Shown here in pieces: positions 1 to 64,000 of a DNA stretch of 64,000 bases. Below the pieces are notes generated by a model. It ran no database searches. It saw nothing but the letters and a program-made list of their open reading frames with translations, and was not told the origin of the DNA. The position numbers were made by a program, and so were the translations under genes. Every line of letters begins with the position of its first letter. Positions within the stretch are counted from its first letter, which is position 1. The DNA is from Polyangiaceae bacterium (GTDB lineage: Bacteria > Myxococcota_A > Polyangia > Polyangiales > Polyangiaceae): positions 160,001 to 224,000 of the forward strand of contig JANRKO010000019.1 in NCBI GenBank assembly GCA_033763455.1, read 5' to 3'.

Positions 1-62
1 TCCTCGGCCACCACGCGGCGCAAGAGCTCATCAGGATCTGGACGGTGGGGCTGGTTAGTCAT
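1..62 (-). CDS. kdpD: Sensor histidine kinase KdpD, N-terminus (runs off the left edge)
   Basis: Reverse complement reads MTNQPHRPDPDELLRRVVAE; RPDPDxLL is the typical KdpD N-terminus; lies directly downstream of kdpC. Confidence 0.8.
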   Translation of the reverse strand, partial: MTNQPHRPDPDELLRRVVAE

Positions 63-95
63 CGCTAAGGCTAGGCCCCCTGGCTTGGGCGGCCG

Positions 96-716
96 TTATT
101 TGACCGCGTCCAGAGCGAGATTCAACTCTAAGACGTTGACCCGTGGTTCGCCGATGAATCCTAGCGTCTTTCCAAGCGTGTGATCTAGGACGAGTTGGTT
201 CACCCGGTCAACGGCGAGCCCCCGCGCCTTTGCCACACGGGCTGCCTGCAAGTGGGCGTTAGCTGGGCTGATGTGCGGATCCAGGCCACTCGCAGAGCGT
301 GTGGCGGCATCGGCGGGAACAATGCTACCGGGTGCGAGCCCATTCTCCTCGCGGTAGGCCTTGGCCAGATCTCCGAAGCCAAGGTAGGTCTCGTCGGCCT
401 CTTTGGTGGCCGGATCATCTTTGATGCCGTTCACGAGCTTGTCACTGGTCGGACCGAGGTTCGTGCCGCTCGAGTTCGCAGCGTCGTAGCCTGCGCCCGC
501 GGCTGAAGGCCGTGGATGAAAGTACTCGGGCTTGGTGAAGGCTTGACCCAGAAGGGATGATCCGACGACCTTGCCGTTTGCGTCCTTGACGAAACTGCCG
601 CTGGCTTGGTTGGGAAACGCAACACGGCCAATCGCCCAGACCACGACGGGAAACGCTAGCCCAGTCACGACGACGAAGAAGAGGGTGAGTAAAATGGCAG
701 GACGTAGTTGCTGCAT
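96..716 (-). CDS. kdpC: K+-transporting ATPase subunit C
   Basis: FPNQASGS, GSSLLGQ, YFHPRPS, SASGLDPHIS and VNVLELNLALD motifs; start placed at MQQLRPA. Confidence 0.97.
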   Translation of the reverse strand: MQQLRPAILLTLFFVVVTGLAFPVVVWAIGRVAFPNQASGSFVKDANGKVVGSSLLGQAFTKPEYFHPRPSAAGAGYDAANSSGTNLGPTSDKLVNGIKDDPATKEADETYLGFGDLAKAYREENGLAPGSIVPADAATRSASGLDPHISPANAHLQAARVAKARGLAVDRVNQLVLDHTLGKTLGFIGEPRVNVLELNLALDAVK

Positions 717-718
717 GA

Positions 719-2842
719 TCAAGCGAGCCTCAATAGTACGATGATGCGATCGATGAGCCATATGGCCGGAAAGGGCGCAAGCACCCCACCTACGCCGTAG
801 ATGAGCAGATTGCGGCGCAAGGTGGAGACGGCATTGGTCGGGCGATAGGCAACGCCTCGGAGCGAAAGTGGGATGAGTGCGATGATGATGAGGGCGTTGA
901 AGATAACCGCAGCAAGCACGGCGGACTGTGGGTTCGTGAGTTGCATGAAGTTGAGCTGGCCGAGCGCCGGATAAGTCAGCAAGAACATCGCCGGAATGAT
1001 GGCGAAGTATTTGGCGACGTCATTGGCGATGCTGAACGTCGTCAGTGCCCCGCGCGTCATCAGCATCTGTTTTCCGATCTCCACGACCTCGATCAGCTTG
1101 GTCGGGTTGGAGTCCAAATCGACCATATTTCCTGCTTCTTTAGCGGCCTGGGTTCCGGTATTCATGGCCACGCCCACGTCTGCTTGAGCAAGAGCGGGTG
1201 CGTCGTTCGTTCCATCTCCCGTCATCGCCACCAAACGCCCGCCGGACTGTTCTTCGCGGATGAACGCGAGCTTCATTTCAGGTGTTGCTTCGGCAATAAA
1301 GTCGTCAACACCTGCCTCCGCTGCGATGGCGGCAGCCGTCAGTGGGTTATCACCAGTGACCATGACCGTTTTGATGCCCATCTCGCGAAGTTGCAGAAAG
1401 CGCTCTTTCATACCACCCTTCACAATGTCTTTAAGCTGAATCACGCCAAGTGCCCGCCCACCTTCTGCCACCACAAGCGGCGTCCCACCGTCTTTGGCGA
1501 TGCGTTGAACAAGGTTCTGAATATCGGAGGGAAAAGTACCACCGTGGGACTCGACAAACTTCTTTACACTGTCCGACGCACCCTTCCGGATCTGCGAATC
1601 CCCCACATCCACCCCGCTCATACGGGTGTTGGCGGTAAACTCAACGAAGTGAGCATCACCGAGCTCGCTCACTTCACGGGCCGCGACTCCATATTTGTCC
1701 CTGGCGAGTACGACGATGCTTCTGCCTTCGGGCGTTTCGTCGGCAAGCGATGCCAGTTGGGCGACCCGCGCAAATTCCTCTATCCGTACGTTGCTGCTCG
1801 GGAAAAACTCAGTCGCCTGACGGTTGCCAAGCGTGATCGTACCGGTCTTGTCTAACAGCAAGGTGTTGACGTCGCCAGCCGCCTCCACGGCTTTGCCACT
1901 CATCGCCAATACATTGTGTTGCATCACGCGATCCATGCCGGCGATGCCGATGGCGCTCAAGAGGCCACCGATCGTCGTGGGGATGAGGCAAACGAGCAAC
2001 GCCACGAGGACCGTGATGCTGGGCACCGCTCCCGTTTCGCCCGCCGCGAACTTGGCGAAGGGCAACAAGGTCACCGTGGCGAACACGAAGATGAGTGTAA
2101 GCCCCGCAAGGAGTATTGAAAGCGCGATCTCGTTGGGCGTTTTCTGCCGCTTGGCGCCTTCAACTAGCGCAATCATACGATCAAGAAAGCTATGGCCTGG
2201 GTCTTGGGTTACGCGCACCACGATTCTATCGGAGAGCACTTTGGTACCACCAGTAACAGCGCTTCGGTCACCTCCACTTTCGCGAATAACGGGCGCTGAT
2301 TCACCGGTGATGGCCGACTCGTCTACACTTGCGACACCTTCGATAATCTCGCCGTCCGCTGCGATGACATCACCCACCTCGCACACGAAAAGGTCACCCT
2401 TTGCGAGGCGCGGGGCCGGAACGCGCTCCTCCTTTCCGTTCTGCAGTCGACGCGCTGTCGTGTCGGTTTTCGTCTTGCGCAAGGCGTCGGCCTGCGCTTT
2501 GCCGCGCCCTTCCGCCATCGCTTCTGCGAAGTTTGCAAAGAGCACCGTAAACCAAAGCCAGAGGCAGATTTGGCCCACAAAGAGTGTGTCCGCCGCGTTC
2601 GTTATGAGTCCCCGGATGAAGAAATAGGTGGTAATGGCGCTGCCGACCTCTACCACGAACATCACCGGATTTTTCGCCACTACGCGCGGATCGAGCTTCA
2701 CGAACGCGTCTTTTATGGCGCGGCGCACAATGCTGGCTTCGAAAAGCGCGCGTGGCGCATTTTTGGGTCGCACGCCGCGACTCGTCGAATCGGCTGGGGC
2801 AACTGCTGAAGGGGCAGGATCGAGAGTCTTTTGGGTTGCCAT
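719..2842 (-). CDS. kdpB: K+-transporting P-type ATPase subunit B
   Basis: DKTGT phosphorylation site, [20 protein letters not shown]. Confidence 0.98.
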
Positions 2843-2855
2843 AGTGTCTATTCCG

Positions 2856-4667
2856 TCAGTGAGTTCCCAAGGTGTGCATCTGGAAGTGCTCAACGATGGG
2901 TCCGAGCGCGAGCCCCGGGAAATAGGTGAGCGCTCCTACGGTCAGCACGACGCCGATCAAGAGAGCCGTAAACGTGGGTGTATCAGTAGGGAATGTGCCG
3001 GATGAGGCAGGAACGAGTGTCTTTTTCGCCAAAGCGCCCGCCATGGCCAAGAGGGGCACGATCATGAAAAAGCGTCCAAACAACATCGAAAGGGCGATGG
3101 TCGTGTTGTACCAGGGCGTGTTTGCGGTGATGCCTGCGAAGGCAGAACCGTTGTTTCCCGTGCCTGAGGCATAAGCGTAGAAGATTTCGCTGAAGCCGTG
3201 AGGGCCACCGTTGTTGAGATTGTTCGTCGTCGCTCCGTAGACAGTGTCGGAGCCGCCGTAGGCGCTGCCTGGCCAGGTATTGAGTGCCGCAAGCGCACCT
3301 TCCTTGGGTATATCCACGGTGCTTGAGAGTGCCGTGAATCCGAGCACGCAAGCAGCCAAGATAAGAGTCGCCAACATCGCCATTTGCACCTCGAATTTCT
3401 CAATCTTCTTGCCGAGGTATTCCGGCGTTCGACCCACCATGAGGCCAGCGATGAACACGGCCAAGATGGCAAACATCAACATACCGTAAAGACCAGCACC
3501 GACGCCACCGAAGATCACTTCACCAGTCAGCATGTTAAATAGCGGCACAAGCCCACCCAGAGGCGTGAAGCTGTCGTGCATCGAGTTGACGGCTCCACAC
3601 GAAGCCCCGGTCGTCACCGTTGCAAACAACGCTGAGCTGGCGATACCGAAGCGGACTTCTTTGCCCTCCATGTTGCCACCGGGCTGGAGCGGTGTGGCGG
3701 CCGTCTCGATATTGGCGTTGGCAAGGTGCGGGGTTCCCGCTTGCTCCCCGACAGTGCAAACAACGACGCCCACGATGGCCAAAAAGGCCATGGCGCCAAA
3801 AATGGCCCAACCCTGCTTGGCATTGCCGACCATTTTGCCAAACGTGTGCGTGATGGCGGCCGGGATCATCCAAATGAGGAGAACCGTAAAGAAGCTGCTG
3901 AGCGCAGTTGGGTTTTCGAAGGGGTGCGCGGAATTCGCATTGAAAAAACCGCCGCCGTTGGTTCCGAGCTGCTTGATGATCTCCTGGGAAGCCACCGGGC
4001 CGAGCGCGATTGTCTGCTTACCACCTTCGAGCGTAGTCACCACGGTGTAGGGATCAAAATTCTGTGGGACCCCTAGCGCGAGGTAGATCACGGCGCCCAC
4101 CAAGGCTATCGGCAGGAGCACGTACAGGGTGGCGCGCACCACATCAACCCAGAAGTTCCCGATGCCATTGGCGTTCTTCCGCGCAAAGCCTCGAACCAGA
4201 GCGATGGCGATCCCGATACCCACGGCCGCAGACGCCCAGTTGTGGATGGCCAGTGCCACCATATTCGAGAAATACGAAAGAGTGACCTCCGGCGAATAGC
4301 TCTGCCAGTTGGTGTTCGTCGTGAACGACACGGCGGTATTGAACGCCAGATCGGGGCTCATTTGCTTGGCTCCGAAACCTTGCGGATTCAGCGGTAGAAA
4401 GCCTTGAAACCGCAACGCTGCATAGGTGAAAAGCAGCGAAACAATTGAGAATAGGAGCATGGCCACGGCATAGGTGGTCCACTTCATGTCGTTATTTGGG
4501 TCTACGCGGAGCACGCGATAGGTTCCTCGCTCCAGCCAGCCGAGCGGCGTGTGCAGGAACGTTTTCTCCCCTGAAAACACCCGAGCCATGTACGAACCCA
4601 AGGGCTTCGTAACCAAAAACAGCAGGCCAAAGAAAACGATACTTAGCAGAATAGCGGAAGTCGTCAT
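2856..4667 (-). CDS. kdpA: K+-transporting ATPase subunit A
   Basis: [23 protein letters not shown] and GNNGSAF selectivity-filter motifs. Confidence 0.98.
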
Positions 4668-4670
4668 GGT

Positions 4671-4757
4671 TCAGAACTTCTCCGGCACGAGCAGAGCGTA
4701 AACGAGGTACACCAACAACATGAGCGTCACCGCCCCAATCCAAAGCGTGTCAGTCAT
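4671..4757 (-). CDS. kdpF: K+-transporting ATPase subunit F (28 aa; not in the ORF track)
   Basis: MTDTLWIGAVTLMLLVYLVYALLVPEKF* matches the KdpF C-terminus YLxYALLxPExF; immediately upstream of kdpA. Confidence 0.93.
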   Translation of the reverse strand: MTDTLWIGAVTLMLLVYLVYALLVPEKF

Positions 4758-4860
4758 GGGGGCTGCCTCCGCGCAGGTGCTCGCAACCGCGGGTGTAGGC
4801 GATGCACAGGGCAAAAAAGCCCACAGAAACAGCCACGAAAATTAGGTCACTCATACTCAT
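4750..4860 (-). CDS. Small membrane peptide upstream of kdpF (36 aa; not in the ORF track)
   Basis: MSMSDLIFVAVSVGFFALCIAYTRGCEHLRGGSPHD*; one hydrophobic helix; stop overlaps the kdpF start. Confidence 0.7.
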   Translation of the reverse strand: MSMSDLIFVAVSVGFFALCIAYTRGCEHLRGGSPHD

Positions 4861-4989
4861 TTCTCAGGGATTTTTGCACGGCGCTTATATTTGGCGTTAA
4901 TCCGATTCTTGATTCCACGAACGTTGATTGAAGCCAGCCAATCGTAATCGCTAGTCCATCAACGAGGCGTAAAGAGATCACGGCTCAAG

Positions 4990-5005
4990 GTAAGGGAAAG
5001 ATAAA
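4990..5005 (-). promoter_or_regulatory. Putative KdpE-binding T-rich site
   Basis: Minus strand TTTATCTTTCCCTTAC resembles the E. coli kdp operator (TTTATACTTTTTTTAC); lies upstream of the kdp operon. Confidence 0.5.
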
Positions 5006-5093
5006 GATTGCGTCACTCAGCCAACGCGCGCGTTACCACAAGCGCCAGCCGAGCTAGAGTTGTGCCCCCCAATTGTCCCTATCCAGTTAGCCC

Positions 5094-5624
5094 CTAAGGC
5101 AAACGTTCTTTCGGCACCAACCCCTGTGCTAAACGCACGTAGCGCGGCGAAAATACCTTATTCTGCTCCAGCTCTTCAGGCGTAAGTTGGCGAACCACTT
5201 TCGCCGGCCGACCAAGCACGAGCGTTCGTGGCGGCACCACGAGCCTGCCGACCAATAGAGAGCCCGCTCCCACCATCGCGCCTTCTCCAACAACCACTTG
5301 ATCCATCAAGATCGAGCCGAGCCCTATGATCGCTCCGTCACGGATCTCGGCACCGTGGATCATCACACCGTGACCCACCGTAACGTCGTTGCCGATAACG
5401 GTGTTGGAAAGGCCCGTCGTCATGTGCAACATACTGAGATCTTGAATGCTCGTGCGCGCACCGATCCGAATCGCGCCAACATCGCCCCGAAGCACGGCGC
5501 CATACCAGATACTAGAATCATCCCCAATCTCCACGTCGCCTATTATGGTGGCATTTTCGGCCAAAAATACCCCGCTGCCAAAGCGCGGATGAAACTCTGC
5601 GAAGCTCTTGACGAGGGCCATCAC
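5094..5624 (-). CDS. Gamma carbonic anhydrase family hexapeptide-repeat protein (YrdA-like)
   Basis: IIGDVEIG, WYGAVLRGD, IQD, VTVGHGVMIHG. Confidence 0.92.
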   Translation of the reverse strand: MMALVKSFAEFHPRFGSGVFLAENATIIGDVEIGDDSSIWYGAVLRGDVGAIRIGARTSIQDLSMLHMTTGLSNTVIGNDVTVGHGVMIHGAEIRDGAIIGLGSILMDQVVVGEGAMVGAGSLLVGRLVVPPRTLVLGRPAKVVRQLTPEELEQNKVFSPRYVRLAQGLVPKERLP

Positions 5625-7069
5625 ATCACCGGAAGTGCTCTAAGCTGGGCTTTCGTTTTCTGATCTTGCCAGGGCAGGTGCCGCGTGGGTTCCACGAGCT
5701 CAGCGGCCAAGGAATTTTTGAAAGCGCGCAGAATGCGAACCTCGCAGACTTCCCCCACTGGGCTCGTGGTTGCCCAAAAGTGCACAATTTCGTTGCGTTC
5801 GGTGCGGCCTGTGTAGCCACCGCGCTGATTCAACCCCTCCACCAACACCTGCTGAGTGGTACCGATAAGGCTCGTCAGGTGCGCAATCCGTGCCCGCTCA
5901 ACCACATCAAACAACTCAGCCAAACGCCGAGCTTTTTCGGGCTCCGGCACGTCATCTTCCAGCTTGAGCGAAGGCGTGTGTGGCCGCGGTGAATACTTGA
6001 AACCAAAAAGCCCAACAAACCCAACTTTTTCAACGAGCTCTAACGTCGCCTGAAAATCCTCGAGCGTCTCTCCCGGAAAACCGACGATCACGTCGGTTGA
6101 AAGAGTCATCCCAGGCACCGAGTCCCTGAGGGCTGTGATGCGCTCAAGGTACTCTTCGGCACTGTAGCGCCGAATCATCTTCTTAAGCAGGCGGTCGCTG
6201 CCTGATTGCACAGGCATATGCACGTGTTTGGCGAGGATCGGTATCTCGGTGTGTGCCGAAATCAAGCGCGCTGTAAGGTGGCGCGGGTGCGGGCTCGTGT
6301 AGCGTAAGCGCAAAAGGCCCGGCACTTGGCGAGCAATCGCGTGCAAGAGTGCAGGGAATTCGCTTTCTGCCTCGTTGGCTCGAAGGTGCGGAGCTTGACG
6401 GAATTCGAGTGCCGAGGGCGGTGCAGCCGGCAGGCTTCCGGAAGGGTCGCGGTAGCTGTTCACCGTTTGCCCGAGTAGCGTCACTTCCTTCACCCCCGCC
6501 AAAACCAGCCGTTCGATCTCGTCTAAGATCTCTCTGGATGGGCGGTAGCGTTCTGGCCCGCGAGTGTATGGCACCACACAATACGAGCAGCGCTCATCGC
6601 ACCCCTTCATCACGGTTACGAAAGCGCTCGGCATGACTTTGCCCGCCTCGGGGCGTGCTTGCAGGAATTCAGGTGCGTCGAGATCGAACTCGGTGCGAAC
6701 CTGCGGAGGCGACCCGGCCTCCGCGCGGGCTAAAAGGGTGGGAAGCTCCGCAATGTTGTCCGGCCCGATCACGATGTCGATCTGCGGGAGCGTCTTGATG
6801 AGGCGTTCGCCTTCTTGTTGGGCCACGCAACCGGCAACGCCAATCAGGAGGCCGGGCCGCTCACGCTTGAGCAGGCCCAAACGCCCCACTTCACTGCGTA
6901 GCTTCTGTTCGGCTTTCTCTCGCACGCTGCACGTGTTCAGGAGCACCACGTCCGCCTCTTCGAGCTTCTCGGTCGCCCAATATCCGGCGCCCGTGAGCAC
7001 TTCGGAGAGGCGCTCTGAATCGTGGCTGTTCATCTGGCAGCCGAAGGTAATGACACTGAAAGCGGGCAT
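5621..7069 (-). CDS. miaB: tRNA methylthiotransferase MiaB
   Basis: TFGCQMN, NTCSVREKAE, GCVAQ, radical SAM CDERCSYC, C-terminal TRAM-like domain. Confidence 0.96.
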   Translation of the reverse strand: MPAFSVITFGCQMNSHDSERLSEVLTGAGYWATEKLEEADVVLLNTCSVREKAEQKLRSEVGRLGLLKRERPGLLIGVAGCVAQQEGERLIKTLPQIDIVIGPDNIAELPTLLARAEAGSPPQVRTEFDLDAPEFLQARPEAGKVMPSAFVTVMKGCDERCSYCVVPYTRGPERYRPSREILDEIERLVLAGVKEVTLLGQTVNSYRDPSGSLPAAPPSALEFRQAPHLRANEAESEFPALLHAIARQVPGLLRLRYTSPHPRHLTARLISAHTEIPILAKHVHMPVQSGSDRLLKKMIRRYSAEEYLERITALRDSVPGMTLSTDVIVGFPGETLEDFQATLELVEKVGFVGLFGFKYSPRPHTPSLKLEDDVPEPEKARRLAELFDVVERARIAHLTSLIGTTQQVLVEGLNQRGGYTGRTERNEIVHFWATTSPVGEVCEVRILRAFKNSLAAELVEPTRHLPWQDQKTKAQLRALPVM

Positions 7070-7210
7070 GGCCGGGCCCCTATAGCACGCAATCCGGGAC
7101 GGCCAGCCCCGGGCCCAAAGGGCTGGACCGCGGGAGCGGATTGACCGGCTCGGGCACGCTTCCTATCTTCCCGGAGTCCCGAAAATCCCGTCAATTTCTG
7201 GAGGAGCACT

Positions 7211-8974
7211 ATGGATCCCGAATACGCGAATCTCGTCGAACTGTTCGAGCAAGCCTGCGCCAAGTTCGATGCTCGCGAGTTGTTCGGAACCAAGCGGGGT
7301 GGCCGCTGGGAGTGGATGACGTTCGGGCAGTTCAAGGCCGACGTGGATAAGTGCCGGGGCGGCCTCGCGCAGCTGGGAGTGAGAGCCGGGGATAAGGTGG
7401 CGATAATCTCCAATAATCGCGTGGAATGGGCGGTGTTGGCGTACGCCACCTATTCGCTCGGGGCGGTTTACGTACCGATGTATGAAGTACAGCCCAAGGA
7501 TGAATGGGCTTTCATCTTGCATGATTCCGACGCCAAAGTGGTGGTCGCAGCGACTCGGGTGATTGCGGAAACGTTGGAAGGCTTGCGAACCGGCTGTCCC
7601 AAGTTGGAAAAGATCATCAGCTTGGAGGGCCCCGGTGGCTCCCTCTCTTACGAAGCCCTGCTCAGCCAGGGCGCCAGAACACCCAAAGATCCCGTGTATC
7701 CAGCGTCGAGTGAGGTTGCCGGCTTCATCTACACGTCGGGCACCACCGGGATGCCCAAGGGCGTAGTCCTCTCGCACTCGAACATCTGCTTCGACATTTG
7801 GGCCTCATTTTCCTGTTTTGACTTTGGCCCGCTAGACCGCTCGTTAGCGTTTTTGCCCTGGGCACACTCTTACGGCCAAGTAGCAGAGCTGCACGGGCTC
7901 CTTAGCCGCGGCACCTCGATCGCGATCAACGACGAGGTACCAAACCTCGTCGCCAACTTGGCCGAGGTGCGGCCAACCGTGCTGGTTGCCGTACCAAGGA
8001 TCTTTAACCGCATCTACGACGGCATCCAGAAACAGATGGCGGCCAAGCCGGGCGCCATTCGCGCGTTGTTCAAAAAAGGCGTCGACGTAGCCGGAAAAAA
8101 GAGCCGGGGTGAGAGAATTGGCACGCTCGATAGCATGGCCCACGCCTTGGCGGATAAGCTCATTTTCTCCAAGGTTCGAGCCAAATTCGGCGGCCGGTTG
8201 CGGTTTGTGGTGAGCGGAAGCTCGGCACTCAACAAAGACGTCGCCATGTTCATCGATGCGCTCGGAATCGAGGTTTATGAAGGATACGGCCTCAGCGAAA
8301 CGAGCCCCGTGGCAGCGAGCAATTACCCCGGGCACCGCAAGATCGGCAGCGTTGGCCTACCGCTACCAGGCGTCGAAATTCGTATTGATAAGAGCGTTTC
8401 CGATGATAACCACCAGGGGGAGATCTTGATCAAAGGTCGCAATGTAATGCAAGGTTATCACAATCGCCCGGAAGAAACGGCCCTAGTACTCCCAGGTGAC
8501 GGTTACCTCCGCACAGGAGATCTCGGCTACCTTGATGAAGACGGTTACCTCTTCATCACTGGGCGCCTGAAAGAGCAATACAAGCTGGAAAACGGTAAAT
8601 ACGTGGCGCCGGCACCGCTCGAAGAGGACCTCAAGCTTTCGCCGTTCATTCTAAATGCCATGCTGTACGGCGCCAACCACGCCTACAATGTGGCCCTCAT
8701 CGTGGTCGACAAAGTAGCAGTTGCCGAGTGGGCCAAAGAAAATGGCGTTGAACTAGGGGACCTCTCGAAGAACCAGAAGCTGAACGAACTTCTGTTTCGT
8801 GAGATTGAGACCTATGGGTCTAAATTCAAGAGCTTCGAGCGGCCCAAGAAGCTCTTCATCACCGACGAAGATTTTAGTACAGAAAATGAGCTTCTAACCC
8901 CATCCCTCAAGATCAAACGGCGCAATGTGTTGGCCAAATATGGCAAACAATTAGAGGCACTCTATTCGGAGTAA
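7211..8974 (+). CDS. Long-chain fatty acid-CoA ligase (AMP-dependent)
   Basis: YTSGTTGMPKG, YEGYGLSET, TGDLG, LLTPSLKIKR. Confidence 0.93.
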   Translation: MDPEYANLVELFEQACAKFDARELFGTKRGGRWEWMTFGQFKADVDKCRGGLAQLGVRAGDKVAIISNNRVEWAVLAYATYSLGAVYVPMYEVQPKDEWAFILHDSDAKVVVAATRVIAETLEGLRTGCPKLEKIISLEGPGGSLSYEALLSQGARTPKDPVYPASSEVAGFIYTSGTTGMPKGVVLSHSNICFDIWASFSCFDFGPLDRSLAFLPWAHSYGQVAELHGLLSRGTSIAINDEVPNLVANLAEVRPTVLVAVPRIFNRIYDGIQKQMAAKPGAIRALFKKGVDVAGKKSRGERIGTLDSMAHALADKLIFSKVRAKFGGRLRFVVSGSSALNKDVAMFIDALGIEVYEGYGLSETSPVAASNYPGHRKIGSVGLPLPGVEIRIDKSVSDDNHQGEILIKGRNVMQGYHNRPEETALVLPGDGYLRTGDLGYLDEDGYLFITGRLKEQYKLENGKYVAPAPLEEDLKLSPFILNAMLYGANHAYNVALIVVDKVAVAEWAKENGVELGDLSKNQKLNELLFREIETYGSKFKSFERPKKLFITDEDFSTENELLTPSLKIKRRNVLAKYGKQLEALYSE

Positions 8975-9061
8975 GCCCAATACCCCCGAAACCTAAACTA
9001 GCGACGGAAGCCAGCTTTGATTTCGGGGGTTGTGCTTGTGGCACGTGGTCAGCTTTCGCCA

Positions 9062-10174
9062 TCATGCGCCACTCTTGCCGTTGGTGAGAAGCTGCGCCGG
9101 GAGCAGTGATTGGAGCCCGTCGGCCCCAACCACCACCTTCACTTCTTGGATGTGCTGAGCGATCTCTTTCATCGCTTCCAGCTCCTTCAAGCGCAAAAGT
9201 ACCGGGTTTGCCTCCATAACCTTGGCCGTGTTCGCCAACGACCGCGTAGCGGCCGTTTCTTCACGACGTAAGATCACGTTGGCCGCAGCTTCCTTTTCGG
9301 CCTCGATCACGCGATTCAACAGGGCTTTCATTTCACCCGGCAAAACCACGTCTTTGACACCCACATGTTCGATCTTGACTCCCAGCGCCGTGGTGCATGC
9401 CGTAACCCGTCGCTCCATGAAGCGTGTCATTTCGTCACGCCCTTCGAGCAATTGATCGAGGGTTACCCCGGCCACGTATTCACGCGCGGCAAGCTGGGCT
9501 GCCGTGTAGACAGAATCCCGTAGGTTCTGCACCTTGGTTGCAACCACCACCGGATCAGAAACAGCGTATTCGGCCGTTAACGTCAAACGCAACGTCACCT
9601 TATCTCGCGTCATCAATTCCTGACCAGCAATGGTTACTTCCTGGCGCCGCATATCCACGACGCCAATCTCGGCCTTGGCTCCAGGGTGCGTCCACAACTT
9701 GTATCGGCCCGGCGGCAACACAGAAACGAAGCGCCCCTGCTCGTAACGCAAGCCCATTTGGTAGGCCAATACCGTTACGTCAATGTACTCATTGGACGGA
9801 ATCAACCGCTCCAACTCTGCCGACATTTCCGGCAAAGGCTGAGTAACATCGAACACCGAAAGCTGCACAGAAGCATCTACGGTCCAATAACGGTGCACCC
9901 CCGGGCGCAAAAATGCCACCGGCACACCATCTTTGAACAGGACACCTCGTTCACCAGAACCAATCACAACCTCACGAAACCAAGCAGAAGGCAGTTTTGC
10001 CCGGACTTCCGGCAGGGCTGAAAACAGCAAAACACTGGTATCGAACCGTTGCTCAGTGAGCCGCAACGACCAAACCCGATAACGGCCCGGGCCAAGTGCA
10101 GCTACAGGTAAGCCGTCCTTGAAAAGAACCACTCGTTCGTTTAACTTCACACGAATCAATTTTGACCACAACAT
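9062..10174 (-). CDS. Slipin family SPFH/band-7 protein
   Basis: Three LxPGxY/H N-terminal repeats, GQELMTRDKVTLR, VKDVVLPGEMK, RREETAATRSLANTA; SD GAGG upstream. Confidence 0.92.
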   Translation of the reverse strand: MLWSKLIRVKLNERVVLFKDGLPVAALGPGRYRVWSLRLTEQRFDTSVLLFSALPEVRAKLPSAWFREVVIGSGERGVLFKDGVPVAFLRPGVHRYWTVDASVQLSVFDVTQPLPEMSAELERLIPSNEYIDVTVLAYQMGLRYEQGRFVSVLPPGRYKLWTHPGAKAEIGVVDMRRQEVTIAGQELMTRDKVTLRLTLTAEYAVSDPVVVATKVQNLRDSVYTAAQLAAREYVAGVTLDQLLEGRDEMTRFMERRVTACTTALGVKIEHVGVKDVVLPGEMKALLNRVIEAEKEAAANVILRREETAATRSLANTAKVMEANPVLLRLKELEAMKEIAQHIQEVKVVVGADGLQSLLPAQLLTNGKSGA

Positions 10175-10653
10175 GGGTCACCTCTTGGGTTGATGGACTC
10201 CCACCTTCGGCGTGAGCACCATGCCCGCGCCTTTGGAGATCGTCGATTGCTGGTATTTGCCGATACCGTCGGCTTTCGGCGAGCCCGCCTTTGGCCCTAG
10301 TAGTAGGGAGAACGGGACTCGGAAGATGTGCGGGGGCTCTGCAGACTGCTTGAGCCCGAAATTAGTGGCTCCAGAGGTTCAAAGCCCGGCGCCTAGGTTG
10401 AAGCGCAGTGTGAAGCCGCCGTAGCGGCCTCCGAAACGCTTCTCGCTTGAGCGTCTTGGGTCCGATGATTTGCGCGAAATCACTGCGATCTCACCCGGTT
10501 GCAGTCAGCGGGCGCCGAGGCGATGGCCGAAGCTTGCGAGCGAAATGTACGTGAGTTTGGGCAAAACTCGGGTCCGTTCGCCTTCCCCCAATGGCTGCGG
10601 AAGGGCTTTGAAAACCTCTGGAAACCTGGTGTGAATGCCTTTTTAAGGCCAGG

Positions 10654-10722
10654 CCCTTTGCTCTACCCGATGAGCTACAACTCCGTGAGGAGAAGATCGG
10701 ATTCGAACCGACTACCGAAGGG
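10654..10722 (-). ncRNA. Circularly permuted tRNA-like module (YrlA-type topology)
   Basis: CCCTT-CGGTA-GTCGG TTCGAAT CCGAT-CTTCTCC-TCAC-GGAGTTG-TA-GCTC ATCGGGTA GAGC-A-AAGGG: T-arm precedes D-arm and the acceptor-like stem is closed by a 4-nt loop. Confidence 0.72.
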
Positions 10723-10866
10723 TTCTGCCGTGACAGGGCAGTGTCATCCATGACAAGCATGCTTCCGGGACACAACTACCGGACATCCATCGGTGACTCA
10801 CGAGGAGACCAATGCACGCAGTGTTGCGCCGTTTTGAAGCAAGCTTCGCGGGATTCGAACCCGCGG

Positions 10867-10940
10867 CACACAAGGCAAGATTCGAACTTGCACTCTACTG
10901 ATATAGAATCAGCGGCCTCTACCTTTTGGGCTACATGTGT
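10867..10940 (-). tRNA. Atypical tRNA-like gene with CUA (amber) anticodon
   Basis: ACACATG TA GCCC AAAAGGTAGA GGC C GCTGA TTCTATA TCAGT AGAGT GCAAG TTCGAAT CTTGC CTTGTGT G: full cloverleaf, one U-U acceptor mismatch, U at 37, followed by CCG rather than CCA. Confidence 0.75.
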
Positions 10941-10993
10941 TAATTGGTTGCATACGGTTGGTCCTCTTGCTTTGAATATCGAGCCGGGAAATG

Positions 10994-11026
10994 AAAAAAG
11001 CCGCCGAGGTAACCCTGGGCGGCTTC
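10994..11026 (-). terminator. Intrinsic terminator / attenuator hairpin
   Basis: AAGCCGCC...GGCGGCTT stem running into a T6 tract; lies between the leader ORF and the tRNA-like array. Confidence 0.8.
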
Positions 11027-11050
11027 ACACAGAAACACTGCGTAAACGCC

Positions 11051-11179
11051 CTAGGGGGAGCCCCGAAAATCGCGAAAATTGCCGACTAAGCTGCGCTCGC
11101 GGCGTGCACCACAGACGAAAGCCATGCCAAGATTTGGCAGCTGTTGTGCTGTGATGGTGAAACGGTGGAAGTGCTTCAT
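11051..11179 (-). CDS. Putative leader peptide (42 aa; not in the ORF track)
   Basis: MKHFHRFTITAQQLPNLGMAFVCGARRERSLVGNFRDFRGSP-TAG; starts 11 nt after a -10-like box and ends about 25 nt before the terminator. Confidence 0.55.
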   Translation of the reverse strand: MKHFHRFTITAQQLPNLGMAFVCGARRERSLVGNFRDFRGSP

Positions 11180-11190
11180 GAGGAGGCCGC

Positions 11191-11218
11191 AGAGTACGGA
11201 TCTAGAAAAACAAGTCAA
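11191..11218 (-). promoter_or_regulatory. Sigma70-like promoter
   Basis: TTGACT-N16-TACTCT with an A-tract further upstream. Confidence 0.55.
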
Positions 11219-11304
11219 CACAATATCGCTCAGGCGTGTTTTTTTTACGAGGTGACGTTGCTCGCGATCCTCATTTCAAAGCTCCACCATGCAACACAGA
11301 GTCC

Positions 11305-11997
11305 CTAGAGGCGAGCCGTCCAGACGCGTTCAGCGCTGCCGGGGCGAGTCACGAACAAGCGCAGTGTTACCGGAGCCCGTTCACCCATGAGATAAAGCAC
11401 GCGGATTTTGTGCTCCCCGGGAGCCAGCGGGATGCTGCCCATCGCATTATGAGCCTTCCTGCTGTCGTCGTTGTTCACGACTTGGCGGCCATTAATCCAC
11501 AGGATGGCGGCGCCCTGGGTCTTTAACCGAAACTTATAGTTGCCAGCCGCCGAAACGGAGAATCTGCCAGTGTAGTTAATGGCAAACCAGTCGTAGCGCT
11601 CGGCGATTCCTGGGAAACCCGAAAAGTAGCGCTGAGCTACGTCCAAGCTATCCACGAACAAGCGACCTTGCGGGATGCACCGTTCAAGGCGCAGCAAAGA
11701 CACTGTGTTAGGCTTAACAAAGCACACTGTACCCGCGAGCGCTGCTTTGCGGCTGTGGCCAAACAAGGTGCTCCCCGACACCACAGGTACGCGACCACCT
11801 TTGTGACTCGCCCAACGCTCGCCCATGCCAGCGGGCGTGCCGCCTTGCTCGACACCGTACCCGTCCATTCTGTTGCGGCTAGCAGTTCGGATCCGTTCCC
11901 CCAACGACTGACCATGGGCCGCGCCAGCTAAGCTCAGCACTCCAAGTGCCACGCGACTCCCCCACTTCCACAACGTCCCGATCACCATGCGTTTCAC
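11305..11997 (-). CDS. Secreted PA14-domain protein
   Basis: Signal peptide; WFAINYTGRF..AGNYKFRL....GAILWING..VVNND and LAPGEHKIRVLY fit the PA14 pattern. Confidence 0.75.
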   Translation of the reverse strand: MKRMVIGTLWKWGSRVALGVLSLAGAAHGQSLGERIRTASRNRMDGYGVEQGGTPAGMGERWASHKGGRVPVVSGSTLFGHSRKAALAGTVCFVKPNTVSLLRLERCIPQGRLFVDSLDVAQRYFSGFPGIAERYDWFAINYTGRFSVSAAGNYKFRLKTQGAAILWINGRQVVNNDDSRKAHNAMGSIPLAPGEHKIRVLYLMGERAPVTLRLFVTRPGSAERVWTARL

Positions 11998-12151
11998 TTC
12001 ACTAGCACAAGTGCCCAGTGGACCGCGCCATCAGCTAAGACATGCTGTGGAAACAATTAAGCAAACTGCCCGAAAACCCTAGAGAAATCCTGACATTTCG
12101 AGTGCTGGTTTCCCTTGCTATGCCGGGAGCGGGCGTCTATCTCCGTGACTC

Positions 12152-13603
12152 ATGGATCTCAAACACTACGAAGTGGATCCGAAGAGTTACGACGAAATGT
12201 TCGACGCGAGCGGCGAGGTTCGGCCGGCCTATCGGGAACTTGCGCGGCGGCTCGGCGAAATGTCCGGTGAAGATTTCACCCGGCGGCAACGCACGGCAGA
12301 TATCTTGCTGCGAAACCAGGGCGTCACGTTCACCGTGTACTCGGACGACGCGGGCATTGAGAAGGTTTTTCCGTTCGACCCCATCCCGCGCCTGATGCCT
12401 GCCGAAGAATGGAGCCTGATTGAACGCGGCTTGATTCAGCGCATTGAGGCCTTGAACCTTTTCATTGCTGACATCTATGGGGATCAACACATCCTCAAAG
12501 ACAAAGTGGTTGATCCTGAGCTCATCTTAGGCGCCTCATTTTTCCGCCGTGAGATGATGGGGTTTAGGCCGCCTCGTGGGATCTATACCCACATCACCGG
12601 CACAGATTTAATTCGCGATGCCAACGGAAAATTCGTCGTCCTAGAAGACAATGCTCGGAACCCAAGCGGCGTGAGCTACGTGCTTGAATGCCGCGCAGTT
12701 CTGAAACGTGTCTTCCCGCTCTTGTTCGAAACGTACGGAGTGCGCCCGGTTGAAGATTACGCCAATTGGCTCCGCGACATGATGCAATTTGTAGCGCCAC
12801 GAGGCTCATCCAATCCAAGCATGGTGGTGCTGACGCCGGGCATCTACAATTCGGCGTACTTCGAACACAGCTTTTTAGCCCGCCAAATGGGTGTACCGCT
12901 CGTCGAAGGTCGAGATTTGGTCGTAAAAGATGGAATGGTGTGCATGCGCACGATTACCGGGCTGCAGCGGGTGGATGTTATCTACCGGCGCCTGGATGAT
13001 GACTTTCTGGACCCACTTATCGGTCGCCCTGATTCGGTATTGGGCTGCGCGGGGCTTTTCTCGGCGTATCGCAGTGGGGCGGTGACGCTCGTGAACGCAC
13101 CAGGCACAGGCGCCGTGGACGATAAAGCTGTCTACCCGTTCGTGCCGGACATGATTCGTTATTATCTTAAGAGTGAACCTATCATTGACAACGTTCCAAC
13201 CTATTTGGCAACCCGCCCGGATGAGCAGAAGTACATGCTCGAGAATATCCACGAACTGGTGATCAAACAGACCGACGCTTCCGGCGGCTACGGCATGTTG
13301 ATTGGCACGCACTCTACGGCAGAGGAACGCGAAGACTTCAAACGGCGCATCAAGGCTAAGCCCCGCTCCTACATTGGCCAACCCACTATCAGTCTCGGCA
13401 AACATCCCACAGTAATCGACGGTAAGCTGGAAGGGCGGTGCGTCGATTTGAGGCCTTATGTCCTTTATGGCGAGCGAATTTCGGTCATTCCAGGAGCCCT
13501 CACCCGGGTGGCACTCAGGAAGGGCTCTCTCGTTGTTAATTCAAGCCAAGGTGGTGGCTACAAAGATACCTGGGTGCTCACTGATAAGGGAGGCGCAGCC
13601 TAA
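12152..13603 (+). CDS. Circularly permuted type 2 ATP-grasp protein
   Basis: [55 protein letters not shown]. Confidence 0.93.
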
Positions 13604-14520
13604 TGTTAAGCCGAGTTGCAGACGCCCTTTATTGGATGAGCCGTTACGTCGAACGTGCTGAGCACGCAGCACGTGTCCTCGAGGTCACACGCCGCATGTT
13701 GATCGACGTTGAGCCCCTCGCCCCTCAAATGGCCAAACGCATTCGGGACGACGCATTTCGCAGCTTGGGCCTTCCGGGCGTCGACTTGCACGGAGCCATC
13801 TTCGACGAATCAGAGCCTGGGTCTATCGCCTCCTCTGTCTTCAGAGCCCGAGAGAATGCTCGTCAGGTGCAGGAGGTTATTAGCTCGGAGATGTGGGGCT
13901 ATATCAACGAGACGCACTGGATGCTCTCGGAGGCCCGTCGGGCGGGGCCTTCGCGTGAGCTGCCAGACCTCTTGGGTGAAGTAGTAAAGGCTGGGTTTCT
14001 TTGGGCTGGGGTTACGGATGCCACTATGGGTCGCGGGCCTGGTTGGTTGTTTATTCGCCTGGGCCAGTTCGTTGAACGAGCGGACCGAACGAGTCGAATT
14101 TTTGCGGCACAATGGGAGGCCATCGAGGAGTTGAGTACTGAGGCCATCCACACCTCGGGCGATCACTTTGCCTGGCTCACATTGCTTCGGAGTTGCGGAT
14201 CGCTTGAGGAGTATAGGAAGCGGTACCCAACACGCATGACAGCACGGCAAGTGGCGGATTTTATGCTGCTAGACGACACCTTTCCGCGCACCGTGCGCTA
14301 CTCAGTCTCAGTTGCGGCCGAATTTTCAAAACGCTTAACCCAGTTCGCAAGCCCCGAACGCGCCCGCGCTGAACGCGCGTTTGGGAGAGTCGCTTCTCGC
14401 ATCGAATACACCACCATCGACGAAGTTATGGAGACCGGCCCAGCTGTGTTCGTGAGAGGCGTTGCAGAAGAGATCTTGCTGGCGACAGCCGAGCTCCAGA
14501 GCGCGTATTTCTTGCACTAA
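13603..14520 (+). CDS. Alpha-E domain protein
   Basis: [38 protein letters not shown] (ER motifs). Confidence 0.92.
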   Translation: MLSRVADALYWMSRYVERAEHAARVLEVTRRMLIDVEPLAPQMAKRIRDDAFRSLGLPGVDLHGAIFDESEPGSIASSVFRARENARQVQEVISSEMWGYINETHWMLSEARRAGPSRELPDLLGEVVKAGFLWAGVTDATMGRGPGWLFIRLGQFVERADRTSRIFAAQWEAIEELSTEAIHTSGDHFAWLTLLRSCGSLEEYRKRYPTRMTARQVADFMLLDDTFPRTVRYSVSVAAEFSKRLTQFASPERARAERAFGRVASRIEYTTIDEVMETGPAVFVRGVAEEILLATAELQSAYFLH

Positions 14521-14529
14521 CGAGGACCC

Positions 14530-15549
14530 ATGCTGCTGTTCATCAAACACCTCACCGAACTCACGTATTCGGAGCCCATCACCGAAACGGTGATGGAAGT
14601 TCGCATGACTCCGCGAAACGATGCCCACCAAGTGCGGCGCGCGTTTCGCCTGGAGGTGGGGCCCAGCGCCACACCTTTCGAACACACAGATTGGCTCGGT
14701 AACCGCGTGCAGCAGTTCTCCATTTTGCCCCCGCACGATAAAGTCGTGATCTTGGCTCGGAGCGTGGTGGATACGCAGCCAAGGCACTCAGTGCTCGCAG
14801 ATGTGAATCGCGGGTCAGTGCCTCCGCTCGACCATCGAATCGGCGACTATTTGCGCTTCACCGGGCCGGTTGTGGACGTTCACAACCTCGACCGTTTGAT
14901 TCAAAATTTGGGGCTCGGGGCACCGGCGTCGCCTGAAGTTATTCTGCAACGAGTCGCGTCAAACCTGCGCGATCACGTGGAGTACCGTAAAGGCGTTACC
15001 ACGAGCGCCACGGCGATCGACAAGGTGCTCGAGCAGCGCGCTGGTGTGTGCCAGGATCTGGCTCACGTGGCCATTGGGATCTTGCGCAAGCTCGGCGTAC
15101 CAGCTCGCTACGTGTCGGGGTATTTCTATCGCGCGGATGGAAACAGCGAGATGGAGAGCCATGCTTGGTGCGAGGCGCACTTCCAGGGCACAGGTTGGCT
15201 CCCGATAGATCCCACCCACAAAACACTGGCGGGCGAAGGGCACGTTGCTATCGCGAGCGGTCGCGATTTCTCTGACGTTTCACCCAATCGCGGCGTCTAT
15301 CGCGGCAAGGGTGAAGAGAGCCTGCGCGTAAGAGTCACCGTGCAAGAGGTGCAAGAGGTACCCGAAGGCTTATTTGCCGTAGGCTCACCCGAAGTCGAGG
15401 TGCAGCCAATTGGAGGAGGCATGCTTCCCACCCACCGCGAAGCTCTCGAATACCAGCAAGAACAGCAGCAACAGCAGCAACAGCAGCAACAAGTACAGCA
15501 GCAACAGCAGCAACAAGTACAGCAACACCAATATTCGGCTGTGCACTGA
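14530..15549 (+). CDS. Transglutaminase-like protein with poly-Gln tail
   Basis: GVCQDLAH, ARYVSGY, SHAWCE, DPT, GRDFSDVSP. Confidence 0.92.
   Translation: MLLFIKHLTELTYSEPITETVMEVRMTPRNDAHQVRRAFRLEVGPSATPFEHTDWLGNRVQQFSILPPHDKVVILARSVVDTQPRHSVLADVNRGSVPPLDHRIGDYLRFTGPVVDVHNLDRLIQNLGLGAPASPEVILQRVASNLRDHVEYRKGVTTSATAIDKVLEQRAGVCQDLAHVAIGILRKLGVPARYVSGYFYRADGNSEMESHAWCEAHFQGTGWLPIDPTHKTLAGEGHVAIASGRDFSDVSPNRGVYRGKGEESLRVRVTVQEVQEVPEGLFAVGSPEVEVQPIGGGMLPTHREALEYQQEQQQQQQQQQQVQQQQQQQVQQHQYSAVH
15454..15531 (+). repeat. CAG/CAA trinucleotide tract encoding a polyQ tail
   Basis: Encodes QQEQQQQQQQQQQVQQQQQQQVQQHQ. Confidence 0.9.
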
Positions 15550-15559
15550 GCCTTATCCC

Positions 15560-18500
15560 ATGGCCATTCGAGTTCGTCTCAGTCATCAAACGCGTTACCG
15601 TTACGACAAGCCCATTAACCTGGGCCCACAAACGGTTCGCCTCCGACCAGCACCCCACAACCGCACGCCCCTACACACGTATGGGCTTCACATCGAACCC
15701 AAGGGCCACTTTCTCAATTGGCAGCAGGATCCTTACGGCAATTATCTGGCAAGGCTGGTTTTCCCAGAAAAGGTAGACCATTTTGAAGTCACCGTCGATT
15801 TGGTCGCCGATCTTGAGGCGTACAATCCGTTTGATTTTTTCGTCGAGCCAGAAGCCGAGAATTTCCCTTTCAGCTACGAGCCCACACTTAAAAAAGAGCT
15901 AGAGCCCTATCTAGAGCAAGACCCCCTAACGCCCGCCCTCGCAGCTTTCATCGACAGTTTGAACAAGACACCGCGGAGAGTTAACGATTTCCTTGTAGAA
16001 ACGAACCGCGCTGTAAATGAGGCCGTTAGCTACATTATTCGCCTGGAGCCGGGCGTCCAAAGTCCCGAAGAAACGCTCACTCTGGCCAAGGGCTCGTGTC
16101 GAGATTCTGCATGGCTATTGGCGGTGGTGTTGCGAAAGCTAGGCCTGGCGGCCCGGTTTGTTTCCGGATACCTCATCCAGCTCACGCCAGATCAGCGCCC
16201 GATTGAAGGCGCCCAGGGCCCGCTCGCAGACTTTTGCGACTTGCATGCCTGGTGTGAAGTCTACGTTCCCGGCGCCGGTTGGATTGGGTTAGATGCAACG
16301 AGCGGGCTTCTGACAGCCGAAGGGCACATTCCGCTCGCGTGTTCCCCAAGCCCAGGTTCTGCGGCACCCATTTCGGGGCTGTTGGATGAAGCCGAAACCG
16401 ATTTCAGCCATCACATGTTTGTGGAACGCGTGGTGGACGTTCCCCGCGTCACCAAACCCTATACCGATGAAGAGTGGGCCGCCGTTGAGAAGTTCGGCAC
16501 CAAGGTGGATGAGCATCTAACGCGCTCAGACGTTCGCCTCACCGTAGGGGGTGAGCCCACCTTTGTGAGCACCGAATACCCGGATGACGCCGAATGGAAC
16601 ACGGACGCCCTTGGTAAAAATAAGGAAGGCCTTGCCGATAAGCTGATTCGCCGTTTGCGGAGCGACTGGTATCCCAAAAGCGCCCTCTACCATGCGCAGG
16701 GCAAGTGGTACCCGGGTGAGCCTTTGCCGCGGTGGGCTATTTCCTGCTTCTTTCGCACCGACGGCGTGCCCGTTTGGAATGATCCTGCGCTTATAGCCGA
16801 TACCAACAAGAGCTACGACCACGGGCCCAAAGAGGCCGAAGCCTTCGCAAAGCGTTTGATCGAGAATCTCGGGCTCGAGCGCCACGGCCTGATGCCAGCG
16901 TTTGAGGATGCTTGGTACTACATGTGGCGCGCGCGGCGTTTACCTGTAAACGTGATGCCGCTCGATAATCGCGTGGATGATGAGGTGGAGCGCGAGCGAA
17001 TAGCGGCCGTATTCAACCAAAAGCTATCCAGCGTGGTGGGCTATGTGCTCCCCCTGACGTATTGGGGTGGTTGGCGCAGTGGGTCTTTTTTCCTCAAAGA
17101 TGAACGCTGCTACCTGCTTCCTGGTGATTCGCCGATGGGTTACCGCTTGCCTTTGGATTCCCTACCGTGGATCGCCCAGGAAGATTGGGACGGCAACATT
17201 CCGGTAGATCCTTTCGCGCGCCAGCCTTCGTTGCCAAAGGCCTTTCACTTCCCGTTGATGCCGGCGCCCGCGATGCCGGCGCCTATCCGCCGTGTGGTGC
17301 CTTCTCTGCCGAAAGCCGAAGTTGCGCCCAACGGGCAGCCAAAAGGCGCCGTTCCTTCACCTCGCGGCGCCGCCCCAGGCAGCACTCATGCCGCGCCGTT
17401 CACGTCACCCGCACAGTTCGAGTCTGCCACGGGCGTGGTGCGCACCGCTTTGTGTGTCGAGCCCCGAGCCGGTCGTTTGCGGATCTTCTTGCCTCCACTG
17501 GAAACGCTCGAAGCGGCCCTTGAGCTCATCGCCGCCATCGAAACAACCGCGGCGCAGCTGAAGCTACCCGTGCAACTGGAAGGCTACGAACCCCCGAGGG
17601 ATCCGCGGCTCGGCGTGTTTCGTGTCACTCCGGATCCGGGTGTGATCGAGGTCAACGTGCCCCCGGTCTCCAGTTTTGCGGCGCAGAAGCTCCAAACCCT
17701 CTCGCTCTATGAACACGCTCGCCAAGTAAAGTTGAGCGCCGAAAAGTTTGATCTCGACGGCACCCACATCGGCAGCGGCGGTGGCTACCACCTCGTGCTT
17801 GGCGGAATGACGCCTGAAAATAGCCCATTTTTGCGGCGACCAGATTTGCTCGGCAGTTTGATTCGTTATTTTCACAACCACCCCAGCCTCTCTTATCTTT
17901 TCTCAGGGCGCTTCATCGGCCCCACCTCGCAATCGCCACGCGTGGATGAAGGCCGCAACGACAGCATCTACGAACTCGAAATAGCTCTCCAACAGTTGCC
18001 GCAAAAGGGGCAGAACGTTCCACCGTGGATTGTGGACCGTGTGCTCCGGCACTTGCTCGCAGACGTTACTGGCAACACCCATCGGACGCAGTTCTGCATC
18101 GATAAGCTCTATTCCCCCGATAGCGCTACAGGGCGGCTCGGCCTCTTGGAGCTGCGCTCTTTCGAAATGCCACCGCATGCCCAAATGGCGGTCGTGCAAC
18201 AGCTCTTAGTGGGCGCTATGGTCGCGAGTTTTTGGGAGCAACCTTATCGTGAAGATCTGGTGTCGTGGAACACGATGCTGCACGATAAATTCATGCTCCC
18301 CTACTTCGTAAAGCGTGACTTTTACGAGGTGCTGGCCGATCTTGAGCGACGCGGATTCAAGCTCGATCGCCACTGGTTCGAGCCACATTACCAGTTTCGG
18401 TTCCCGTATATCGGGCACGTGGTTAAGGATGCTGTAACCCTAGAGATACGTGGCGCTCTCGAACCCTGGAATGTGCTCGGAGAAGAGAGCACTGGAGCCG

Positions 18501-18949
18501 GGACTGCCCGCTACGTGGATTCATCAGTTGAACGCTTGCAGGTACGCGTATTCGGTGCCACACCCGGCCGGCATATTGTGTGTTGCAACAACGTGGAGCT
18601 ACCGCTTGTTGCCACTGGCGTGGAAGGCGAAATGGTAGGGGGCGTGCGTTATCGAGCCTGGCAACCCCCATCATGCCTTCACCCAACCATCGGCGTTCAG
18701 TCACCGCTTGCGTTCGATTTGTACGATCGTTGGAACGGCGTGGCGATTGCGGGGGCCACCTATCACGTAGTGCACCCGGGAGGCCGGGCGGATGAGGTCC
18801 GCCCCGTAAATGCAGCAGCCGCGGAAAGCCGCAGGCTCGCTCGCTTCGAGGCTCGCAGCGTAGGCACCCGTTTGGTTCAACCGCGGCGCCTGGAGCCCCA
18901 TCCGAAGTTCCCATTTACGCTCGATTTACGCCGGGCTTGGCTAGCCTAA
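15560..18949 (+). CDS. Transglutaminase domain fused to DUF2126 (putative amidoligase)
   Basis: GSCRDSAW, DLHAWCE, GGEPTFVS, GKWYPGE, PDPGVIEVN, TLDLRR; start placed at MAIRVRL. Confidence 0.88.
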   Translation: MAIRVRLSHQTRYRYDKPINLGPQTVRLRPAPHNRTPLHTYGLHIEPKGHFLNWQQDPYGNYLARLVFPEKVDHFEVTVDLVADLEAYNPFDFFVEPEAENFPFSYEPTLKKELEPYLEQDPLTPALAAFIDSLNKTPRRVNDFLVETNRAVNEAVSYIIRLEPGVQSPEETLTLAKGSCRDSAWLLAVVLRKLGLAARFVSGYLIQLTPDQRPIEGAQGPLADFCDLHAWCEVYVPGAGWIGLDATSGLLTAEGHIPLACSPSPGSAAPISGLLDEAETDFSHHMFVERVVDVPRVTKPYTDEEWAAVEKFGTKVDEHLTRSDVRLTVGGEPTFVSTEYPDDAEWNTDALGKNKEGLADKLIRRLRSDWYPKSALYHAQGKWYPGEPLPRWAISCFFRTDGVPVWNDPALIADTNKSYDHGPKEAEAFAKRLIENLGLERHGLMPAFEDAWYYMWRARRLPVNVMPLDNRVDDEVERERIAAVFNQKLSSVVGYVLPLTYWGGWRSGSFFLKDERCYLLPGDSPMGYRLPLDSLPWIAQEDWDGNIPVDPFARQPSLPKAFHFPLMPAPAMPAPIRRVVPSLPKAEVAPNGQPKGAVPSPRGAAPGSTHAAPFTSPAQFESATGVVRTALCVEPRAGRLRIFLPPLETLEAALELIAAIETTAAQLKLPVQLEGYEPPRDPRLGVFRVTPDPGVIEVNVPPVSSFAAQKLQTLSLYEHARQVKLSAEKFDLDGTHIGSGGGYHLVLGGMTPENSPFLRRPDLLGSLIRYFHNHPSLSYLFSGRFIGPTSQSPRVDEGRNDSIYELEIALQQLPQKGQNVPPWIVDRVLRHLLADVTGNTHRTQFCIDKLYSPDSATGRLGLLELRSFEMPPHAQMAVVQQLLVGAMVASFWEQPYREDLVSWNTMLHDKFMLPYFVKRDFYEVLADLERRGFKLDRHWFEPHYQFRFPYIGHVVKDAVTLEIRGALEPWNVLGEESTGAGTARYVDSSVERLQVRVFGATPGRHIVCCNNVELPLVATGVEGEMVGGVRYRAWQPPSCLHPTIGVQSPLAFDLYDRWNGVAIAGATYHVVHPGGRADEVRPVNAAAAESRRLARFEARSVGTRLVQPRRLEPHPKFPFTLDLRRAWLA

Positions 18950-19050
18950 AGTTGGGTGCTTGAACGGCCTGGCACCTACGGGCACAACGCTAACCTCTGC
19001 CTCTCCCAGGCACCGCGAGCGCTAGGACCCACTCACGGCAAAGGACCCGT

Positions 19051-21609
19051 TTGCTCCCAACCCAGTTTCAGTCCCAATCCCAGTCAGAACCGCCTCCGTC
19101 CACGGGCGGTGGCGAGTCCTACGACGAGATCTGGAGCGGCCCTGGCCACGCGAGGGCCCACCAGGCGCTCTTGCAGGAGCACCTACTAGTTCAGCCCCTG
19201 GACGATCTGCTGAAGGTTCGCCAGGCGGTTGAGCGTCAGATGGCCGAGCAAGCTGTTACGTTCAACATCTTGGGCGTTCCCGGAGGCGAAAACCGCTCTT
19301 GGGAGCTCGACCCAATCCCATGGGTGATTGAAAGTCGCGAATGGGCAGAGCTGTCGCGGAAGCTCGTACAACGAGCCCAGCTCCTGGAAGCGTTCTTGGC
19401 GGACTGTTACGGCCCGCAACGCATGCTGCGCGAAGGTGTCATTCCGGCCCGCGTGGTCCTCGCCAATCCAGACTTTCTGCGAGCGTGTCACGGCTGGCGC
19501 CCACTCGGAGAGAAGCGTCTATGGCTCTACGCTGCAGATCTCGCACGCGACAAAGCTGGTGATTTTCACGTATTTTCCGATCGCGCCGCAGCACCTACAG
19601 GGGCGGGCTACGCGCTCGAAAATCGCCTGGTTTTGGGGCGGGTTTTAGGGGATTTGTTCCGTGAATACCGGGTCACGAAAGTTCGGGGTTTCTTCGAAAA
19701 GCTGAAGGCGTGCGTAGCCGAGTTGGCTCCACCGGGCCGCCCCGATCCCCGTGCGATCGTGCTCACAACGGGCATGCAAGATGAGAGTTCGTTCGAGCAT
19801 GCCTACTTAGCTCGCTACCTCGGCTTTGATCTTATGGAGGGCCGAGATCTGAGCGTGAGAGACGGCAAAGTCTTCCTAAAGACAGTCGCCGGGCTCACCC
19901 AGATCGACGTGATTTTGCGCCGTGTTCCAGATGCCTTCTGTGATCCTGTCGAGCTTCGCGAAGATTCCATGATCGGCGTTCCCGGCCTCGTGGAAGCCGC
20001 CCACGGAAAACACATTGGGTTGGCCAATCCGCTTGGGGCAAGCCTCATCGAATCACCTGCAATGAAAGCATTTCTCGGGCCCCTGTGCCAAGCCCTTCTG
20101 GGAGAGGATTTGCTGTTACCTTCGGTGGAGACTCACTATCTCGGGACGCCCGGATCGCTAGAATACGTACAATCCAAGCCTGAAGAATTCCTGATAAAAC
20201 CAGCCTTTGCAGAGCGTCGCGGGGCGATTCGGCCTTTGGGCGAGTTGAGTATCTCCGAGCGAACAACGCTTTTAGATTCTGTGAAGGCGCGCCCTCACGA
20301 CTTCGTAGCGGAACGCTGGCCCGCCTGCTCTCGCAGCCCCCTTCTCACTCGACACGGCCTCGGAGCAGGAAGGCTTACCCTGCGCTCATTTCTGTGCCGC
20401 GACAAAGAATCTTTCGCCGTGATGCCGGGGGGCTTCGCACGGCTTGATTCAACACCAGACGGCATCTTCCTCACCAACCGCCTTACGCGAACCTGCAAAG
20501 ACGTTTGGATCCCTGAGGTGGGTACGACCTACGACATGAAGTTGCCGCAGATGCCCGATCAACGCATGTCGCTCCGACGTGGTGCCCAAGATCTACCAAG
20601 CCGCTTGGTGGACGATATTTTTTGGTTGGGGCGTTACATCGAACGCACCGATGCTTCAGCTCGTTTGATCCGCGCCGGTTTTGACCGCCTAGGAATGGAA
20701 GCCGCTGGTGACGCGCAGCAAGTATTAGAAGCAATTCTTGAAGCGTTGAAGCTCAAGGGGCAGCTACCAGCGACGTTCGATGTGCGCGGTATGTTTTCGA
20801 AGCCCGATAATCGAGCCCTGGCGCAGGTGCTAAACGGCGCATTATTCGATCAAACCTCCGGCAGCAGCGTGTACGCCACGCTCGATCGTATCCACAAACT
20901 CATGATCGGCGTAAGAAGCCGCCTTTCCCGTGACGCGTGGCATACGTTGAGGCGTCTTACGAGTGCCCTGGATGCAACCCCACTGCACCATTCGTCGCTC
21001 GGCACGGCCGAGATCTTGGAACTTCTGGACGAGCTTCTGGTACTGCTTTCTGCTGCCACCGGAGCCACGCTCGATAACATGGTGCGAGGCCACGCCTGGC
21101 TGTTTCTCGATCTCGGGCGCCGCCTTGAACGAGCGTCGGCTACCCTGGAACTGTTGGAAGCGATGCTGCCATCAGGGGCCACGCGCGCGCACATGGAATG
21201 CTTATTGGAAGTTACAGATAGCTTGCTCACGTATCGCGCCCGCTACGTTTCTAGCCTGCAAGTGGCCCCCATCGTTGACCTCCTACTTACAGACAATACC
21301 AATCCGCGCTCTGTGCTCTTTCAAGTCGAAACCATCGATCAGCACGTAGAAGCACTACCTAACCAAAGCGGCGCTCTGGTAACACGAGCCGAAAAGCGCG
21401 TGCTCACCCTCCGAACCCGCCTCGTCGCAGCAGATATCGAGGAAGCCACCGGGGGTCAAGGCGAAGGCCTGCGCCAACTTGTGAAAGACGCCGCCGAGCT
21501 TGTTTGGCAGCTCTCTGATGATATCGCCGCGACGTGGTTTTCACACGCAGCCCCCTCACGCTCGCTCACCATTCCCGCTTGGGTTAACGAACAACTCGAA
21601 CGCCAGTGA
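19051..21609 (+). CDS. Circularly permuted ATP-grasp / alpha-E fusion
   Basis: WELDPIP, APTGAGYALENR, FEHAYLARYLG, then LPSRLVDDIFWLGRYIER and LGRRLER. Confidence 0.9.
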   Translation: MLPTQFQSQSQSEPPPSTGGGESYDEIWSGPGHARAHQALLQEHLLVQPLDDLLKVRQAVERQMAEQAVTFNILGVPGGENRSWELDPIPWVIESREWAELSRKLVQRAQLLEAFLADCYGPQRMLREGVIPARVVLANPDFLRACHGWRPLGEKRLWLYAADLARDKAGDFHVFSDRAAAPTGAGYALENRLVLGRVLGDLFREYRVTKVRGFFEKLKACVAELAPPGRPDPRAIVLTTGMQDESSFEHAYLARYLGFDLMEGRDLSVRDGKVFLKTVAGLTQIDVILRRVPDAFCDPVELREDSMIGVPGLVEAAHGKHIGLANPLGASLIESPAMKAFLGPLCQALLGEDLLLPSVETHYLGTPGSLEYVQSKPEEFLIKPAFAERRGAIRPLGELSISERTTLLDSVKARPHDFVAERWPACSRSPLLTRHGLGAGRLTLRSFLCRDKESFAVMPGGFARLDSTPDGIFLTNRLTRTCKDVWIPEVGTTYDMKLPQMPDQRMSLRRGAQDLPSRLVDDIFWLGRYIERTDASARLIRAGFDRLGMEAAGDAQQVLEAILEALKLKGQLPATFDVRGMFSKPDNRALAQVLNGALFDQTSGSSVYATLDRIHKLMIGVRSRLSRDAWHTLRRLTSALDATPLHHSSLGTAEILELLDELLVLLSAATGATLDNMVRGHAWLFLDLGRRLERASATLELLEAMLPSGATRAHMECLLEVTDSLLTYRARYVSSLQVAPIVDLLLTDNTNPRSVLFQVETIDQHVEALPNQSGALVTRAEKRVLTLRTRLVAADIEEATGGQGEGLRQLVKDAAELVWQLSDDIAATWFSHAAPSRSLTIPAWVNEQLERQ

Positions 21610-22475
21610 CGCTCTACCGCCTCCGCCACCTCACGCGCTACCAATACGAATCGCCGGTTGTGCACGCACACCACGTGGCGAGGATGCGCCCCATGCCGTC
21701 GCCATTTCAGCGGGTTTTGTCCAGCGAAATCACGACCAGCCCGGAAGCAACCTTTACGGCGAGCGTGCGAGATTATTACGGCAATCTACAAGATTTTTTC
21801 GAAATTCTGAAAGATCACGATGTGCTCGAGGTAACGGCCGTGAGTGAAGTAGAGCCGCTCCTCCGTCGGCCCGGGGGCGCCCTGGAAGGCTATGCGTTAA
21901 CCTGGGAAGATGCTCGCCTCGTAGCCAGTGCGCCCTACACGGAGGTCGAGGATTTCGGGTACGATTCCCCTCTAGTGCGGGTCCACCCAGATCTTCGGGC
22001 GTATGCGGCTCCGAGCTTTCCACCTGGGCGCCGCATCGTCGAAGCCGTGAGCGACCTTAATCAGCGCATTTTTGATGAATTTGCATACGACCCTGCGGCC
22101 ACAGATGTGACCACTCCGCTCGGAGAGGTTCTCCGTGAAAAGCGCGGCGTTTGCCAGGATTTTGCGCACCTTGCCATCGGCTGTTTGCGAAGCCTGGGCC
22201 TGCCTGCGCGCTACGTGTCCGGTTACCTTGAGACGGCGCCGCCTCCCGGCGAAGAACGCTTGGTGGGCGCTGATGCTTCACACGCCTGGGCTGAAGTGCA
22301 CCTGCCAGGGCTAGGGTGGCTTGAGTTTGACCCCACGAACGCTGTTCTGCCTTCAACGAAGCATATTCGCGTGGCTCACGGTCGCGACTTCAGTGACGTG
22401 AGTCCGCTTAAGGGTGTTGTCTTGGGCGGCGGGCGCCACACGCTCACTGTCGAAGTGGATATGGCGCCGATCTGA
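21606..22475 (+). CDS. Transglutaminase-like protein
   Basis: GVCQDFAH, ARYVSGYLET, GADASHAW, FDPTN, GRDFSDVSP. Confidence 0.93.
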   Translation: MTLYRLRHLTRYQYESPVVHAHHVARMRPMPSPFQRVLSSEITTSPEATFTASVRDYYGNLQDFFEILKDHDVLEVTAVSEVEPLLRRPGGALEGYALTWEDARLVASAPYTEVEDFGYDSPLVRVHPDLRAYAAPSFPPGRRIVEAVSDLNQRIFDEFAYDPAATDVTTPLGEVLREKRGVCQDFAHLAIGCLRSLGLPARYVSGYLETAPPPGEERLVGADASHAWAEVHLPGLGWLEFDPTNAVLPSTKHIRVAHGRDFSDVSPLKGVVLGGGRHTLTVEVDMAPI

Positions 22476-22592
22476 GTTGCTCTAAAGTGGTGCAACCCAC
22501 ACACACTCACCCACAGGTGCAACGAGCCGTGCTCCTTGCTGAAATGGCCAACTCAAGGTATACAGGCTGCTTCTACCCTCCGGTGTTTTCGC

Positions 22593-23669
22593 ATGCTTCT
22601 TAACAGAAATAGTGTGTTCTTGGTTGCTATTGGCGTAGCTTCGGCTTGTTCGCCGAATACCGGGAGCGCCCCTCCACGGGGGGGCGGTTTGCCAGAAGCA
22701 GGCGCTGGCCCCGCTTCTGGAGGCGCTCGTGCGACGGGTGGGAGCATCTCGACATTAGGGGGCTCTCCCAGCGTGGGCTCGGGTGGTGCTTCGCCGCTGG
22801 GAACTGGCGGCACATCGTCCGCCGGTGGCAGTGGTGGGTTAACGGCATCTGGCGGCACTGGCGGAACGAATTCGGGAGGTACTGCGACCGGCGGAACAAC
22901 GAGCGGAACCGGCGGAGGAGCGACTGGGGGAACCAATACCGCTTCGGGCGGCTCCCCTAGTGTCTCGTGTCCGGCGCAAGGTACGGGCGGGCTCGCGAGT
23001 CTTTCTACGGGGCTTATCGGCTATTGGAAGTTCGATGAGGCAGACACCAGCGGGGCAACTACCGCGGATGCCAGTGGCATGAATTTTTCGGGTACCTACA
23101 GTGCTACCAAGCCTGCGCTCACTACGGCTGTGCCCCCTCTGTTGACCGGGAAAAGCATGAAGGCCATAGTATTTAATGGCACAAATGAGGTGAAGTTACC
23201 GGCAGGTTCGTTCGGTAACTGGAGCGCGGCCACAAGCTACTCGATTTCTGCCTGGGTCCAAGTGACGGCGTTGGATGGTGACTGGATGGGGATCATTGCA
23301 AACGAAGCAGCCGGCGCCACGACGTATTGTGGACTCTATATTGGCGGCGCCCAGAACAGCACTCAAAACGCCTTCCGATACCAAGGAAATGAAACAGGGT
23401 TCGGGGATCTGGTCCCAACGCCGGGCGTTTGGTACCACCTTGCGCTGGTTCAAGATGTGTCCGGGAACGCGCAAAGGCTGTACGTGAATGGTCAGCCCGC
23501 GGGCACTGGCGAACTGAAAGACTGCGCCACCACGGGCGTGTTTCACTTTGGTTCGGTCGATGGTGCCGATACGCCCACTTTCTTCAACGGAAGCCTAGAT
23601 GACGTACGTTTCTATAACCGCGCACTCATGCCAACCGAAGTTACCGCTCTAGCCTGCGGAGCTCAGTAG
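22593..23669 (+). CDS. Lipoprotein with Gly/Ser/Thr linker and LamG-like domain
   Basis: VASAC lipobox-like, GG-rich linker, GLIGYWKFDE, WYHLALV, LYVNG, FNGSLDDVRFYNRAL. Confidence 0.85.
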   Translation: MLLNRNSVFLVAIGVASACSPNTGSAPPRGGGLPEAGAGPASGGARATGGSISTLGGSPSVGSGGASPLGTGGTSSAGGSGGLTASGGTGGTNSGGTATGGTTSGTGGGATGGTNTASGGSPSVSCPAQGTGGLASLSTGLIGYWKFDEADTSGATTADASGMNFSGTYSATKPALTTAVPPLLTGKSMKAIVFNGTNEVKLPAGSFGNWSAATSYSISAWVQVTALDGDWMGIIANEAAGATTYCGLYIGGAQNSTQNAFRYQGNETGFGDLVPTPGVWYHLALVQDVSGNAQRLYVNGQPAGTGELKDCATTGVFHFGSVDGADTPTFFNGSLDDVRFYNRALMPTEVTALACGAQ

Positions 23670-23774
23670 CCGGCCCTGGGGAACGCGGGGGATGTCGCTG
23701 GCGGCGAACTTGTTGGTGCGAAAGCGTGTTAATGTTATGTTGGTGTGTGGGGAAACGCACACCTTCCGCGCACA

Positions 23775-23887
23775 CAACAGATGCTTGTCATGCTAAGGAC
23801 ATTTTAGCGAGCGAAAAGGGCACTCCGCCGTGTTGTGCACTCGCCTTTCGTGCGAGCAACAGATGCTTGTCATGCTAAGGACATTTT
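23775..23887. repeat. Two direct repeats (31-bp identical core, 82-bp period)
   Basis: caacagatgcttgtcatgctaaggacatttt at 23775 and 23857, each followed by a similar gcgagc(g)aaaaggg. Confidence 0.85.
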
Positions 23888-23952
23888 TGGCGAGCAAAAG
23901 GGCTCCTGCCACGCTGTTTTGAGGGCCACACTTCCCTCACCCGCATTTGCCC

Positions 23953-24312
23953 TCACCCGCATTTGCCCTCGCCACACTTCCCCTCACCGCACTTGCCTTC
24001 TTTGCTTGGTTCGCCCTTTTTCTGGTCTTTGGCATCTGCAGTGCTTTTAGCTGCGGGTACTTCTTTTGCTGACGCACTCGCAGCCGGCATTGCGCCAGCA
24101 CTAGGTTGAGGTGCCGGTGCTGACGCTTGAGTGTTAGCTTGTTTCGGCTCCGCGGGCTTTTGAGCTTCGGCGAGGGGTGCTGTGGCACTAGTACTTGGCT
24201 CAGGTTCCGGCTTTGGACGGGACTCTGCATCGCACGCTGTGGCGCCTACCAAGGCTAACGCGGCAAAAATGCTGTCTGCCGAAAGGGGACCTTTGCGTGG
24301 GGGAGAATACAT
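23953..24312 (-). CDS. Low-complexity lipoprotein with C-terminal EGKCG repeats (HvfA-like precursor)
   Basis: Signal peptide ending GATAC, Ala/Pro/Lys linker, KEGKCGEGKCGEGKCG*. Confidence 0.75.
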   Translation of the reverse strand: MYSPPRKGPLSADSIFAALALVGATACDAESRPKPEPEPSTSATAPLAEAQKPAEPKQANTQASAPAPQPSAGAMPAASASAKEVPAAKSTADAKDQKKGEPSKEGKCGEGKCGEGKCG

Positions 24313-24343
24313 GGCGGCTCCTTTGTGTAATGGCCGAATGTGA

Positions 24344-24385
24344 GCCCCGTTGGGCCCGAAGTGGGCCCCGTTGGGCCCGAAGTGG
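24344..24385. repeat. Perfect 21-bp tandem duplication
   Basis: gccccgttgggcccgaagtgg twice. Confidence 0.9.
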
Positions 24386-24481
24386 AGCTTGAGCGAAACT
24401 GTGGCGGGAACGCGTCCGGATTTGCTGTCTTCTCGACCAGCCGTCAAGCGCAGTGGCCATTTTCACCCCCGTCGGCTGTTC

Positions 24482-24512
24482 TTGACAAACCCGATGTGGG
24501 AATGCATATCGG
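24482..24512 (+). promoter_or_regulatory. Promoter -35 box plus imperfect palindrome (putative Rrf2 operator)
   Basis: TTGACA at 24482, then CCGATGTG-N6-CATATCGG just before the Rrf2 GTG. Confidence 0.5.
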
Positions 24513-24516
24513 AAGG

Positions 24517-24987
24517 GTGAAACTCTCGAATAAGGGCCGCTATGCTGTGCGGGCGCTGTTCGATATCGCGTTTTTCAACGGTGGGCAGCCCACTCAGGTG
24601 AAGGACATCGCGGAGCGGCAGCAAATTCCGCCGCGTTTCCTGGAGCAGATCTTTCAAGATCTCAAGCGCGCGGGCCTCGTAGGTTCGAAGCGGGGGCCTC
24701 AAGGGGGCTACAACTTGGCGCTAGGCGCCGGAGAGGTGCGCCTCGGGGACGTGGTGCGTGCGCTTGAGGGCCCTATCTCGCTCGGAGACCGTGAGTCCGA
24801 AGGAGGGGCCAACGCTGCCAAGGAGCCCGCGGGCAATTCCCGGCGGATCACCGAACAGATATTTGTGGATCTTTCGGCGCGCGTCGAAGCCTGTTTTGAC
24901 GCAATCACTATTCAACACATCTGTGATCTTGCGGAAGCTGAAGGGCTTAGGCGCCCAGGAGCGCAACGTTATGTCTACGTCATCTGA
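24517..24987 (+). CDS. Rrf2 family transcriptional regulator (CymR/IscR-like)
   Basis: KLSNKGRYAVRALFDIA, IAERQQIPPRFLEQIF, SKRGPQGGY. Confidence 0.93.
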   Translation: MKLSNKGRYAVRALFDIAFFNGGQPTQVKDIAERQQIPPRFLEQIFQDLKRAGLVGSKRGPQGGYNLALGAGEVRLGDVVRALEGPISLGDRESEGGANAAKEPAGNSRRITEQIFVDLSARVEACFDAITIQHICDLAEAEGLRRPGAQRYVYVI

Positions 24988-25954
24988 GCGGAACGAGCCC
25001 GGCCGTCCTTCGCTTCCGTCGCACCGGTTGGTGTACCCGAGCGTTTTAGATTTGATCACAGATACGCCGCTTGTGGAGGTGCGCAAGTTGGCAACGGATG
25101 CACCGCGTGCACGCGTCTACGCCAAAATCGAGTCAGCAAATCCCGGTGGGTCGGTGAAGGATCGCATCTGCTTGGCCATGATTGAGCAGGCAGAGCGTGA
25201 AGGCTTGTTGGGCCCAGGTGGCGTCGTTATCGAGCCAACGAGCGGCAACACGGGAATTGGGCTGGCGCTAGTGTGTGCAAGCCGAGGTTATCGCTGCGTT
25301 TTGACCATGCCGGAGAGCATGAGTCTTGAGCGCCGGCAGCTGCTGCAATCCTTTGGTGCGGAGGTTGTTCTGACGCCCGAATCGGAGCAGATGGAGGGAG
25401 CTATCGCGAAGGCGCGAGAGCTGGCCCTGGAAATCAAAGGTGCTTTCATGCCGCACCAGTTCGACAACCCGGCGAACCCAGCCGTGCATGAGCGCACCAC
25501 CGGCCCCGAGATCTTAGCCGCAATGCAGGGAGATCCGATCCATGCTTTTGTCGCTGCGGTGGGTACGGGCGGTACAGTGAGTGGTGTGGGTCGCGTGTTG
25601 CGCAAGGCGTACCCCAGTTGTCGGGTGATCGCCGTCGAGCCGGAATCTTGCGCCACCATTTCCAAGGGCGAACGTGGGCCGTCTAAGATCCAGGGGATCG
25701 GCGCCGGTTTTGTCCCCGGCAACTACGATGCAAGCATCGTGACTGAGGTGCGCACGGTGGGTGATCGCGTGGCGTACGATACAAAAGTGTCGCTAGCAAA
25801 ACGCGAAGGTTTACTCGTGGGGATCAGCGCCGGAGCGAATGTGGCTGTTGCTTTGCAAGTTGCCCGTGAGCTTGGCCCAAGCAAAAATGTGCTTACCGTG
25901 CTGTGTGACACGGGCGAAAGATATTTCAGTTTAGACGAGTACTTCCGTGACTGA
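24971..25954 (+). CDS. cysK: Cysteine synthase A
   Basis: NPGGSVKDR, EPTSGNTG, QFDNPANP, GTGGT, KIQGIGAGF, DTGERY. Confidence 0.92.
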   Translation: MSTSSERNEPGRPSLPSHRLVYPSVLDLITDTPLVEVRKLATDAPRARVYAKIESANPGGSVKDRICLAMIEQAEREGLLGPGGVVIEPTSGNTGIGLALVCASRGYRCVLTMPESMSLERRQLLQSFGAEVVLTPESEQMEGAIAKARELALEIKGAFMPHQFDNPANPAVHERTTGPEILAAMQGDPIHAFVAAVGTGGTVSGVGRVLRKAYPSCRVIAVEPESCATISKGERGPSKIQGIGAGFVPGNYDASIVTEVRTVGDRVAYDTKVSLAKREGLLVGISAGANVAVALQVARELGPSKNVLTVLCDTGERYFSLDEYFRD

Positions 25955-26699
25955 TCCCGAGCGCCCTTTTGCCACGCATTCCGTGCTCGTGGTGGGTGTC
26001 GGTGGCCTTGGGTGTCCTGCCGCGTTGGCGCTTGTGCGGGCTGGCGTGGGGCGCGTGGTTCTGGCGGATGACGACGAGGTCGACATTACGAATCTGCACC
26101 GGCAGATTTTGTTCGAAGAGTCAGACGTCGGGACCCCGAAGCTGGACGCGGCACACAGGGCTCTTCAGAGGCACCTGGAAGGCTTTCAGAGGGTCGAGCT
26201 CGTGCGCTCACGGCTCTTGCCAGAAAATGCGCTCGCGTTGCTCAGCGGGGTCGACGTGGTTGTCGAGGGCGCCGACAACTTCGCCACGAAATTTCTCGCG
26301 GCAGATGCCGCGCACTTGGCAAGCGTACCGGTGGTGCACGGCGCGGCAATTCGCTTCCAAGGCACCGTACTGGCCGTGCCTCCGGGGGGGCAGCCTTGCT
26401 ATCGCTGCTTGTTTGAAGACGTTCCAGGAGCGGAAGCCGGCCTTAATTGCGCGCAGGCGGGGGTGATGGGGCCTGTGGTGGGGGTGATAGGAGCCCTGAT
26501 GGCGGACAACGCTCTTCGGATATTGGCCCAGGATATGAGCGTTTTTGGCAAAATCGCTACCTTCGACGGAAAACGCGATCGTCTTCGATTTGTCCCGCTG
26601 ACGCCCAATCCCAAGTGCCCGCTGTGTGGGCCCACGCAAAGCATTGGCGATGTCCGCGAGTCGCGGTACATCGACGGCCTCTCTTTTGTAACTGCCTGA
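25947..26699 (+). CDS. ThiF/MoeB (E1-like) adenylyltransferase
   Basis: GVGGLG, NLHRQ, CYRC and CPLC zinc motifs. Confidence 0.92.
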
Positions 26700-26710
26700 A
26701 AGGAATAGTC

Positions 26711-26980
26711 ATGGATGTGATCGTTCGAATCCCAACCCCTCTTCGTACCCTCACCGGTGGTGAAGAACAGGTCAAAGTTGCCGGCGGTACAGTGCAGCAG
26801 GTTATCGATGCCATGGAAGCACTCCACCCAGGCATCAAAGATCGTTTGCTGGATGAAAAGGGCGTTCGCCGCTTCATCAATATCTACGTGGGCGAAGAAG
26901 ATATTCGGTTTCTGGATGGCCTAGCCACCCCCACAGCTGGCCAAGAGATCAGCATTGTTCCCGCCATCGCTGGCGGCTGA
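26711..26980 (+). CDS. Ubiquitin-like sulfur carrier (CysO/MoaD family)
   Basis: [17 protein letters not shown]-terminal PAIAGG. Confidence 0.92.
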
Positions 26981-27000
26981 TCCCTTGCTGCTCCGGCACT

Positions 27001-27345
27001 TTGAATGCGCTCAACCCTCTGTTTTATCCTCGGTGGTTTGTGAGTTCCGACGCACGCTTTCGTCCGCAGGTGCGCCTGGCCGAAGTGGGCCACTTGGGTA
27101 TGCAGAAGATCCTGGCAGCTCGCTTTAGGGTGCGGGAGCAGCCGGGCGCCTGGGTGGAGCAGGCGTACCTGGAGCGAGCAGGAGGCGCCGTGGAATCAGT
27201 AAGAGGCCAAGGCACCACCACCCCGCCCCAGGAGCCTGAATTTGCGCACCGCACGGCGTTTCACTATGCGGCTGCCGAAGAGATTGCCGGCGGAAGCTGG
27301 CGCGCCCTCCGCCAGTTAAGACAAACCTTGGGGATCTTGCCATGA
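27001..27345 (+). CDS. Small protein resembling a degenerate ThiF/E1 N-terminus
   Basis: RFRPQVRLAEVGHLGMQKI..AR and YLERAG resemble E1 N-terminal segments; stop overlaps the next gene's ATG. Confidence 0.5.
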   Translation: MNALNPLFYPRWFVSSDARFRPQVRLAEVGHLGMQKILAARFRVREQPGAWVEQAYLERAGGAVESVRGQGTTTPPQEPEFAHRTAFHYAAAEEIAGGSWRALRQLRQTLGILP

Positions 27346-28292
27346 GCTACGCTCTCCGCAGAAGCCGCCGGCTATCATCCATTGTTGAAGCCGTGGGCAA
27401 TACGCCACTCGTGCGGCTCGATCGCCTCACACGCCATATCCCGAGCGTAGAAGTTTATCTTAAGCTCGAATTCGCCAATCCCGGCGGCTCAGTGAAGGAT
27501 CGCCCAGCGCTACGCATCATGCTCGACGCGATCGAAAGTGGGCGCCTCACCGAAGATAAGATCCTCATCGACGCCACGAGCGGCAATACAGGCGTCGCGT
27601 ATTCGATTATCGGGGCAGCCCTTGGTTATAGGGTTAGCCTGGTGATGCCAAAAAATGTCACTAAAGCCCGCAAGGATATCACCCAAGCTTTCGGCACCGA
27701 GCTCATTTATTCGGATCCCATGGAGGGCTCCGATGGTGCCATTCGGCTAGTGCACAAGATCGTGGCGGAGAACCCTGACCGCTATTTCTACGCAGATCAG
27801 TACTCCAATCCCTCGAATCCGCGAGCTCATTACCTGGGCACGGCGCAAGAAATCCTGGATGCCTTGGGAGATCGGGTTACACACTTTGTGGCTGGGCTTG
27901 GCACCAGCGGCACGTGCATGGGCACCACACGGCGCCTGAAGGAGCACACTCGCCCCATCTACTGCGTGGCGGTGGAGCCAGCCGAAGCGCTGCACGGCCT
28001 CGAAGGCCTAAAACACATGGCATCGAGCATCGTACCCGCCATTTACGATCCCCATCTGCCAGACGAAATCTTGCCAGTGGGCACCGAAGATGGCTGGGAT
28101 ATGGCCGACCGTCTAGCCGCAGAAGAAGGGATCCACGTGGGGCACTCTACAGGGGCCAACGTATTTGGGGCCGTGAAGTTTGCCGAGAAGCTGCACCGAG
28201 AACAAGGCGGCGGCTGCGTGGTTACCATCGCTTGTGACCGGGGTGATCGCTACTTTGCGCCGATGAAATGGGAAAGGAAGTACCTATGGTGA
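27342..28292 (+). CDS. cysM: Second PLP-dependent cysteine synthase (CysM-like)
   Basis: VGNTPL, NPGGSVKDRPA, DATSGNTG, GLGTSGT, GLEGLKHM, DRGDRY; flanked by sulfur carrier and JAB genes. Confidence 0.8.
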   Translation: MSYALRRSRRLSSIVEAVGNTPLVRLDRLTRHIPSVEVYLKLEFANPGGSVKDRPALRIMLDAIESGRLTEDKILIDATSGNTGVAYSIIGAALGYRVSLVMPKNVTKARKDITQAFGTELIYSDPMEGSDGAIRLVHKIVAENPDRYFYADQYSNPSNPRAHYLGTAQEILDALGDRVTHFVAGLGTSGTCMGTTRRLKEHTRPIYCVAVEPAEALHGLEGLKHMASSIVPAIYDPHLPDEILPVGTEDGWDMADRLAAEEGIHVGHSTGANVFGAVKFAEKLHREQGGGCVVTIACDRGDRYFAPMKWERKYLW

Positions 28293-28795
28293 GGCCTCGC
28301 TGGACCAAAGGTGGTCTTCGAATCACACGTGCAACGCTGAGCACCGTGGAAGCTACGGGCAAAGAGGCCTACCTGCGCAACGAGGAAGGTTGCGGCTACC
28401 TGGAGGGGCCAGCCGGCGATGAACTGCTGGCCGACGCCGCGGTTCCCCTGGAAAATCTTGCCAATAAGTACCACCAAGCCGATCCCGTGGCGCATCCACG
28501 AACCGGGCATGATTACTTCAAGATCAATGCGCTCAAGTTCGAGAAGGCCATAGCGCAGGGCAAACAAGCCGGCAGGCCCGTGAAGGTCTTCTTCCACTCT
28601 CACCTCGACTGCGGCGCCTATTTTAGCGAAGAAGACGCGGCAAGCATGACAATGGGCGGGCAGAACGCACCTGCGCATGATTTGGCCTACTTAGTTACCG
28701 CCGTGGACGCCGGCGAAGTTACTGCCCATCGCCTATTTATCTATAACTTCGAGACGCGAAAGTTCGACGAAGCGCCGTTCAGCGTTGTTGAGTAG
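28286..28795 (+). CDS. JAB/MPN metallopeptidase (Mec-like)
   Basis: EEGCG and FFHSHLDCGAYFSEED (HxH-x7-S-x2-D). Confidence 0.88.
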   Translation: MVRPRWTKGGLRITRATLSTVEATGKEAYLRNEEGCGYLEGPAGDELLADAAVPLENLANKYHQADPVAHPRTGHDYFKINALKFEKAIAQGKQAGRPVKVFFHSHLDCGAYFSEEDAASMTMGGQNAPAHDLAYLVTAVDAGEVTAHRLFIYNFETRKFDEAPFSVVE

Positions 28796-28838
28796 CCTTA
28801 TTGTGGGCTCATGGCTGACCTGCAGCTAAGCTAACGGG

Positions 28839-30131
28839 GTGCGCTTCCCCTATCGCTTCGGCTCACTCCTGCTCGCAATCCTTGCCACGTCACGGGCTTC
28901 CCTCGCGGACGTAGTTACGGACGTCGACACGTTGTCTCAAGCGTATTCCAGGTTGGGTAGCACGGTGGAGGTTCAGAAGCCCCGCCTGCTAGAACGAACC
29001 CAGCTCTTGCCGCTCCAGTTCCTTTCGGCGCTAACCGAGACGCCCGAGGAGAGACGCTCCAACAGTTGCGCACGTGTGGTGGTATTGGCCGCAAAAACCA
29101 CCAGCTTCCTACTGCGACAGCGCGCAGGTGATCCCAGCGAAGCCCCCACCCGGCCGCTCGCAAGCGTCGCCGGGGCAGCCGAGATCGAACTGTGTGGGGC
29201 CAAAACGGAGGCCTTGGGAGCACTCGTCCTTGAGATGCGGTCGCCCCGCGGCATCGTTCAGGCGCTGCGCATCCGCTCCCCAAAGGAAAGTCCGAGCCTA
29301 AGCCACTTTTTGACACATCGGGTGCAGGGCCCTGCTGCGGCTCCGCCAACGAGCCTCGCGCGGCCCAGGTTACCCGCATTTCAAGTACGAGAAAGTCGTT
29401 TGCGGGCGAATGCGCACTCCGAACCTAAAGCGGAGGTTCAATCCCTCACGATTGAGGCTTCGCATCCAGACGGGGGAACGGTGAACGTGTTGCCCGGCTG
29501 CCACCAAATAACAGCGCTGCAGCTGGACAGCGAACCCGAAGCGGGCGTTGTGGATCTCGATCTCGAGATCTTCGAACAGGGCGACACTCAGTTGATAACC
29601 CGTGATTTCTCGGAGGATCTGGACGCCACCGCCAACTTCTGCACACCGGAACCCCAGCGACTACGACTGCGACTGCAGGGCGCCCTGCCGACCACGAAGG
29701 TGCAATGGTTCGATATAAGAACCCCGTTTCCGAGCGGGATCCCAGAAGTTTTTGGTCCCATGGGTCGTGGCAACTTGGCCTCCGCACTTCGGAGCTCCCA
29801 TGCCAGCCTCCCAGAAGGTGAGCCCGTAGCGCGTGTTCTCGGCGTACAAGGACGCACCCTCCTTCCTCTGCTAATCGAGCCAGGTGCGTGTTATCTGGCG
29901 ATTGTGGGCGCGGCTGCGGGCAATCTGCGGGCTCTCGGCTTGAGCGCTCGCACGGGGGCGATCCAAAAAGATGCACAGGGTGATCAAGACTCCCCGACAG
30001 CCACACTAGCTTTCTGTAACCAACAGTCGCGCTCTGTCCAGTTCGAGGTGATGGCACGCGGGCAGAACCTCGTGTGGGCGGGGGCCGTTTGGCTAACGGC
30101 CCGGCTTCCGATCGGGCAGGTGGCAGAATGA
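28839..30131 (+). CDS. Secreted hypothetical protein
   Basis: Signal peptide; repeated PGC(H/Y)...DLDL segments; overlaps the next gene. Confidence 0.65.
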   Translation: MRFPYRFGSLLLAILATSRASLADVVTDVDTLSQAYSRLGSTVEVQKPRLLERTQLLPLQFLSALTETPEERRSNSCARVVVLAAKTTSFLLRQRAGDPSEAPTRPLASVAGAAEIELCGAKTEALGALVLEMRSPRGIVQALRIRSPKESPSLSHFLTHRVQGPAAAPPTSLARPRLPAFQVRESRLRANAHSEPKAEVQSLTIEASHPDGGTVNVLPGCHQITALQLDSEPEAGVVDLDLEIFEQGDTQLITRDFSEDLDATANFCTPEPQRLRLRLQGALPTTKVQWFDIRTPFPSGIPEVFGPMGRGNLASALRSSHASLPEGEPVARVLGVQGRTLLPLLIEPGACYLAIVGAAAGNLRALGLSARTGAIQKDAQGDQDSPTATLAFCNQQSRSVQFEVMARGQNLVWAGAVWLTARLPIGQVAE

Positions 30132-31804
30132 GGGCCACTCCTTTCCTTTTTTTGGGGATTGCGTTCGCGTGCGCTCGACCTGCCCCTCAAGCGCCGGAAG
30201 TGGGCGCACCTCGTGCGCCGGTACGAGCTCCCTCTGAAAGTCCCGACAGTCGCCTCTGGTTGGGCCCGGAGCTCACTCGGGCACTTGGAGCTGGGGCGAA
30301 GCCTAGCGACGTTTTAGTGATTGAGCCCGGCGTTGCCGGAGACCGGATACAGGCAACGCACCAGGTGCCTGAGCATGAATGCGCTCTGTTCGTTGCACGC
30401 ACCTCCCCGAATGTGGGCGACGTCGATCTCTTCCTTTTCGGCGAAGACGGCACACTGCTCGGTAGTGATGAATCTCCAGAGAGATCACCAGCCCTCCTTA
30501 TTTGCCCACCGCACCCGCGACACGTGTACGCAGTAGCGCGTATCGCGGCTGGCGATGGCTTCGTTGCCATCATCGCGCAGGCCGTTGACCCGACTTTGAA
30601 CGCTCCGGTCAAAGAAGTACTCACACAGCAGCTCTTGGCTTCGCAAGAACAACTCGCCACCGGGAAGTGGGCCGCACTCGATGGACAAATAGAAGCCCAT
30701 CGTCGACGGATCGGCGGAAGCTGGCGGGAGCTGCGCCGCATGGCCTTGCCCCTGGAACCGGGTACGCCCACGAAAGTGACTGCCGAAGTCCCGCGCGATG
30801 GTTGTTTGGATGTATTGGCCGTTCCCTCCGAAGATGTGGCCTATCTGGAGCTCACCATCCAAGATGCCGACGGGCGTTACGTGGCGCGCGGCGAAACGCG
30901 TGACTCTGACCGCAGTGCCGTTCTTTGCTCCAGAGAACAAGCCAGCGTCACAATAGCCGTACAACCTCACGTGGGGCGTGGCCTGGGGGCGCTCATCATC
31001 GCCGATTCGGGGCCGGGCACCGTAACAGCCCTGGCGCCTGGAGTGGTCCCCACGCAGCTCTTTCCCCGCGGGATGTTGAGCCAAACACAAGTTGCTCTGG
31101 AACAGTCGCTGAACGCGCTCGATTACCCGAAGCCGGTGTGGCAGCAAGGCGGTGCGCTACGTGTCGGCGAAAGAAAAAGCTTCCCCATCACGCTCGGAAC
31201 GGGGTGCTACCGGATCGATCTATTGAGTCAAGCTCCGGTGCAACAGCTGGCCGCGTGGGTTTGGGACTCTCAAGGGGGACTAATCATTGAGGACACCCGA
31301 ATAGGCCAACTCAATCTATTTGCCTGCACGAAAACGCCAAACGCACGGTTGGACGTAGAGAGCCTGACGCGAGCGGGGAGCTTTGTTGCCCAGGTCCGGC
31401 CGGTGAAAGTGCCTGCGCTTCTGCTCCAACATCCACTCGCGGGTTCTCGCCTCCTTGGGGATCTTGTGGAGCGAGGGCGACTTCAGGCACCAGCCGCGTT
31501 GCCCAAGCCGGAGGTCGTGCCGGTGAGTGCCACTCGACTAGCCCAACTCGAAATCACGATCCCTGCCGGCAATTGCGCTGACGTCAGTGCGGCTCTCGGG
31601 CCTGGAGCACTCGGCCTGGATCTTCGACTTTTAGATTCAGCGACCGGTGCCCAGCTTCAACTCGTGCGAGTGCCCTGGGTCGGAGGCGGTATTGCTTGCG
31701 CTCCAAAAGGCTCGATTCCACTCGCGGTGAAAGTAGAAATGCGTGTAACGGCTGGGGCTAGCGAAGCTCTCCTCGTCTCCACGTTCTTTTCTCCCCACCT
31801 CTGA
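30128..31804 (+). CDS. Hypothetical lipoprotein with repeated beta-rich domains
   Basis: IAFAC lipobox; several C...D(V/L)DL.L...G units. Confidence 0.7.
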   Translation: MRATPFLFLGIAFACARPAPQAPEVGAPRAPVRAPSESPDSRLWLGPELTRALGAGAKPSDVLVIEPGVAGDRIQATHQVPEHECALFVARTSPNVGDVDLFLFGEDGTLLGSDESPERSPALLICPPHPRHVYAVARIAAGDGFVAIIAQAVDPTLNAPVKEVLTQQLLASQEQLATGKWAALDGQIEAHRRRIGGSWRELRRMALPLEPGTPTKVTAEVPRDGCLDVLAVPSEDVAYLELTIQDADGRYVARGETRDSDRSAVLCSREQASVTIAVQPHVGRGLGALIIADSGPGTVTALAPGVVPTQLFPRGMLSQTQVALEQSLNALDYPKPVWQQGGALRVGERKSFPITLGTGCYRIDLLSQAPVQQLAAWVWDSQGGLIIEDTRIGQLNLFACTKTPNARLDVESLTRAGSFVAQVRPVKVPALLLQHPLAGSRLLGDLVERGRLQAPAALPKPEVVPVSATRLAQLEITIPAGNCADVSAALGPGALGLDLRLLDSATGAQLQLVRVPWVGGGIACAPKGSIPLAVKVEMRVTAGASEALLVSTFFSPHL

Positions 31805-31941
31805 GATTTCTACCCGCGTAGAACACCCACGCAGCAGCCTTCTCGAAGATCTCACCCCCACAAAACACCTCAGCAGGTGCCTCTGCAGCAGCCCGTTGTG
31901 GGCGACCGAGCGACACCTGCTGAGGATCCCAACGGCAATAA

Positions 31942-32220
31942 TTACATTGCTGCGGGAGCTGCAGGCGCTGCAGCGCGACGACCGCGCTTCTTCGCCTTCT
32001 TGCGGCCAGCTTTCTTGGCCGGGCGAGCTGCCGCGGCTTTCTTGGCGCGCTTTTTACCAGCCTTCTTGCGGCCAGCTTTCTTGGCAGCCTTTTTACGGCC
32101 GCCTTTCTTAGCAGCTTTCTTTGAAGCCTTCTTGCGTCGGCTCTTTTTTGCGGGTGCTGCTGCTACTTCAGTGGAAGCTGCAGCTTTTTTTGAACTCTTC
32201 TTTTTCCGTCTTGCGGCCAT
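31942..32220 (-). CDS. Histone-like Lys/Ala-rich protein
   Basis: KKAA/KKAGRKK repeats; SD GGAGG before MAARRKKK; TTGACA upstream (32298-32303, minus strand). Confidence 0.8.
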   Translation of the reverse strand: MAARRKKKSSKKAAASTEVAAAPAKKSRRKKASKKAAKKGGRKKAAKKAGRKKAGKKRAKKAAAARPAKKAGRKKAKKRGRRAAAPAAPAAM

Positions 32221-33177
32221 GTAACCCTCCAAGGTGTCGGTGGAATGTGAACCACCGTATGGCAATGCAGTAACATATATTGCCATCTATGGTTCCCTGT
32301 CAACAATATTTTTTCCTGTGATGCGTTTTTTCCTTGCCACGGTGGCTAAGATCTCACCGCGCCCTGAGAAGCTGCAGATCGCGTCAGCCCCCAGATTTTG
32401 CGGCAAATACGCCAAATTTTGACGCAGCTCACCTCTCCCCTGGAGCCGCCCGCCGGATGCCCTTTGCGCGCCTCGGGTGAGAGATTTTTTTTCTGACCCC
32501 ACCCAGAGCTTCACGCGCTGAGCATTAAGCGACCAGCGGGTACCGATGTCATTGCTACTCGTGGAGCGTCGACGTTCGATAGCGGCTGCGATGATCACTG
32601 TGGGTCTCGAATGCCGGTGGTGCTCACGCGAAATTGCCTGATGCGCCGGCACCTCAGCTAACGCACACCCGACAGAGCGCTTAAGTGCAGTTGCACTGAG
32701 ACCTGTGCGAGTGCCTCGGGGTGGCTCTCTGTTGCTTCGAAAAGTTAGACGCAAGCCTTGAGCGAACTCGCCGAACAAGCGCCCAAAACAGCGCTCGTGC
32801 ACGCGCCATCTTCCCCTACAAAATGCAGTATTTGCTGCACATTCACCACCAAAGGTGGAGCCGGGAACTTGTGCAGATGCGAGCGCAGTGTCGGCGCCGC
32901 ATGGGTCCGTGAGGTGCTGAAGCAGCTTTAAATCTTTCTGCGAATGGCCCCCAAGGCCACAGCGTTTCAAAATTAGACCCGACGATGCGCACCTAAGTCA
33001 ATTCTTTTGTGCCGTCGGTGAAGGCGTGTGCAATGCGTTTGGCCCCTGCCCTCCCACGATGTGCGCTTGCAACGTGGCCCCGCTGAACCGCGGCCCGAGC
33101 GCCAGCGCCACAACTTGTACGCCGTTATCAAGGCCGTGCTTGACCCCTTTCGTCCTTTTCTGGATGGTCTGTTCGGC

Positions 33178-35262
33178 ATGGCAACAGGGCTCAACTCCGA
33201 GCAGCATTCAGCAGTTAAAACACTCAGTGGCCCCCTTTTGGTGCTTGCGGGTGCGGGTACCGGCAAGACGCGCGTCATCACGTACCGCATTGCCGAACTG
33301 ATTCAGAGTGGCGTCACGCCGAGCAGGATCCTGGCACTCACGTTCACGAACAAGGCTGCCAAAGAAATGCGGGAGCGAGCACTGGCGCTGCTCGGGAAGC
33401 GTCCCAAGACGGTGCAGCCTCCCGAGATTTCAACGTTTCATTCCTTGTGTGTGCGCATCTTGCGTCGGCATATCACCCGCCTTGGGTACCCCAAGGAGTT
33501 CGTTATCTATGACCGAGGTGACCAAGAAGCCCTCGCACGCAACGCCCTCCGAGACATTCGCGTAGGCCAAGAGAAGCTGCGCCCAGGTGATCTGATCACC
33601 AAGATCAGCGGTTGGAAGACGCTATCCATCGGCCCAGAGCAGGCCGTGGACGTGGCCAAGGAGGATAAGGATCAGCTCGCCGCCGCGGCGTACGTCCGGT
33701 ACCAGGCCGCACTCAAGTCATCCGGGGCGCTCGATTTTGATGACCTGCTGATGCTCACCGAAGAGCTACTCGTAAAGTTCCCAGAGGTGCGGTTTGCTGA
33801 GTCCACTCGCCATGATCATGTCCTCATCGACGAATATCAGGACACCAACGGGCTCCAGTACCGGATCGTGCGGCACTTAGCGCAAGGGCATGGGAATCTA
33901 TGTGTGGTGGGGGATGATGATCAGTCCATTTACGGCTGGCGTGGGGCCGAAGTGACTCACATTCTGAACTTCTCCCGTCACTGGCCAAAAGCCAAAGTTG
34001 TGCGTTTACAGCAAAATTACCGCAGCAAAGCGAGCATTTTGGAGCTCGCCAACACGCTCATCGTTAACAACAAGACCCGCCACGACAAGAAGCTTTACGC
34101 GGAGCGTGAAGGTGGAGCGAGCCCTCGCTTCATCCGCTTCGAGGACGAAACCAAAGAGGCCGAGGAGATCGTGAAAGACGTGAGAGAGCAGCTCACGCCC
34201 TCGAGCGATAAGCCACGCGTCCACCCGGGCGACATCGCCATTCTCTTCCGGACCAATGAACAGCCACGAGTCTTCGAGCTGGAGCTTCGCCGAGCCAAGA
34301 TCCCATACGTGATTGTTGGAGGGCTTTCCTTTTTTGATCGCAAGGAAGTGCGCGATATTATGGCGTATTTGCGGGTGCTGGCGAACCCGAAGGACGAGCT
34401 GTCCTTGTTGCGTATTTTAAATACTCCCCCACGTGGCATCGGTACGGGCAGCATCGAGACGCTCCTTGAACATGCGGTCGAAAAAGGCGTCCCACTTTGG
34501 AACGTCTTGGCCGGAAGCCTGAGCCACCCGGACATCGGCCACCACACTGCCGAGCGCATTCTGCAATTTCAGAACCTCCTGGTTTCCTTCCAGGCTCGGC
34601 TCGGTGAGGGCTCCTTGGCCGACCTTGCTAAGGACTTGCTGACAGCTGTGGACTACAAGGCCGAGCTTGACCGCACCTACAAGACGGCCAGCGAGATCGA
34701 GGCGCGCACCAATTCGCTGGAGGAGCTGGTGAACTCCCTCGCCCAATACGAACAGCAGGCCGAAAACCCCTCACTCCTAGGCTTTCTGGAAGAGGCCACC
34801 CTCACCACGAAGGAAGATCAAAAGGACGACGACAAGAAGCAGAAGAACGCCCTCACGCTGATGACGCTTCACAGTGCCAAGGGGTTGGAATTCCCTCACG
34901 TGTACCTCGTCGGTGTCGAAGAGGGCATCATGCCGCACCGTCGCTCGCTGCTAGATGGAACGGTCGAAGAGGAACGTCGGCTTTGCTACGTCGGCGTTAC
35001 CCGTGCCCAGGATCATTTGACCATTAGCTTCTGTAAGCAGCGTATGAAGTGGGGCAAAGAGCGGCCCTGCATTCCCAGCCGCTTCATCTTAGAGATGCGC
35101 GGGGAGAACGAGAAAGCCGAAAAAGTGGCTCAAGCGGCACTTGAGCTTTTCACCAAGGAAAAGCTTGAGGAAGAAGCCCGTAAGGCCCCGAAAAAGGTCA
35201 GTAAAAAGGTTTCTGCGAAATCAGCAACGCCGGCTCAACCCCGCTCTAAAACGAAAGCGTGA
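33178..35262 (+). CDS. UvrD/Rep family DNA helicase
   Basis: LAGAGTGKT, TFTNKAA, DEYQD, VGDDDQSIY, QNYRS, TLHSAKGLEF, EERRLCYVGVTRA. Confidence 0.95.
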   Translation: MATGLNSEQHSAVKTLSGPLLVLAGAGTGKTRVITYRIAELIQSGVTPSRILALTFTNKAAKEMRERALALLGKRPKTVQPPEISTFHSLCVRILRRHITRLGYPKEFVIYDRGDQEALARNALRDIRVGQEKLRPGDLITKISGWKTLSIGPEQAVDVAKEDKDQLAAAAYVRYQAALKSSGALDFDDLLMLTEELLVKFPEVRFAESTRHDHVLIDEYQDTNGLQYRIVRHLAQGHGNLCVVGDDDQSIYGWRGAEVTHILNFSRHWPKAKVVRLQQNYRSKASILELANTLIVNNKTRHDKKLYAEREGGASPRFIRFEDETKEAEEIVKDVREQLTPSSDKPRVHPGDIAILFRTNEQPRVFELELRRAKIPYVIVGGLSFFDRKEVRDIMAYLRVLANPKDELSLLRILNTPPRGIGTGSIETLLEHAVEKGVPLWNVLAGSLSHPDIGHHTAERILQFQNLLVSFQARLGEGSLADLAKDLLTAVDYKAELDRTYKTASEIEARTNSLEELVNSLAQYEQQAENPSLLGFLEEATLTTKEDQKDDDKKQKNALTLMTLHSAKGLEFPHVYLVGVEEGIMPHRRSLLDGTVEEERRLCYVGVTRAQDHLTISFCKQRMKWGKERPCIPSRFILEMRGENEKAEKVAQAALELFTKEKLEEEARKAPKKVSKKVSAKSATPAQPRSKTKA

Positions 35263-36313
35263 CCCAGCGCCCACGGTCCGGCGAGCCTCGACAGATCGAT
35301 AACGTCAACGCCTCTGGGATGCCTACGAAACAAGCATTGGTGGACGTCCCTTGGTCGTCTTCGGCGTAGCGGTTGATGCTGTCGACCCCATCGCTGCGAT
35401 CTGAGAATAGGGCACGGATGCTTTCGACGTTGTGCCCTCCCGTACTCAGGACGGCCTTCAAACGTTCCAGCCGCTTCACACTGGAGTTGGAAGCGGCCTC
35501 CCCCTCAAGAGCTCGAAGCGTCGGGCTCAGACAATGGTTGGTGCGAGCGATCGGTTCGGTGCCTAACGTGCGCTCGACGCATGCGGTCGCGCTGCATTCA
35601 AATTCCTGGGCACCGTAGCGGTCGGCCAGAAAATAAGTGTGGCCCCCTGCGCGCGGGGCACGGCGAACGAAGTCTGCTGCTTGTTCTCGCGTGCGGCTCG
35701 TGAGCGCACGATGAAGGATACTTAAGTATCCGACCCCCACCCGCGAGCCGTGGGTCTTGATGTTCGTCGTGCCAACGGTGAGGCCGTGTTCGTTCATCCC
35801 CACAAGAGAGAGCGCGCCAGCGCAGGTGACCGACCAAGTACGCGGACCATCGGTCGGGATCCGGTGAATCGCCACCACGTAGTCCAGATCCGTTGGATTA
35901 AGATCCCAAGTTTGCGCCGCGATCACTTTCCTATCTCGGCTGAGGTTCTCCGGAACCAACGCCACCGAACACCCTTCGCTGTCGGAGCGCTTACCAAGGA
36001 GCAATACGTCTCTCACGTCAGTCATGTTGGTGGCGGCGTAGAGGTGCCCTGGATCCACGCGCGCGGCTTCCGCAATGGCAACGTGTTCGGCGTAGCCTTC
36101 GGAGTGAAAAGCAAGGCTTGCCTCCAGGCATTGCGCTCCCACAGCCAAGAGATCCTTCACGGTGTACGGGCCTCGCTCCCCAAGATACGCGGCGGCGGCA
36201 TCTAACCGTTGCGCAACAAACCCCTGTATCTTTTCACGAAGGGCTTCGCCTTGAGTTAGCCCCAGTTCTCGCGGCGTGCCGCGACATTCCAAACGCGTAA
36301 GTTCAAGTTCCAT
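35246..36313 (-). CDS. C45 family autoproteolytic acyltransferase/peptidase
   Basis: EG|CS autocleavage site, AQTWD, GMNEHGL, RTNH. Confidence 0.85.
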   Translation of the reverse strand: MELELTRLECRGTPRELGLTQGEALREKIQGFVAQRLDAAAAYLGERGPYTVKDLLAVGAQCLEASLAFHSEGYAEHVAIAEAARVDPGHLYAATNMTDVRDVLLLGKRSDSEGCSVALVPENLSRDRKVIAAQTWDLNPTDLDYVVAIHRIPTDGPRTWSVTCAGALSLVGMNEHGLTVGTTNIKTHGSRVGVGYLSILHRALTSRTREQAADFVRRAPRAGGHTYFLADRYGAQEFECSATACVERTLGTEPIARTNHCLSPTLRALEGEAASNSSVKRLERLKAVLSTGGHNVESIRALFSDRSDGVDSINRYAEDDQGTSTNACFVGIPEALTLSICRGSPDRGRWVTLSF

Positions 36314-36324
36314 TGCCCGCGAGC

Positions 36325-36963
36325 TTAGCTCTCGAGGTCTCGAAGCTCACCGTCCAAACGTGCATCGAGTGCGGCGTTCGCGGTTTCCTTGTCCTTCGAC
36401 GTTTCCGCGCTTGCTGATGCCCCACTCGGACTCGGCTCGGCTGACCTGGCAATCGCTGCGGCCCGCCACTTTCGGAGCTTCAGGCCGGCCCCAACCCCCG
36501 CCAGACCGATCAACACGGTGAGGCCCACCGCGAAACCTCGAAGCGGGCTATGGGGCTGAACCGCAAGGATCTTCGAACCATATCGTTCCACCATTGCTGA
36601 GCGGATCGCATCGACGCTTTCTCCGGCGGTGAGCCTTCGCCGGATTTCCCTGCGGAGATCTGAAACGATGGGTGAGTTGTGTATATCCATGGTTTGGTTC
36701 CAGCAGCAGGGAGCTATGAGCTCGCCCTCCAACCGATGTTGACCCGGGAGATATTTCTCCTGCTCCGCCGCCGACGCTGGGGGCGAAACTGGCTCGCCGC
36801 CACCGGCGACCGCCGGAAGGCTCGCCAGCACACTTGCGCCAAGCCAAGGAACGCACCAAACGAACTGTGTAAGCCGACGGTTCACCACGCAGGTGCCACT
36901 CTGCCACGGGCGGGGAAAGCTCGCATCCAGTGTTTTGGCGCGCTTGACCGCTCCTCGGCCCAA
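36325..36963 (-). CDS. ccmH: Cytochrome c biogenesis protein CcmH (start uncertain)
   Basis: LIAPCCWNQT, LRREIRRRL..G, MVERYG..IL, followed by a TM helix. Confidence 0.8.
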   Translation of the reverse strand: MGRGAVKRAKTLDASFPRPWQSGTCVVNRRLTQFVWCVPWLGASVLASLPAVAGGGEPVSPPASAAEQEKYLPGQHRLEGELIAPCCWNQTMDIHNSPIVSDLRREIRRRLTAGESVDAIRSAMVERYGSKILAVQPHSPLRGFAVGLTVLIGLAGVGAGLKLRKWRAAAIARSAEPSPSGASASAETSKDKETANAALDARLDGELRDLES

Positions 36964-37046
36964 GGCCTAGGGTGGCCACCGAATTGGGCGTTTTTCAGCG
37001 CCGTTTCAACTTCGCGGCCTGCCCCAATCCCGAAAACCCACGTTTT

Positions 37047-37778
37047 ATGAGTTCGTCCCCAACCCCCACCGCTCTGGCTCGCCGCGATGGCTCAGGAGCG
37101 ATGTTCGACGGAATTGCTCCGCGCTACGACTTGCTCAACCGCCTGCTTTCTTTCGGGCTCGATCAACGTTGGCGCAAAATGGCCATCCATCGCCTGAGGC
37201 TCAAGCCTCAAGCAGAAGTGCTCGACCTCGCAACCGGCACGGGCGACGTGGCCATCGCTGCCGCTCTTGCCGAACCCACAGCACGAGTCGTCGGCGTCGA
37301 TCCATCTGAGGAAATGATGGTGGTAGGCCGCCGCAAGATTTCGGCTTCGGGCCTTTCGGCTCGCGTAAGCCTCTTGCTGGGTGATGCGCAAGCGCTCACG
37401 TTCGGCGAAGCTTCCTTCGACGGCATCAGCATGGCGTTTGGCATTCGTAACGTACCGGATCGACTGCGAGCTCTTGCGGAGATGAAGCGAGTGCTGAAGC
37501 CGGGTGGGCGCGTGGTGATCCTTGAGCTTTCCGAGCCCCCCAACGGTGTGATGGGGGCCCTCGCGAAGTTCCATGTGCACGTGTTGGTACCTTGGTTGGG
37601 CGCACTAGTCTCGGGTGCGCATGAATATCGTTACCTGCAGCGCTCCATCGCCGCATTCCCGCCCGCCTCAGAGTTCGCCAAATTGATCGAGGCGGCTGGC
37701 TTGGTAGTGGAAGAGGTTCGTCCCCTCACCTTCGGCGTCGCGCATCTTTACGTTGCGGAGAACAGGGCCCCCCGGTGA
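37047..37778 (+). CDS. menG: Demethylmenaquinone methyltransferase
   Basis: MFDGIAPRYDLLN, LDLATGTGD, FGIRNV, RVLKPGG; first gene of the men cluster. Confidence 0.9.
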   Translation: MSSSPTPTALARRDGSGAMFDGIAPRYDLLNRLLSFGLDQRWRKMAIHRLRLKPQAEVLDLATGTGDVAIAAALAEPTARVVGVDPSEEMMVVGRRKISASGLSARVSLLLGDAQALTFGEASFDGISMAFGIRNVPDRLRALAEMKRVLKPGGRVVILELSEPPNGVMGALAKFHVHVLVPWLGALVSGAHEYRYLQRSIAAFPPASEFAKLIEAAGLVVEEVRPLTFGVAHLYVAENRAPR

Positions 37779-39190
37779 CATCTTCGTTGGCGCAGTTCGG
37801 GGTTTCCGAGGCCATTTCCTCGGAAGAGCCTCTTTCACGCTGGGTAGCGCGGGAGCTTGAACGACTCAAGGATGCGGCGTTGGTGGTCCTTGGTGTGCCC
37901 GCACCGCGCGTATCGTTGGACCGCTTTCTGGCACTAGTTAAAGACGAAGAAGCACTGCTTTGGGACCCTCCGGGTGAGCCGGGTTTTGCCGGAGCCGGTT
38001 GTGCGCGTGAAGTGCGAGCCCAGGGGCCCTCGCGTTTCGTTGAAGCTCAGCAACTAGCTCGTTCCCTGTTCGCTTCAGTAAAGAGTGCCCACCGCGAGCG
38101 CCCTAACGAGGGTTTGGCCCTGCTTTTTGGTGGGTTTTCCTGCTTTCCGAACCAGGCGCTAGATGCTCTCTGGCAAAGCTTTGGCGAAGCGCGGTTTGTT
38201 TTGCCGCGAATCTTGTACAAGTTGCACAGCGACGGCACGGCAACGTTCGGCGTCACCTGCGACCTCGATTCCAAGCACTCACCCGCAGAGCTGGTGCGCT
38301 CCACTGTCGGCACCATTACCGAGTGGCTCGAGAGACTGAATGATGGGACCTCGGCTCCATTGCCTCAGGAGCGCACCCCCTCCATCTTGGAACAGAACGA
38401 ACTTGGGGAGGCCGAGTGGGGTTCGCTCGTGGGCCAAATTAGCCGGAATATTGAGGCGAAAACGGTAGAAAAAGTGGTCGCCGCGCGACGTAGCTCGCTG
38501 CAAATTTCCCCCACACCCGAGTGGCGCGACGTACTTCTGCGCCTCGCCGGAGACAATAATTCCTGCACGCGCTTCGCGCTCCATCACGCTGATTGTACAT
38601 TCCTCGGCGCCACCCCCGAACGGCTGATCCGTAAGTTTGGCACGCACTTCGACACTGAAGCTCTCGCGGGCTCTGCGCGGTCCGGCGCGGAGAGCGCCCA
38701 AATGCTGCTTGGCAGCCAAAAAGATCTCGAAGAGCACGCCATCGTGGTGCGTGAAATCAAGCGTTCGCTCGGCCCATTCGCCGCCGAGCTCACGGCTCCC
38801 GGCACCCCCAGCGTCCACGCGCTGCATTACGTTTCCCACCTCCGCACGCCGATCGAGGGCACGCTTCGAGCTTCCACGCATATCTTGGATCTTGTAGCTG
38901 CCTTGCATCCCACCCCTGCGGTTGGCGGCGTCCCCAAGGCTGACGCAGAACGCTTGATCTTGGCGAACGAGCGCGATCGCCGGGGCTGGTACGCTGGCCC
39001 CATCGGCTGGTTCGATCGGCATGGAGACGGCTCATTCGCCGTGGCGCTGAGGTCCGCATTGCTAGAAAGCAACTATGCACACCTCTATGCGGGAGCGGGT
39101 ATCGTCCGTGGTTCAGATCCTCACGCCGAATACCAGGAAACACAGTTGAAGCTGCAGGGCTTGCTGCGTGCACTCGGGGTCAGTGCGTGA
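37775..39190 (+). CDS. menF: Isochorismate synthase
   Basis: KVVAAR, FLGATPERL, ALAGS, LHPTPAVGG, YAGAGIV. Confidence 0.9.
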   Translation: MTSSLAQFGVSEAISSEEPLSRWVARELERLKDAALVVLGVPAPRVSLDRFLALVKDEEALLWDPPGEPGFAGAGCAREVRAQGPSRFVEAQQLARSLFASVKSAHRERPNEGLALLFGGFSCFPNQALDALWQSFGEARFVLPRILYKLHSDGTATFGVTCDLDSKHSPAELVRSTVGTITEWLERLNDGTSAPLPQERTPSILEQNELGEAEWGSLVGQISRNIEAKTVEKVVAARRSSLQISPTPEWRDVLLRLAGDNNSCTRFALHHADCTFLGATPERLIRKFGTHFDTEALAGSARSGAESAQMLLGSQKDLEEHAIVVREIKRSLGPFAAELTAPGTPSVHALHYVSHLRTPIEGTLRASTHILDLVAALHPTPAVGGVPKADAERLILANERDRRGWYAGPIGWFDRHGDGSFAVALRSALLESNYAHLYAGAGIVRGSDPHAEYQETQLKLQGLLRALGVSA

Positions 39191-40938
39191 CGGAGCCGAG
39201 CCCTCAAGCTGAGTGGGCTCGTTTGTTGTTTGGCAGCTTTGCGCAAGCGGGCGTTCAAGATGTGGTGATAAGCCCTGGGTCTCGTTCCACACCCTTCGTG
39301 TGGGCGGCGATCCATACCGAAAACTTGCGTTGCCATACCATTCTGGATGAGCGCTCAGCCGCATTTTTTGCTCTCGGACAGGCCAAATTGTCAGGCAAGC
39401 CAACCCTGCTCTTGTGCACTTCCGGCACCGCGTTAGCGCACTACTTCCCTGCCATAATCGAGTCCCGGTTAACGTCTACTCCGCTGGTGGTGCTGAGTGC
39501 GGATCGCCCCTTCGAGCTCCAAGCCGCAAAAGCTCCGCAAACGATCGACCAGGTGAAAATCTTTGGAGATTTCGCCGAATATTTCGAACTCGGCACGCCC
39601 GAAGCTCGGTCCGAAGCTCTGCATTTTGTGCGCCGGCTGGCCTTTCAAGCCGTGCTCTCGGCCCAGGCTCCCGGCGGGCGGCCCAGCCACGTCAACGCAC
39701 GCGCCAGAAAGCCACTAGAGCCCCAGAGCTTCCCTGAACTGCACTCACAGGTTTCGGCGCTGCTCGCTCTAGGCCCGCCCCCACACGCGAAGGCTGCGCA
39801 AAGCTGCTCAATTCCCCCGGTTTTGTCCGAGCAATTGCGCGATGCAACGCAAGGATTGCTGTTTTCAGGGCCAGAAGCTCCGGCCCATTCTGGCTATATA
39901 GGGAAGCTATTGGAGCTCGCTCGCCGCACCGGGTGGCCTATCGTTGTCGACGCCGCGAGCCCCCTTCGTTTTCTCGGGCCAGAAAGCGTACCGCCAGGCG
40001 TCACGTTGCTCGGGTTTGCAGAATGGTTCTTGCCAAACCTCGCTCAACACTTTGAGCCCGAGGTCGCAATCCATTTCGGCGAGCCAATGGTCCCAACTTC
40101 GCTTCAGGCTTGCGCCAAAAGCTGGGTGAACACCCAATTTTATGCCGCTTCAGTGAGCTTTTGGAACGATCCCGAGAACCGCGCAGCACAACTACCGAGC
40201 CAGCCCGAAGCTTTGCTGAATGCGCTTCTGGAGCAAGCGCCTGAGCTCGCGTTGCCCGCTGCCGCAAAATACGCCGCTAAGCTTCAGTCCCTGGAGTCTC
40301 GCGCCGCTGCTGCTGTTGAACAGGCTATTGCCACACAGACGCATTTTTCTGAAAGTCAAGCCGTACGCCTCGTTGCTCATGCGCTTCCCAAAGGGTCGCT
40401 TTTGGTCCTCGGCAACAGCTTACCTATTCGCGATTTCGGGGCGTTTGTTGCTCGCTCAGCTGCAGAGGTGCAAGTGCTCTCCCAACGCGGTGCCAACGGG
40501 ATTGATGGCCTGCTTTCCGGTGCAGCGGGGGCCGCAAGCGTTTTTGGAAAGCCCACTACGTTAGTGTTGGGGGATTTGAGCTTTGTTCATGATTTGGGCG
40601 GGCTTTGGAGTTGCCAAGCCATCAGAACCCCAGTTGTTATAGTGGTTATCGACAACGGGGGCGGAAGGATCTTCGAACAATTGCCCATCCAGCGAAGTGC
40701 GGGGATGTCGCAAGAGAAGCTCCAGCATTGGGTGCTCGATCACTCCCTGAAGCTCGACCACGCCGCCGCCGTATTTGGGCTCCCTGCCCACCGCATCTCC
40801 ACAGCTCAGGAGTTGGAGCAGGCCCTCAAGCTCTCCTACGCACACGCGGGAGCCAGCTTACTGGTGGTGAGTGTGGCACCCCACGGCGCCGAGGAAGCAA
40901 ACCAACGCGTCCGTGCGCTGTTAGCAGGCGATGGCTAA
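39187..40938 (+). CDS. menD: SEPHCHC synthase
   Basis: SPGSRSTP, DERSAAFFALG, CTSGTA, GNSLPIRD, RGANGIDG, GDLSF.HD, NGGG.IF. Confidence 0.95.
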   Translation: MTEPSPQAEWARLLFGSFAQAGVQDVVISPGSRSTPFVWAAIHTENLRCHTILDERSAAFFALGQAKLSGKPTLLLCTSGTALAHYFPAIIESRLTSTPLVVLSADRPFELQAAKAPQTIDQVKIFGDFAEYFELGTPEARSEALHFVRRLAFQAVLSAQAPGGRPSHVNARARKPLEPQSFPELHSQVSALLALGPPPHAKAAQSCSIPPVLSEQLRDATQGLLFSGPEAPAHSGYIGKLLELARRTGWPIVVDAASPLRFLGPESVPPGVTLLGFAEWFLPNLAQHFEPEVAIHFGEPMVPTSLQACAKSWVNTQFYAASVSFWNDPENRAAQLPSQPEALLNALLEQAPELALPAAAKYAAKLQSLESRAAAAVEQAIATQTHFSESQAVRLVAHALPKGSLLVLGNSLPIRDFGAFVARSAAEVQVLSQRGANGIDGLLSGAAGAASVFGKPTTLVLGDLSFVHDLGGLWSCQAIRTPVVIVVIDNGGGRIFEQLPIQRSAGMSQEKLQHWVLDHSLKLDHAAAVFGLPAHRISTAQELEQALKLSYAHAGASLLVVSVAPHGAEEANQRVRALLAGDG

Positions 40939-41704
40939 CCTTCAGAATTTTGTGCTGCTCCACGGATTTTTGGGCGCACCAGAAGTCTTCCGTGATGTGA
41001 AAGGTTACGTGGAGGGAGCGCTGAACGCCAACTGCTCCTTCTACACCCCCACGCTGAGTGGTCACGCGGGTGTGCCCGCGGCATGTGCTGATTTTGAAGC
41101 CGAAGTAACGCGGCTCCTGGCGGCGATCCCGAATCCCTCCCCACACGCGCGACTTCACCTTGTCGGGTATTCGCTGGGCGGGCGTTTGGCACTCGGGATG
41201 GCCCTCCGGCAACCCGCGCGTTTTAATTCACTCTGTTTGATCAGTGCGCACCCAGGGCTCACGGAGTCTGCTGCACGTGAGGAACGCTGCCGCTCCGACG
41301 AAACCTGGGCCTGCTTGCTGGAAGCCCACGGGTTGAAGGCGTTTGTCGAAGCGTGGCAAAAACAGCCGCTTTTCTCGTCTCAAACGCTGTTAAGTGAGAG
41401 CGTCCTAGCCGAGCAACAGCGGATAAGGCTGCGCCACGAGCCGAGCGATCTAGCCCAAGCTATGCGGCGGTTGAGCCTTGGGCGGATGCCGAACTACGCG
41501 GAGCGGCTTGGGGAACTTCGCTTGCCTGTCCAGTTGGTTACGGGTGCCCTTGATGCAAAATTTCAAGCCATAGCCCAATCCATGAGTCAGGCATTGCCGG
41601 CAGCAACACACCACTCCCATGCTGGTGTCGGCCATAACGTAGTGCTCGAAAACCCGCGGGACTTAGCGAAACAGCTGGCTCAGTTCGCGCTCACCGTCAC
41701 GTAA
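40931..41704 (+). CDS. menH: SHCHC synthase (alpha/beta hydrolase)
   Basis: LHGFLG, GYSLGGRLA, WQKQPLFSSQ, GHN. Confidence 0.88.
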   Translation: MANLQNFVLLHGFLGAPEVFRDVKGYVEGALNANCSFYTPTLSGHAGVPAACADFEAEVTRLLAAIPNPSPHARLHLVGYSLGGRLALGMALRQPARFNSLCLISAHPGLTESAAREERCRSDETWACLLEAHGLKAFVEAWQKQPLFSSQTLLSESVLAEQQRIRLRHEPSDLAQAMRRLSLGRMPNYAERLGELRLPVQLVTGALDAKFQAIAQSMSQALPAATHHSHAGVGHNVVLENPRDLAKQLAQFALTVT

Positions 41705-41731
41705 AGACGGTCCGCTCCTCATCTGCACCTG

Positions 41732-42073
41732 CTAACGCGAAAACGCGAGCAGGCAAAACGTCACAACGGCGAGGCTAATCCCCACGTAAACAGTCGGGGA
41801 AAGCACCTCTTTCAACACTAAGAGCCCAAGCACATTCGCTATCACGAGCGAGGCGACACTGAAGAGTGCCATCGTCTTACCAAGATCAATGGATGCAAAA
41901 ACGTAAAGCTGCCCGATCGTCGCAACGATACGAATGGAGAAGTACACAACAAACCATACGCTCGCAAATGCTGCTGTAGAAAAACCGTACAGCTTCATGT
42001 AGTTGCGCCCCATCAGATCGCTTACAGAAAAGAGCAATTGGGACCCGATCAAAGCAACATAAACCCAGGGCAT
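41732..42073 (-). CDS. Small four-helix membrane protein (SMR/EamA-like)
   Basis: Four hydrophobic segments; GLLVLKE motif near the C-terminus. Confidence 0.6.
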   Translation of the reverse strand: MPWVYVALIGSQLLFSVSDLMGRNYMKLYGFSTAAFASVWFVVYFSIRIVATIGQLYVFASIDLGKTMALFSVASLVIANVLGLLVLKEVLSPTVYVGISLAVVTFCLLAFSR

Positions 42074-42302
42074 AACGCCCCACGACAGCGCGAGTTTGCG
42101 CCTAAAGCAACCCCCGTGCGGCAACCCTGCAGCACCACGCGACGTTCACAGGCAAATCTGCCGTGTTGAGGGCATCCGCCGGGTGATGAAGCGAAAGTGC
42201 TATTGTGCGCTGCGTGTTTCGATAGTTGAGAACCCATCGAGCATTGCACGAGAGGTAGCCCAAGATATGATGCGCGCCTCTCGCTCCTTGAACGGATTTC
42301 AC

Positions 42303-44627
42303 ATGAAGAAGCTATTGATTGGTCTCGCCCTGGTGGTGTTGGGCAGTTGGTCATCCAACGCCGGAGCACAAAAATCACCCACTGATGTCGATGCCTTTGT
42401 GGTCGTCAGCAAAGACGGGCACCTACAGCTAAACGGCAGACGGGTGCGGTTTTGGGGTGCCACCGGCGGGTTCACGCTGGGAGCACAAGGGGCGGACAGG
42501 CAGAGCTATGCAGACGTGGATTTAGTGGTGAGCCGGCTGATGGAGCTCGGTTTCAACATGGTGCGTAATGGCCATCGCGGTGCGCTCACCTACACCAAGG
42601 GTGATCGCTCGGAGGCCGATCTGAGCGACTACTTCGTTTACAAGTTTAAGCAAGCTGGCGGCAAAATTTGGTCGACGGATCTGAGCCACGGGGCACGCAG
42701 CGCTACGTCAAAAGATGTGGATAGCGTAAAAGCTCCGGAGTCCGCCGCGGCCTGGGTCGCAGCCATGGAGGAGTGGGAGAAGAAGGGAAAAGGTAGGGTT
42801 TCGCTGACCCGCAATGTGGCGCGCATTTGGGACGCGCGGCTCGAAGCGATCGGCATCGCCAACATGAAAAAGGCGGTAGACCCAGTGAATCCGTACACGG
42901 GGCTACGGCGCGCGGACGACCCCGTGTATGCGATTTGGGAGCTCTCGAACGAAGAAGGTTGGATCTCCCAGATGTTGGGCGGCGAGTGGCAGCAGTTGCC
43001 GCGCTTCTTTCAAGATGAGCTCATCGGTCGCTGGCAAGTGTTTGTCCGCACCAAATACCAGGATGATTATGCGCTGAAAAAGGCGTGGGGCTTTTTGCTG
43101 CCAGGCGAAGCGCTGAAAGACAACACGATTCTGCTCGCGCCGATCCAAAGCAAGAGCTCTCCCGTCGTAATCAGCGACGCGAACCCGGCAGCGGTGTCGA
43201 TGCTGCAGAGCACCAAGCAAAAGTATTCACGAGACGATTTTACGCGCAGAAGAAGCAGCGACGTACTCGAGTTTCTCACGGGCCTCTGGGTAGAGCACAA
43301 GCAACGTGAAGCGGACGCCCTGAAGCCGATGGGTAAAAGCCTCACCAAGAGCCCCTTGGTTTGGAACACAGGCTTTCCAGGCTCTAACATTCAGGCTCAG
43401 TTTCTGCAGCAACACGCCGATGCTATCGCCCACGATTCATACATCGGCGGAACCCACCATGACTCAACCCACCGCCGTTTCCCTTTTTACAGTGGGCTGG
43501 AAGAGTTGCCTCGCATCGCCTGGAAAGATCCGTGGATTGAGCACAACCACATGCCGGGGAAGCCCTACCTGATCTACGAAACCCAGATCGATAACACGGC
43601 CAAATACCGTGCTGAATTCCCCATGCGCATGGCCTCTTTGGGCTCAATTCAAGATTGGGACGCCGTGTGCTGGCACTACTACGGGTTCGCGCCCGACTCG
43701 AAGAAAGAAAAGCCGTTCTTAGCCAAGCTTGATACCGGGCACTCGATGAACCTTCACTACCAGTTCGACGAAGTGCAGCTCTCATCGATGAAGGCGGCTT
43801 CCGCGATTTTTCGCAATTTCTTGCTCGCCCCTGCTCCCTCTCCCACCTTGTTCGTTTTCGGCAAACGTTCCCTGCACGATCCTGCGAGCATGGATTGGGC
43901 TGGTTCCTATACGCCAGGAATGCTCGATCGCATGATGGCCACCGCCTACCGCTACGGTTCACGGCTGCTGATCGATCCCACGCTTGAAAGCCGCCCTTTT
44001 GATCCACTGTTCAAAGTGAAGGGCACCTACGAGAAGTTCCTAGAAGACGGCTACTTGATTGTGGGCCCAAGTTATCGCCCTCGCACCTACGAGCCCAATC
44101 CCATCGTCCCCAGCGATCAAATCGAATACGACTGGCAAAAAGGCCATCTGAAGTTCGATGCCCCCGGCGTGGCGAGCTATTCGGGCTTCTTCGCGCAATA
44201 CGGCAACATCTTACGCTTCAAAAACGGAGTCGTCCTGCGGGATGTCACCATCAAAAACGACCCCGGCATTGCTTACCCTGTCACCAACGACGAGAAGTTC
44301 ATCGAGTTTAGCTTGGCAACGCTCGACGGCGCCCCCCTCGCCACCACCAAACACGCGCTGCTTTCTCTCGTGAGCACGAGCTTCAATACGGGCTTCAAGT
44401 TTGACATGAACAAGGTGACCGAGTTCTTTGCACCACCCGCAACGCAGGGCGATTTACCTGTGTTGTACGCTCGGGCGGGGGCCTCGGTGTTTGCTCCAGG
44501 CCTGCGTGGAATGAAGTATCGCTTTATGGATTGGAACCGGAAGGAGATCGCCACCGGAACCATCACCGACGGCGTGCTCAAGATCCCCGCAGATCAGCCC
44601 ATTTTCTACGTTGATCTGACCCGCTGA
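42303..44627 (+). CDS. Secreted glycoside-hydrolase-like protein (clan GH-A / GH5-like)
   Basis: Signal peptide; GRRVRFWG, GFNMVR, VNPYTG...DDP....WELSNE (acid/base-like), GKPYLIYE (nucleophile-like), QDWDA. Confidence 0.7.
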   Translation: MKKLLIGLALVVLGSWSSNAGAQKSPTDVDAFVVVSKDGHLQLNGRRVRFWGATGGFTLGAQGADRQSYADVDLVVSRLMELGFNMVRNGHRGALTYTKGDRSEADLSDYFVYKFKQAGGKIWSTDLSHGARSATSKDVDSVKAPESAAAWVAAMEEWEKKGKGRVSLTRNVARIWDARLEAIGIANMKKAVDPVNPYTGLRRADDPVYAIWELSNEEGWISQMLGGEWQQLPRFFQDELIGRWQVFVRTKYQDDYALKKAWGFLLPGEALKDNTILLAPIQSKSSPVVISDANPAAVSMLQSTKQKYSRDDFTRRRSSDVLEFLTGLWVEHKQREADALKPMGKSLTKSPLVWNTGFPGSNIQAQFLQQHADAIAHDSYIGGTHHDSTHRRFPFYSGLEELPRIAWKDPWIEHNHMPGKPYLIYETQIDNTAKYRAEFPMRMASLGSIQDWDAVCWHYYGFAPDSKKEKPFLAKLDTGHSMNLHYQFDEVQLSSMKAASAIFRNFLLAPAPSPTLFVFGKRSLHDPASMDWAGSYTPGMLDRMMATAYRYGSRLLIDPTLESRPFDPLFKVKGTYEKFLEDGYLIVGPSYRPRTYEPNPIVPSDQIEYDWQKGHLKFDAPGVASYSGFFAQYGNILRFKNGVVLRDVTIKNDPGIAYPVTNDEKFIEFSLATLDGAPLATTKHALLSLVSTSFNTGFKFDMNKVTEFFAPPATQGDLPVLYARAGASVFAPGLRGMKYRFMDWNRKEIATGTITDGVLKIPADQPIFYVDLTR

Positions 44628-44686
44628 CATTTCCGCGCCTGGCTCGGGAGCTAGCCAAAGCTGGGCGTTCTAGCTAGATCGCGGGG

Positions 44687-45595
44687 GTGTCTCGTACTCC
44701 CGATCCTGGTTCGCTCGGAGCCTGGGTGCTCGCCGCGCGGCCCAAAACACTCACGGCCGCCGCTACTCCAGTATTGGTTGCAACTGGAGTTTCCGTGGCC
44801 GTGGCTGGCAGTAGCTGGCTAACGTCTGGGGCATGGCCCGGAATTGCCGCGTTGGTCGGAGCGTTGCTGCTCCAGGTTTCGTCGAATTTCGCTAACGATT
44901 TTTTCGATTTTGAGGCTGGGGCTGATGCCGAAGACAGGCTGGGGCCGCCCCGCGCTGCACAGCTTGGGTTGCTGACACCGTCCGCGCTACGCCGTGGCCT
45001 CTTGGTTGTGCTGGGGCTGGCTTTGAGTGTTGGGGCGTACCTAACTAGCGTGCGGGGATGGCCCATTATTGGCATCGGGTTAGCATCCATGGCGGCAGCT
45101 GTGGCCTACACGGGTGGCCCCTACCCATTGGGCTATCACGGCCTGGGCGACGTATTTGTGATGCTCTTTTTCGGCTTCGTCGCGGTGTTGGGCACGGTGT
45201 ACGTGGAGCTCGGCGAAGTGCCAATCCTCGCCGTGTACGCGGCAATTCCCGTGGGGGCCCTTTCTACGGCGATCTTGGTGGTGAACAACCTGCGGGATCG
45301 TGAATCAGATGCGCGCGTAGGCAAACGAACACTCGCCGTGAGATTGGGCGAACGGGGAGCCGTGGCGGAATACGCCCTCTTGGTGGTGTTGGCTTACGCG
45401 ATACCTGTGGGCCTCTGGCTCTCAGGAGCGCAATCTGCCTGGGTTCTGCTCCCTCTGCTCTCGGCCCCCTGGGCCTTCTCATTAGTCAAGAAAGTGGCCC
45501 AGGTGCGGGGAAAGCCGATGAACGCAATGCTTGCAAGCACGGCGCAGCTCTTGGCGCTGCACGGGGTGCTGTTTGCGCTAGGGTTAGCTCTCTGA
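44687..45595 (+). CDS. menA: DHNA polyprenyltransferase
   Basis: [33 protein letters not shown]...D...[10 protein letters not shown]. Confidence 0.95.
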
Positions 45596-45632
45596 GCTCA
45601 TGTGTTTGCTCCGTTAGTGGAAGGTAACCGGC

Positions 45633-46682
45633 ATGCGGATGAAGCTCGTTGATGTGTCGCCGCTCAGCTGGATAGTATCGGAGCAAGTTCGTTCGGCCCG
45701 CGGCAGCTGGAATGAGCGTGAAGGGGTAAAGCTCACATTTGAGGATGAGGCGGGGCGCATCGGCTACGGCGAGGCCTCGCCTCTGCCCGGCTACAGCCGC
45801 GAAACGCTTGCGGACTGTTGGGGTGTGCTCTCCAAGCTCCGAGGCACCACTTGGTCGGTGGGGGTTGAGCCGGAAAAAGCGCTGCGGATGTTGCGCTCCA
45901 ATGGCACCGATCAAGAGCTCGCGGCGCTGCGATTTGCCCTCGAAATGGGCTATTTCGACCTTCTGAGCCAGCGCTTAACGGCAGATGCGCTCGCTCTTGC
46001 CCCTTCCCAATTTCGCCCGCTGCTTTTACGGAGTGAACCCGTGGGCATTCCGGTGGCGGCATTACTTGAGAACAGCAGCGTCGAGGCGTGCGTCCGGAGC
46101 GCCAAACGTGCCATGAGCTCGGGGATATCCACGTTCAAACTAAAGCTTGGAAGGGAGGCGTGCTGGGATCTAGAGCTCACGCAGCTCCAAGCGCTCCGAG
46201 ATACCTTTGGGGATAGCGTTCGTTTGCGGGCCGATGCGAACCAACACTTGGGGGAACCTCTGGCAGAAAAACTCCACGTTTTGGGCAAATTCAAGCTGGA
46301 TTTTATCGAAGAGCCGTGTGACTCGTTGGCTTCGCTTGAGGAGAGCTACCCACCAGGCGCAGCCACTATCGCCCTGGACGAATCGCTACAGGCTCTCGAC
46401 CCAGACATGCTCACGACAGATCCACCCGCCGCGCGCTCGCTCCGCTCGCTGATCGAACGCGGAGCGGTTGGTGCTTTGGTGCTCAAGCCCATGGCTCTTG
46501 GCGGCCTCGCACGATGCTTGAAGTGGGCGCACTTCGCGCATCAAGCTCAACTCAAAGTGATCGTCTCGCACCTATTTAGTGGACCTATTGCGTCCCGTTG
46601 GGAAAAACGGCTCGCTGCTAGCATTGGCACGCCCACCGAAGCTCAAGGTCTACACTACCAACCGACGCACTCGGCTCCCTGA
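45633..46682 (+). CDS. menC: o-succinylbenzoate synthase
   Basis: GYGEASPLPG, FKLK, LRADAN, IEEP, IALDES, LKP. Confidence 0.88.
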   Translation: MRMKLVDVSPLSWIVSEQVRSARGSWNEREGVKLTFEDEAGRIGYGEASPLPGYSRETLADCWGVLSKLRGTTWSVGVEPEKALRMLRSNGTDQELAALRFALEMGYFDLLSQRLTADALALAPSQFRPLLLRSEPVGIPVAALLENSSVEACVRSAKRAMSSGISTFKLKLGREACWDLELTQLQALRDTFGDSVRLRADANQHLGEPLAEKLHVLGKFKLDFIEEPCDSLASLEESYPPGAATIALDESLQALDPDMLTTDPPAARSLRSLIERGAVGALVLKPMALGGLARCLKWAHFAHQAQLKVIVSHLFSGPIASRWEKRLAASIGTPTEAQGLHYQPTHSAP

Positions 46683-46689
46683 GAGCACC

Positions 46690-48243
46690 ATGTTGCCAGC
46701 CCACGTTTCTCCCCGTCCTTTCGATCTTCAGGCCCTAGCAGAGAACGCCCCGGACGCGCCCGCGTTCATTTTGCCGGCTGGCCCCATCTCGTACGCCGAG
46801 CTGGCTCAAGGCTCTGCCCAAACGCTTACGTTGCTGCTGAGCTATGGTCTGGATCTCGAAACACCGGTGCCCGTTGTCTTCAGTGCGGAGCCAAATGTTT
46901 CAACGCTGGTCTTGTTGAGCACCCTACTCCACGTAGGGGCCCCCTGTGTTCCGCTGCATCCGCGCTGGTCGGCGAGCGAACGGCAGGCTGCGCTACTCGG
47001 CAAGCCCGCCCACCTGGTGTTGCCTGAAGGCTGGGTCGAAACCTTGCCTCAGCAGCCGTCTAAGATCGCGTGCGAAGCGTTTGCCAGCCCACCACTTAAA
47101 GCAGCGCGAGGTTCGGGTCACCCGGGCGCGATCATCTTCACCTCCGGAACTAGCGGAATGCCCCGCGGCGTGTGTCTCACCCAAGCGGCCCTGTGCGCGT
47201 CTGCACAAGCCAGCGCCGAGAATCTAGGCTGGCAGGACAACGATCGTTGGTTGCTCAATTTGCCGCTCGCCCACATCGGAGGCCTATCGGTACTCATTCG
47301 TTGTCTTTTGGCCCAAAAGCCCTGCGTTTTGGCGAACTCCGAACAGCTACGTTCCCCCTCCTCACTCGTAACATGGATCGAACAAAGCCAAGCCACACTG
47401 CTTTCGCTTGTCCCTACCCAGCTTTCGCGCTGGCTCAATACCCCAGGCCTTCGGCTTCCTAGCTCCGTGCGCGCCATCCTTGTCGGCGGCGCCGCATTAT
47501 CTCCCACTCTTGAGCACGAGGCCCTCGCCAGGGGTTGGCCCATCTTGCCCACCTATGGCTTAACGGAGGCGGCTTCCCAGGTGGCGACGCGTTCGCCCGC
47601 GAAGTCCTCGTCCACGCACACCACTTGGCGTGAACTTTACCCGAGCGAGGATGGCACCGTCGGCAAACCTCTGGCTCACTTAGAGCTGCGAATCGCCACG
47701 GCAGAGGCCTCCACCACTACTTCCGCACTCGACCCGCTGAGGGCCGCTTCAGGGATCGTGGAAATACGGGGAACCAGCCTTTTCTCCGGTTACTGGGGCG
47801 AACCTGAGCGAACCCACGGCGCGTGGTTCTCCACGGCGGATGTCGGGATGTTGAACAAAGATGGATATCTGAAGGTGCTCGGGCGTGCCGACGATATGGT
47901 GATTTCGGGCGGCGAAAATGTCGCCCCAGACGAAGTAGAAGCGGCCTTGCTGGAGTTCCCCGGTGTTCTAGGCGCTTGTGTGTTTGGCGTTCCAGATCAG
48001 GAATGGGGCGAGGCGTTGGCCTGCGTCGTAAGCCCTGAATCCGTCTCAACGGAGCTCCTACATACACATCTAGCCAATAGGCTTTCTGGCTTCAAATGCC
48101 CCAAATGGATTGCCCTCTGCCCTGAGTTACCGACAGGAAGCTCAGGCAAGGTGAAACGCCGTGATATCCGCGCGAGCTTCCGTGAAAAGCTGCGGCCGTG
48201 GGTATTGGGGGGAGTAATCGACGCTGGTGGTTGGTCAACTTGA
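46690..48243 (+). CDS. menE: o-succinylbenzoate-CoA ligase
   Basis: FTSGTSG.P, WLLNLPLAHIGG, TYGLTEAASQ, GRADDMVISGGENV. Confidence 0.88.
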   Translation: MLPAHVSPRPFDLQALAENAPDAPAFILPAGPISYAELAQGSAQTLTLLLSYGLDLETPVPVVFSAEPNVSTLVLLSTLLHVGAPCVPLHPRWSASERQAALLGKPAHLVLPEGWVETLPQQPSKIACEAFASPPLKAARGSGHPGAIIFTSGTSGMPRGVCLTQAALCASAQASAENLGWQDNDRWLLNLPLAHIGGLSVLIRCLLAQKPCVLANSEQLRSPSSLVTWIEQSQATLLSLVPTQLSRWLNTPGLRLPSSVRAILVGGAALSPTLEHEALARGWPILPTYGLTEAASQVATRSPAKSSSTHTTWRELYPSEDGTVGKPLAHLELRIATAEASTTTSALDPLRAASGIVEIRGTSLFSGYWGEPERTHGAWFSTADVGMLNKDGYLKVLGRADDMVISGGENVAPDEVEAALLEFPGVLGACVFGVPDQEWGEALACVVSPESVSTELLHTHLANRLSGFKCPKWIALCPELPTGSSGKVKRRDIRASFREKLRPWVLGGVIDAGGWST

Positions 48244-48274
48244 CCAACAGCCAGATGGGCGCCAGAATAGAACG

Positions 48275-48523
48275 ATGGCCAAAGGTTCCGTAAATCTGTA
48301 CGAAGCGAAAACCCGCTTATCGGAACTCGTCGATAAGGCATCGAAAGGCGAAAGCACCATTATCGCTAAAGATGGCAAACCCATGGCTCGCCTTGTTCCC
48401 TTGCCGCGAAAGAAACCTCAACGCAAGCCAGGCGCGGGGAAAGGTAAAGTTTGGATTGCCAATGACTTTGATGCTCCCCTGCCCGCCGATGTGTTGGCTG
48501 CTTTTGAAGGCTACGAGGAATGA
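48275..48523 (+). CDS. Phd/YefM-family antitoxin
   Basis: VNLYEAKTRLSELV...GE..IIAKDGKPMARLVP, DFDAPLP. Confidence 0.92.
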   Translation: MAKGSVNLYEAKTRLSELVDKASKGESTIIAKDGKPMARLVPLPRKKPQRKPGAGKGKVWIANDFDAPLPADVLAAFEGYEE

Positions 48524-48894
48524 GGCTGTTGCTCGACACACATGCATTTCTATGGTGGTGGGTCGATGATGATCGGTTGCTACCTAAAACACGAGCCCTC
48601 ATCAGTCACGCCGATGAAGTGTTCGTCAGTGCTGCTTCAACGTGGGAGATGGCGATAAAACTTAGGTTGGGCAAGCTGAAATTTCAGGGGCGGTTTGATG
48701 AAGCAGTTTCCACTTGCGGATTCACAGAGCTTCCTGTGCGTTCCGCCCATTCCGAATTGGTGAGGGCCTTGCCTCAGCATCATCGCGATCCTTTCGATCG
48801 TATGCTTATCTCGCAGGCGCTTCTTGAACGTTTAAGCTTGGTGAGTTGCGATGAAGCGATGAATGCCTATGACGTAGCCGTGGTGTGGGCCTAA
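48520..48894 (+). CDS. VapC / PIN-domain toxin
   Basis: LLLDTHAFLW, SAASTWE, HRDPFDRML; 4-bp overlap with the antitoxin. Confidence 0.93.
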   Translation: MRLLLDTHAFLWWWVDDDRLLPKTRALISHADEVFVSAASTWEMAIKLRLGKLKFQGRFDEAVSTCGFTELPVRSAHSELVRALPQHHRDPFDRMLISQALLERLSLVSCDEAMNAYDVAVVWA

Positions 48895-48912
48895 GGGGTC
48901 TGAGGCTAGTAC

Positions 48913-50019
48913 TTAGTTCTCTACTTTCACCCAGTCCTGGTTGTACTCGACCAGCATGTGGTAGCCGACGCGCGAGGAGACGGGGCCAACGAAAGTAATC
49001 GATTGACCTTTCTGCAGGCTGGGGTTGGGGCTAAGGAAATCGTAAAGGATGACGTCGCTGCGGCCCAGAGCCCAATAGGTCTGGCCATCAGTTGCTGCCA
49101 CACTGTCACCGAGTTGCGCCGAGACCCTCACCATCTGATAAAAGTTGATGTCCGTTATTTTGGCAGGTTCCCTGACGAGCACGCAGTTACCTTGGGAGCC
49201 AGATACAAAGCTCGACGCTGCGGTGATCTCACCAAGCCGGATGAAAGTGCTCACCTCCGTCGCCCTGAAACTGATACGCATGCCGGTGCGCACTTCGAAG
49301 TCCGGGCAGCAGCTGGGGCCCGCTGCCGGATCGAGCGCCACCTTCAGCATGGCGTGATCGTCGGCGATCCAGAAGGTCGTTCGGGACGCGGAAACTCCTG
49401 GCCCGGCTGTTGCTCCTGCGGTTGCCGTGACGATCGCTCCCTGAACGTTGACGTCTATGGCTTGCACTTGGTCGTTCAACGGATAGCTGGCGAGGATCGC
49501 GTCCAGGTTGGCATCGCCGTACGCAACGTTACTAGCATTCGTCGTGAAAATGCCGCCGTTTGGGGCGATTGACCCCGGACCAGTCAACTGCCCCACGAAG
49601 CCTGCGCCAGGTTCGCAATCCGCAGCTGTGGGCGCACCTCCGACCATCACGCTGCCGCCGTAGGATGCTTGGCCTCCCTGGGCGCTTGCACCACCCGCTC
49701 CCGCTCGATTACCACCGCCCGCAGCACCACCAATAGGCGAGCCGCCGACTCCCAATACCAGCTGGCCTCCCGCGCCCGCAGTACGGATACCGCCAAGCCC
49801 GACGAGACTCCCGGAGCCGCCAAGCCCGCCAAGGACCCCATTGCCGCCAAGCAGGGCGCTCGATGCGCCCGACGAACCAGGTGTTGATCCCGTCGAGAGC
49901 GACATCCCAGCTCCTCCGGTCTGTTGTGTGTTGCCACCGTGTTCTTTGCCGCAACCGCCGAACGCAAGGCCCGCCATACTAAAGTAAAGCACGAACCGCT
50001 GCCACCCCGGATACATCAT
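48913..50019 (-). CDS. Hypothetical lipoprotein with Gly-rich linker
   Basis: AFGGC lipobox, GG-rich linker, beta-rich C-terminal part. Confidence 0.7.
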   Translation of the reverse strand: MMYPGWQRFVLYFSMAGLAFGGCGKEHGGNTQQTGGAGMSLSTGSTPGSSGASSALLGGNGVLGGLGGSGSLVGLGGIRTAGAGGQLVLGVGGSPIGGAAGGGNRAGAGGASAQGGQASYGGSVMVGGAPTAADCEPGAGFVGQLTGPGSIAPNGGIFTTNASNVAYGDANLDAILASYPLNDQVQAIDVNVQGAIVTATAGATAGPGVSASRTTFWIADDHAMLKVALDPAAGPSCCPDFEVRTGMRISFRATEVSTFIRLGEITAASSFVSGSQGNCVLVREPAKITDINFYQMVRVSAQLGDSVAATDGQTYWALGRSDVILYDFLSPNPSLQKGQSITFVGPVSSRVGYHMLVEYNQDWVKVEN

Positions 50020-50261
50020 GGACCAAGGGTAGGCGGCGGGTGGATCGGACGCAAGCTCGGGGTGTGACTTGAGGGCTTTCCACTCGCACTCATGCCTCTG
50101 AACGGTATGCGTGCTCGCACTCTTCACCTTTTGAAGGCGGAAGCGGCCGCGCAACGCAAGGACTCGGTTACATCCGGCGCCCCCATTTTGAGCCAGCTTC
50201 GCGCCCAGGCAGCTCGCGCATTCTCGCGCAGTAAGAGGCACGCCTTGCGCAGAAGGTGACT

Positions 50262-50282
50262 CATATGTACACTGTACATATG
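50262..50282. promoter_or_regulatory. Perfect inverted repeat over the brnT start (putative BrnA operator)
   Basis: CATATGTACA-C-TGTACATATG. Confidence 0.75.
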
Positions 50283-50564
50283 TCTCTTCGCTTTGAGTGG
50301 GACGCCACCAAGGACACATCGAATCGACGCAAGCACGGCGTTTCATTTGAGGAGGCGAGAACGGTCTTCTACGACGATCACGCCCTGCTTCTAGATGACC
50401 CGGATCATTCCGAACAGGAAGCGCGGTTCATTCTGCTTGGGATGAGTTCGGCGCTCCGTCTGCTGCTCGTCTGCCACTGCTACCGAGGGGATGAGCGCTG
50501 CATTCGCATCATTTCAGCCCGAAAGTCAAATCGCCAAGAGCAACGACAGTACAACCCACGGTGA
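50280..50564 (+). CDS. brnT: BrnT family toxin
   Basis: FEWD..K...N..KHGVSFEEA, DPDHS..E.RF..LG, IRIISARK. Confidence 0.93.
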   Translation: MSLRFEWDATKDTSNRRKHGVSFEEARTVFYDDHALLLDDPDHSEQEARFILLGMSSALRLLLVCHCYRGDERCIRIISARKSNRQEQRQYNPR

Positions 50565-50791
50565 ATCCAATGAGAAATAACTACGACTTTTCAGGAGCCA
50601 GGAAGAATCCTTACGCTAAGCTGCTCAAGAAACCTGTCACTATCCGTCTCGACGAAGACACGGTCGGCTACTTTAAACAGCTAGCGGCGGAATCAGAGGT
50701 CCCTTATCAAACGCTAATAAACCTGTATTTACGCGACTGCGCTACATCAAAGAAGCGGCTGAAACTGACGTGGAAGGCGAGTGCCGTCTAA
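50561..50791 (+). CDS. brnA: BrnA family antitoxin
   Basis: YDFS..RKNPY, KKPVTIRLD, YQTLINLYL. Confidence 0.9.
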   Translation: MNPMRNNYDFSGARKNPYAKLLKKPVTIRLDEDTVGYFKQLAAESEVPYQTLINLYLRDCATSKKRLKLTWKASAV

Positions 50792-51234
50792 CTCCGTCGA
50801 TGAAAGCTTTGGGCGATGCGTGGAGAGCAACCGGGACAAAGCGAAACGGCGAGCCCCGCGCTTGTTCTCCGGCACACCTTCCATGCTCACCTTGCCATCT
50901 AAGCTGCGCCTATGCGATCTTCGTCGAAGACCGACACCGTTGGCGGAACACTGCAGTGAGGAGAATGGTGAGCGCTTCATCTGCAGAAAGCTTTTACGCG
51001 TAGAGCTGAACCGCAACTGTACCCCAGCTTCGCGGACCACTCTCGCGCCCTGCGTTAAGTATTTTGCATGCGAAGTACTTTTGCGCACACGCGAACCCCT
51101 CTCGCGCTACCGTTCATTTACTTTGCATGCCAAGTACTGAAACTAGGCATTCCAAACCACCTTAGTGACCAAGCCGGGATCACAACGGTAGACACATTGT
51201 ATCTTTGTGCCCCCCTGCGCCGTGGAGCGCGCCT

Positions 51235-51684
51235 TCAAGCTTGTGGCAGCGCGGCCAAGATGGAGCGCACGGGTTCAGGGATATCGATGCGCTTGAATGG
51301 ACCGAGCTCAACGAACGTATGTACCGATTGTGCGATCGCTAGAACTTGGTCGTTCATGGTGAGCTGAAAGGCTAGAGCCACTTCCGTTGGTTCTAGATGC
51401 GCGAGCACGATGCCAATGTTCACCGTGTCGCCAAACCGTAGAGGCTTGAAAAAGTCAGCCTCGGCGTGGCGAATAGGGGCAGCCCACTTGCGATCGCGCA
51501 GCACTTGGTCAAGCGGGTGGCCCCTCTCGGCGAGGAAATTTACGTATGCATCATGGCAATACTCAATGATGCGCGGGTAAAACACGATCCCCGCCGCGTC
51601 CACGTCCTGAAAACGCACACGCCGCAATTCAGAATATCCGGCGGGGAGAGGGCGTGAGAGAGCGGCTTTTTCGAAGCGGAACAT
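51235..51684 (-). CDS. 4HBT-family thioesterase (possible DHNA-CoA hydrolase)
   Basis: VRFQDVDAAGIVFY, CHDAY, PIRHAEADF.KPLRFGD; near the men genes. Confidence 0.8.
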   Translation of the reverse strand: MFRFEKAALSRPLPAGYSELRRVRFQDVDAAGIVFYPRIIEYCHDAYVNFLAERGHPLDQVLRDRKWAAPIRHAEADFFKPLRFGDTVNIGIVLAHLEPTEVALAFQLTMNDQVLAIAQSVHTFVELGPFKRIDIPEPVRSILAALPQA

Positions 51685-51780
51685 ACGTGCGTTTAGCCAG
51701 AGGTGAGGTTGCTGACACCGGAGTTGAATGCCAAGCAGGAAGCTACCAGGGCTCCCCCAACGGCGCTACACTCCTCCCCC

Positions 51781-52335
51781 ATGCAAAGAAGCCGAAACAC
51801 CCTAAATCCCGCTTTGGCCGCCGCCTGGCTCACCGCCGCTGCACTCTCCGGGATCGCTTGTGAACGCCGCACGCCGCCCACCCAAGAAGCACTGCCTTCG
51901 GCGACAAGTGCGGCCGTGGCAACGGCAGCCGTGGCCCCGAGCAAGGCCTACGGAGAAAAGATCACCGCGGGAGTTCGAGTACCCCTAGCTGAAGTATTAA
52001 ACGCGCCGCAAAGCTTCAGCGGAAAAACACTCATCGTGGAGGGCGATGTGCGCAAAGCGTGCTCGCGGAAGGGGTGTTGGATGGAGGTGGGAACCTCGGC
52101 GGAGCCTTCAGCTCCAGGGTGCCGGGTCACTTTCAAAGATTACGCGTTCTTCGTCCCCACGGATTCCGCAGGAGCCAAAGCGCGCCTCGCTGGCCACGTG
52201 GAGATCGAGAACATTACGCCAAGCTTCGTGAAACACCTCGAAGAAGAAGGCGCTCATTTCCCCAACAAGAATGCTGACGGCAGCGCCCAGTCTGTAACGT
52301 TCGTGGCAAGTGGGGTCGAGCTCACCAAAAGCTAG
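51781..52335 (+). CDS. DUF4920-like lipoprotein
   Basis: GIAC lipobox, CSRKGCWM, VTFKDYAFFVP.D, FVASGV. Confidence 0.8.
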   Translation: MQRSRNTLNPALAAAWLTAAALSGIACERRTPPTQEALPSATSAAVATAAVAPSKAYGEKITAGVRVPLAEVLNAPQSFSGKTLIVEGDVRKACSRKGCWMEVGTSAEPSAPGCRVTFKDYAFFVPTDSAGAKARLAGHVEIENITPSFVKHLEEEGAHFPNKNADGSAQSVTFVASGVELTKS

Positions 52336-52339
52336 CTAG

Positions 52340-53644
52340 TTACGCGGCCTGTTTGGCCGGGCGCAAAGCAACCCACAAAAGCCGCAGCACGTGGCCGCCC
52401 AACAGGATGACAACGCCTGTGGCCCACACATCGAGCGGCAACATGACGATCAAACCAACAGAGGCGAGCAGCGCCAAGCCCGGCACGAACTTCGGCGCCA
52501 AGCGGTCTTTCTCGTCCAACTTCAGAGCCGCTAGATTGGTGAAGGCAGCACATACAAGCGTAGAGAAGGCCGCGAAATTCCAGCATGTGCGCAGATCGAG
52601 GAACACTGCGAGACCACCGATAGCGAGCCCCAAGAGCACCGTGGCGACATACGGCGTCTCCCCGGAATCCACCTTGGTGAGCACGCCTGGGAGATCCTCA
52701 CGGGCTCCCATGGCTTGTGCCAACCGCGCACCGCCAACGATCAAATTGAGCAGCACACCGAGCATTGCCAACACTCCGCCGGCGCTCACCGCTTGACCGA
52801 CCCAGCGAGAATTGTACCGATCCGAAAGAGCAGCAAGTGGAGAGAGCGTCTTTTCGGTCTGCTCGGCCAAGGTTGGGTAACCGACGACCGCTATCGCCAC
52901 CGCAACCACTACGACATAGAGCACCAACGCGACGCCGACCGAAATCAAGGTCGCCGCGAGCCGTGTTCCACGCGAATCGCTAGTGGCGCCTTCCGACTTC
53001 GATACCTGGCTAAATCCCATAAACGCTGGAAATAATAGCGCAGCCGCGGTTAACATGGCTTCGGCTGGCGAACTCTTCCCGACGCTTACCAATGCCAAAT
53101 TCTGTGCCGCGCCGCCGGCGGTACGGGAGACCATCATCGCCACAAACAACAGCAGGCCCGCCAACGCGCCCACGGTAAGGATGATGTTAACGACATTGCC
53201 GCGCCGAAAGCCGCTTAACACCAACAGGGATATCCCGGCGATAGCTCCTACGGCGATGGTCATTGCCGAGCCGGGCTCGCCACGACGTAAAAGCTCCATC
53301 ACGTAAGCGGAATACCCCAAAGCTGCAGCCGCTCCGGCGGTGGCCATAGCCACCAAGCCAGCCCACCCCGCCGTGAAACCCAACCCCGCGTTCAGGTACT
53401 TGTAGCCGAAATCATAAGCACCCACAGCCGAAGGTTCAGCCGAACCAAGCGCGACCCGGCTCACGCCTGTGCCGCATGCAACCAGCGCTGCCAGGCACAA
53501 GCCAAACAATACCCATGGGCCGGCAACATCAGCACCAAATCCAAGGGCAACGAAGGCCCCCGTTCCAACCATGGCCCCCGTTCCGAGAAGTAGGCCACTA
53601 CCGATACCAGGCTTGCGTTCAGGTTGTGTTTCCACGAGGAGCAA
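52340..53644 (-). CDS. APC family amino acid permease
   Basis: GAMVGTGAF, GFTAGW, many TM helices, AMG...DLP. Confidence 0.85.
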   Translation of the reverse strand: MLLVETQPERKPGIGSGLLLGTGAMVGTGAFVALGFGADVAGPWVLFGLCLAALVACGTGVSRVALGSAEPSAVGAYDFGYKYLNAGLGFTAGWAGLVAMATAGAAAALGYSAYVMELLRRGEPGSAMTIAVGAIAGISLLVLSGFRRGNVVNIILTVGALAGLLLFVAMMVSRTAGGAAQNLALVSVGKSSPAEAMLTAAALLFPAFMGFSQVSKSEGATSDSRGTRLAATLISVGVALVLYVVVVAVAIAVVGYPTLAEQTEKTLSPLAALSDRYNSRWVGQAVSAGGVLAMLGVLLNLIVGGARLAQAMGAREDLPGVLTKVDSGETPYVATVLLGLAIGGLAVFLDLRTCWNFAAFSTLVCAAFTNLAALKLDEKDRLAPKFVPGLALLASVGLIVMLPLDVWATGVVILLGGHVLRLLWVALRPAKQAA

Positions 53645-53693
53645 TTAGCCCCCTGGCTGGAAGAAAGGCAAGTGCCGTGAAGTCGCCTGGGCG

Positions 53694-56600
53694 TCAGACG
53701 GTTTCGAGCTGAGCCAAGAATTCCTGGGCACCTGCAAGATCGGGGTTTTCGGTGAGGGCTTTGGCGACCAGAACCTTCGCGCGCCTGGGATCGCCCTGCC
53801 GCTGGGCCAATACAGCAAGGTGAAAGTGTGCTTCTCCCTTAACGACCTGGGAAACGCCCTCTTCCTCTTCGGTGCCGGTGCGCATCATGGCTACGGTCCG
53901 GAACGCTCGCGTGGCCAGTTCGTCGTCGTGGTGATCCAATGCCAGAAGGCCTAATTCCATGGCGATTTCGTAGTTCTTGAGGTCCATCTCAAACGCTTGC
54001 GTCATGGCGCTTAAGGCTTCTCTTGGTTCTTCCTGCAAAAGCAAAATGCGCGCGCGTTCGCGATGGACATTGGCGAGAACCTTGGCGCGACGACCACGGT
54101 AGCTTTCGATCAAGGTCGTGAGCACGTTATCAGCCGCCACCAGATCGCCGCCTACTGCGTGTGCTCGCGCCAACAGCACCAGCCCGGGCACGCTCTCTGG
54201 ACTCAACTCCTGCGCTTCCTTTAAGACCGAAAGCGCGCGCCCAAGATCCCCTTCTGGCTCCAAGAGATGTTCCACCGCCCGGTACATCAGGTTCAGTCGA
54301 GTGGATACGTCAGCGGCAGAAGCAGCATCGCGCAGCAGAAGTTCGCCCAATTCAGCGTGCGCATGAGTTTCTGCGTACACGCGGTAGAGGTTTTCCCTAA
54401 GGAGTTCATTATTTGGTGCGGCAGCACACGCGCGCTCAAGTGCACCCCGTGCATCTTCAATGCGCCCGGCTTTCTTGCACACCTGAGCAAGCCTCAGGGC
54501 CGTTTGTGTGAGGGCTTCGCCCTCTTCCAGCGTTACTAACTTGCGATAGGCAGCCCCCGCCTGGACGAAGTTACCGGCCTCCTCTTCGAGCTCCGCGAGC
54601 TTACGGAGAGCACCTTTGTCTTTGGGAGATTCTTTCACCAATTCAGCTAGCCAAAGGCCCGCCGTTTCACGCTCACCGCGCGCCAATAGTAGATCGATCC
54701 AACGCAAGAGCAGCGCCGGACGGGTCTCAGCGGTTGCTCGCCCTACAGCGAGCTCTAAAGTTGAGGCGAGCTCATCGCCGTAGGTGCCCGTGAGAGCATT
54801 GGCCCGATCCAAGTCATCGAGCGCATCCAGGTCGCGAGACATCGAACGCAAGATGTTAGCGCGCAGCACCAACCATTCGGACCGCTGTGGGGAAGCTGAG
54901 ATCAGCGGTTCGAGTAGGTTGAGCGCTGCTTCGGGCTGGCCGGCGGCCTGGTAGGCGTCCACGAGTTGGTGAAGGAGGGCTTCGTCGTCGGGGCGTTCTT
55001 GGAACGCACGACCGAGCACTCGGACCATCGCGGAGGCGTTTCCGCGGCGGCGATGGGACTCCACGAGATCGGCGAGGATACGCGAACTCATGGGGCAGGC
55101 TTCGAACCCAAGCTCTAAAGCCTCCAGCGCTAGCTCATCTTCTCCGCGTTCAATTCGCAGCGTATGCAGCTGTTCGCACAAAGCTTCCGCTCTGGGTCCC
55201 CGCTCACTCTTCAACAAGCCCTCTAATGCCTCAGCCATTAACCCAGTATTGCCGTGTGTAGTCGAGAGCCGAAGCACAGCGCCAAGGGCCGGTGCGCTGC
55301 TCTTGTCGAAGTCCAACACGGTTTGGTAAGCGAGCAGGGCATCGGTCGGACGTGCTTGACGCTCTAAGAGGTCCCCGAGACGCATAGATAGTGATAGAAT
55401 TGAGGTTAGGTGCGCGCGCCGCTTGGCGCCTTCGAGTTGGAGGTTCAGAAGCTCGGTGAGCTCGTCCAAGCGCCCTAGCTTCTCCAGCACTTTGGAGAGC
55501 AGGAGCGCCGCGTCCACTTGGCGCGAATCTTCGGACAACACTTGCTTGAGGCCAGCGATGGCTTCTTCTTCGCGCCCAGGCTCGGAAAGCAGTACATTCG
55601 CCTCCTCAAGCCTCAACCGAGCGCGATCTTCTTGGGTTGTTGCCAAAGGTATCGTAGCCGAAAGCAAGGTCACAAGCTTCTCGGTGTTGCCGAGCGTTCG
55701 GTAGGCCGAAAGTAGAGGTTCCCAAACCTCCCTATCTTGAGGATTGGCTTGGCGAAGGATCTCATAGTTTCGCACAGCGCGCTCAAGATCATTGGCGGCT
55801 ACCGCGGCTTCGGCAACGGCTCGACGGAGCTTCGGCGCACGCTCCGCGTCTTGAAAAGGGATGGCCTTCTCGCGCAACACGAGCGCTTCGTGGGTACGCC
55901 CCGAGGCCTCGCAGATCTTCGCCAATCGCAACATGGCAAACCCGACAAATTCTGGCTTTAGCACGCGCGTATCAACGCTGAGCGCGGTCCTTAGGATGGC
56001 TTCGGCTTGTGCGGCATCATTACACTGAATAGCGAGCTTGTAGGCCTCGCGGGCGGCCTCTTCGTTCTCCGGTTCGAAGCGCACGATGGTGTGAAGTGCC
56101 GCAAGGCGAGTTGGCGGGTCATTGAGAGTTTTGGTGAGGCGCTCAATGATGCGAGCCGAGCCGAGATCGGTCGCCCCAAGGTTATGCGTTCTCTTAAGGA
56201 TCTCGATGGCACGAACAGGGTCAAAGGTGAGGCTCAGCGCCTTCTCAAGCAACTCAAGCCCGCTTGGAACAGAGCCTTTTTCACTGAGCTTCAACTCGGC
56301 TAGGCGGTAGAAAGGCTCTGCATCCAAAGCCACCTCGCCCGATGCCAAAGCGGCCCGCACTCTGCGTTCCAGGATCCTCGATTCCGCGTCCGAATCTCCG
56401 AATGCCTCAAACGCTCGACCTAGGGCTGACCAAGCGCCAAAATCATTCGGCGTGTTGCGTTCTAGCTGCTCCTGAAGCGTTAACGCGCGGCGAGTAAGCT
56501 CCGGCAAAGCCGCTTCAAGTTGCCCAGGCGTTTCTCGCAGCAGTTCAGCGAGCTGTGCAAGGGCCGTAATGGCATCCAGAGGAGAGTTCGAGCGTTCCAA

Positions 56601-59600
56601 GGTTGAGCGGAGCGCCCGCACTAGTAGTTGGCGCTGACCTCGTTGTTGAAGCGCCCTTTCAAGAGCTTTGGCCTCGCGCGGATCTTCGGCGGCGGCCTCG
56701 AACGCTGATTCAACGAACTCCTGAGCGCGTGTGGCATCTTCCCTTTGTTCGGCGATAGCAGCTAGATCGAGCAAGCTTTCCACGCGTGTTGGGCTATTGG
56801 GCCCTGTTTCTCTCCCAATGATGAGCAAGAGCCCGCGGTATTGGCGCTCGGCGCGCTCAAGCTGCCCTTCTTCAAATGCCAATCGAGCGAGCGCGTACAG
56901 AACTTCTGGGTGTGCCGGGTCGATCTTAGAGGCCTTATCGAGCTCCCCGAGCGCCTCTGCGCGTTGCCCCCGAGCGAGGCTCACTTTGGCGAGCTGATAG
57001 TGCACCAATGCGCGTTCTTTGGGCCGCCGCGCTCCGTAGCGTTCAATTTGCTCCCGCAGCACTTCCATGGCTGCATCGAAACGCTCCGCGCGCAAGAGCG
57101 CATCCGAAAGCGACAACCGAAGCCTGTAGTCATCAGGCTCTAGCGCCAATGCCTGCTCAAGCAGCGGTACGGCTTCACCCGGTCGCTGGCGTTCTTCGAC
57201 GTGCAAGCGGGCAGCCTCCGTGAGGCACTGCAAGCGAACCGCTGGCTTTTCTGCGCGTTCAGCCTCCTCCGAAAGGAGCACTGCCAACCGATCCCAGTCT
57301 TTGTCTTCGCGATAAAGCTCTGCGAGCCGAGTCCGAACCTCGCCCGCATCGATGGCTCGACTTCCCGCCTGCTCAAGGCGTGCGCGTGCGTCACGCCGCC
57401 GATTGCATGAGACGTAAGCGTTGGCCAGCGCGAGCGCCCGCCCCGCGAGAGTTTCCCTCGGCGACTGGGCACAGAGCCACTCCAACACCTGTGCCGCTTG
57501 AGCGTGCTCTCCCTGTTGGGTGTAGATCCGTGAAAGTGCCACGAGGCTACTTTCACCCCCGAGCGCAGCCCCTCGCCGATAGTTGGCGATGGCGCGGTCA
57601 ACGTCTGTAAGCTTGTGTTCGGCCAGTTCGCCGGCGCGCGCCCAGAGCAAGGCAGCTCCAGCGCGATCGAGAACGCGCTCCTTGCACTCGGCTTGCTGCT
57701 CCCAGAGGCTGGTAACCTCCGTGTCCAAACCTTGCGCAGCAAGCAAGGCTGCCAACCTGGAAACCGAGGCGGCAGCCACCTCGTCCGCCGGATCCTCGGC
57801 GAAAAGCTCCCGGAGAAGCTGAGTGGCGGCCTTGGGGTCGGAAAGCCTGTCTGAATACAAACACGCCGCCTCCTGCTTGAGTTGGCGCTTGCGGCTTGCC
57901 AAAAACGGTAACTTCGATCCCCGAAGTAGAAGGTCCACAACGTACGTGTGATTACCCTCCTCAAGACCTCGCTCGCGCAGTTCTTCGATCGCTCGGTCTA
58001 CGGTCCGTGCCGGGGCACTTTGAGCGTCGCCCTCTTCTAGGGTCCATGCCGACATCGCCAACTGCATCAGCTTCTCAAGAAGCGTTCGCGTAAGCTCTCT
58101 ATCGGCTCGACTCGCACCGGCAACCTCACGTGCCGTTTGCCAATCGTGGCCTTGCACAAAGGCTTCAATCGCGCGTTCTGGCTCCAACGTACGCTCATTG
58201 TGGATAGCGCCAAGGTGGCGATAGAGCTCTGCTTTTCGCGACGCCTCAGCTTCCCCTTCGGCTTCGCTGCGCACCAGCTCCGCAAGGTCTCGGTATTGAC
58301 CCTGGGCGGACAAGAGGGCGTGCAAAGCTCTGTAGTTCTCAGCGTCGCGGCCATGATCAGCACGCACCCTTCGCCAGGTGGCAATGGCACTAGCTGCGTC
58401 ATCACACTTCTCGGCGTAAATCCGAGCCACCCAAATGGCGTCTCGCTTGGCCGCCGCGGCGCTCTCCGGAGCCAGAATTCTTGCGCCCAAGGCTTCGATG
58501 AGCTCTCGGTGCCTCGGAGTCGCCGCAAGTGCTTCCACCAAACCATCTTGCGCCACTCGATCTTTGGGACCGAGCGCCAAACGCCGTCTCCAGTTATCTA
58601 CTGCCCGATCTGGATCCGAAAGCACATCCATCGCCAGACGTGCCGCCACACCGAGCGCTGCCACCTTGCGATCTGCCTCCACTTCCAACGCCGCAAGCTT
58701 CTCCAGAACCATACAACGTTCTTCGAAACGGCCCTCCGCCTCCAACATCGCATCCAGCTCTCTAGCCGCAAGGAGTGCAGCTTTCGGCTCAGCCTCCGCC
58801 TGTGCCAACACTTCGAAGTACAGCTCAATCGCTAGCGGCCGTTGCCCCAATTTTTCGTAGGCACACCGCGCCGCCATAGAAAGGTGCACCACAGCTAGCG
58901 CGTGGTCCGTTTCTCTTCGCCCGACCTCGACATGAACGCTCACCTGGGCTTCAAAAGAACCCAAACGTTCCGCAAGCTTGGCAAAAAGTGCCCGTAGCTC
59001 TGCGTCTTCGGGACACTTCCGTACGAGCTCAGCAACGTTCTCGAAAGCCCCCTGAGCGTCATCCAGACGCTCAAGGCGCACCTCGACGAGGCGCCTTAGG
59101 CGCTGAACACGCAGGGGGATCGACTCCGCTGTGTCCACAAGAACTTCGAGCATTTCCACTACGCGCTGATCTTGCTTCTGCGCATCGTAATGGGTCGAAA
59201 GAAGCTCGGCGCAGCGCTCTTTTACAGCGCGAGGGTCGGCCGGAGCATCTTTATCCGTTCCGCTCGAAACACCGGTAGCGGCACCAGTGCCTCCAGGTGC
59301 GGCGGGAGACAAGCCAACGAGGCGCTCAAGGAGCGCATAGGCTTCGGGCTCGTTGGCGTCGGCCTCGATGATCTTCCGAATATATGCAAATGCCGGAAGG
59401 GGTTCGCCGAGATCCATGAACAAGCTGGCGATGCGAGCTCTCAGAATCTGAGCGAGTGCGGGGTCGGCAACTTCGAGGCGGTGCTCACAGAGGGCAATGA
59501 GTGGCCGCTGTTGATTATTTCTTTCATACAGGCGCTCCAACGCGAGTTCGACGCGGGCATCGCGAGGAATGAGCTCGTTCAACAATTCAAAGTAATAAAT

Positions 59601-62600
59601 GGCGCGCTCCGCGTTACCCGCGAAATCCTTGGCTGCCATTGCCGCCTCGCGCAGCACCTCGGCACTTTCCTCGGTGGATTTTGCAGCGTTGAGCGCCCAA
59701 TCATAAAGTTGGAATAGATCTTCCCAACGCCCACTTGAATTGAACACCAACTTCAAGCGATCGGAGGCCCAGACCGCACTCGGGCACAGCTCAAGCACCC
59801 TTCGCAAAAGCGCAATGACTCGCTCTGCGTCGTCGAACCACTCCTCGTAGAAGTTAACAATACGTTCGCCCAAGCTTTCCGCGACTTCAGGCAATAGGTC
59901 GCCGGCGATAGTTGCGGCGTAGGCCTCGGCTAATGGCCCGGGATCATGCAGCTTCTGAGCGCAGTGCTCCGCTGCTTCCCAAAGCTCAGTGTCAACCTTG
60001 GCGTCCTTGGCAGCAGCCAGCGAAAGCTCGTAGAGCTTCGGATCGTCGTCAGGGCGAAGCTCAATAATCTTCTTAATCCAACGCTTGCGCGCATCTCGGA
60101 GCTCCCCCATTCCCTCGCTCATACTAAGCAGCACTCCGAGGACCTCGCAGTGGGTGGCGTCGTCTTCCGAACTTTCAGCGACGTGTTCGAGAAGCTCTGC
60201 CGCCGCGACCTGGCTGTCGCGAAAAGTGAGTGCCTTGTGCACAATCCGTAACGCTTCGGGGTGTTTGGGCTGAGCTTGGAGAATGGGCCCCACGAGCTCG
60301 AGCGCTGATTCGGGCTTGCGGAGCTGATCCATCAAAATTGCGGCCATCTCCAACTCGAGAGTTACGCGTTGCTCACCATCTGTGCGCAGGCGCAGCTTTT
60401 CAAGGCTGCTCAATGCACCCTTGAAATCGCCTTGTTCCACCTTGAGGGCCGCTAGGTGCTGGAGGGCATCTACCCGCTCCGGGTCGATACCAAGCACACG
60501 TTGGTAAAGTTCCATTGCGCGGTTAGGCTCACCAAACCGCTCTTGCTCGGTATCCGCCCAGTCGAGCAGGATCCCCACGGGTTCGCTCGCACGCTCCGCA
60601 CGCCATTCATACAACCAGCGTTGATCCTCGGCAGCGTGCGGAGTTCCCGATTGCTCCAGAAACTGCTGAAAAGCTTCAACATCGGCGGGAGTGCCATCGG
60701 TTTCAAGCAACTCACGGTAGAGCGCGGCGGCCTCCTCCGCTCGCTCCGGATCGCTGGCAAGCGCGCGAGCTTTTGCTGAAAGCAGCTGGTGGTGCTGCCC
60801 TGGCTCAAGGTCACCCTTCAGGGCCGAATCCACCAACTGAACGAAGGTTGTGAGCGCCCCCGCTTGAACCAGGCGGGCTTCCAACCCGAGCAAGATAGGA
60901 AGCCAATCCCGCACCGTACATGCTGCCAAAAGGGCCGTAAGCGCTGCGGGGAGCTTTTCGTGGGAGCCGCTCTTCGCGTAGAGGTCAATCAGGCGTTCGG
61001 CGGCCGAACGTTGCTTGGGCGCAATATTCAAGACGTGTTCGTACATGCGCCGCGCACGCCCAGTGTCAGCGGCTAGCCCTTCACAGAGCTCAGCACCGCG
61101 CATCCAAGCCTCGACAGCCGCACGCACGTCGAGGAGCTTTTCCGCGAGCACCTGCCCTAGGCGTTCTAAGATGTCCGCTTGTGTCGAGGCATCCGCCGTG
61201 CCGTGCAGCCTCTGTTCAAGCGCACCGCGAACGAGGTCCGGGCGGCCGTATTCACGTGCTAGCTCCTCTATGCGCTCCAACACTTCGTCGCCGACATCGG
61301 ACGTTTCCATCAGTCGTTGGTAGTGTTCGAGAGCCTTGCCGGGGAACTTCTGGAGCTCAGCCACACGCGCCAGACGGAGCAGCGTCTTGTGTTTTCGTTC
61401 CGCCGTTACGTGTGGCAGAAGCGCTTCCAACTGATCGTAGACGAGCTCCAGTTCATCCGCTTCCGAGTAGAGCTCAATCAAGGCTTGGTGTGCGGCAATA
61501 TCCGCGTCGTCCTCGGCCAACGCGCGTTGCCAGGTAAGAATGGCGGCTGCTTGATTGCCGAGCTCCCGGTGCTCAAGCGTCGCAATTGAATGCAAGAGCT
61601 CCTTCCGCCGTCCTGGCTCTTGCTCCTGTTCAAGTGCGGTGCTGTAGAGCGCCATTCGATCGCTTGGATTGCCCTGGGAGACCAATAAACGATCGATCCG
61701 CTCCAACAGATCTCGAGAAGCGGGTGCGAACTCCAGAGCTCGTCGATACACCTCAACGGCCGCATCTAGCTCCGAAGCGTTCGCGAGCGCCTCACCGGTC
61801 AGACGACAAAGTTCCAACATGTCGTCGCTCTGAACCGCGTGCTTCCCGAGAGCGTGGCTCAGCACCTGCGCCTTGGCCGCAGCCGAACCAACCACGTCCG
61901 CCAAACGCGTGACGCGCTCTAGCCAGGAGGGGATCCCCTGCCCCATTTCGACAGCCAGGTTGAGGCCTTGCCCTGCCAAATCTAGTGCGCGGTCGGGATC
62001 TCCAAGGTCCCTTTGCGCGAGGGTCATGGCCTCGTACAAGGCTTCAAAGCGAGCATGAAGATCCGCTTCGAGCTTGCCTCGGACACTGAGCACTTTTACT
62101 AGGCCAGCCGCCGCCGCTTCCGAACGGTAAATAGGCTCCAAAATATCGGCTGCCGCAAGCTCAGCGCCTTCGGTGAATAGCAGCCGTTCCAACAGCACGC
62201 GCGAAGCGCGGTGAGCGGAATCAATAGACAAGGCTGCGCCAAGTGCGGCCAAGGCGCCACGCACATCTTCCAGACGCGCATGCTTCACCTGGGCCAAGCG
62301 CGATAAATAATCTGGCTTCTGCTCGTCATCTACGCAGGAAATCAATTGTTCGAGCGTCTGGGCCAAGCGGGGCCACTCTTGCAGCTGTTCGAGCAACGGC
62401 ACCATGCGTTCCAAAACGGGCTGACGCGGACCATATTTGGAGAGCACCTGGGACCAGACTTCCAGCGCGACGCTCTGATCGTGCTGGTGCTGGGTTCGAA
62501 GCTCCGCCGCTGCAAACGCGAGGTCTCTGGCCTTCTCAGGGTCTAAGGAACGTTCCGCCCTAAACGCGAGAACATCTGCTTGGCCTTCTTTAGAATCAAT

Positions 62601-64000
62601 GCGCGCGTAAATCTCCTCCAGGCGCCCCAAAGCCTCATCTGTCCACTCCGAGCCCAGCAGAGCTCTCCATGCACCGAGCGAGCGCTCTGCGGCTACATTT
62701 TCGCCATCGTAGAGGCGGGTGAGCCGACGGGCAGCCGTCTGGCGCACTGTCTGATCTGGCTCCAGCTTAACAACAAGTTCAAGCGCAGCTCCCAGGCCTT
62801 TGGTGTCGCCGGCTTCACCGCAAAGTTCGACCAAATGGCGCGATGCCGCCAAAATGGCCTCTTCACCCTGACCACCCTCAATTACCTGCTGAAACGTGCC
62901 TTGTGCGCGCCGACTGTCCCCCGTCTTGAGGTAGAGCTTGCCAACGTCCACTCCGATGCGCGCCCGCACACCGGGCTCACGCGTAGTCTGAAGCGCCCTC
63001 GCCAGGAGCAATGCCGCCTCCTTGGGCTGATCTAGCTCTAAGCTCAAAGCCACATAACGTTGCCGAAGCTCGTCATCGCCCGGGCCCGCCGATACTACCG
63101 GGGCTAACAGCTCCAACGCGCCGCCCTTATCGCCTAAGGTATCTTGCCTAAGGATCGCCAGACGCCGCTGAACATCCAAACGGCGAGAACCTTTTACAAG
63201 CTTGAGCTCCATGGTGAGCATGGCGATCGCACTCGTAGTATCCCCTGCACTCTCGTACGCGTCTGAGAGTGCGGCGGCCGCTCGCTGCGCTACTGAGCGA
63301 TTCTCAAGCAACGCTTCGGTCACCGTAATTGCCGCGTGGTGCGTCGGATCCGAGCGCAACAAAGCCTCCAAGTGGGCGATGGCCTCCTTAGGCTCTTTGA
63401 CCTGGTGGATGTACAAATCCACCAGCCGTTCGTGGATACTCCGAATATCGGCGTCAGAAGGTGGTGGTTGTGATAGCAGCTTTTCCTCAAGCAGCTTGGC
63501 CGCGTCGCGGAAACGAGCTGCCACTATCAATCGCTCAATCAGCTCTTCCTTAGCGCGGTCGCTGTCGGGCTCCACTTGCACCCACGCGTGCAAGATCTTG
63601 AGCGCTAAGTCATGCGCCAAGGGTCGGTCGACCACTAGCGAAGCAGCTCGCTTGAGTAACGGGATCTTGTTGGCGTCGTCTTTTTCGGCTCGGCTCGCTT
63701 CGAAATACAGGAGCGCCAATTCCTCAGTTTTTTCAGCTTCGCCGAGCAGACGCTCCAACAACTGAAAGGCTTCCGGATGCCCTGGAATGGCAGCAAGTGC
63801 GAGCTCTGCATAGCGCGTGGCACCGGGAAGGTCTCCGAACATGTCGCCAACAAACGCAGCCGCACGCAGGAAGAGGTAAGCGCGCTGTTCAGCAGCAAGG
63901 ATCTTGATACGGCGATCGGAAGCGAGGCGCTCGTAGGCTAACGCAAGATCCGCTGCCTTGTCCTCGCGGAGAGTAGCCTGGTGCAAGCGCTCCCAGACCT
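53694..64000 (-). CDS. Giant TPR-repeat protein (>3430 aa, 5' end outside the window)
   Basis: Uninterrupted ORF that is still open at the window edge; many helical TPR-like repeats (A...Y..AL..DP); resembles myxobacterial AgmK-type proteins. Confidence 0.85.
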   Translation of the reverse strand, partial: VWERLHQATLREDKAADLALAYERLASDRRIKILAAEQRAYLFLRAAAFVGDMFGDLPGATRYAELALAAIPGHPEAFQLLERLLGEAEKTEELALLYFEASRAEKDDANKIPLLKRAASLVVDRPLAHDLALKILHAWVQVEPDSDRAKEELIERLIVAARFRDAAKLLEEKLLSQPPPSDADIRSIHERLVDLYIHQVKEPKEAIAHLEALLRSDPTHHAAITVTEALLENRSVAQRAAAALSDAYESAGDTTSAIAMLTMELKLVKGSRRLDVQRRLAILRQDTLGDKGGALELLAPVVSAGPGDDELRQRYVALSLELDQPKEAALLLARALQTTREPGVRARIGVDVGKLYLKTGDSRRAQGTFQQVIEGGQGEEAILAASRHLVELCGEAGDTKGLGAALELVVKLEPDQTVRQTAARRLTRLYDGENVAAERSLGAWRALLGSEWTDEALGRLEEIYARIDSKEGQADVLAFRAERSLDPEKARDLAFAAAELRTQHQHDQSVALEVWSQVLSKYGPRQPVLERMVPLLEQLQEWPRLAQTLEQLISCVDDEQKPDYLSRLAQVKHARLEDVRGALAALGAALSIDSAHRASRVLLERLLFTEGAELAAADILEPIYRSEAAAAGLVKVLSVRGKLEADLHARFEALYEAMTLAQRDLGDPDRALDLAGQGLNLAVEMGQGIPSWLERVTRLADVVGSAAAKAQVLSHALGKHAVQSDDMLELCRLTGEALANASELDAAVEVYRRALEFAPASRDLLERIDRLLVSQGNPSDRMALYSTALEQEQEPGRRKELLHSIATLEHRELGNQAAAILTWQRALAEDDADIAAHQALIELYSEADELELVYDQLEALLPHVTAERKHKTLLRLARVAELQKFPGKALEHYQRLMETSDVGDEVLERIEELAREYGRPDLVRGALEQRLHGTADASTQADILERLGQVLAEKLLDVRAAVEAWMRGAELCEGLAADTGRARRMYEHVLNIAPKQRSAAERLIDLYAKSGSHEKLPAALTALLAACTVRDWLPILLGLEARLVQAGALTTFVQLVDSALKGDLEPGQHHQLLSAKARALASDPERAEEAAALYRELLETDGTPADVEAFQQFLEQSGTPHAAEDQRWLYEWRAERASEPVGILLDWADTEQERFGEPNRAMELYQRVLGIDPERVDALQHLAALKVEQGDFKGALSSLEKLRLRTDGEQRVTLELEMAAILMDQLRKPESALELVGPILQAQPKHPEALRIVHKALTFRDSQVAAAELLEHVAESSEDDATHCEVLGVLLSMSEGMGELRDARKRWIKKIIELRPDDDPKLYELSLAAAKDAKVDTELWEAAEHCAQKLHDPGPLAEAYAATIAGDLLPEVAESLGERIVNFYEEWFDDAERVIALLRRVLELCPSAVWASDRLKLVFNSSGRWEDLFQLYDWALNAAKSTEESAEVLREAAMAAKDFAGNAERAIYYFELLNELIPRDARVELALERLYERNNQQRPLIALCEHRLEVADPALAQILRARIASLFMDLGEPLPAFAYIRKIIEADANEPEAYALLERLVGLSPAAPGGTGAATGVSSGTDKDAPADPRAVKERCAELLSTHYDAQKQDQRVVEMLEVLVDTAESIPLRVQRLRRLVEVRLERLDDAQGAFENVAELVRKCPEDAELRALFAKLAERLGSFEAQVSVHVEVGRRETDHALAVVHLSMAARCAYEKLGQRPLAIELYFEVLAQAEAEPKAALLAARELDAMLEAEGRFEERCMVLEKLAALEVEADRKVAALGVAARLAMDVLSDPDRAVDNWRRRLALGPKDRVAQDGLVEALAATPRHRELIEALGARILAPESAAAAKRDAIWVARIYAEKCDDAASAIATWRRVRADHGRDAENYRALHALLSAQGQYRDLAELVRSEAEGEAEASRKAELYRHLGAIHNERTLEPERAIEAFVQGHDWQTAREVAGASRADRELTRTLLEKLMQLAMSAWTLEEGDAQSAPARTVDRAIEELRERGLEEGNHTYVVDLLLRGSKLPFLASRKRQLKQEAACLYSDRLSDPKAATQLLRELFAEDPADEVAAASVSRLAALLAAQGLDTEVTSLWEQQAECKERVLDRAGAALLWARAGELAEHKLTDVDRAIANYRRGAALGGESSLVALSRIYTQQGEHAQAAQVLEWLCAQSPRETLAGRALALANAYVSCNRRRDARARLEQAGSRAIDAGEVRTRLAELYREDKDWDRLAVLLSEEAERAEKPAVRLQCLTEAARLHVEERQRPGEAVPLLEQALALEPDDYRLRLSLSDALLRAERFDAAMEVLREQIERYGARRPKERALVHYQLAKVSLARGQRAEALGELDKASKIDPAHPEVLYALARLAFEEGQLERAERQYRGLLLIIGRETGPNSPTRVESLLDLAAIAEQREDATRAQEFVESAFEAAAEDPREAKALERALQQRGQRQLLVRALRSTLERSNSPLDAITALAQLAELLRETPGQLEAALPELTRRALTLQEQLERNTPNDFGAWSALGRAFEAFGDSDAESRILERRVRAALASGEVALDAEPFYRLAELKLSEKGSVPSGLELLEKALSLTFDPVRAIEILKRTHNLGATDLGSARIIERLTKTLNDPPTRLAALHTIVRFEPENEEAAREAYKLAIQCNDAAQAEAILRTALSVDTRVLKPEFVGFAMLRLAKICEASGRTHEALVLREKAIPFQDAERAPKLRRAVAEAAVAANDLERAVRNYEILRQANPQDREVWEPLLSAYRTLGNTEKLVTLLSATIPLATTQEDRARLRLEEANVLLSEPGREEEAIAGLKQVLSEDSRQVDAALLLSKVLEKLGRLDELTELLNLQLEGAKRRAHLTSILSLSMRLGDLLERQARPTDALLAYQTVLDFDKSSAPALGAVLRLSTTHGNTGLMAEALEGLLKSERGPRAEALCEQLHTLRIERGEDELALEALELGFEACPMSSRILADLVESHRRRGNASAMVRVLGRAFQERPDDEALLHQLVDAYQAAGQPEAALNLLEPLISASPQRSEWLVLRANILRSMSRDLDALDDLDRANALTGTYGDELASTLELAVGRATAETRPALLLRWIDLLLARGERETAGLWLAELVKESPKDKGALRKLAELEEEAGNFVQAGAAYRKLVTLEEGEALTQTALRLAQVCKKAGRIEDARGALERACAAAPNNELLRENLYRVYAETHAHAELGELLLRDAASAADVSTRLNLMYRAVEHLLEPEGDLGRALSVLKEAQELSPESVPGLVLLARAHAVGGDLVAADNVLTTLIESYRGRRAKVLANVHRERARILLLQEEPREALSAMTQAFEMDLKNYEIAMELGLLALDHHDDELATRAFRTVAMMRTGTEEEEGVSQVVKGEAHFHLAVLAQRQGDPRRAKVLVAKALTENPDLAGAQEFLAQLETV

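Follow-up and report, generated by a model that had tools for sequence, protein, structure and literature searches.

The locus described here lies in a 64,000-nt stretch of Polyangiaceae DNA, referred to below as the window. On its minus strand it comprises, in this order, a promoter, a short open reading frame (ORF) of 42 codons, a strong terminator, a CUA cloverleaf, a lone T-arm, a permuted tRNA module and a gene of the SPFH/Band-7 family, termed here slipin (Table 1). All the elements that the initial annotation had listed at this place were located on this strand. Together with a PA14-domain gene they constitute a 3-kb insertion that three congeneric genomes lack. In these genomes the AMP-binding and ATP-grasp genes are separated by 128-178 nt, and no slipin gene was found there. 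The distribution of the unit among genomes is patchy. The long hairpin at the end of the slipin gene is probably a two-way terminator, as judged from its sequence alone. A PADLOC search gave no match for the slipin or for the PA14-domain protein. For comparative purposes, 80 out of 207 loci confirmed by tblastn were kept (designated below by L and a number), and only one of them, L047 of Labilithrix luteola, belongs to a cultured carrier.

Table 1. Features of the slipin locus, in the coordinates of the window
Feature	Position	Strand	Details
Inserted segment	8975..12050		~3.07 kb; slipin gene, RNA, attenuator and PA14-domain gene
Long hairpin	8983..9029		CCCCCGAAA...TTTCGGGGG; between the convergent slipin and AMP-binding genes; probable two-way terminator
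Soluble slipin	9062..10174	-	370 aa, ATG 10174; two N-terminal beta repeats, SPFH domain, long helix
3' domain and slipin leader	10175..10650	-	conserved hairpin GCCGACGGTATCGGC (10273-10259); Shine-Dalgarno GAGG (10184-10181)
Circularly permuted tRNA-like module	10651..10727	-	closing stem, T-arm, acceptor-like hairpin, D-arm; resembles YrlA core
Anticodon-arm-like hairpin	10741-10725	-	CTGCC-CTGTCAC-GGCAG
Conserved 5' domain	10728..10847	-	helix CTGCGTG / GATG-TC-CGG with inner hairpin (10821-10779); anticodon-arm-like hairpin (see above)
Lone T-arm hairpin	10848..10864	-	GCGGG-TTCGAAT-CCCGC, immediately 3' of the cloverleaf
CUA cloverleaf	10865..10940	-	ARAGORN; Rfam tRNA 50.3 bits
Intrinsic terminator T1	10994..11025	-	AAGCCGCC-C-AGG GTTA CCT-C-GGCGGCTT, then T6; -17.1 kcal/mol
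Predicted antiterminator	11014..11056	-	stop-codon segment CCCTAGGGCG pairs with terminator 5' arm (GCCGCCCAGG), enclosing hairpin 11043-11027
Leader ORF	11051..11179	-	ATG 11179, TAG 11053-11051; 42 codons + TAG
Sigma-70-like promoter	11191..11218	-	TTGACT (11218-11213), 16-nt spacer, TACTCT (11196-11191)
PA14-domain gene	11305-11997		within the inserted segment

The slipin matches the Pfam Band_7 family with an E value of 3.2e-29, while NCBIfam gave sub-threshold HflK matches only. Its AF2 model (pLDDT 88) has an SPFH fold followed by a long coiled helix, as is typical of the SPFH/stomatin family. The nearest structure is that of human stomatin (Z 16.9, rmsd 8.9 over 220 aligned residues, with 26% identity over slipin model residues 109-342), and the SPFH domain of the Pyrococcus horikoshii protein aligns over 104 residues with Z 16.7 and rmsd 1.3. 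The proteins of the SPFH family are known for organising membranes. The slipin shares the long C-terminal helix with the cages of stomatin, HflK/C, QmcA and prohibitin but differs from them in the lack of a membrane hairpin: the N-terminal membrane anchor of the family is absent, and the highest Kyte-Doolittle mean over 19 residues is 1.15. A second difference, indicated by the model, concerns slipin residues 1-125, which are predicted to form two beta repeats similar to the first SPFH beta unit of QmcA, HflK, erlin and prohibitin (Z 5.0-5.7), as if two copies of this unit had been added N-terminally. A Foldseek search with these repeats gave no match at E of 0.001 or below. The SPFH-like shoulder of MVP is also common to the slipin (Z 10-12 over residues 131-350), and the idea of a 'mini-vault' that would go beyond this shoulder was rejected, as the MVP repeats R1-R7 reach Z 3.3 at most, compared with Z 5.0-5.7 for the SPFH units. 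The proposed Shine-Dalgarno sequence and start codon of the slipin gene are present, and the start is conserved across orthologues; the frames of up to 520 aa upstream of orthologous slipin genes, considered as coding extensions, proved to be unconserved GC-rich frames.

The non-coding stretch of about 770 nt between the terminator and the slipin gene was proposed in the initial annotation to be a tRNA-mimic RNA with a heavily paired domain. Results of our analysis agree with this: a 781-nt stretch folds at z = -3.59 relative to 20 shuffles, and both covariation and module position, described below, tie a conserved RNA of this type to the slipin gene. The CUA cloverleaf at its 5' side, called by both ARAGORN and the Rfam tRNA model, has an A1-U72 pair, a T6xT67 mismatch and U37, and does not have CCA encoded; thus, it is probably a tRNA look-alike rather than a functional suppressor. 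Its D-arm is common to the 76-78-nt cloverleafs located at the same place in L012, L016, L027 and L042, and no close tRNA relative of it was found. The lone T-arm, present as described initially, recurs in many Polyangiaceae-type loci and corresponds to helix 1 of our covariation alignment (93.3% of cells paired). In the 5' domain, helices 2 and 3 are paired in 94.0% and 82.1% of cells, with double changes in 11 of 12 pairs, and the pair G138-C213 is invariant in 38/38 loci. The hairpin that had been described as an Asp-type anticodon arm is real, but its Asp specificity did not stand: a hairpin with a 7-nt loop occurs at this position in 32 of 67 loci against a shuffled mean of 27.3, and the loop triplets vary.

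The core of the RNA is the permuted tRNA module, which is partially matched by the Rfam YrlA model (27.4 bits, E 0.0057, model positions 23-85 of 114) and scores 79.6 bits with our own covariance model, R1, as the sole strong copy in the genome. The module lies 278-524 nt (median 368) 5' of the start of the slipin gene in 65 of the 72 Myxococcota loci with at least 800 nt upstream. The loci with the module at this fixed position span several Myxococcota families, and it was found in all six orthologue loci among 60 relatives. In the alignment of 38 loci, 93.1% of cells are paired compared with 69.9% after shuffling, double changes were noted in 33 of 36 pairs, and the covariation score of 0.639 (shuffled 0.210) was reached by none of 500 shuffles, the slid controls giving at most 0.127. 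Helices 4-7, which build the module, are paired in 86.8-99.5% of cells. The conservation and covariation upstream of slipin homologues, for which the initial annotation had called, are thus present. Another of its checks, a comparison with Rfam, gave the partial YrlA match below the gathering score and no full-length family match. A search of the region 8500-12000 with E values up to 10 returned nothing but tRNA, the partial match to YrlA and chance rows, with no match to T-box, GOLLD, ROOL or other large RNAs, and at gathering thresholds tRNA alone passed in the whole window.

The 3' domain contains no conserved ORF, and RNAalifold predicted only 11 pairs in it from an alignment that is too gapped. 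Its conserved hairpin occurs in 22 of 74 loci versus 4 of 536 background windows, usually 28-34 nt 5' of the slipin ATG and at 99 nt in the window. This hairpin, together with the constant location of the RNA directly 5' of the slipin gene and on the same strand, would fit a purely cis-acting RNA, a 5' leader processed from the slipin mRNA, whose tRNA-like parts are handles for RNase P, RNase Z and CCA-adding enzyme that cleave the transcript and set the stability or translation of the message, with no role as a partner of the protein. Such processing has a precedent in Mycobacterium smegmatis, where YrlA, with a stem of 7 bp, is cleaved by RNase P and acquires CCA (Chen et al. 2014, PMC4201824), and the acceptor-like stems of the relatives are 6-7 bp long. 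However, in the window this stem is weak, with 4-5 pairs and two TxT mismatches, and a handle would require the acceptor stem and the T-arm only, whereas the D-arm, the closing stem and the 5' domain of about 110 nt covary as well. In addition, a hairpin followed by a T-run is present 27-107 nt 5' of the slipin ATG, before the ribosome-binding site, in 24 of 67 relatives, which suggests a discrete RNA product with an end of its own; the RNA stretch of the window itself, as stated initially, has no second terminator inside. We therefore regard a purely cis-acting leader as unlikely.

The head of the RNA raises the question of its control. In leader-peptide attenuators, such as those of trp/his type or the stalling leaders of ABC-F resistance genes, a short ORF is followed by an intrinsic terminator and by an antiterminator whose formation depends on the position of the ribosome. 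Here, too, a short ORF with a promoter of its own ends just 5' of an intrinsic terminator, and a competing antiterminator is predicted; there is neither a run of regulatory codons nor a conserved peptide. The promoter, leader ORF and terminator proposed at this place are all present in the sequence, although a strict sigma-70 scan over 8800-11600 listed no promoter and a tool-run terminator scan of the same region did not list T1, perhaps, as we would guess, because of its C/C internal loop; the standard scan was replaced by promoter and terminator scans of our own. The pattern TTGACN-16..18-TANNN[TA] recurs 5' of the leader ORF in 6 of the 12 related loci that have an attenuator, versus 15 of 1974 background windows. 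As the promoter ends 11 nt 5' of the leader ATG, the mRNA would be nearly leaderless. Sequences resembling T1 stand at the start of the RNA cluster in 11 further loci. The attenuator is seen in 12 loci only; in the Kofleriaceae/Haliangiales-type loci an AT-rich box is located directly 5' of the 5' domain instead.

In these 12 loci, an ORF of 21-58 aa ends 48-62 nt 5' of the T-run of the terminator, and its stop codon is TAG in 11 of them (TAG accounts for 302 of 1079 stops of long ORFs in the source genome). The rows for L012 (T-run 937), L023 (T-run 251), L028, L040 and L044 were left out of the set on the grounds of a stop-to-T-run distance of 63-83 nt or of a location inside arrays. According to energy models, the antiterminator is the minimum free energy structure in 9 of the 12 loci, and weakly in a tenth, when the 3' arm of the terminator is withheld (-22.5 kcal/mol in the window). 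The predicted best partner of the terminator arm starts between -8 and +6 nt from the stop codon in six loci (at -3 in the window) and within the last 14 nt of the ORF in two more, while in L035, L039, L046 and L057 the antiterminator is not the best partner of this arm; the windows of this position test were picked after inspection of the data, and the loci are related to each other. The recurrent geometry and the predicted overlap of antiterminator and stop codon support the attenuator proposed initially and are compatible with a candidate translation-sensing device. Since the antiterminator strand overlaps the stop codon, the signal would be the general arrival of ribosomes rather than the availability of a particular amino acid. 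The conserved TAGGGCG motif could also act in RNA pairing alone, without translation.

An alternative reading does without any leader peptide: in it, the terminator ends an upstream transcript or belongs to a ribosome-free switch operated by a bound protein or RNA, the short ORFs being chance frames in GC-rich DNA. Several observations would be expected if this were so: random ORFs of at least 15 codons are frequent in such DNA, the leader ORF has no Shine-Dalgarno sequence, and the peptides of the 12 loci differ in length and show neither conserved codons nor any sequence relationship except in close pairs. One close pair differs by four synonymous and two non-synonymous changes, and the changes in the more distant pair L023/L030 are spread over codon positions as 16, 16 and 14, with no bias. 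However, the ORFs of L023 and L030 are equal in length (43 aa each), the terminator is separated from the upstream gene by a promoter of its own, the spacing from stop codon to T-run is constant, the preference for TAG exceeds that of the genome, and no Rfam family, including T-box, matches at E up to 10. In our view, this reading is improbable; by inference, the leader would be translated and would switch termination, and the RNA and slipin gene would be transcribed together.

The absence of rtcB and Ro60/TROVE genes, stated initially for the window, extends to the whole source assembly (93.7% complete), in which neither rtcB nor PF05731 was found. In five slipin-bearing relatives, a TROVE (PF05731) search gave no match in three, a weak match above the cut-off in one and a match below the cut-off in another. 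RtcB is encoded within 3 kb of the slipin gene in 3 of 80 related loci, on the slipin contig of relatives G038 and G040, and somewhere in the genome of all six relatives with an orthologous slipin, which is not informative because RtcB is present in 37 of 61 genomes overall. An HNH gene occurs in 16 of the 80 loci and is absent from the window, the source genome having one distant HNH homologue elsewhere (on contig C16). Arrays of up to 21 tRNA genes precede the unit in 21 of 67 loci; in L020, L038 and L041 there are 21, 19 and 18 tRNA genes upstream, and 2, 6 and 7 downstream, respectively. In the other 46 loci no upstream tRNA is detectable, and the module is present there too. Since the source genome has no RtcB, the repair context is inherited from the relatives only. 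The description of the module as 'stand-alone' holds for this genome but not for relatives in which the unit resides inside tRNA arrays with HNH and RtcB genes.

Starting from the observed anatomy, conservation, covariation, attenuator geometry and insertion, we favour, with little more than an even chance of being right, a reading in which the unit is one operon and a cut-down island of translation stress and RNA repair, led by the attenuator, with the RNA as a partner of the slipin oligomer. Transcription would begin at the sigma-70-like promoter and enter the short, nearly leaderless ORF. A ribosome at the UAG stop would mask the stop-proximal segment, allowing the terminator to form and transcription to halt. 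When ribosomes are stalled or scarce, e.g., upon tRNA cleavage or in the presence of a drug, the stop segment would pair with the left arm of the terminator, and read-through would yield the cloverleaf look-alike and the long structured RNA with its YrlA-like permuted tRNA body, followed by the soluble SPFH protein. By analogy with Y RNA and Ro60, we infer that this RNA binds the slipin oligomer, and it may display a tRNA-like shape to nucleases or to enzymes that handle tRNAs, serving as tether or decoy. The initial annotation had proposed induction by translation stress and a possible role of the RNA as decoy, scaffold or cargo.

A bolder and quite doubtful version is a ligase-independent ribonucleoprotein in which a soluble SPFH oligomer, lengthened by its two additional beta units, would bind a 'two-headed' tRNA mimic of about 600 nt or enclose it, and would soak up nucleases that target tRNAs or store damaged tRNAs. 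An attenuator measuring the arrival of ribosomes at UAG would turn it on, and the CUA cloverleaf, in this genome the first product after the switch, could read the same UAG and would so lock the switch on. That the stretch is functionless debris of a decayed tRNA array, as the long arrays at the same place in relatives, the odd cloverleaf, lone T-arm and arm-like hairpins of the window and the lack of enrichment of the anticodon-like hairpin over shuffles might suggest, is highly improbable given the fixed position of the module across several families, its compensatory changes, its retention in loci with no detectable upstream tRNA, and acceptor loops of 3-8 nt and a lack of flanking tRNA halves, which oppose a covariation artefact of tandem identical tRNAs.

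Under the favoured reading of an attenuator-led operon, the locus offers a compact test case, with a single promoter, an on/off switch that can be read out, an RNA with covariation and a soluble protein expected to be easy to purify, and Labilithrix luteola provides a cultured carrier for such tests. If the RNA binds the slipin, a protein family of membrane organisers would acquire a non-membrane role.

The association of a Band-7 gene with a tRNA-like RNA, which the initial annotation had mentioned together with a link to RtcB and Ro60, is in print: a Band-7/SPFH gene with a 'b7a-tRNA' beside RtcB was described by Burroughs and Aravind in 2016, as cited in 10.1101/312249, and YrlA 'occasionally' adjoins Band-7 genes (Wang et al. 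2018, 10.1101/312249). Our search of the literature found no experimental test of this pairing of an SPFH protein with a tRNA-shaped RNA, predicted in 2016. The likeness of our unit to that system is one of description, as b7a-tRNA has no Rfam family. In both, an SPFH gene adjoins a tRNA-like RNA, here on the same strand, and the RtcB linkage is found in some relatives but not in the source genome. As far as that system is described in the accessible text, our unit differs in the composite nature of the RNA (cloverleaf, T-arm, 5' domain, permuted module and 3' domain), in the leader ORF and terminator that head it, and in its position in relatives, where it comes last in long tRNA arrays accompanied by an HNH gene. 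An RNA-repair locus that includes an SPFH gene is also known in Pseudomonas aeruginosa PA14, where PaFlo8 is encoded within the rtc locus (PMC13086221); the comparison is again by description, and the accessible part of that report mentions no RNA partner.

The relationship to YrlA (RF02553; PMC4201824) concerns its tRNA-like domain. The module keeps the permuted order of T-arm, acceptor-like hairpin, D-arm and a closing helix similar to an anticodon stem, the T-loop and D-loop motifs are conserved, positions 23-85 of the model are aligned in the window and in six relatives too, and all four helices covary. With 27.4 bits in the window and 27.2-45.9 bits in relatives, the scores nevertheless stay below the gathering value of 69. 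The Ro60-binding stem of YrlA (model positions 1-22 and 86-114) is absent, as the matches end at 23 and at 85-88, and while YrlA is encoded beside rsr (Ro60/TROVE), no TROVE gene was found in the source genome, and the module forms part of a far longer RNA.

The third relative is the L-array, a long, horizontally spread tRNA operon induced by translational stress, as in Anabaena, where such arrays are accompanied by HNH and rtcB genes (Santamaria-Gomez et al. 2021, PMC8421152). The unit described here is likewise patchy and inserted, and its relatives likewise have 18-21 upstream tRNA genes, an HNH gene and sometimes rtcB. A word search of that paper gave no mention of SPFH, stomatin or tRNA-like RNA, and the control reported in its accessible part involves direct repeats in the promoter, where our unit has a putative attenuator. 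The window, in turn, retains one cloverleaf instead of the long tandem array of tRNA genes that defines L-arrays, and no linked HNH gene. The unit is thus a variant of the predicted system of Band-7 and tRNA-like RNA, joined to tRNA islands of the L-array type, and it brings together three lines that have been treated separately: Y-RNA-like tRNA mimics, RtcB repair operons and stress-responsive, horizontally spread tRNA arrays.

All elements that the initial annotation had listed between 9062 and 11220 are present on the minus strand, and the overall function of the slipin-RNA unit that they compose is one that we infer. A strict promoter and terminator scan with a standard tool gave no entry for the promoter or terminator region of the window, so that the calls of these two elements rest on our own scans and on the comparison with relatives.

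Features of the slipin locus and genes flanking it
Feature	Coordinates	Strand	Remarks
Promoter-like pair	TTGACT 11218-11213, TACTCT 11196-11191	minus	11 nt between its end and ATG
Leader ORF	TAG stop 11053-11051	minus	42 codons; from sequence
Terminator	11025-10994	minus	-17.1 kcal/mol, then T6
CUA-anticodon cloverleaf	10940-10865	minus	ARAGORN; Rfam tRNA 50.3 bits
Lone T-arm	10864-10848	minus	directly after cloverleaf
Permuted module (T-arm, acceptor-like hairpin, D-arm, short closing stem)	10727-10651	minus	Rfam YrlA partial match
Slipin gene	10174-9062	minus	370-aa Band_7/SPFH protein; Band_7 E 3.2e-29
MiaB-like radical-SAM methylthiotransferase	5621-7069	minus	flanking gene
AMP-binding enzyme	7211-8974	plus	flanking gene
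Circularly permuted ATP-grasp gene with Alpha-E gene	12152-14520	plus	flanking genes

Slipin orthologues of 57-70% identity were found in 6 of 60 relatives, and in all six loci a partial YrlA match lies about 430 nt upstream of the slipin gene. A one-genome-per-species scan revealed 207 relatives, the best 80 of which were kept for locus comparisons; these are all Myxococcota, chiefly MAGs of Polyangiaceae, Kofleriaceae and Haliangiales, and include Labilithrix luteola. The check proposed in the initial annotation, a covariance model upstream of slipin homologues, indicates that the module is both conserved and covarying. Among these best 80 of 207, 72 loci have a defined slipin start with 800 nt or more of upstream sequence, and in 65 of them the model matched 278-524 nt ahead of that start (median 368); no match at that position was found in L028, L029, L050, L073, L075, L078 and L089. 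The consensus structure of 38 loci spans the T-arm, both helices of the 5' domain and all four of the module. In it, 93.1% of cells are paired (69.9% in shuffles), 33 of 36 pairs show double changes, and the covariation score is 0.639 vs. 0.210 for shuffles, none of 500 of which reached it, with slid controls at 0.127 or less. The frames open upstream of orthologous slipin genes are not conserved, and this stretch is therefore non-coding. The source genome has one copy of the module. Labilithrix luteola (L047) has three in tandem before a single slipin gene (1719-1823, 2128-2219 and 2523-2594; 52, 50 and 45 bits), with an HNH gene downstream (4186-4677).

The RNA is headed by what is probably a ribosome- or translation-sensing attenuator. 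All loci were scanned for a hairpin and T-run preceded by a short ORF, and those with the stop 48-62 nt from the T-run were kept (n=12: the window, L012, L023, L027, L030, L032, L035, L039, L046, L049, L057 and L065); five further hits with longer distances or sites inside arrays were left out. The leader stop is TAG in 11 of the 12, within a TAGGGCGG-like motif. In minimum-energy folds without the right arm of the terminator, this motif pairs with the left arm in nine loci, and weakly in a tenth, by covarying pairings (GGGCGG/CCGCCC, GGACGG/CCGTCC, AGAGCG/CGCTCT). Within the 150 nt upstream, the sequence that pairs best with the left arm begins -8 to +6 nt from the stop in 6/12 loci (binomial 8e-4, p = 15/140, for a window picked after seeing the data and for loci that are related), and is located in the final 14 nt of the ORF in two more. 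A promoter of the form TTGACN-16..18-TANNN[TA] precedes the leader ORF in 6/12 loci vs. 15 of 1974 background windows, and such a dedicated promoter argues against a terminator that serves only to close the upstream gene. The position of the stop, the pairing of motif and arm and the own promoter make a ribosome-sensing attenuator the best reading. The leader peptides are unconserved: the near-identical L035 and L039 leaders differ by four synonymous and two non-synonymous changes, and those of L023 and L030, equal in length (43 aa), have 17 residues in common with no codon-position bias.

The cloverleaf of the window appears to be a tRNA look-alike and not a working suppressor. It carries A1-U72 together with a T6xT67 mismatch and U37, CCA is not encoded, and a search for a close tRNA relative found none; TAG serves as an ordinary stop in the source genome (302 of 1079 long-ORF stops). 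Its D-arm is shared with cloverleafs of 76-78 nt at the equivalent site in L012, L016, L027 and L042, which have Leu-type anticodons without a long variable arm, and in other loci the slot is filled by a standard tRNA (Glu, Leu, Pro, Tyr or Ser) 96-166 nt before the module. The leader stop (11051-11053) matches the CUA anticodon (10904-10906) of this first RNA gene behind the attenuator, and in-frame read-through of the stop would run to a TAA immediately 5' of the cloverleaf. Only this locus has the CUA anticodon; TAG leader stops are general (11/12 loci).

Other RNA parts are less general. The hairpin at 10741-10725, previously described as Asp-type, is real, but its loop triplets differ between loci and the Asp type does not generalise; a 7-nt-loop hairpin occurs at this site in 32/67 loci vs. 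27.3 in shuffles. A similar hairpin directly 3' of the module is enriched (46/67 vs. 18.8 shuffled), with a CUNNNA loop in 21. In ten loci (L022, L023, L027, L030, L034, L040, L047, L052, L053, L055), the 3' strand of the closing stem can pair downstream instead, forming an anticodon-arm-like hairpin just after the module, the two folds being mutually exclusive. The 3' domain, from the module to the slipin start, aligns poorly across loci. The conserved hairpin GCCGACGGYATCGGC lies 28-34 nt before the ATG in 22/74 loci vs. 4/536 background windows, and 99 nt before it in the window. A hairpin and T-run 27-107 nt before the slipin ATG, present in 24/67 loci, is absent from the window, in agreement with the earlier report of no second terminator. 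The Kofleriaceae/Haliangiales-type loci (L058-L090) showed no cloverleaf, T-arm or attenuator; they carry a conserved AT-rich box, e.g., TTGAAAAAATTAGTTCTG, immediately 5' of the 5' domain, about 130 nt before the module, and their slipin gene has an insertion of about 120 aa.

In three congeneric genomes, 128-178 nt separate the AMP-binding gene from the ATP-grasp gene, which indicates that about 8975-12050 of the window is an insertion. It also holds, upstream of the attenuator, a gene of a 230-aa protein that has a PA14 domain and an N-terminus resembling a signal peptide (11305-11997, minus strand), no homologue of which was seen next to the other 80 loci. The flanking genes keep their synteny throughout the genus and have no relation to the insertion. 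The reported lack of rtcB and Ro60/TROVE genes extends from the window to the whole source assembly (93.7% complete). Thus, the description of the module as stand-alone holds for this genome, but not for relatives, where tRNA arrays, HNH and RtcB genes are found nearby. Same-strand tRNA genes lie upstream in 21/67 loci (as many as 21 within 2.5 kb), with further ones behind the slipin gene; among the best 80 of 207, an HNH endonuclease gene is within 3 kb in 16 loci and RtcB in three. RtcB is encoded by all five slipin-bearing relatives tested, in two cases on the same contig as slipin, against a background of 37/61 genomes. An RtcB gene fragment precedes the leader ORF and terminator in L012 (47-607; T-run at 859), and a full gene lies within the tRNA array in L022 (962-2128), so that RtcB may occur on either side of the switch.

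The AF2 model of slipin (pLDDT 88) comprises two five-strand beta repeats (1-60 and 62-125), followed by an SPFH domain and a helix (280-341). Its closest structure is human stomatin (Z 16.9), followed by HflK/C, prohibitin and QmcA; the match to MVP (Z 10-12) spans the MVP shoulder and cap helix. The N-terminal repeats alone are nearest to the first beta unit of SPFH proteins (Z 5.0-5.7), and their likeness to MVP repeats was rejected (Z 3.3). No hydrophobic segment was found along the sequence.

SPFH modules were reportedly described by Burroughs and Aravind in 2016 as scaffolds with cognate tRNA-like RNA. The link between Band-7, RtcB and tRNA-like RNA that the initial annotation mentioned is in print: as Wang et al. 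2018 (10.1101/312249) note in their Discussion, citing Burroughs and Aravind 2016, some RtcB genes lie next to those of a Band-7 protein and a 'b7a-tRNA', and YrlA occasionally adjoins a Band-7 protein. The P. aeruginosa rtc locus includes the SPFH gene PaFlo8 (2026 paper, PMC13086221). YrlA is a substrate of the modifying enzymes TruB and DusA, and that of M. smegmatis, with a 7-bp acceptor stem, undergoes RNase P cleavage and CCA addition (Chen et al. 2014, PMC4201824). Our module aligns to positions 23-85 of 114 of the YrlA model (Rfam, 27.4 bits, E 0.0057; gathering score 69), and the element is not a YrlA family member, since both the Ro60 stem and an rsr gene are missing. In Anabaena, translational stress induces long tRNA arrays (L-arrays) that have spread horizontally and are linked to an HNH gene and to rtcB (Santamaria-Gomez et al. 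2021, PMC8421152); a word search of that paper found no mention of SPFH or tRNA-like RNA. The slipin-RNA element thus represents a reduced variant of the Band-7 plus tRNA-like RNA system that is specific to this lineage and is joined to islands of the L-array type.

Follow-up and report, generated by a model that had tools for sequence, protein, structure and literature searches.

GOLLD and ROOL are large, ornate bacterial RNAs, often found beside tRNA genes, and the eukaryotic vault particle joins the major vault protein (MVP) to vault RNA. To our knowledge, bacteria have few structured RNAs that are several hundred nucleotides long and whose function is unknown. YrlA is a bacterial Y RNA that mimics tRNA. 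In the part of Chen et al. 2014 drawn on here (PMC4201824), the tRNA-like domain of YrlA is defined, its terminal stem is reported to carry the Ro60-binding motif GNCGAAN0-1G, and the YrlA of M. smegmatis, which has a 7-bp acceptor stem, undergoes cleavage by RNase P and addition of CCA. A Band-7 module is known from a passage of 10.1101/312249, according to which Burroughs and Aravind (2016) predicted in silico a Band-7 protein that comes with a b7a-tRNA and adjoins RtcB, and YrlA occasionally next to a Band-7 protein. The same passage describes b7a-tRNA as a molecule very similar to a genuine tRNA and states that neither prediction had been validated. In P. aeruginosa, an SPFH gene sits inside the rtc locus, as given in an excerpt of PMC13086221.

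Here, we describe a locus on the minus strand of a 64,000-nt stretch of DNA from a Polyangiaceae bacterium (JANRKO010000019.1, positions 160,001-224,000; the window). Read 5' to 3' on that strand, it consists of a PA14-domain gene, a tRNA-like gene, an orphan T arm, about 120 nt of structure, a tRNA mimic, the stretch 10190-10650 and a slipin gene. A sequence-only reading had proposed the stretch 10190-10650 to be either a multi-domain noncoding RNA or a complex 5' leader of slipin. That proposal is supported by folding that beats shuffled controls and by strong covariation in two clades. The features of the locus, in window coordinates and all on the minus strand, are as follows.

11997-11305, minus: PA14-domain gene, upstream end of the cassette
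10865-10940, minus: tRNA-like gene with anticodon CUA (ARAGORN; Rfam tRNA, 50.3 bits), directly upstream of the RNA
10848-10864, minus: orphan T-arm hairpin GCGGG-TTCGAAT-CCCGC, read in the sequence, two bases past the tRNA-like gene
10760-10835 (approximate), minus: 5' segment, a predicted long imperfect hairpin with conserved GTGTCCGG / GTGTCCCGG motifs (alifold)
10725-10741, minus: hairpin 1, CTGCC-CTGTCAC-GGCAG, with a 5-bp stem and a 7-nt anticodon-loop-like loop; equivalents occur in related loci
10652-10724, minus: circularly permuted tRNA mimic (model R1, 72.9 bits; covariation in alignment A4; weak Rfam YrlA match)
10696-10712, minus: T arm of the mimic
10678-10695, minus: 7-bp acceptor hairpin of the mimic, loop TCAC
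10660-10675, minus: D arm of the mimic
10636-10651, minus: hairpin 2, directly 3' of the mimic (consensus helix 1 of alignment A3)
10603-10621, minus: closing helix, 5' strand (sequence, minimum free energy [MFE] fold and A3 covariation)
10388-10602, minus: interior multi-helix domain (A3 consensus helices 3-9; nested stems in the MFE fold of the window locus)
10371-10387, minus: closing helix, 3' strand (sequence and A3 consensus)
10355-10370, minus: U-rich tail after the closing helix, weak in the window locus (T count)
10175-10354, minus: slipin 5' leader with further hairpins (sequence and MFE fold)
9062-10174, minus: slipin gene, a soluble SPFH/Band-7 protein with two extra N-terminal beta repeats (Pfam Band_7, E 3.2e-29)

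RESULTS

The stretch upstream of slipin is a conserved folded RNA domain

The pairings that the sequence-only reading had listed are all present on the minus strand. They include a long-range helix, CCAGAGGTT(TT)CAAAGCCC / GGGCTTTGAACCTCTGG (10621-10603 with 10387-10371), the nested stems GAGTTT/AAACTC, GCAGTG/CACTGC, TGATTT/AAATCA and GAGGCCGC-TACG-GCGGCTTC, and the hairpins named after these. Also present is the twice-repeated CCAAAGGCG..GCCGAA motif, which is specific to the window locus and lies in the slipin leader. The folding energy of 10175-10660(-) is -194 kcal/mol, compared to -171.3 +/- 6.7 for 100 dinucleotide shuffles, none of which folded as well (z -3.37). The plus strand folds equally well by the same kind of control (z -3.94), so the strand is not assignable from energy alone. 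At Rfam gathering scores, tRNA alone was matched in the whole window. The domain itself (10371-10621) matched no Rfam 15 model in the window locus, either at the gathering score or with E as high as 10. In 20 related loci searched at the gathering score, and in four searched with E as high as 1, the domain was likewise without a match.

A DNA search with 10175-10960 in 40 relatives returned no match outside the genome of origin. A sequence-only nhmmer profile of the domain recovered its 13 seed sequences and only two further loci. The sequence is too fast-evolving for BLAST, and the wider RNA family was reached by structure and synteny, not by sequence profile. We gathered slipin loci via the protein, obtaining 5 from the 40 relatives and 80 from GTDB species genomes. 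All 80 are from Myxococcota and belong to Polyangiaceae, Sandaracinaceae, Nannocystaceae, Kofleriaceae, Haliangiales and Labilithrix. Among the 13 closest sequences, in which the window is counted twice (also as locus L097), the spacer between the mimic and slipin is homologous, as aligned with MAFFT (alignment A3).

The RNAalifold consensus of A3 comprises 60 pairs, 45 of which have changed on both sides, and 0 of 500 shuffles reach the observed values. The share of paired cells is 87.1%, as opposed to 35-43% when partners are slid by one to three columns, and the covariation score is 0.479 versus 0.09-0.14 for the slid controls. Compensatory change is found in 14 of the 15 pairs of the closing helix, and compensatory changes are also present in the interior consensus helices 3-9. 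The window locus keeps the closing helix; its interior helices depart from the family consensus and fit it only in part, and its hairpin 2 is a variant of the family's ACGACC..GTCGT hairpin.

An independent alignment (A7) was made from 18 Kofleriaceae/Haliangiales loci, which have almost no sequence in common with the window locus. Here 40 of 58 pairs are compensated, again with 0 of 500 shuffles reaching the observed values, and 91.6% of cells are paired versus 25-44% in the slid controls. The plan is that of A3: hairpins, then a 17-bp closing helix round about 270 nt of nested helices. The interior of the domain evolves fast, and its architecture is kept across families with sequences beyond alignment. 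In the paired cells, G-U exceeds A-C in both alignments (70 versus 38 in A3; 73 versus 14 in A7), which assigns the RNA sense to the slipin strand. These results confirm that the 10190-10650 stretch is a real, evolutionarily conserved folded RNA domain.

The domain continues a permuted tRNA mimic

On the 5' side of the domain lies a circularly permuted tRNA mimic, which is built, in order, of P stem, variable loop, T arm, closed acceptor hairpin, D arm and P stem. Its flanks pair as an "anticodon-stem" helix, and its acceptor stem is capped by the 4-nt loop. In an alignment of the mimic (A4; 34 sequences, 21 pairs), 92.7% of cells are paired versus 33-42% in slid controls; among 500 shuffles, 0 attain the observed values. 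Each of the seven pairs of the acceptor hairpin is compensated. The D arm and the T-loop/D-loop nucleotides of the mimic are invariant.

In 71 of the 80 loci across Polyangia, a covariance model built on the mimic (R1) has a same-strand match that lies 290-630 nt upstream of slipin; in the window locus the mimic lies 478 nt upstream of the slipin start. Three of the nine exceptions (L025, L079 and L080) are without upstream DNA, and four (L028, L072, L074 and L088) are without a match. In L027 the match is 1450 nt upstream of slipin and the slipin frame holds a stop, and in L068 the match falls inside the reported protein match.

The region between the orphan T arm and the mimic also has recurring parts. 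Over 12 full-length sequences, alifold predicts one extended hairpin for the 5' segment, and its motif is seen in most loci. A long hairpin of the GTGTCCGG type and a small hairpin with a 7-nt loop are common to this region in the relatives, and many related loci have a similar orphan T arm at the same position. Counted from the orphan T arm, the conserved RNA of the window locus is about 0.5 kb long. The domain is continuous with a tRNA-shaped module upstream and is not free-standing.

Two candidate readings of the mimic and its model failed. A tmRNA was sought and rejected: ARAGORN finds none in the window, and a standard tmRNA is present on another contig (129.8 bits). Likewise, R1 fails as a marker for the slipin-type RNA, as it matches 128 of 151 genomes at E <= 1e-9. 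The model is unspecific because true YrlAs, and probably also the junctions of adjacent tRNA genes, fit it.

The slipin-type RNA is a YrlA relative

In a permissive search, Rfam YrlA (RF02553) matches the window locus at 10656-10720 with model positions 23-85 and 27.4 bits (gathering score 69). Three relatives give matches of 30-35 bits over model positions 23-88, which is the tRNA-like core only. Model positions 1-22 and 89-114, the terminal stem, are never matched by the slipin-type RNA.

R1 also matches units away from slipin in the same GTDB order, and these have pairing 5' and 3' flanks with a GNCGAA-type motif. Four of them are true YrlAs, scoring 70-74 bits over model positions 1-114 and thus at or above the cut-off; others are just below it. 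Most of the strong R1 matches away from slipin, among those checked, adjoin TROVE/Ro60 genes. Of 9 YrlA-type units, 5 have the GNCGAAN0-1G motif within 60 nt. At slipin-type loci it occurs within 120 nt upstream of the mimic in 5 of 58, at scattered places, and upstream of the mimic in the window locus it is absent. In the window-locus genome (93.7% complete) there is no TROVE (Ro60) match and no RtcB. In a 151-genome sample of the order, which includes one unpublished genome (G147) that none of our conclusions depends on, slipin orthologs are patchy (22 of 151 genomes), and a TROVE match is absent in 16 of the 19 genomes with a close slipin ortholog. Since its genome has neither Ro60 nor RtcB, the slipin-type RNA is not a classical Y RNA; it is a YrlA relative working without Ro60.

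A putative terminator-like 3' end of the domain leads into slipin

In many relatives the closing helix is followed by a U-run. The 12 nt after the helix hold a mean of 5.8 T in 12 A3 sequences and 6.3 in the 18 Kofleriaceae/Haliangiales sequences, where about 2.1 would be expected from composition; at least six T are found in 8 of 12 and 15 of 18, respectively. With four T in these 12 nt, the U-run of the window locus is weak. A simple pattern scan of 9900-11400 in the window locus, for promoters and terminators, found neither. A helix enclosing about 215 nt is no textbook intrinsic terminator.

In Kofleriaceae, the slipin ribosome binding site (RBS) and start come only some 20-60 nt after the U-run, which leaves little room for a promoter before slipin. 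In the window locus, the RBS and start lie 197 nt past the closing helix, across extra hairpins and the duplicated CCAAAGGCG..GCCGAA motif; a small leader hairpin, CCGACGGTATCGG, stands at 10260-10272 on the minus strand. This small hairpin (CCGRCGGNAYCGG) is found just before the RBS, 27-63 nt before the slipin match, in 14 of 77 loci and shows an A-U to G-C swap. Judged from sequence, the anatomy after the closing helix is that of a putative terminator-like or attenuator-like RNA end doubling as the slipin leader.

The locus is a cassette absent from congeners, with links to tRNA genes in relatives

The PA14 gene, tRNA-like gene, RNA and slipin form a cassette that is a 3.07-kb indel relative to three congeners. 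At the cassette site, the AMP-binding gene is followed by the ATP-grasp operon within about 130-180 nt in all three congeners. A flanking direct repeat was sought and none is evident. No RNA repair genes lie near the cassette in the window-locus genome, where the neighbours are unrelated by Pfam. The tRNA-like gene at 10865-10940 has a U following its anticodon, and the cmscan alignment shows one mismatch in its acceptor; this tRNA(CUA)-like gene could be a candidate counterpart of b7a-tRNA.

Some relatives tie the module to RNA repair genes and to tRNA genes. In one (G071:C485), the order is RtcA, an HNH gene, YrlA, Ro60 and tRNA-His, then a slipin-type module at the contig end. In another (G065:C94), slipin lies about 4 kb from a YrlA match (62 bits, below the cut-off), followed by an RtcB-like open reading frame (ORF). 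Genes for tRNA are found upstream, on the same strand, in 25 of 80 slipin loci. Some tRNA arrays span slipin, with 15 tRNA genes before and 7 after it in L040 and 15 and 6 in L037. Where tRNA arrays continue past slipin, a strong terminator would also keep transcription from the downstream tRNAs.

RNA-library contigs cover the 5' part

Metatranscriptome contigs from two runs of two studies cover 10653-10851 and 10689-10851. Both start at 10851, where a DNA run reads on. One ends at 10689, where the 3' acceptor strand has its last base; the other, from a 90-95% relative, runs 17 bases past the mimic. No RNA-library contig was found on 10190-10652, and the assemblies reach the 5' part and the mimic only. 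As assemblies, these contigs give weak hints of expression and of RNA ends.

Slipin is a soluble SPFH protein with extra beta repeats

In a profile search of PDB, stomatin is closest to slipin (E 1e-28, residues 129-338). In the AlphaFold model (pLDDT 86.7), the SPFH domain is preceded by two additional beta units of five strands each, and a long helix stands at the C terminus. The protein has no hydrophobic stretch, its maximum Kyte-Doolittle value over 19 residues being 1.15. Foldseek finds stomatin, HflK and prohibitin over about 220-260 columns, and with the whole chain MVP over 386-442 columns, the best E being 6.7e-12 over 386 columns. By VIA-align, the MVP match is confined to slipin residues 131-350 (Z 11-12), compared to Z 17 for stomatin, and a fold search with the N-terminal 128 residues alone gave nothing at E <= 0.001, with no MVP in the list. 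Bacterial MVP-like proteins have been described, as set out in part of 10.1101/872010. Because VIA-align limits the MVP match and the N-terminal repeats alone find nothing significant, the vault likeness of the modelled slipin appears to be a resemblance and not membership.

DISCUSSION

We consider it on the whole probable that the stretch 10190-10650 is the 3' two-thirds of an RNA of about 0.5 kb on the minus strand, and that this RNA is the Polyangia form of the module of a Band-7 protein with a tRNA-like RNA, for which an accessory role in RNA damage or RNA repair was predicted in silico. The slipin RNA module is probably part of a little-studied RNA-damage response. The RNA would span roughly from 10864, at the orphan T arm, to the U-rich run near 10355, with the structured slipin leader next. 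Its layout is a long hairpin, the YrlA-type permuted mimic, and a multi-helix domain closed by the 17-19-bp long-range helix, the large domain standing in the place that the Ro60-binding stem has in YrlA.

Transcription may enter the unit from upstream, and in many relatives the unit would then form the last part of a tRNA array transcript. The mimic, with the 7-bp acceptor helix stacked on the T arm, would be handled by tRNA enzymes, and putative RNase P cleavage within the acceptor loop would parallel the processing reported for M. smegmatis YrlA. The closing helix and U-run may end or attenuate most transcripts, yielding a discrete RNA and regulated read-through into slipin. As for a partner, the large domain would be the likely docking surface of a protein, most simply slipin itself; that slipin binds the RNA is at this stage our conjecture.

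The same features could also be read as a cis-acting leader only, in which a riboswitch-like or protein-dependent attenuator of slipin uses the closing helix as its terminator stem and there is neither a stable RNA of its own nor any action in trans. The RNA is always directly upstream of slipin and on its strand, the RBS follows within 20-200 nt of the U-run after the closing helix, and a small conserved hairpin stands beside the RBS, all of which suit a leader. However, the tRNA elbow nucleotides, which are invariant, and the acceptor hairpin, with its 7 covarying pairs, point to recognition by tRNA-binding factors, as in YrlA, an RNA that functions by itself; the RNA-library contigs hold the 5' part as short pieces, which is weak evidence in the same direction; and we recognised no invariant core that resembles a ligand pocket. 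On these grounds a leader acting only in cis seems unlikely, although it is a serious alternative. Far less probable is a classical Ro60-binding YrlA that has acquired an insertion. The tRNA-like core is similar, and the same order has true YrlAs and Ro60 genes, which in one case stand right next to a slipin-type module. This reading is nevertheless close to refuted: TROVE is missing from the window-locus genome and from 16 of 19 slipin-carrying genomes, the Rfam match leaves out the terminal-stem positions 1-22 and 89-114, and the Ro60 motif is found in 5 of 58 slipin-type loci versus 5 of 9 YrlA-type units.

Orphan T arms and an odd tRNA-like gene adjoin the domain, the cassette is present as a 3.07-kb indel compared to three congeners and the plus strand folds equally well, as might be seen in an integration scar, or in what is left of a decaying tRNA array, whose fold arose by chance in a G+C-rich spacer. 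Covariation refutes this. The compensated pairs (45/60 and 40/58) are matched in 0 of 500 shuffles, slid controls are only 25-44% paired, and the architecture is kept across families no longer alignable by sequence. The idea that the stretch encodes a small protein has next to nothing left to it. The mechanical ORFs are 10212-10424(+), 10470-10634(+) and 10491-10775(-); the two of these that were scanned, 10212-10424(+) and 10491-10775(-), have no Pfam match, the latter runs straight through the tRNA mimic, and the alignments show indels of all lengths along with paired-column substitution. The sequence-only reading had named a conserved protein in this stretch as the finding that would speak against an RNA, and none was seen in the ORFs scanned.

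Returning to the RNA module with slipin as its neighbour, a bolder form of it is that the two make a soluble ribonucleoprotein cage, in which a membrane-less SPFH protein of MVP-like build, with its beta repeats, shoulder and long oligomerising helix, would bind the large domain and the mimic would recruit tRNA-processing or repair enzymes, or damaged tRNAs of the array around it. We regard the cage as a long shot. If it were true, it would represent the vault/vault-RNA or Ro60/Y-RNA principle in a bacterial form that works without any TROVE protein. If slipin binds the RNA at all, an SPFH-family scaffold in bacteria would have its first RNA partner, and if the closing helix acts as a conditional terminator, the result would be an unusual attenuator built round a 250-nt domain. 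Strong covariation, a fixed protein neighbour and a tRNA mimic together give clear experimental handles. The locus lends weight to the untested prediction, made in 2016, that Band-7 proteins and tRNA-like RNAs work together, it carries the Y RNA/YrlA idea into a setting free of Ro60 in which a tRNA-shaped module is joined to a putative protein-binding one, and it ties both the YrlA-like RNA and the Band-7 module to the large myxobacterial tRNA arrays.

Comparison with known systems

In the literature searched, in which the 2016 Band-7 paper is represented by the passage that cites it, we found no description of the large domain. Like GOLLD and ROOL, the RNA is large, has many helices and lies next to tRNA genes. 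It differs from them in having no Rfam match at any threshold tried, in its taxa, and in carrying a tRNA mimic and a fixed protein-gene neighbour. The likeness to the vault lies in the modelled beta repeats, SPFH "shoulder" and long helix of slipin and in the small structured RNA gene that adjoins it; slipin, however, has 370 residues and two to three repeats, compared to about 800 residues and nine repeats in MVP.

With the Band-7/b7a-tRNA module, as that module is described in the citing passage, the locus shares a Band-7/SPFH gene adjoining a tRNA-like noncoding RNA. It differs in that the window-locus genome has no RtcB and in that the RNA consists of a permuted mimic and a large extra domain, not a near-authentic tRNA. 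With YrlA it shares the order of T arm, loop-closed acceptor stem and D arm, the invariant D- and T-loop nucleotides, and a 7-bp acceptor stem like that of the M. smegmatis form. In contrast to YrlA, the slipin-type RNA is without the Ro60-binding terminal stem, in a genome without a Ro60 gene; it carries an extra 5' hairpin and a 3' domain of about 250 nt; and it precedes a slipin gene, where YrlA lies beside rsr or rtcB.

Genomic setting of the slipin cassette

In the window, the PA14 gene, a tRNA-like gene, the structured RNA and the slipin gene form one 3.07-kb block (window ~8975-12040) that is absent from the syntenic site in three of three same-genus genomes. A direct repeat flanking this block was looked for and not found. 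The adjoining operon (12152-21609, plus strand), which is partly duplicated and carries circularly permuted ATP-grasp, alpha-E, transglutaminase-like and DUF2126 genes, is kept in the congeners and looks ordinary.

In several genomes of the same order, Polyangiales (loci L040, L037, L019, L015, L014 and L022), the slipin gene and its RNA are the sole non-tRNA genes inside an array of tRNA genes that all share one strand and number as many as 22 in a 6-kb stretch. In the window, two tRNA-related elements lie upstream of the circularly permuted tRNA mimic:

10865-10940, minus strand: tRNA-like gene, anticodon CUA
10848-10864, minus strand: orphan T-arm hairpin

The CUA anticodon is amber-reading and is followed on its 3' side by U. 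The gene has one acceptor mismatch and a G+C content of only 46%, and in place of CCA there are two bases and then the orphan hairpin. This gene may be an array member in decay, may act as a suppressor, or may correspond to the b7a-tRNA, the tRNA-like RNA of an in silico predicted Band-7 module.

RNA, leader and protein

Contigs assembled from RNA libraries start at 10851 in both of two runs, and one terminates exactly at 10689, the final base of the 3' acceptor strand of the tRNA mimic. Position 10689 is where an end would be expected after an RNase P-type cut and trimming, contig ends being no proof of RNA ends.

Closer to the coding sequence, the slipin leader holds the CCAAAGGCG..GCCGAA motif twice (10295-10273 and 10236-10205, minus strand), a duplication that the relatives lack. 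It also includes a conserved element:

10272-10260, minus strand: small hairpin of the slipin leader

This hairpin lies 86-98 nt 5' of the start codon in the window and 27-63 nt 5' of the slipin match in the relatives; the greater distance is due to the window-specific duplication of the motif. The protein itself (9062-10174, minus strand) has no membrane segment and repeats the N-terminal beta unit of its SPFH domain two extra times. Its Kofleriaceae homologues, of ~489 residues, perhaps carry further repeats.

Relation to YrlA and Ro60

Genuine YrlA Y RNAs also occur within or adjoining tRNA arrays in the same order, beside Ro60 genes (L108, G158:C48; L110, G106:C11; L115, G060:C91; L117, G091:C148; L124, G071:C485). 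One contig (G071:C485:1-5439, spanning L105 and L124) encodes, in order, RtcA, an HNH endonuclease, YrlA, Ro60 (TROVE plus vWA), tRNA-His and a slipin-type module, after which it stops before any slipin gene could appear. Some same-order loci have YrlAs in tandem, in two or three copies, and four units reach the Rfam YrlA cut-off, at 70-74 bits.

Follow-up and report, generated by a model that had tools for sequence, protein, structure and literature searches.

A putative leader-peptide attenuator at the head of tRNA arrays, retained at the probable relic of one array in a Polyangiaceae bacterium

Control of transcription by leader-peptide attenuators is textbook knowledge. In the enterobacterial attenuators trpL, hisL, ivbL, and pheL, a short leader ORF is followed by an intrinsic terminator and by an antiterminator that shares the 5′ arm of the terminator, and the position of the ribosome decides between the two. 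The leader ORFs of Bacillus subtilis bmrB-bmrCD (PMC4191407) and Escherichia coli toiL-topAI (PMC12121999) are reported to sense impaired translation rather than one amino acid. According to work that covers the Anabaena sp. PCC 7120 trn operon (PMC8421152), L-arrays of tRNA genes are supernumerary and horizontally spread, occur in several phyla including Planctomycetes, and carry an HNH gene on their upstream side and rtcB close by; the Anabaena array is silent until translation is impaired, its control is ascribed to promoter repeats, and attenuation, leaders, and terminators are not mentioned in that paper. Anabaena is the one studied case of an L-array, and stress sensing there is not explained beyond the promoter repeats. 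No description of leader-peptide attenuation of tRNA arrays was found in the open-access PMC and bioRxiv literature.

The unit described here is reminiscent of the enterobacterial attenuators in having a leader ORF, an intrinsic terminator, and a predicted antiterminator that competes for a shared 5′ arm. It differs from them in that the leader has no run of codons for a single amino acid, that the stop codon, nearly always UAG, lies inside the antiterminator strand, and that the genes concerned are tRNAs, a tRNA-like RNA, and an SPFH gene instead of biosynthetic enzymes; neither a “region 1” that would hold the switch off while the leader is untranslated nor a 1:2 “protector” helix was found. 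The proposed sensing of impaired translation likens it to bmrB-bmrCD and toiL-topAI, whereas genes, taxa, and sequences are different and the present leader heads tRNA arrays. As in the Anabaena trn operon, the relatives of this unit are followed by long arrays, with as many as 25 tRNA genes on one strand, that come on top of a dispersed housekeeping set; HNH and RtcB-like genes were noted by eye next to a few related loci. An L-array comprises some 20 or more tRNA genes, densely packed on one strand and additional to the housekeeping set. In contrast, the window analyzed here, a 64,000-nt stretch of contig JANRKO010000019.1 from a Polyangiaceae bacterium, holds no array but the probable relic of one, comprising the head, one tRNA-like gene, and the tail. 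The elements of the head are as follows.

11191–11218, minus strand: promoter-like TTGACT (11218–11213), a spacer of 16 nt, and TACTCT (11196–11191), read by eye and putative
11051–11179, minus strand: leader ORF of 42 codons plus TAG, from ATG 11179–11177 to TAG 11053–11051, with the C-terminus F-R-G-S-P-stop
11047–11056, minus strand: region 2, the predicted 5′ strand of the antiterminator, CCCU-A-GGGCG, which holds the TAG and would pair with 11021–11013
11024–11046, minus strand: small central hairpin between stop and terminator, predicted by folding, with a hairpin at the matching place in most related units of the alignment
10994–11026, minus strand: intrinsic terminator predicted by folding (−20.7 kcal/mol), with a stem at 11026–10997 and six T (10999–10994), three of them within the stem
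10940–11050, minus strand: 36 in-frame sense codons after the TAG, up to TAA 10942–10940, a chance open frame

A simple consensus promoter scan flagged no promoter at 11191–11218; TTGAC[AT] boxes precede leader ORFs at comparable positions in L008, L016, L018, L026, and L030. Only 11 nt separate the second hexamer from the leader ATG, so that the 5′ UTR of the leader would be very short or absent, and the ORF has no Shine-Dalgarno sequence. Its codon-usage score is ambiguous. The terminator call comes from folding, as a simple terminator scan flagged nothing at the locus. Upstream of the leader lies a PA14-domain gene, the stop codon of which precedes the hairpin by 277 nt.

Among 5.8 billion protein clusters the leader peptide matched only its own 42-residue entry, and an Rfam scan of the region with E values up to 10 gave no match for the leader. 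A DNA search with 10180–11310 found no match in 40 relatives, including three of the same genus, blastn of the locus against phages and plasmids found none, and nhmmer with the leader of this window, or with the leader-like stretch of the related locus L008, matched no other locus. Direct homology of the leader with that of L008 was considered and dropped, as the column identity in a MAFFT alignment was 68% versus 66% with unrelated DNA. Homology of this unit to others thus rests on architecture and short shared motifs. Within the 6.56-Mb genome, the generic type of hairpin occurs six times and the fuller motif once.

The architecture of leader, TAG, and terminator recurs in 20 units from 15 genomes in six families of the same order. 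The first 11 units, from nine genomes, were obtained by scanning upstream regions for hairpins. These have a promoter-like TTGAC[AT] box, a short ORF that begins at the first ATG after the box (read by eye), and a stop codon (TAG in 10, TGA in 1) situated 20–35 nt ahead of a GC-rich hairpin, often with a T-run. Units were chosen partly by eye, and three of the 14 hairpins examined were set aside, namely L027 and L028, which follow a long HNH gene, and L015, which is a repeat. The second set came from 401 genomes of the order, searched with a two-arm pattern from which the TA was omitted. This search was noisy, with matches in 131 genomes and a reversed control that matched at a similar rate; the full-hairpin architecture was required, and nine full units were taken, in which both helix arms are imposed by the pattern and pairing is thus no independent test. 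All units are mutually related, so that unit counts overstate independence.

In the 51 codons that precede the stop, the leader frame contains one stop in total across 19 units (L019, cut by the locus end, was left out), whereas the other two frames contain 25 and 34. Counted by unit, 18 of the 19 are stop-free in the leader frame, and three and two in the others. Indels among L073–L076 (9 nt; 8 + 4 nt) preserve the frame, and substitutions among the four closest units are spread evenly across the three codon positions. Together, the open frame, the frame-preserving indels, and the even substitutions point to a leader that is translated but the sequence of which is unimportant.

The stop codon is TAG in 18 of the 20 units, with TAA in L079 and TGA in L036, which indicates that TAG is not obligatory; in this genome TAG terminates 1250 of the 4315 (~29%) stop-to-stop frames of at least 250 codons. 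In eight of the nine units found by the pattern, TA precedes GGGCGGT, and in the ninth there is a TAA one base earlier. The T, A, and G columns do not vary among the 17 rows of the alignment described below. The residues ahead of the stop vary (E-D-P-x, E-G-P-x, E-G-F-A, D-F-A, G-A-T, S-S-S, and others), the only recurrent pattern being a loose acidic-[DG]-[PF]-x, and no run of codons for a single amino acid occurs in the listed leaders. Nor is there a conserved C-terminal arrest sequence (RAPP, RAGP, and similar): proline is present within the last three residues of nine of the 20 leaders, and RGSP is not common to them. The sequence-only reading had set RGSP beside stalling motifs of the RAPP type, a link that these varied endings do not support; of the homologue check that it proposed, stop identity and the spacing to the terminator (20–35 nt in the 11 units measured) bear it out, and the RG.P ending does not.

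The bases around the stop copy the 3′ arm of the terminator, with TAGGGCG in this window and TAGGGCGGT, TAGGCGGT, TAGGACGGT, and TAGCGGTCG in relatives; counted from the G of the UAG, the sequence is GGGCG here and GGGCGGU in many relatives. This strand should therefore be able to pair with the 5′ arm of the terminator and form an antiterminator. In this window, nine pairs are predicted between the stop window and the 5′ arm, the RNA cut ahead of the 3′ arm folds at −26.8 kcal/mol compared with −18.4 ± 2.9 kcal/mol for shuffles, and the leader RNA fold has a z score of −3.2. When the 3′ arm is omitted, the 15-nt stretch that begins at the stop is predicted to form five or more pairs with the 5′ arm in 17 of the 20 units, including 8 of the 11 that were found without the two-arm pattern, and 18 of the 20 folds beat 95% of their shuffles.

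An alignment of 17 units, which leaves out the poor fits L026b, L030b, and L036 (the TGA unit, in which no antiterminator was found), was used to examine both helices, with the proviso that nine of the 17 rows come from the arm-imposing pattern, that the structure was derived from one row, and that the rows are related. On this alignment the terminator helix is 92.7% paired, with compensatory change at 5 of 12 pairs and a covariation score reached by 0 of 500 shuffles, and the antiterminator helix is 90.9% paired, with compensatory change at four of eight pairs and slid controls at 34–55%. The G of the TAG forms the first antiterminator pair (G-C in 16 of 17 rows), and the predicted antiterminator leaves the U and A of the stop codon without a partner.

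Most of the units head long same-strand tRNA arrays, typically of 13–25 genes. The number of tRNA genes that follow is 25 in L072, 19 in L073, 21 in L074, 17 in L076, 19 in L077, 10 in L079, and 13 in L080, and 0 of 132 lie on the opposite strand. The first array gene encodes tRNA-Tyr in L072, L073, L076, L077, L079, and L080, and also in L018, and tRNA-Lys in L074. Intact arrays in relatives run down to the tRNA-like RNA and the same SPFH gene, which in the genomes G092, G113, and G026 is reached after 3.6–6.5 kb without a change of contig or strand. In 16 of the 30 other loci, the SPFH gene is preceded by tRNA genes of many kinds that share its strand. The genome G092 contains at least 67 tRNA matches, mostly dispersed. 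As read by eye, HNH genes precede L027 and L028, and the end of an RtcB-like gene precedes L010. L016, L018, L019, and L032 carry a second strong promoter-like box past the terminator of the unit but ahead of the tRNAs, and the unit thus need not be their only control. Judged at the sequence level, conservation extends to the ORF frame, the stop, both predicted helices, and the placement of the unit ahead of the arrays. In this window all parts of the control unit are intact but the tRNA array is not; what follows the terminator is listed below.

10865–10940, minus strand: tRNA-like gene with anticodon CUA (ARAGORN and Rfam, 50.3 bits), in the slot of the first tRNA of intact arrays
10847–10865, minus strand: T-arm-like hairpin directly 3′ of the tRNA, read by eye
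10656–10720, minus strand: module with tRNA-like elements in permuted order (T arm, capped acceptor-like hairpin, D arm), belonging to a conserved non-coding RNA and giving a partial match to the Rfam family YrlA
9062–10174, minus strand: SPFH/Band-7 gene, embedded at the end of the tRNA array in relatives

The tRNA(CUA) gene begins 53 nt past the T-run of the terminator and is the single tRNA of the locus; the ~45–46 other tRNAs of this genome are dispersed and form no array. In its anticodon loop, UUCUAUA, position 37 is a pyrimidine (U37) and U32 could pair with A38, and the Rfam alignment, inspected by eye, reveals the stem mismatches U6-U67 and C13-A22. The best matches are unusual short tRNAs of the arrays that carry Leu anticodons (71% and 68% identity), which share the D and T arms but have G37 and A73 where tRNA(CUA) has U37 and G73. 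The gene is probably, to judge from these matches, a decayed array tRNA of the short “Leu-type,” and most likely a degenerate remnant rather than a working suppressor. A working amber suppressor is disfavored by the missing purine at position 37, the mismatched cloverleaf, and a genome that does not avoid TAG. The shape of tRNA-Pyl includes a D loop without GG, the lack of a T-psi-C sequence, and a short variable loop. Here GG is present in the D loop and the T loop reads GTTCGAATC, so that this identity was rejected; ARAGORN tags any CUA tRNA as “Pyl.” Close relatives of tRNA(CUA) were found neither in 40 related genomes nor in phages, plasmids, or two degenerate-pattern scans of sequence collections. 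A scan of genome contigs for CUA tRNAs of like shape gave three loci, two of which are tRNA-Arg(UCU); L003, from a Pirellulaceae MAG, is a real tRNA(CUA) of different sequence. The one match from a metagenome scan proved to be a chance match and not a tRNA.

Downstream of the tRNA, the T-arm-like hairpin recurs in L027 with compensatory changes, directly past a tRNA-Ser that occupies exactly the place of tRNA(CUA) here, and nhmmer with 10600–10870 matched 11 other loci. The module at 10656–10720 matches YrlA (Rfam RF02553) with 27.4 bits against a threshold of 69 bits, and in L008, L009, and L010 the SPFH gene is likewise preceded by such a partial match. In YrlA-type Y RNAs (RF02553; PMC4201824) the T arm, the capped acceptor-like stem, and the D arm follow one another in the same order. 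The identification as YrlA or another bacterial Y RNA was nevertheless rejected, given the sub-threshold score and the lack of a TROVE gene, which would be expected within 4 kb: this genome (93.7% complete) yielded no match to Ro60/TROVE, and five relatives yielded two weak partial matches, none of them convincing. Contigs from two RNA libraries of two studies cover 10653/10689–10851, which weakly suggests expression of the tRNA-like RNA; DNA contigs cover only 10201–10664. No read contig from the four runs reaches the leader or the tRNA, on which coverage is uninformative either way. Of 301 genomes in the order, 43 carry an orthologue of the SPFH gene, and the same-genus genomes searched yielded none. 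An in-frame TAG within the SPFH gene of L033 proved to be that gene's own stop.

We favor, with a probability of roughly 0.6, the reading that the unit is the conserved 5′ control of an L-array, a ribosome-dependent leader-peptide attenuator, and that the array in this window has decayed to an odd tRNA, the tRNA-like RNA, and the SPFH gene. We infer that the leader is translated, which way the switch works, and what it senses, as follows. The promoter would drive a short, nearly leaderless ORF in which the amino acids are free to vary while the frame and the UAG end are kept. As long as translation keeps pace, the ribosome at the stop would cover region 2, a masking suggested by the footprint of a ribosome, the terminator would form, and the tRNAs would not be transcribed. 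When ribosomes lag, as a consequence of tRNA shortage or damage, antibiotics, or other translational stress, region 2 would be left free to form the antiterminator, and transcription would read through to the tRNAs, the tRNA-like RNA, and the SPFH gene. A C-terminus that is often acidic-Gly/Asp-Pro/Phe and a stop codon served only by release factor 1 (RF1) may prolong the stay of the ribosome on the stop. Induction by lagging ribosomes would agree with the published physiology of L-arrays, silent in Anabaena until translation is impaired (PMC8421152). At the E. coli trpL and ivbL attenuators, greater ribosome occupancy on leader stops raises termination, as reported in PMC5373646. As for why the stop is UAG, two readings present themselves: a structural one, in which its G starts the GC-rich helix, and a functional one, in which an RF1-only dwell is combined with the C-terminal ending.

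Taken further, the functional reading would make the unit a sensor of termination speed, in which the dwell time on the UAG is read rather than the speed of elongation, making RF1 activity, or drugs and damage that hit termination, the signal for the array. The prevalence of TAG in the units, compared with its ~29% share among the long ORFs of this genome, is consistent with such a sensor, as is the conservation of the stop U and A, which pairing leaves unexplained; synonymous variation in the codons for the C-terminal E-[DG]-[PF] (GAG/GAA, CCC/CCG, TTT/TTC) hints that the residues matter, and stop-codon occupancy alters attenuation in E. coli (PMC5373646). However, the G that opens the antiterminator helix would in itself favor TAG over TAA or TGA, the TAA unit L079 and the TGA unit L036 manage without TAG, the C-terminal residues vary widely, and slower termination would hold the array off, a poor fit to induction by stress; we regard an RF1 sensor as unlikely. 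Quite unlikely, too, is that the unit is a small gene or small RNA in its own right, complete with terminator, that neighbors the tRNA locus but does not control it. A stop 20–35 nt ahead of an intrinsic terminator is a normal gene end, the leader RNA folds well, and several relatives have a promoter-like box past the terminator; yet the lack of conservation of the peptide makes a protein function unlikely, complementarity with compensatory changes between the stop-adjacent strand and the 5′ arm fits conditional termination only, and the unit heads arrays on the same strand in six families. The ambiguous coding score, the missing Shine-Dalgarno sequence, and the position of the hairpin 277 nt past the stop of the PA14-domain gene would agree with an ORF that arose by chance in that gene's 3′ untranslated region, the hairpin being its terminator, but in other loci the upstream genes are unrelated and the architecture, open frame included, is still there, which largely refutes this idea and leaves it with hardly any likelihood.

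The sequence-only reading had proposed that the leader is an attenuator that senses termination efficiency or readthrough, possibly under positive feedback from the tRNA beside it. In such a model, tRNA(CUA) would suppress the leader UAG, and ribosomes would translate through, melt the terminator, and so promote transcription of that same tRNA. The coordinates on which this was built hold, with RGSP-TAG at 11053–11051 ahead of the terminator and 36 open codons up to a TAA that overlaps base 1 of the tRNA, and in this single genome a CUA tRNA does lie 53 nt past a TAG-gated terminator, with the frame open across the hairpin. The frame itself, however, carries no such meaning. In intergenic-like DNA of this genome, 27% of the in-frame gaps after a TAG are at least 36 codons long (P = 0.27), which vindicates the caveat, attached to the proposal, that an opening of this length can arise by chance. 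Of the 20 units, 16 have 25 or more open codons past the stop in the leader frame, compared with 15 and 14 in the other frames, a stop follows 3–7 codons past the TAG in four units, and the overlap of the TAA with the tRNA has no counterpart. Given this P value and a frame that is not kept in relatives, the 36-codon extension is attributed to chance, and it and the TAA on the first base of the tRNA are coincidences.

The suppressor itself fares no better. TAG and the switch are kept in the 19 other units, in large part, yet CUA is the anticodon of 0 of the 187 other tRNAs in related loci (ARAGORN; 55 + 132), and CTA and TTA tRNAs are absent from array units according to Tran et al. 2016 (PMC4758250); the conserved TAG thus cannot exist for the sake of an amber-reading tRNA. 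Moreover, U37, the possible U32-A38 pair, and the two stem mismatches mark a degenerate tRNA, TAG is a common stop in this genome, and the two collection scans gave the tRNA no relatives. Of the earlier proposal, then, the attenuator-like leader stands, with its stop at the foot of the predicted antiterminator helix, and the amber feedback, which we judge very unlikely, is not supported. A variant in which the UAG is functional as such, as an RF1-only dwell gauge, and the sole surviving array gene has acquired a CUA that reads its own gating codon, giving a self-referential loop, appears equally improbable.

For this genome, the “Pyl” tRNA gives no indication of pyrrolysine or an altered genetic code and is probably the debris of a lost array. 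If the attenuator reading is true, a leader ORF with its terminator and antiterminator would be a direct, protein-free sensor in which the speed of the ribosome decides the synthesis of spare tRNAs, and stress sensing by L-arrays would become testable with simple reporters. Leader-peptide attenuation would thereby be extended from amino-acid synthesis to tRNA supply. A UAG built into the antiterminator is an unusual design, and it could reveal how the speed of termination serves as a signal.

A conserved non-coding RNA lies between the tRNA array and the SPFH/Band-7 gene.

Window 10656-10864, minus strand: conserved non-coding RNA
Window 9062-10174, minus strand: SPFH/Band-7 gene, also found across loci L008-L037 of other genomes or contigs

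The same RNA is present at six of the compared loci (L008, L009, L010, L027, L028, and L034). In order, it has a single T-arm hairpin standing alone, a linker carrying a recurrent GTCCG motif, a circularly permuted tRNA-like cloverleaf composed of a T arm, a capped acceptor stem, and a D arm, and then a hairpin resembling an anticodon arm. Its overall architecture is reminiscent of the bacterial Y RNA YrlA; however, the gene for Ro60 is absent. RNA-library contigs from two studies cover the RNA, and in one of these contigs all differences from the window (10/10) fall within the linker.

The short leader ORF that ends in TAG before a hairpin occurs twice in tandem at two further loci, and the truncated start of another contig carries a tRNA of anticodon CUA.

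L026 341-720: two leader-TAG-hairpin units in tandem
L030 236-616: two leader-TAG-hairpin units in tandem
L003 1-70 (CAYUWY010000031.1, Pirellulaceae MAG), very start of contig: tRNA(CUA)

In each tandem, both leader ORFs share one frame. The units are followed by a tRNA-like gene whose T loop reads GTGCGAATC and which ARAGORN misses. The Pirellulaceae tRNA(CUA) is canonical in appearance, with anticodon loop TTCTAAA and A37; ARAGORN makes no call because its 5′ end is cut off by the contig edge. The next gene, read by eye only, looks like a TatD-type hydrolase. Two AT-rich ‘Bacteroidetes’ MAG contigs (L004 and L005) contain tRNA-Asp, tRNA-Arg(UCU), and membrane-protein frames in which TGA is seemingly read as sense. 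By their look these contigs are organellar rather than bacterial in origin, and they are possibly contaminants of their MAGs.

Two other genes were observed in the window.

Window 14530-15549, plus strand: transglutaminase-like protein, closing in a long glutamine-rich tail (Q runs)
Window 53694-63986, minus strand: giant ORF, at least 3430 codons long and continuing beyond the window edge

ARAGORN found neither tRNA-Trp(CCA) nor tRNA-Lys(CUU) in the source assembly (93.7% complete). A Thr-Gly-Tyr-Thr tRNA cluster of this genome sits on a contig of only 4.3 kb, and these absences therefore probably reflect assembly breaks.

Short tRNAs of 75–78 nt with Leu anticodons (AAG, CAG, CAA, UAA, and UAG) occur in the arrays at L072-L080, L025, and L029 and lack the long variable arm expected for bacterial tRNA-Leu. 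Odd D arms are also seen in many other array tRNAs. The SPFH/Band-7 gene, with an orthologue in 43 of 301 genomes of the order, is placed inside or closes long tRNA arrays in many genomes of that order, and further tRNA genes often follow it.

Follow-up and report, generated by a model that had tools for sequence, protein, structure and literature searches.

The only tRNA gene in a 64,000-nucleotide stretch of Polyangiaceae DNA (hereafter the window) carries a CUA anticodon; it is a real tRNA, most likely of leucine-type descent and left over from a lost tRNA array. This gene, T1 (10867-10940 on the minus strand), joins a CUA anticodon, U37 and G73 to the body of a family of short class-I tRNAs with leucine anticodons. 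We observed that the fold of T1 was maintained while nt 35, 37 and 73, which serve leucine decoding and charging, changed. Comparison with related loci suggests, at a probability of about 0.58, that T1 is a non-decoding, structurally maintained tRNA module of an RNA locus associated with an SPFH/Band-7 gene.

T1 is a complete tRNA and is not tRNA-Pyl

Across the 64-kb window, the single tRNA call by ARAGORN was at 10865-10940 (-) with anticodon cta; the program labelled it 'tRNA-Pyl' on the basis of the anticodon alone. The Rfam tRNA model RF00005 matched T1 over its full length at 10867-10940 (-) (50.3 bits against a gathering score of 29, model positions 1-71; E = 8.3e-08 with the whole window searched). 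Based on this score and E-value, T1 is not a chance match. The anticodon, which reads UAG, was placed at 10904-10906 (-) by both ARAGORN (linear position 35) and the Rfam alignment. The Rfam alignment and the sequence gave a 7-bp acceptor stem with a U6.U67 mismatch. The D stem has three pairs plus C13.A22, a rule followed throughout the short Leu family described below. A 5-bp anticodon stem carries the 7-nt loop UUCUAUA with U33 and U37 (CUA at 10906-10904), the variable loop has 5 nt, the T-loop is UUCGAAU, and G73 is followed by CCG. The original prediction had described a complete cloverleaf with this anticodon loop, variable loop, T-loop, G73, U37, U6-U67 mismatch and CCG, and ARAGORN, the Rfam alignment and the sequence bear it out.

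Hallmarks of tRNA-Pyl are a 6-bp anticodon stem, a 3-nt variable loop and a non-canonical T-loop. The 5-bp anticodon stem, 5-nt variable loop and UUCGAAU T-loop of T1 agree with the earlier statement that it is not tRNA-Pyl. That statement also held that the window has no pyl genes, and we found no pylS, pylB, pylC or pylD in Pfam scans of 45 window ORFs. Structure and gene content together rule out a tRNA-Pyl identity for T1.

A PA14-domain ORF (11305-11997) and an SPFH/Band-7 gene co-oriented with T1 (9062-10174 (-), 370 aa; Pfam PF01145, 3.2e-29) stand 1.1 kb apart, and T1 occupies this gap. It is 693 nt upstream of the SPFH/Band-7 gene, on the same strand. A terminator-like hairpin with a run of six U (10991-11026 (-)) lies ~50 nt upstream of T1 and separates it from the PA14-domain ORF. 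The fold of 10988-11032(-), which contains this hairpin, reached −22.1 kcal/mol (z = −4.66) and was equalled by none of 200 shuffles; a simple terminator scan made no call at 10991-11026. A sigma-54 consensus scan gave 40 matches in the window compared to 39.9 expected, none of them between the upstream hairpin and T1, and a sigma-70 scan found nothing in 10100-11400.

T1 resembles short class-I tRNAs with leucine anticodons

We compared the window Band-7 protein with GTDB species genomes and obtained 80 related loci at 50-70% identity, the best of them at 70% identity to the window; none came from a genome near enough to hold the same tRNA gene. All 80 are from Myxococcota, mainly Polyangiaceae and Kofleriaceae metagenome-assembled genomes (MAGs), plus Labilithrix luteola. 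ARAGORN called 358 tRNAs in these Band-7 loci, or 359 with the window copy. The three best pairwise matches of T1 among the 358 were short tRNAs with Leu anticodons (53/72, 51/72 and 49/74 identical positions). These short class-I tRNAs form a family of 12 ARAGORN-called copies in nine Myxococcota loci, with the anticodons CAG, AAG, CAA and UAA.

An alignment of the 11 distinct members of this family (alignment A2) contains 28 invariant columns. T1 keeps 24 of these and departs at both members of the 6:67 pair, at nt 35 and at nt 73; it also departs from the family at nt 37. The D arm is common to the family and T1, as are the 5-nt variable loop and the T-loop UUCGAAU. A35 and A73 were invariant in 11/11 members, and T1 has U35 and G73 instead. 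A covariance model built from the 11 members with the window excluded scored T1 at 66.9 bits, the second-best hit outside the training set, compared to 84-94 bits for the training members and up to 65 bits for generic tRNAs. The model score thus gives moderate support to a place of T1 in the short Leu family and does not decide it.

The plasmid collection gave no match to T1. The sole match in 50,697 phage records was a 74-nt class-I tRNA of Synechococcus phage S-CRM01, annotated as tRNA-Leu and with anticodon UAA (HQ615693.1, 88544-88617), which lends the family assignment independent support. Its D arm is the same as that of T1, and its anticodon stem and T arm are similar (78.7% identity over 60 nt); it differs in its Leu anticodon, G37 and A73, and the match is marginal (E = 7e-3). 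An origin from tRNA-Trp by a change of CCA to CUA was considered; none of six array tRNA-Trp genes was within the 30 best pairwise matches of T1. Two clearly homologous Leu tRNAs, at the same position in two related loci, differ in their variable arm, which is long in L033:9383-9476 (94 nt) and nearly absent in L040:3432-3509 (78 nt). This pair suggests that short class-I Leu tRNAs arose through deletion of the variable arm.

A conserved RNA cluster lies between T1 and the Band-7 gene

Directly after G73-C of T1 begins T2 (10847-10865 (-)), a lone T-arm-like hairpin with a 6-bp stem and the loop UUCGAAU, as determined by folding and a 13-locus alignment. Its first bases are those of the 'CCG' tail. 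The T1/T2 junction could be aligned in 13 loci including the window, in the order T1 arm, 7-nt acceptor strand, N73, CC, G and T2 hairpin, and the 12 non-window loci come from different families. N73-CC-G was present in 11/13 aligned loci, and the discriminator was G in 4/13. With the junction aligned in 13 loci and CC-G kept in 11 of them, we count the 'CCG' tail and the additional T arm as conserved features rather than decay. The original prediction listed CCG in place of CCA as an oddity of T1; these bases instead form the conserved link to a second hairpin of T-arm type. Ahead of the Band-7 start, T-loop motifs follow a set spacing, with T2 27 nt on from T1 and T3 (see below) 150-190 nt further. 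This pattern was seen in the window (−713, −686 and −534) and in 12 other loci. The 3' end of T1 lies 143 nt upstream of T3, compared to 142-148 nt for the nearest tRNA in seven relatives.

The junction and the family comparison bear on whether the anticodon of T1 is a base-call error for CAA or CTG, or the tRNA and T arm together an att-site scar. We regard this reading as highly improbable. CUA is one base from CAA, which occurs in the short Leu family, but U37, G73 and U6.U67 would each require an independent error. A partial T arm behind a tRNA does resemble an attL/attR duplication; an integration scar is ruled out by the same junction in 12 other loci and by the lack of an integrase in Pfam scans of the 45 window ORFs.

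The spacer between T2 and the downstream modules contains a long imperfect hairpin (10755-10846 (-)). The segment 10725-10866(-) folded at −61.9 kcal/mol (z = −3.91), and none of 200 shuffles was as stable. The long hairpin holds an ACGGCGC motif at 10826-10832 (-), a candidate site for protein binding or processing. Inspection by eye of 26 rows from relatives showed the motif in six; it sits 20-30 nt downstream of either T2 or T1. Folding also gave an anticodon-arm-like hairpin (10725-10741 (-)) with a 5-bp stem and a 7-nt loop just before T3, and similar hairpins were seen by eye in relatives. This hairpin corresponds to the 'V' stem-loop of YrlA. A partial Rfam tRNA match spans 10696-10754 (20.3 bits).

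T3 (10642-10724 (-)) is a YrlA-like circularly permuted tRNA mimic, identified through the Rfam YrlA model and covariation. Its parts run in the order outer stem, T arm, closed acceptor-like hairpin and D arm. The YrlA model (RF02553) matched 10656-10720 at 27.4 bits, under its gathering score of 69, and sub-threshold YrlA matches to T3 were found in six of the seven relatives searched (30-41 bits against 69). In a MAFFT alignment of 33 T3 sequences, 94.2% of cells were paired compared to 66.6% after shuffling, and none of 500 shuffles reached the observed value. Compensatory changes were found in 19/20 pairs of these 33 sequences, and slid controls were 34-42% paired. T3 is a covarying structured RNA. 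The window T3 has two U.U mismatches in its acceptor-like stem and scored 69.6 bits under model R2, with the window in the training set. T2 and T3 as decayed pieces of tRNA genes were ruled out by the conserved T2 junction and the covariation of T3.

We searched the related loci with a structure-based T3 model, which replaced an nhmmer iteration that drifted onto tRNA-tRNA junctions. Such junctions scored ~20-45 bits under the structure model, and the elements at the T3 position scored 58-81 bits. At least 48 bits were reached just upstream of the Band-7 gene in 43/80 loci, 32 of the 43 being in the training set. The distance from T3 to the Band-7 start codon downstream was 335-557 nt (T3 lies, for example, at L029:9433-9518 and L040:3651-3735). 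In Kofleriaceae loci, a T3 variant combines a D arm of class-II type with an anticodon-like arm after it. At L045:9107-9627 and L053:9278-9635, ARAGORN 'tmRNA' calls coincide exactly with the Y-like module that precedes the Band-7 gene; the permuted tRNA-like domain has probably misled the program.

The position of T1 is conserved in related loci, and its occupant varies

Across the 43 T3-bearing relatives, the conserved position that corresponds to T1 (the slot) held an ARAGORN-called tRNA in 18 loci and a degenerate tRNA-like element, found by model R1 only, in four; it was empty in 21. Conservation of the amber anticodon among homologues bore directly on the original prediction, and what we found speaks against it. 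The slot tRNAs of the 18 loci have 11 kinds of anticodon (UUC, CUC, CAA, GAG, CAG, GCU, GCC, GUG, GUA, UCG and GAA), other positional homologues have no anticodon loop, and CUA was absent across the 43 loci. A 5-nt loop or a tetraloop replaces the anticodon loop in the slot elements of L038 and L039. The slot of L031 (L. luteola) has the short-Leu scaffold of T1, with a 21-nt loop in place of the anticodon loop. The closest Band-7 loci with upstream DNA (L001, L002, L003 and L005) have T2 and T3 or T3 alone, and no T1. Because these four loci do without it, the Band-7/T3 unit does not require a role of T1.

At least one tRNA was present in 28/80 loci, and in 15/80 a run of 11-30 co-oriented tRNAs immediately precedes the Band-7 gene (L004, L006, L007, L009, L013, L021, L022, L025, L026, L033, L035, L037, L040, L076 and L077). 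Some of these 15 arrays also extend just downstream of the Band-7 gene; in L022, arrays occupy 6400-9315 and 11584-12774. The array tRNAs vary unusually in their anticodon loops. Among the ARAGORN-called array tRNAs, C33 replaced the near-universal U in 25 (L006, L007, L009, L013, L016, L022, L025, L026, L035, L076, L077, L079, L080 and others), and six had a pyrimidine at position 37.

RNA repair genes were sought in the fetched DNA of the 80 loci by Pfam and tblastn. RtcB was found in nine loci, RtcR in five, RtcA in five, RlaP in two and Ro60/TROVE in one (L031). Pfam scans of the 64-kb window gave no RtcB, RtcA, RtcR, Ro60 or RlaP. Two loci, L026 and L077, have their array flanked by rtcR (rtcBA being divergent) on one side and by the Y-like RNA, Band-7 gene and RlaP on the other. 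L031 (CP012333) has three Y-like modules (8722-8832, 9131-9228 and 9524-9603), flanked by the Ro60/TROVE gene (6583-8343) and the Band-7 gene; RtcR, RtcB and RtcA lie upstream. It is a full Rsr/Y RNA/Rtc/Band-7 locus in a cultured strain.

A distinct family of 68-71-nt tRNA-like elements is marked by a G at T-loop position 55 (GTGCGAATC and similar) and was found at L028:9368-9438, in L032 and L042:9360-9430, and also at L076:9343-9413; it occupies the slot in loci without arrays. This G55 family may be the dedicated Band-7-associated tRNA-like RNA.

The T1 fold was maintained while decoding and charging positions changed

We observed that 19/20 pairs of T1 were intact despite 11 stem differences from the nearest family member, with four pairs changed on both sides. 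As many pairs were kept in a fraction of ~0.0001 of 20,000 random-substitution trials, a test that does not date the end of constraint. Because 19/20 pairs were kept compared to random substitution, the T1 fold was constrained for most of its history. Position 37 was a purine in 352/359 tRNAs; the U37 of T1, one of seven exceptions, is an oddity, as had been predicted. No other of the 258 tRNA-like hits had a GC content as low as that of T1 (0.46), and folding of the RNA on its own was weak (−18.8 kcal/mol, z = −1.56). Low GC and a weak fold also fit decay.

T1 could accordingly be read as an inert relic, the last gene of a deleted array, recently freed from all selection, decaying and yielding no useful processed product. 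We consider this possible but doubtful. The window has no array compared to the 11-30 tRNAs of 15/80 relatives, the closest relatives have no T1, and the low GC and weak thermodynamic stability of T1 point the same way, as do U6.U67, U37, G73 and the nonsense anticodon, and the acceptor-like stem of the window T3 with its two U.U mismatches. Against decay, the intact pairs and the 24/28 invariant positions persist at ~70% identity to the nearest member. The changes in T1 lie at sites of decoding and identity, plus a single stem pair, and are not scattered over the body. Conservation extends to the T1/T2 junction and to the distance of 143 nt from T3. These data favor a maintained, non-decoding module.

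Two further features were dropped from this comparison. U32-A38 pairing was considered as a sign of a non-decoding tRNA, but 55/359 tRNAs have a Watson-Crick 32-38 pair. The missing encoded CCA was considered as a sign of decay, but CCA is encoded in just 129/358 of the relatives' tRNAs.

T1 is unlikely to be a working amber suppressor

An intact cloverleaf with all elbow nucleotides is also expected of a working suppressor. As a suppressor, T1 would be matured, receive CCA, be charged and read UAG, perhaps only upon induction of the locus. We judge this unlikely. Charging would be by GlnRS- or TrpRS-like recognition of U35 with C34 and A36, G73 and the weak 1:72 pair. The complete cloverleaf, with its RF00005 score and kept elbow nucleotides and fold, agrees with a suppressor, as do U33 and the 7-nt anticodon loop, and an encoded CCA is not the rule among relatives.

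Several observations argue against suppression. T1 has U37 where nearly all of the 359 tRNAs have a purine, and its Leu-type body has lost the family-invariant A73. LeuRS uses A73 as its main identity element and ignores the anticodon. Because A73 is that element, G73 would block T1 as a leucine-inserting suppressor. None of the 358 tRNAs in the 80 related loci has a CUA, UUA or UCA anticodon, the Leu family having only the four sense anticodons named above, and the slot anticodon is not conserved. TAG terminates 8/42 long ORFs in the window (19%), including the ORF directly upstream of T1, so TAG is an ordinary stop here and TAG recoding was ruled out. We saw no sign of recoding, and pyl genes were absent from the window ORFs scanned.

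A more specific version, in which T1 is a conditional amber suppressor in an RNA-damage response module, induced with the Band-7/Y-like RNA unit and extending some proteins by way of a Leu scaffold re-identified through G73, is less likely still. The original prediction offered two identities for T1, a Gln-type suppressor or a non-decoding decoy. Descent does not support the Gln-type identity, since the nearest relatives are tRNAs with leucine anticodons; the decoy is the better fit.

Proposed history of the locus

We propose that the ancestor of T1 was a short class-I leucine-type tRNA. In related Myxococcota, tRNAs of this kind stand in long arrays that separate RNA-repair genes (RtcR/RtcB/RtcA, Ro60/Rsr and RlaP) from a YrlA-like RNA with its SPFH/Band-7 gene. 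The window genome would then have lost the array and the repair genes near Band-7, leaving before Band-7 a conserved RNA cluster of T1, T2, the structured spacer and T3. T1 would no longer decode, and we infer that CUA is incidental to relaxed selection on the anticodon loop. If T1 is retained at all, it would be retained for its tRNA shape.

Two roles could be served by such a shape. T1 may be a tRNA-like partner of a Band-7 scaffold, as has been proposed in print for b7a-tRNA. It may otherwise act as a handle for RNase P or 3'-end processing, by which the Y-like RNA downstream is freed from a transcript that would start after the upstream terminator and run into the Band-7 gene.

The amber anticodon of T1 alone probably holds no recoding story, and its context is more useful. 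The locus offers a concrete, testable case of the unvalidated partnership of SPFH/Band-7 with a tRNA-shaped RNA in RNA repair. In Polyangiales-like Myxococcota, the slot can hold a degenerate tRNA-like element, a single tRNA or a whole array of 20-30 genes set between rtcR/rtcB and the Y-like RNA. This variety ties long tRNA arrays, Y-RNA-like mimics and Rtc repair into one locus. Such arrays may supply tRNAs in an emergency or act as decoys once tRNAs are damaged. For annotation, 'tRNA-Pyl' or 'suppressor' calls made from the anticodon alone can be array-derived, non-decoding tRNAs.

Other genes of the window

On the other side of the PA14-domain ORF, 12152-22475 (+) contains two consecutive sets of genes for a circularly permuted ATP-grasp, an alpha-E and a transglutaminase-like protein, with a 1179-aa DUF2126 amidoligase-like protein between the two sets. 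A PALP/ThiF/PALP/JAB cluster at 24758-28795 (+) looks like sulfur-carrier chemistry. Menaquinone-type genes occupy 36972-48243 (+) (UbiE-like, chorismate-binding, TPP enzyme, hydrolase, UbiA, enolase-like and AMP ligase). They are followed by a solitary PIN-domain gene at 48520-48894 (+) and by a 3430-aa TPR-rich giant ORF at 53694-63986 (-), which reaches the window edge.

Comparison with known systems

Nonsense suppressor tRNAs and tRNA-Pyl share with T1 a CUA anticodon in a full cloverleaf. T1 differs from them in its U37 and unconserved anticodon, in a genome region where TAG is a normal stop and pyl genes are lacking.

Long tRNA arrays have been described as supernumerary and horizontally spread, with rtcB and an HNH nuclease in the neighbourhood (Santamaria-Gomez et al. 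2021, PMC8421152). According to that report, the arrays are induced by translational stress, are co-regulated with rtcB, and may act as tRNA supply or nuclease sponges. The related loci are similar to the arrays as described there in having 11-30 co-oriented tRNAs, RtcB and an HNH gene. The window, in contrast, has a single tRNA and no array. Our literature search returned no report of published tRNA arrays in Myxococcota or beside Band-7; supplements may contain some.

The YrlA architecture was described by Chen et al. 2014, and tandem tRNAs can mimic it, as stated in PMC4201824. T3 and YrlA have in common the order V, T arm, closed acceptor-like stem and D arm. They differ in that T3 elements score 27-41 bits, below 69, and in that Ro60 is adjacent in just 1/80 loci (L031). 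The YrlA likeness is a feature of T3 and not of the CUA tRNA T1. Burroughs & Aravind 2016, as relayed in the preprint 10.1101/312249, predicted that YrlA is occasionally adjacent to Band-7, and the window, with its YrlA-like RNA next to a Band-7 gene, is such a case as the preprint words it. The same preprint relays their prediction that tRNA-like RNAs serve as cofactors in RNA ligation.

A Band-7-associated tRNA-like RNA next to RtcB (b7a-tRNA) was also predicted, and is not validated, according to 10.1101/312249. We found no publication on b7a-tRNA beyond this preprint, our literature search found none on SPFH with RtcB and a tRNA-like RNA, and no b7a-tRNA family was among the Rfam hits for the window. 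The RtcB link that the preprint describes for b7a-tRNA is present in 9/80 related loci and absent from the 64-kb window. On the preprint's description alone, the counterpart of b7a-tRNA in the window could be T1 or T3. T1 is like b7a-tRNA, as described there, in being a tRNA-looking gene that adjoins a Band-7/SPFH gene in the same orientation, a likeness of gene context. The T1-type slot is filled in 22/43 T3-bearing relatives. Unlike b7a-tRNA as the preprint presents it, T1 has the canonical cloverleaf of an array-type Leu family and is not obviously a dedicated family of its own.
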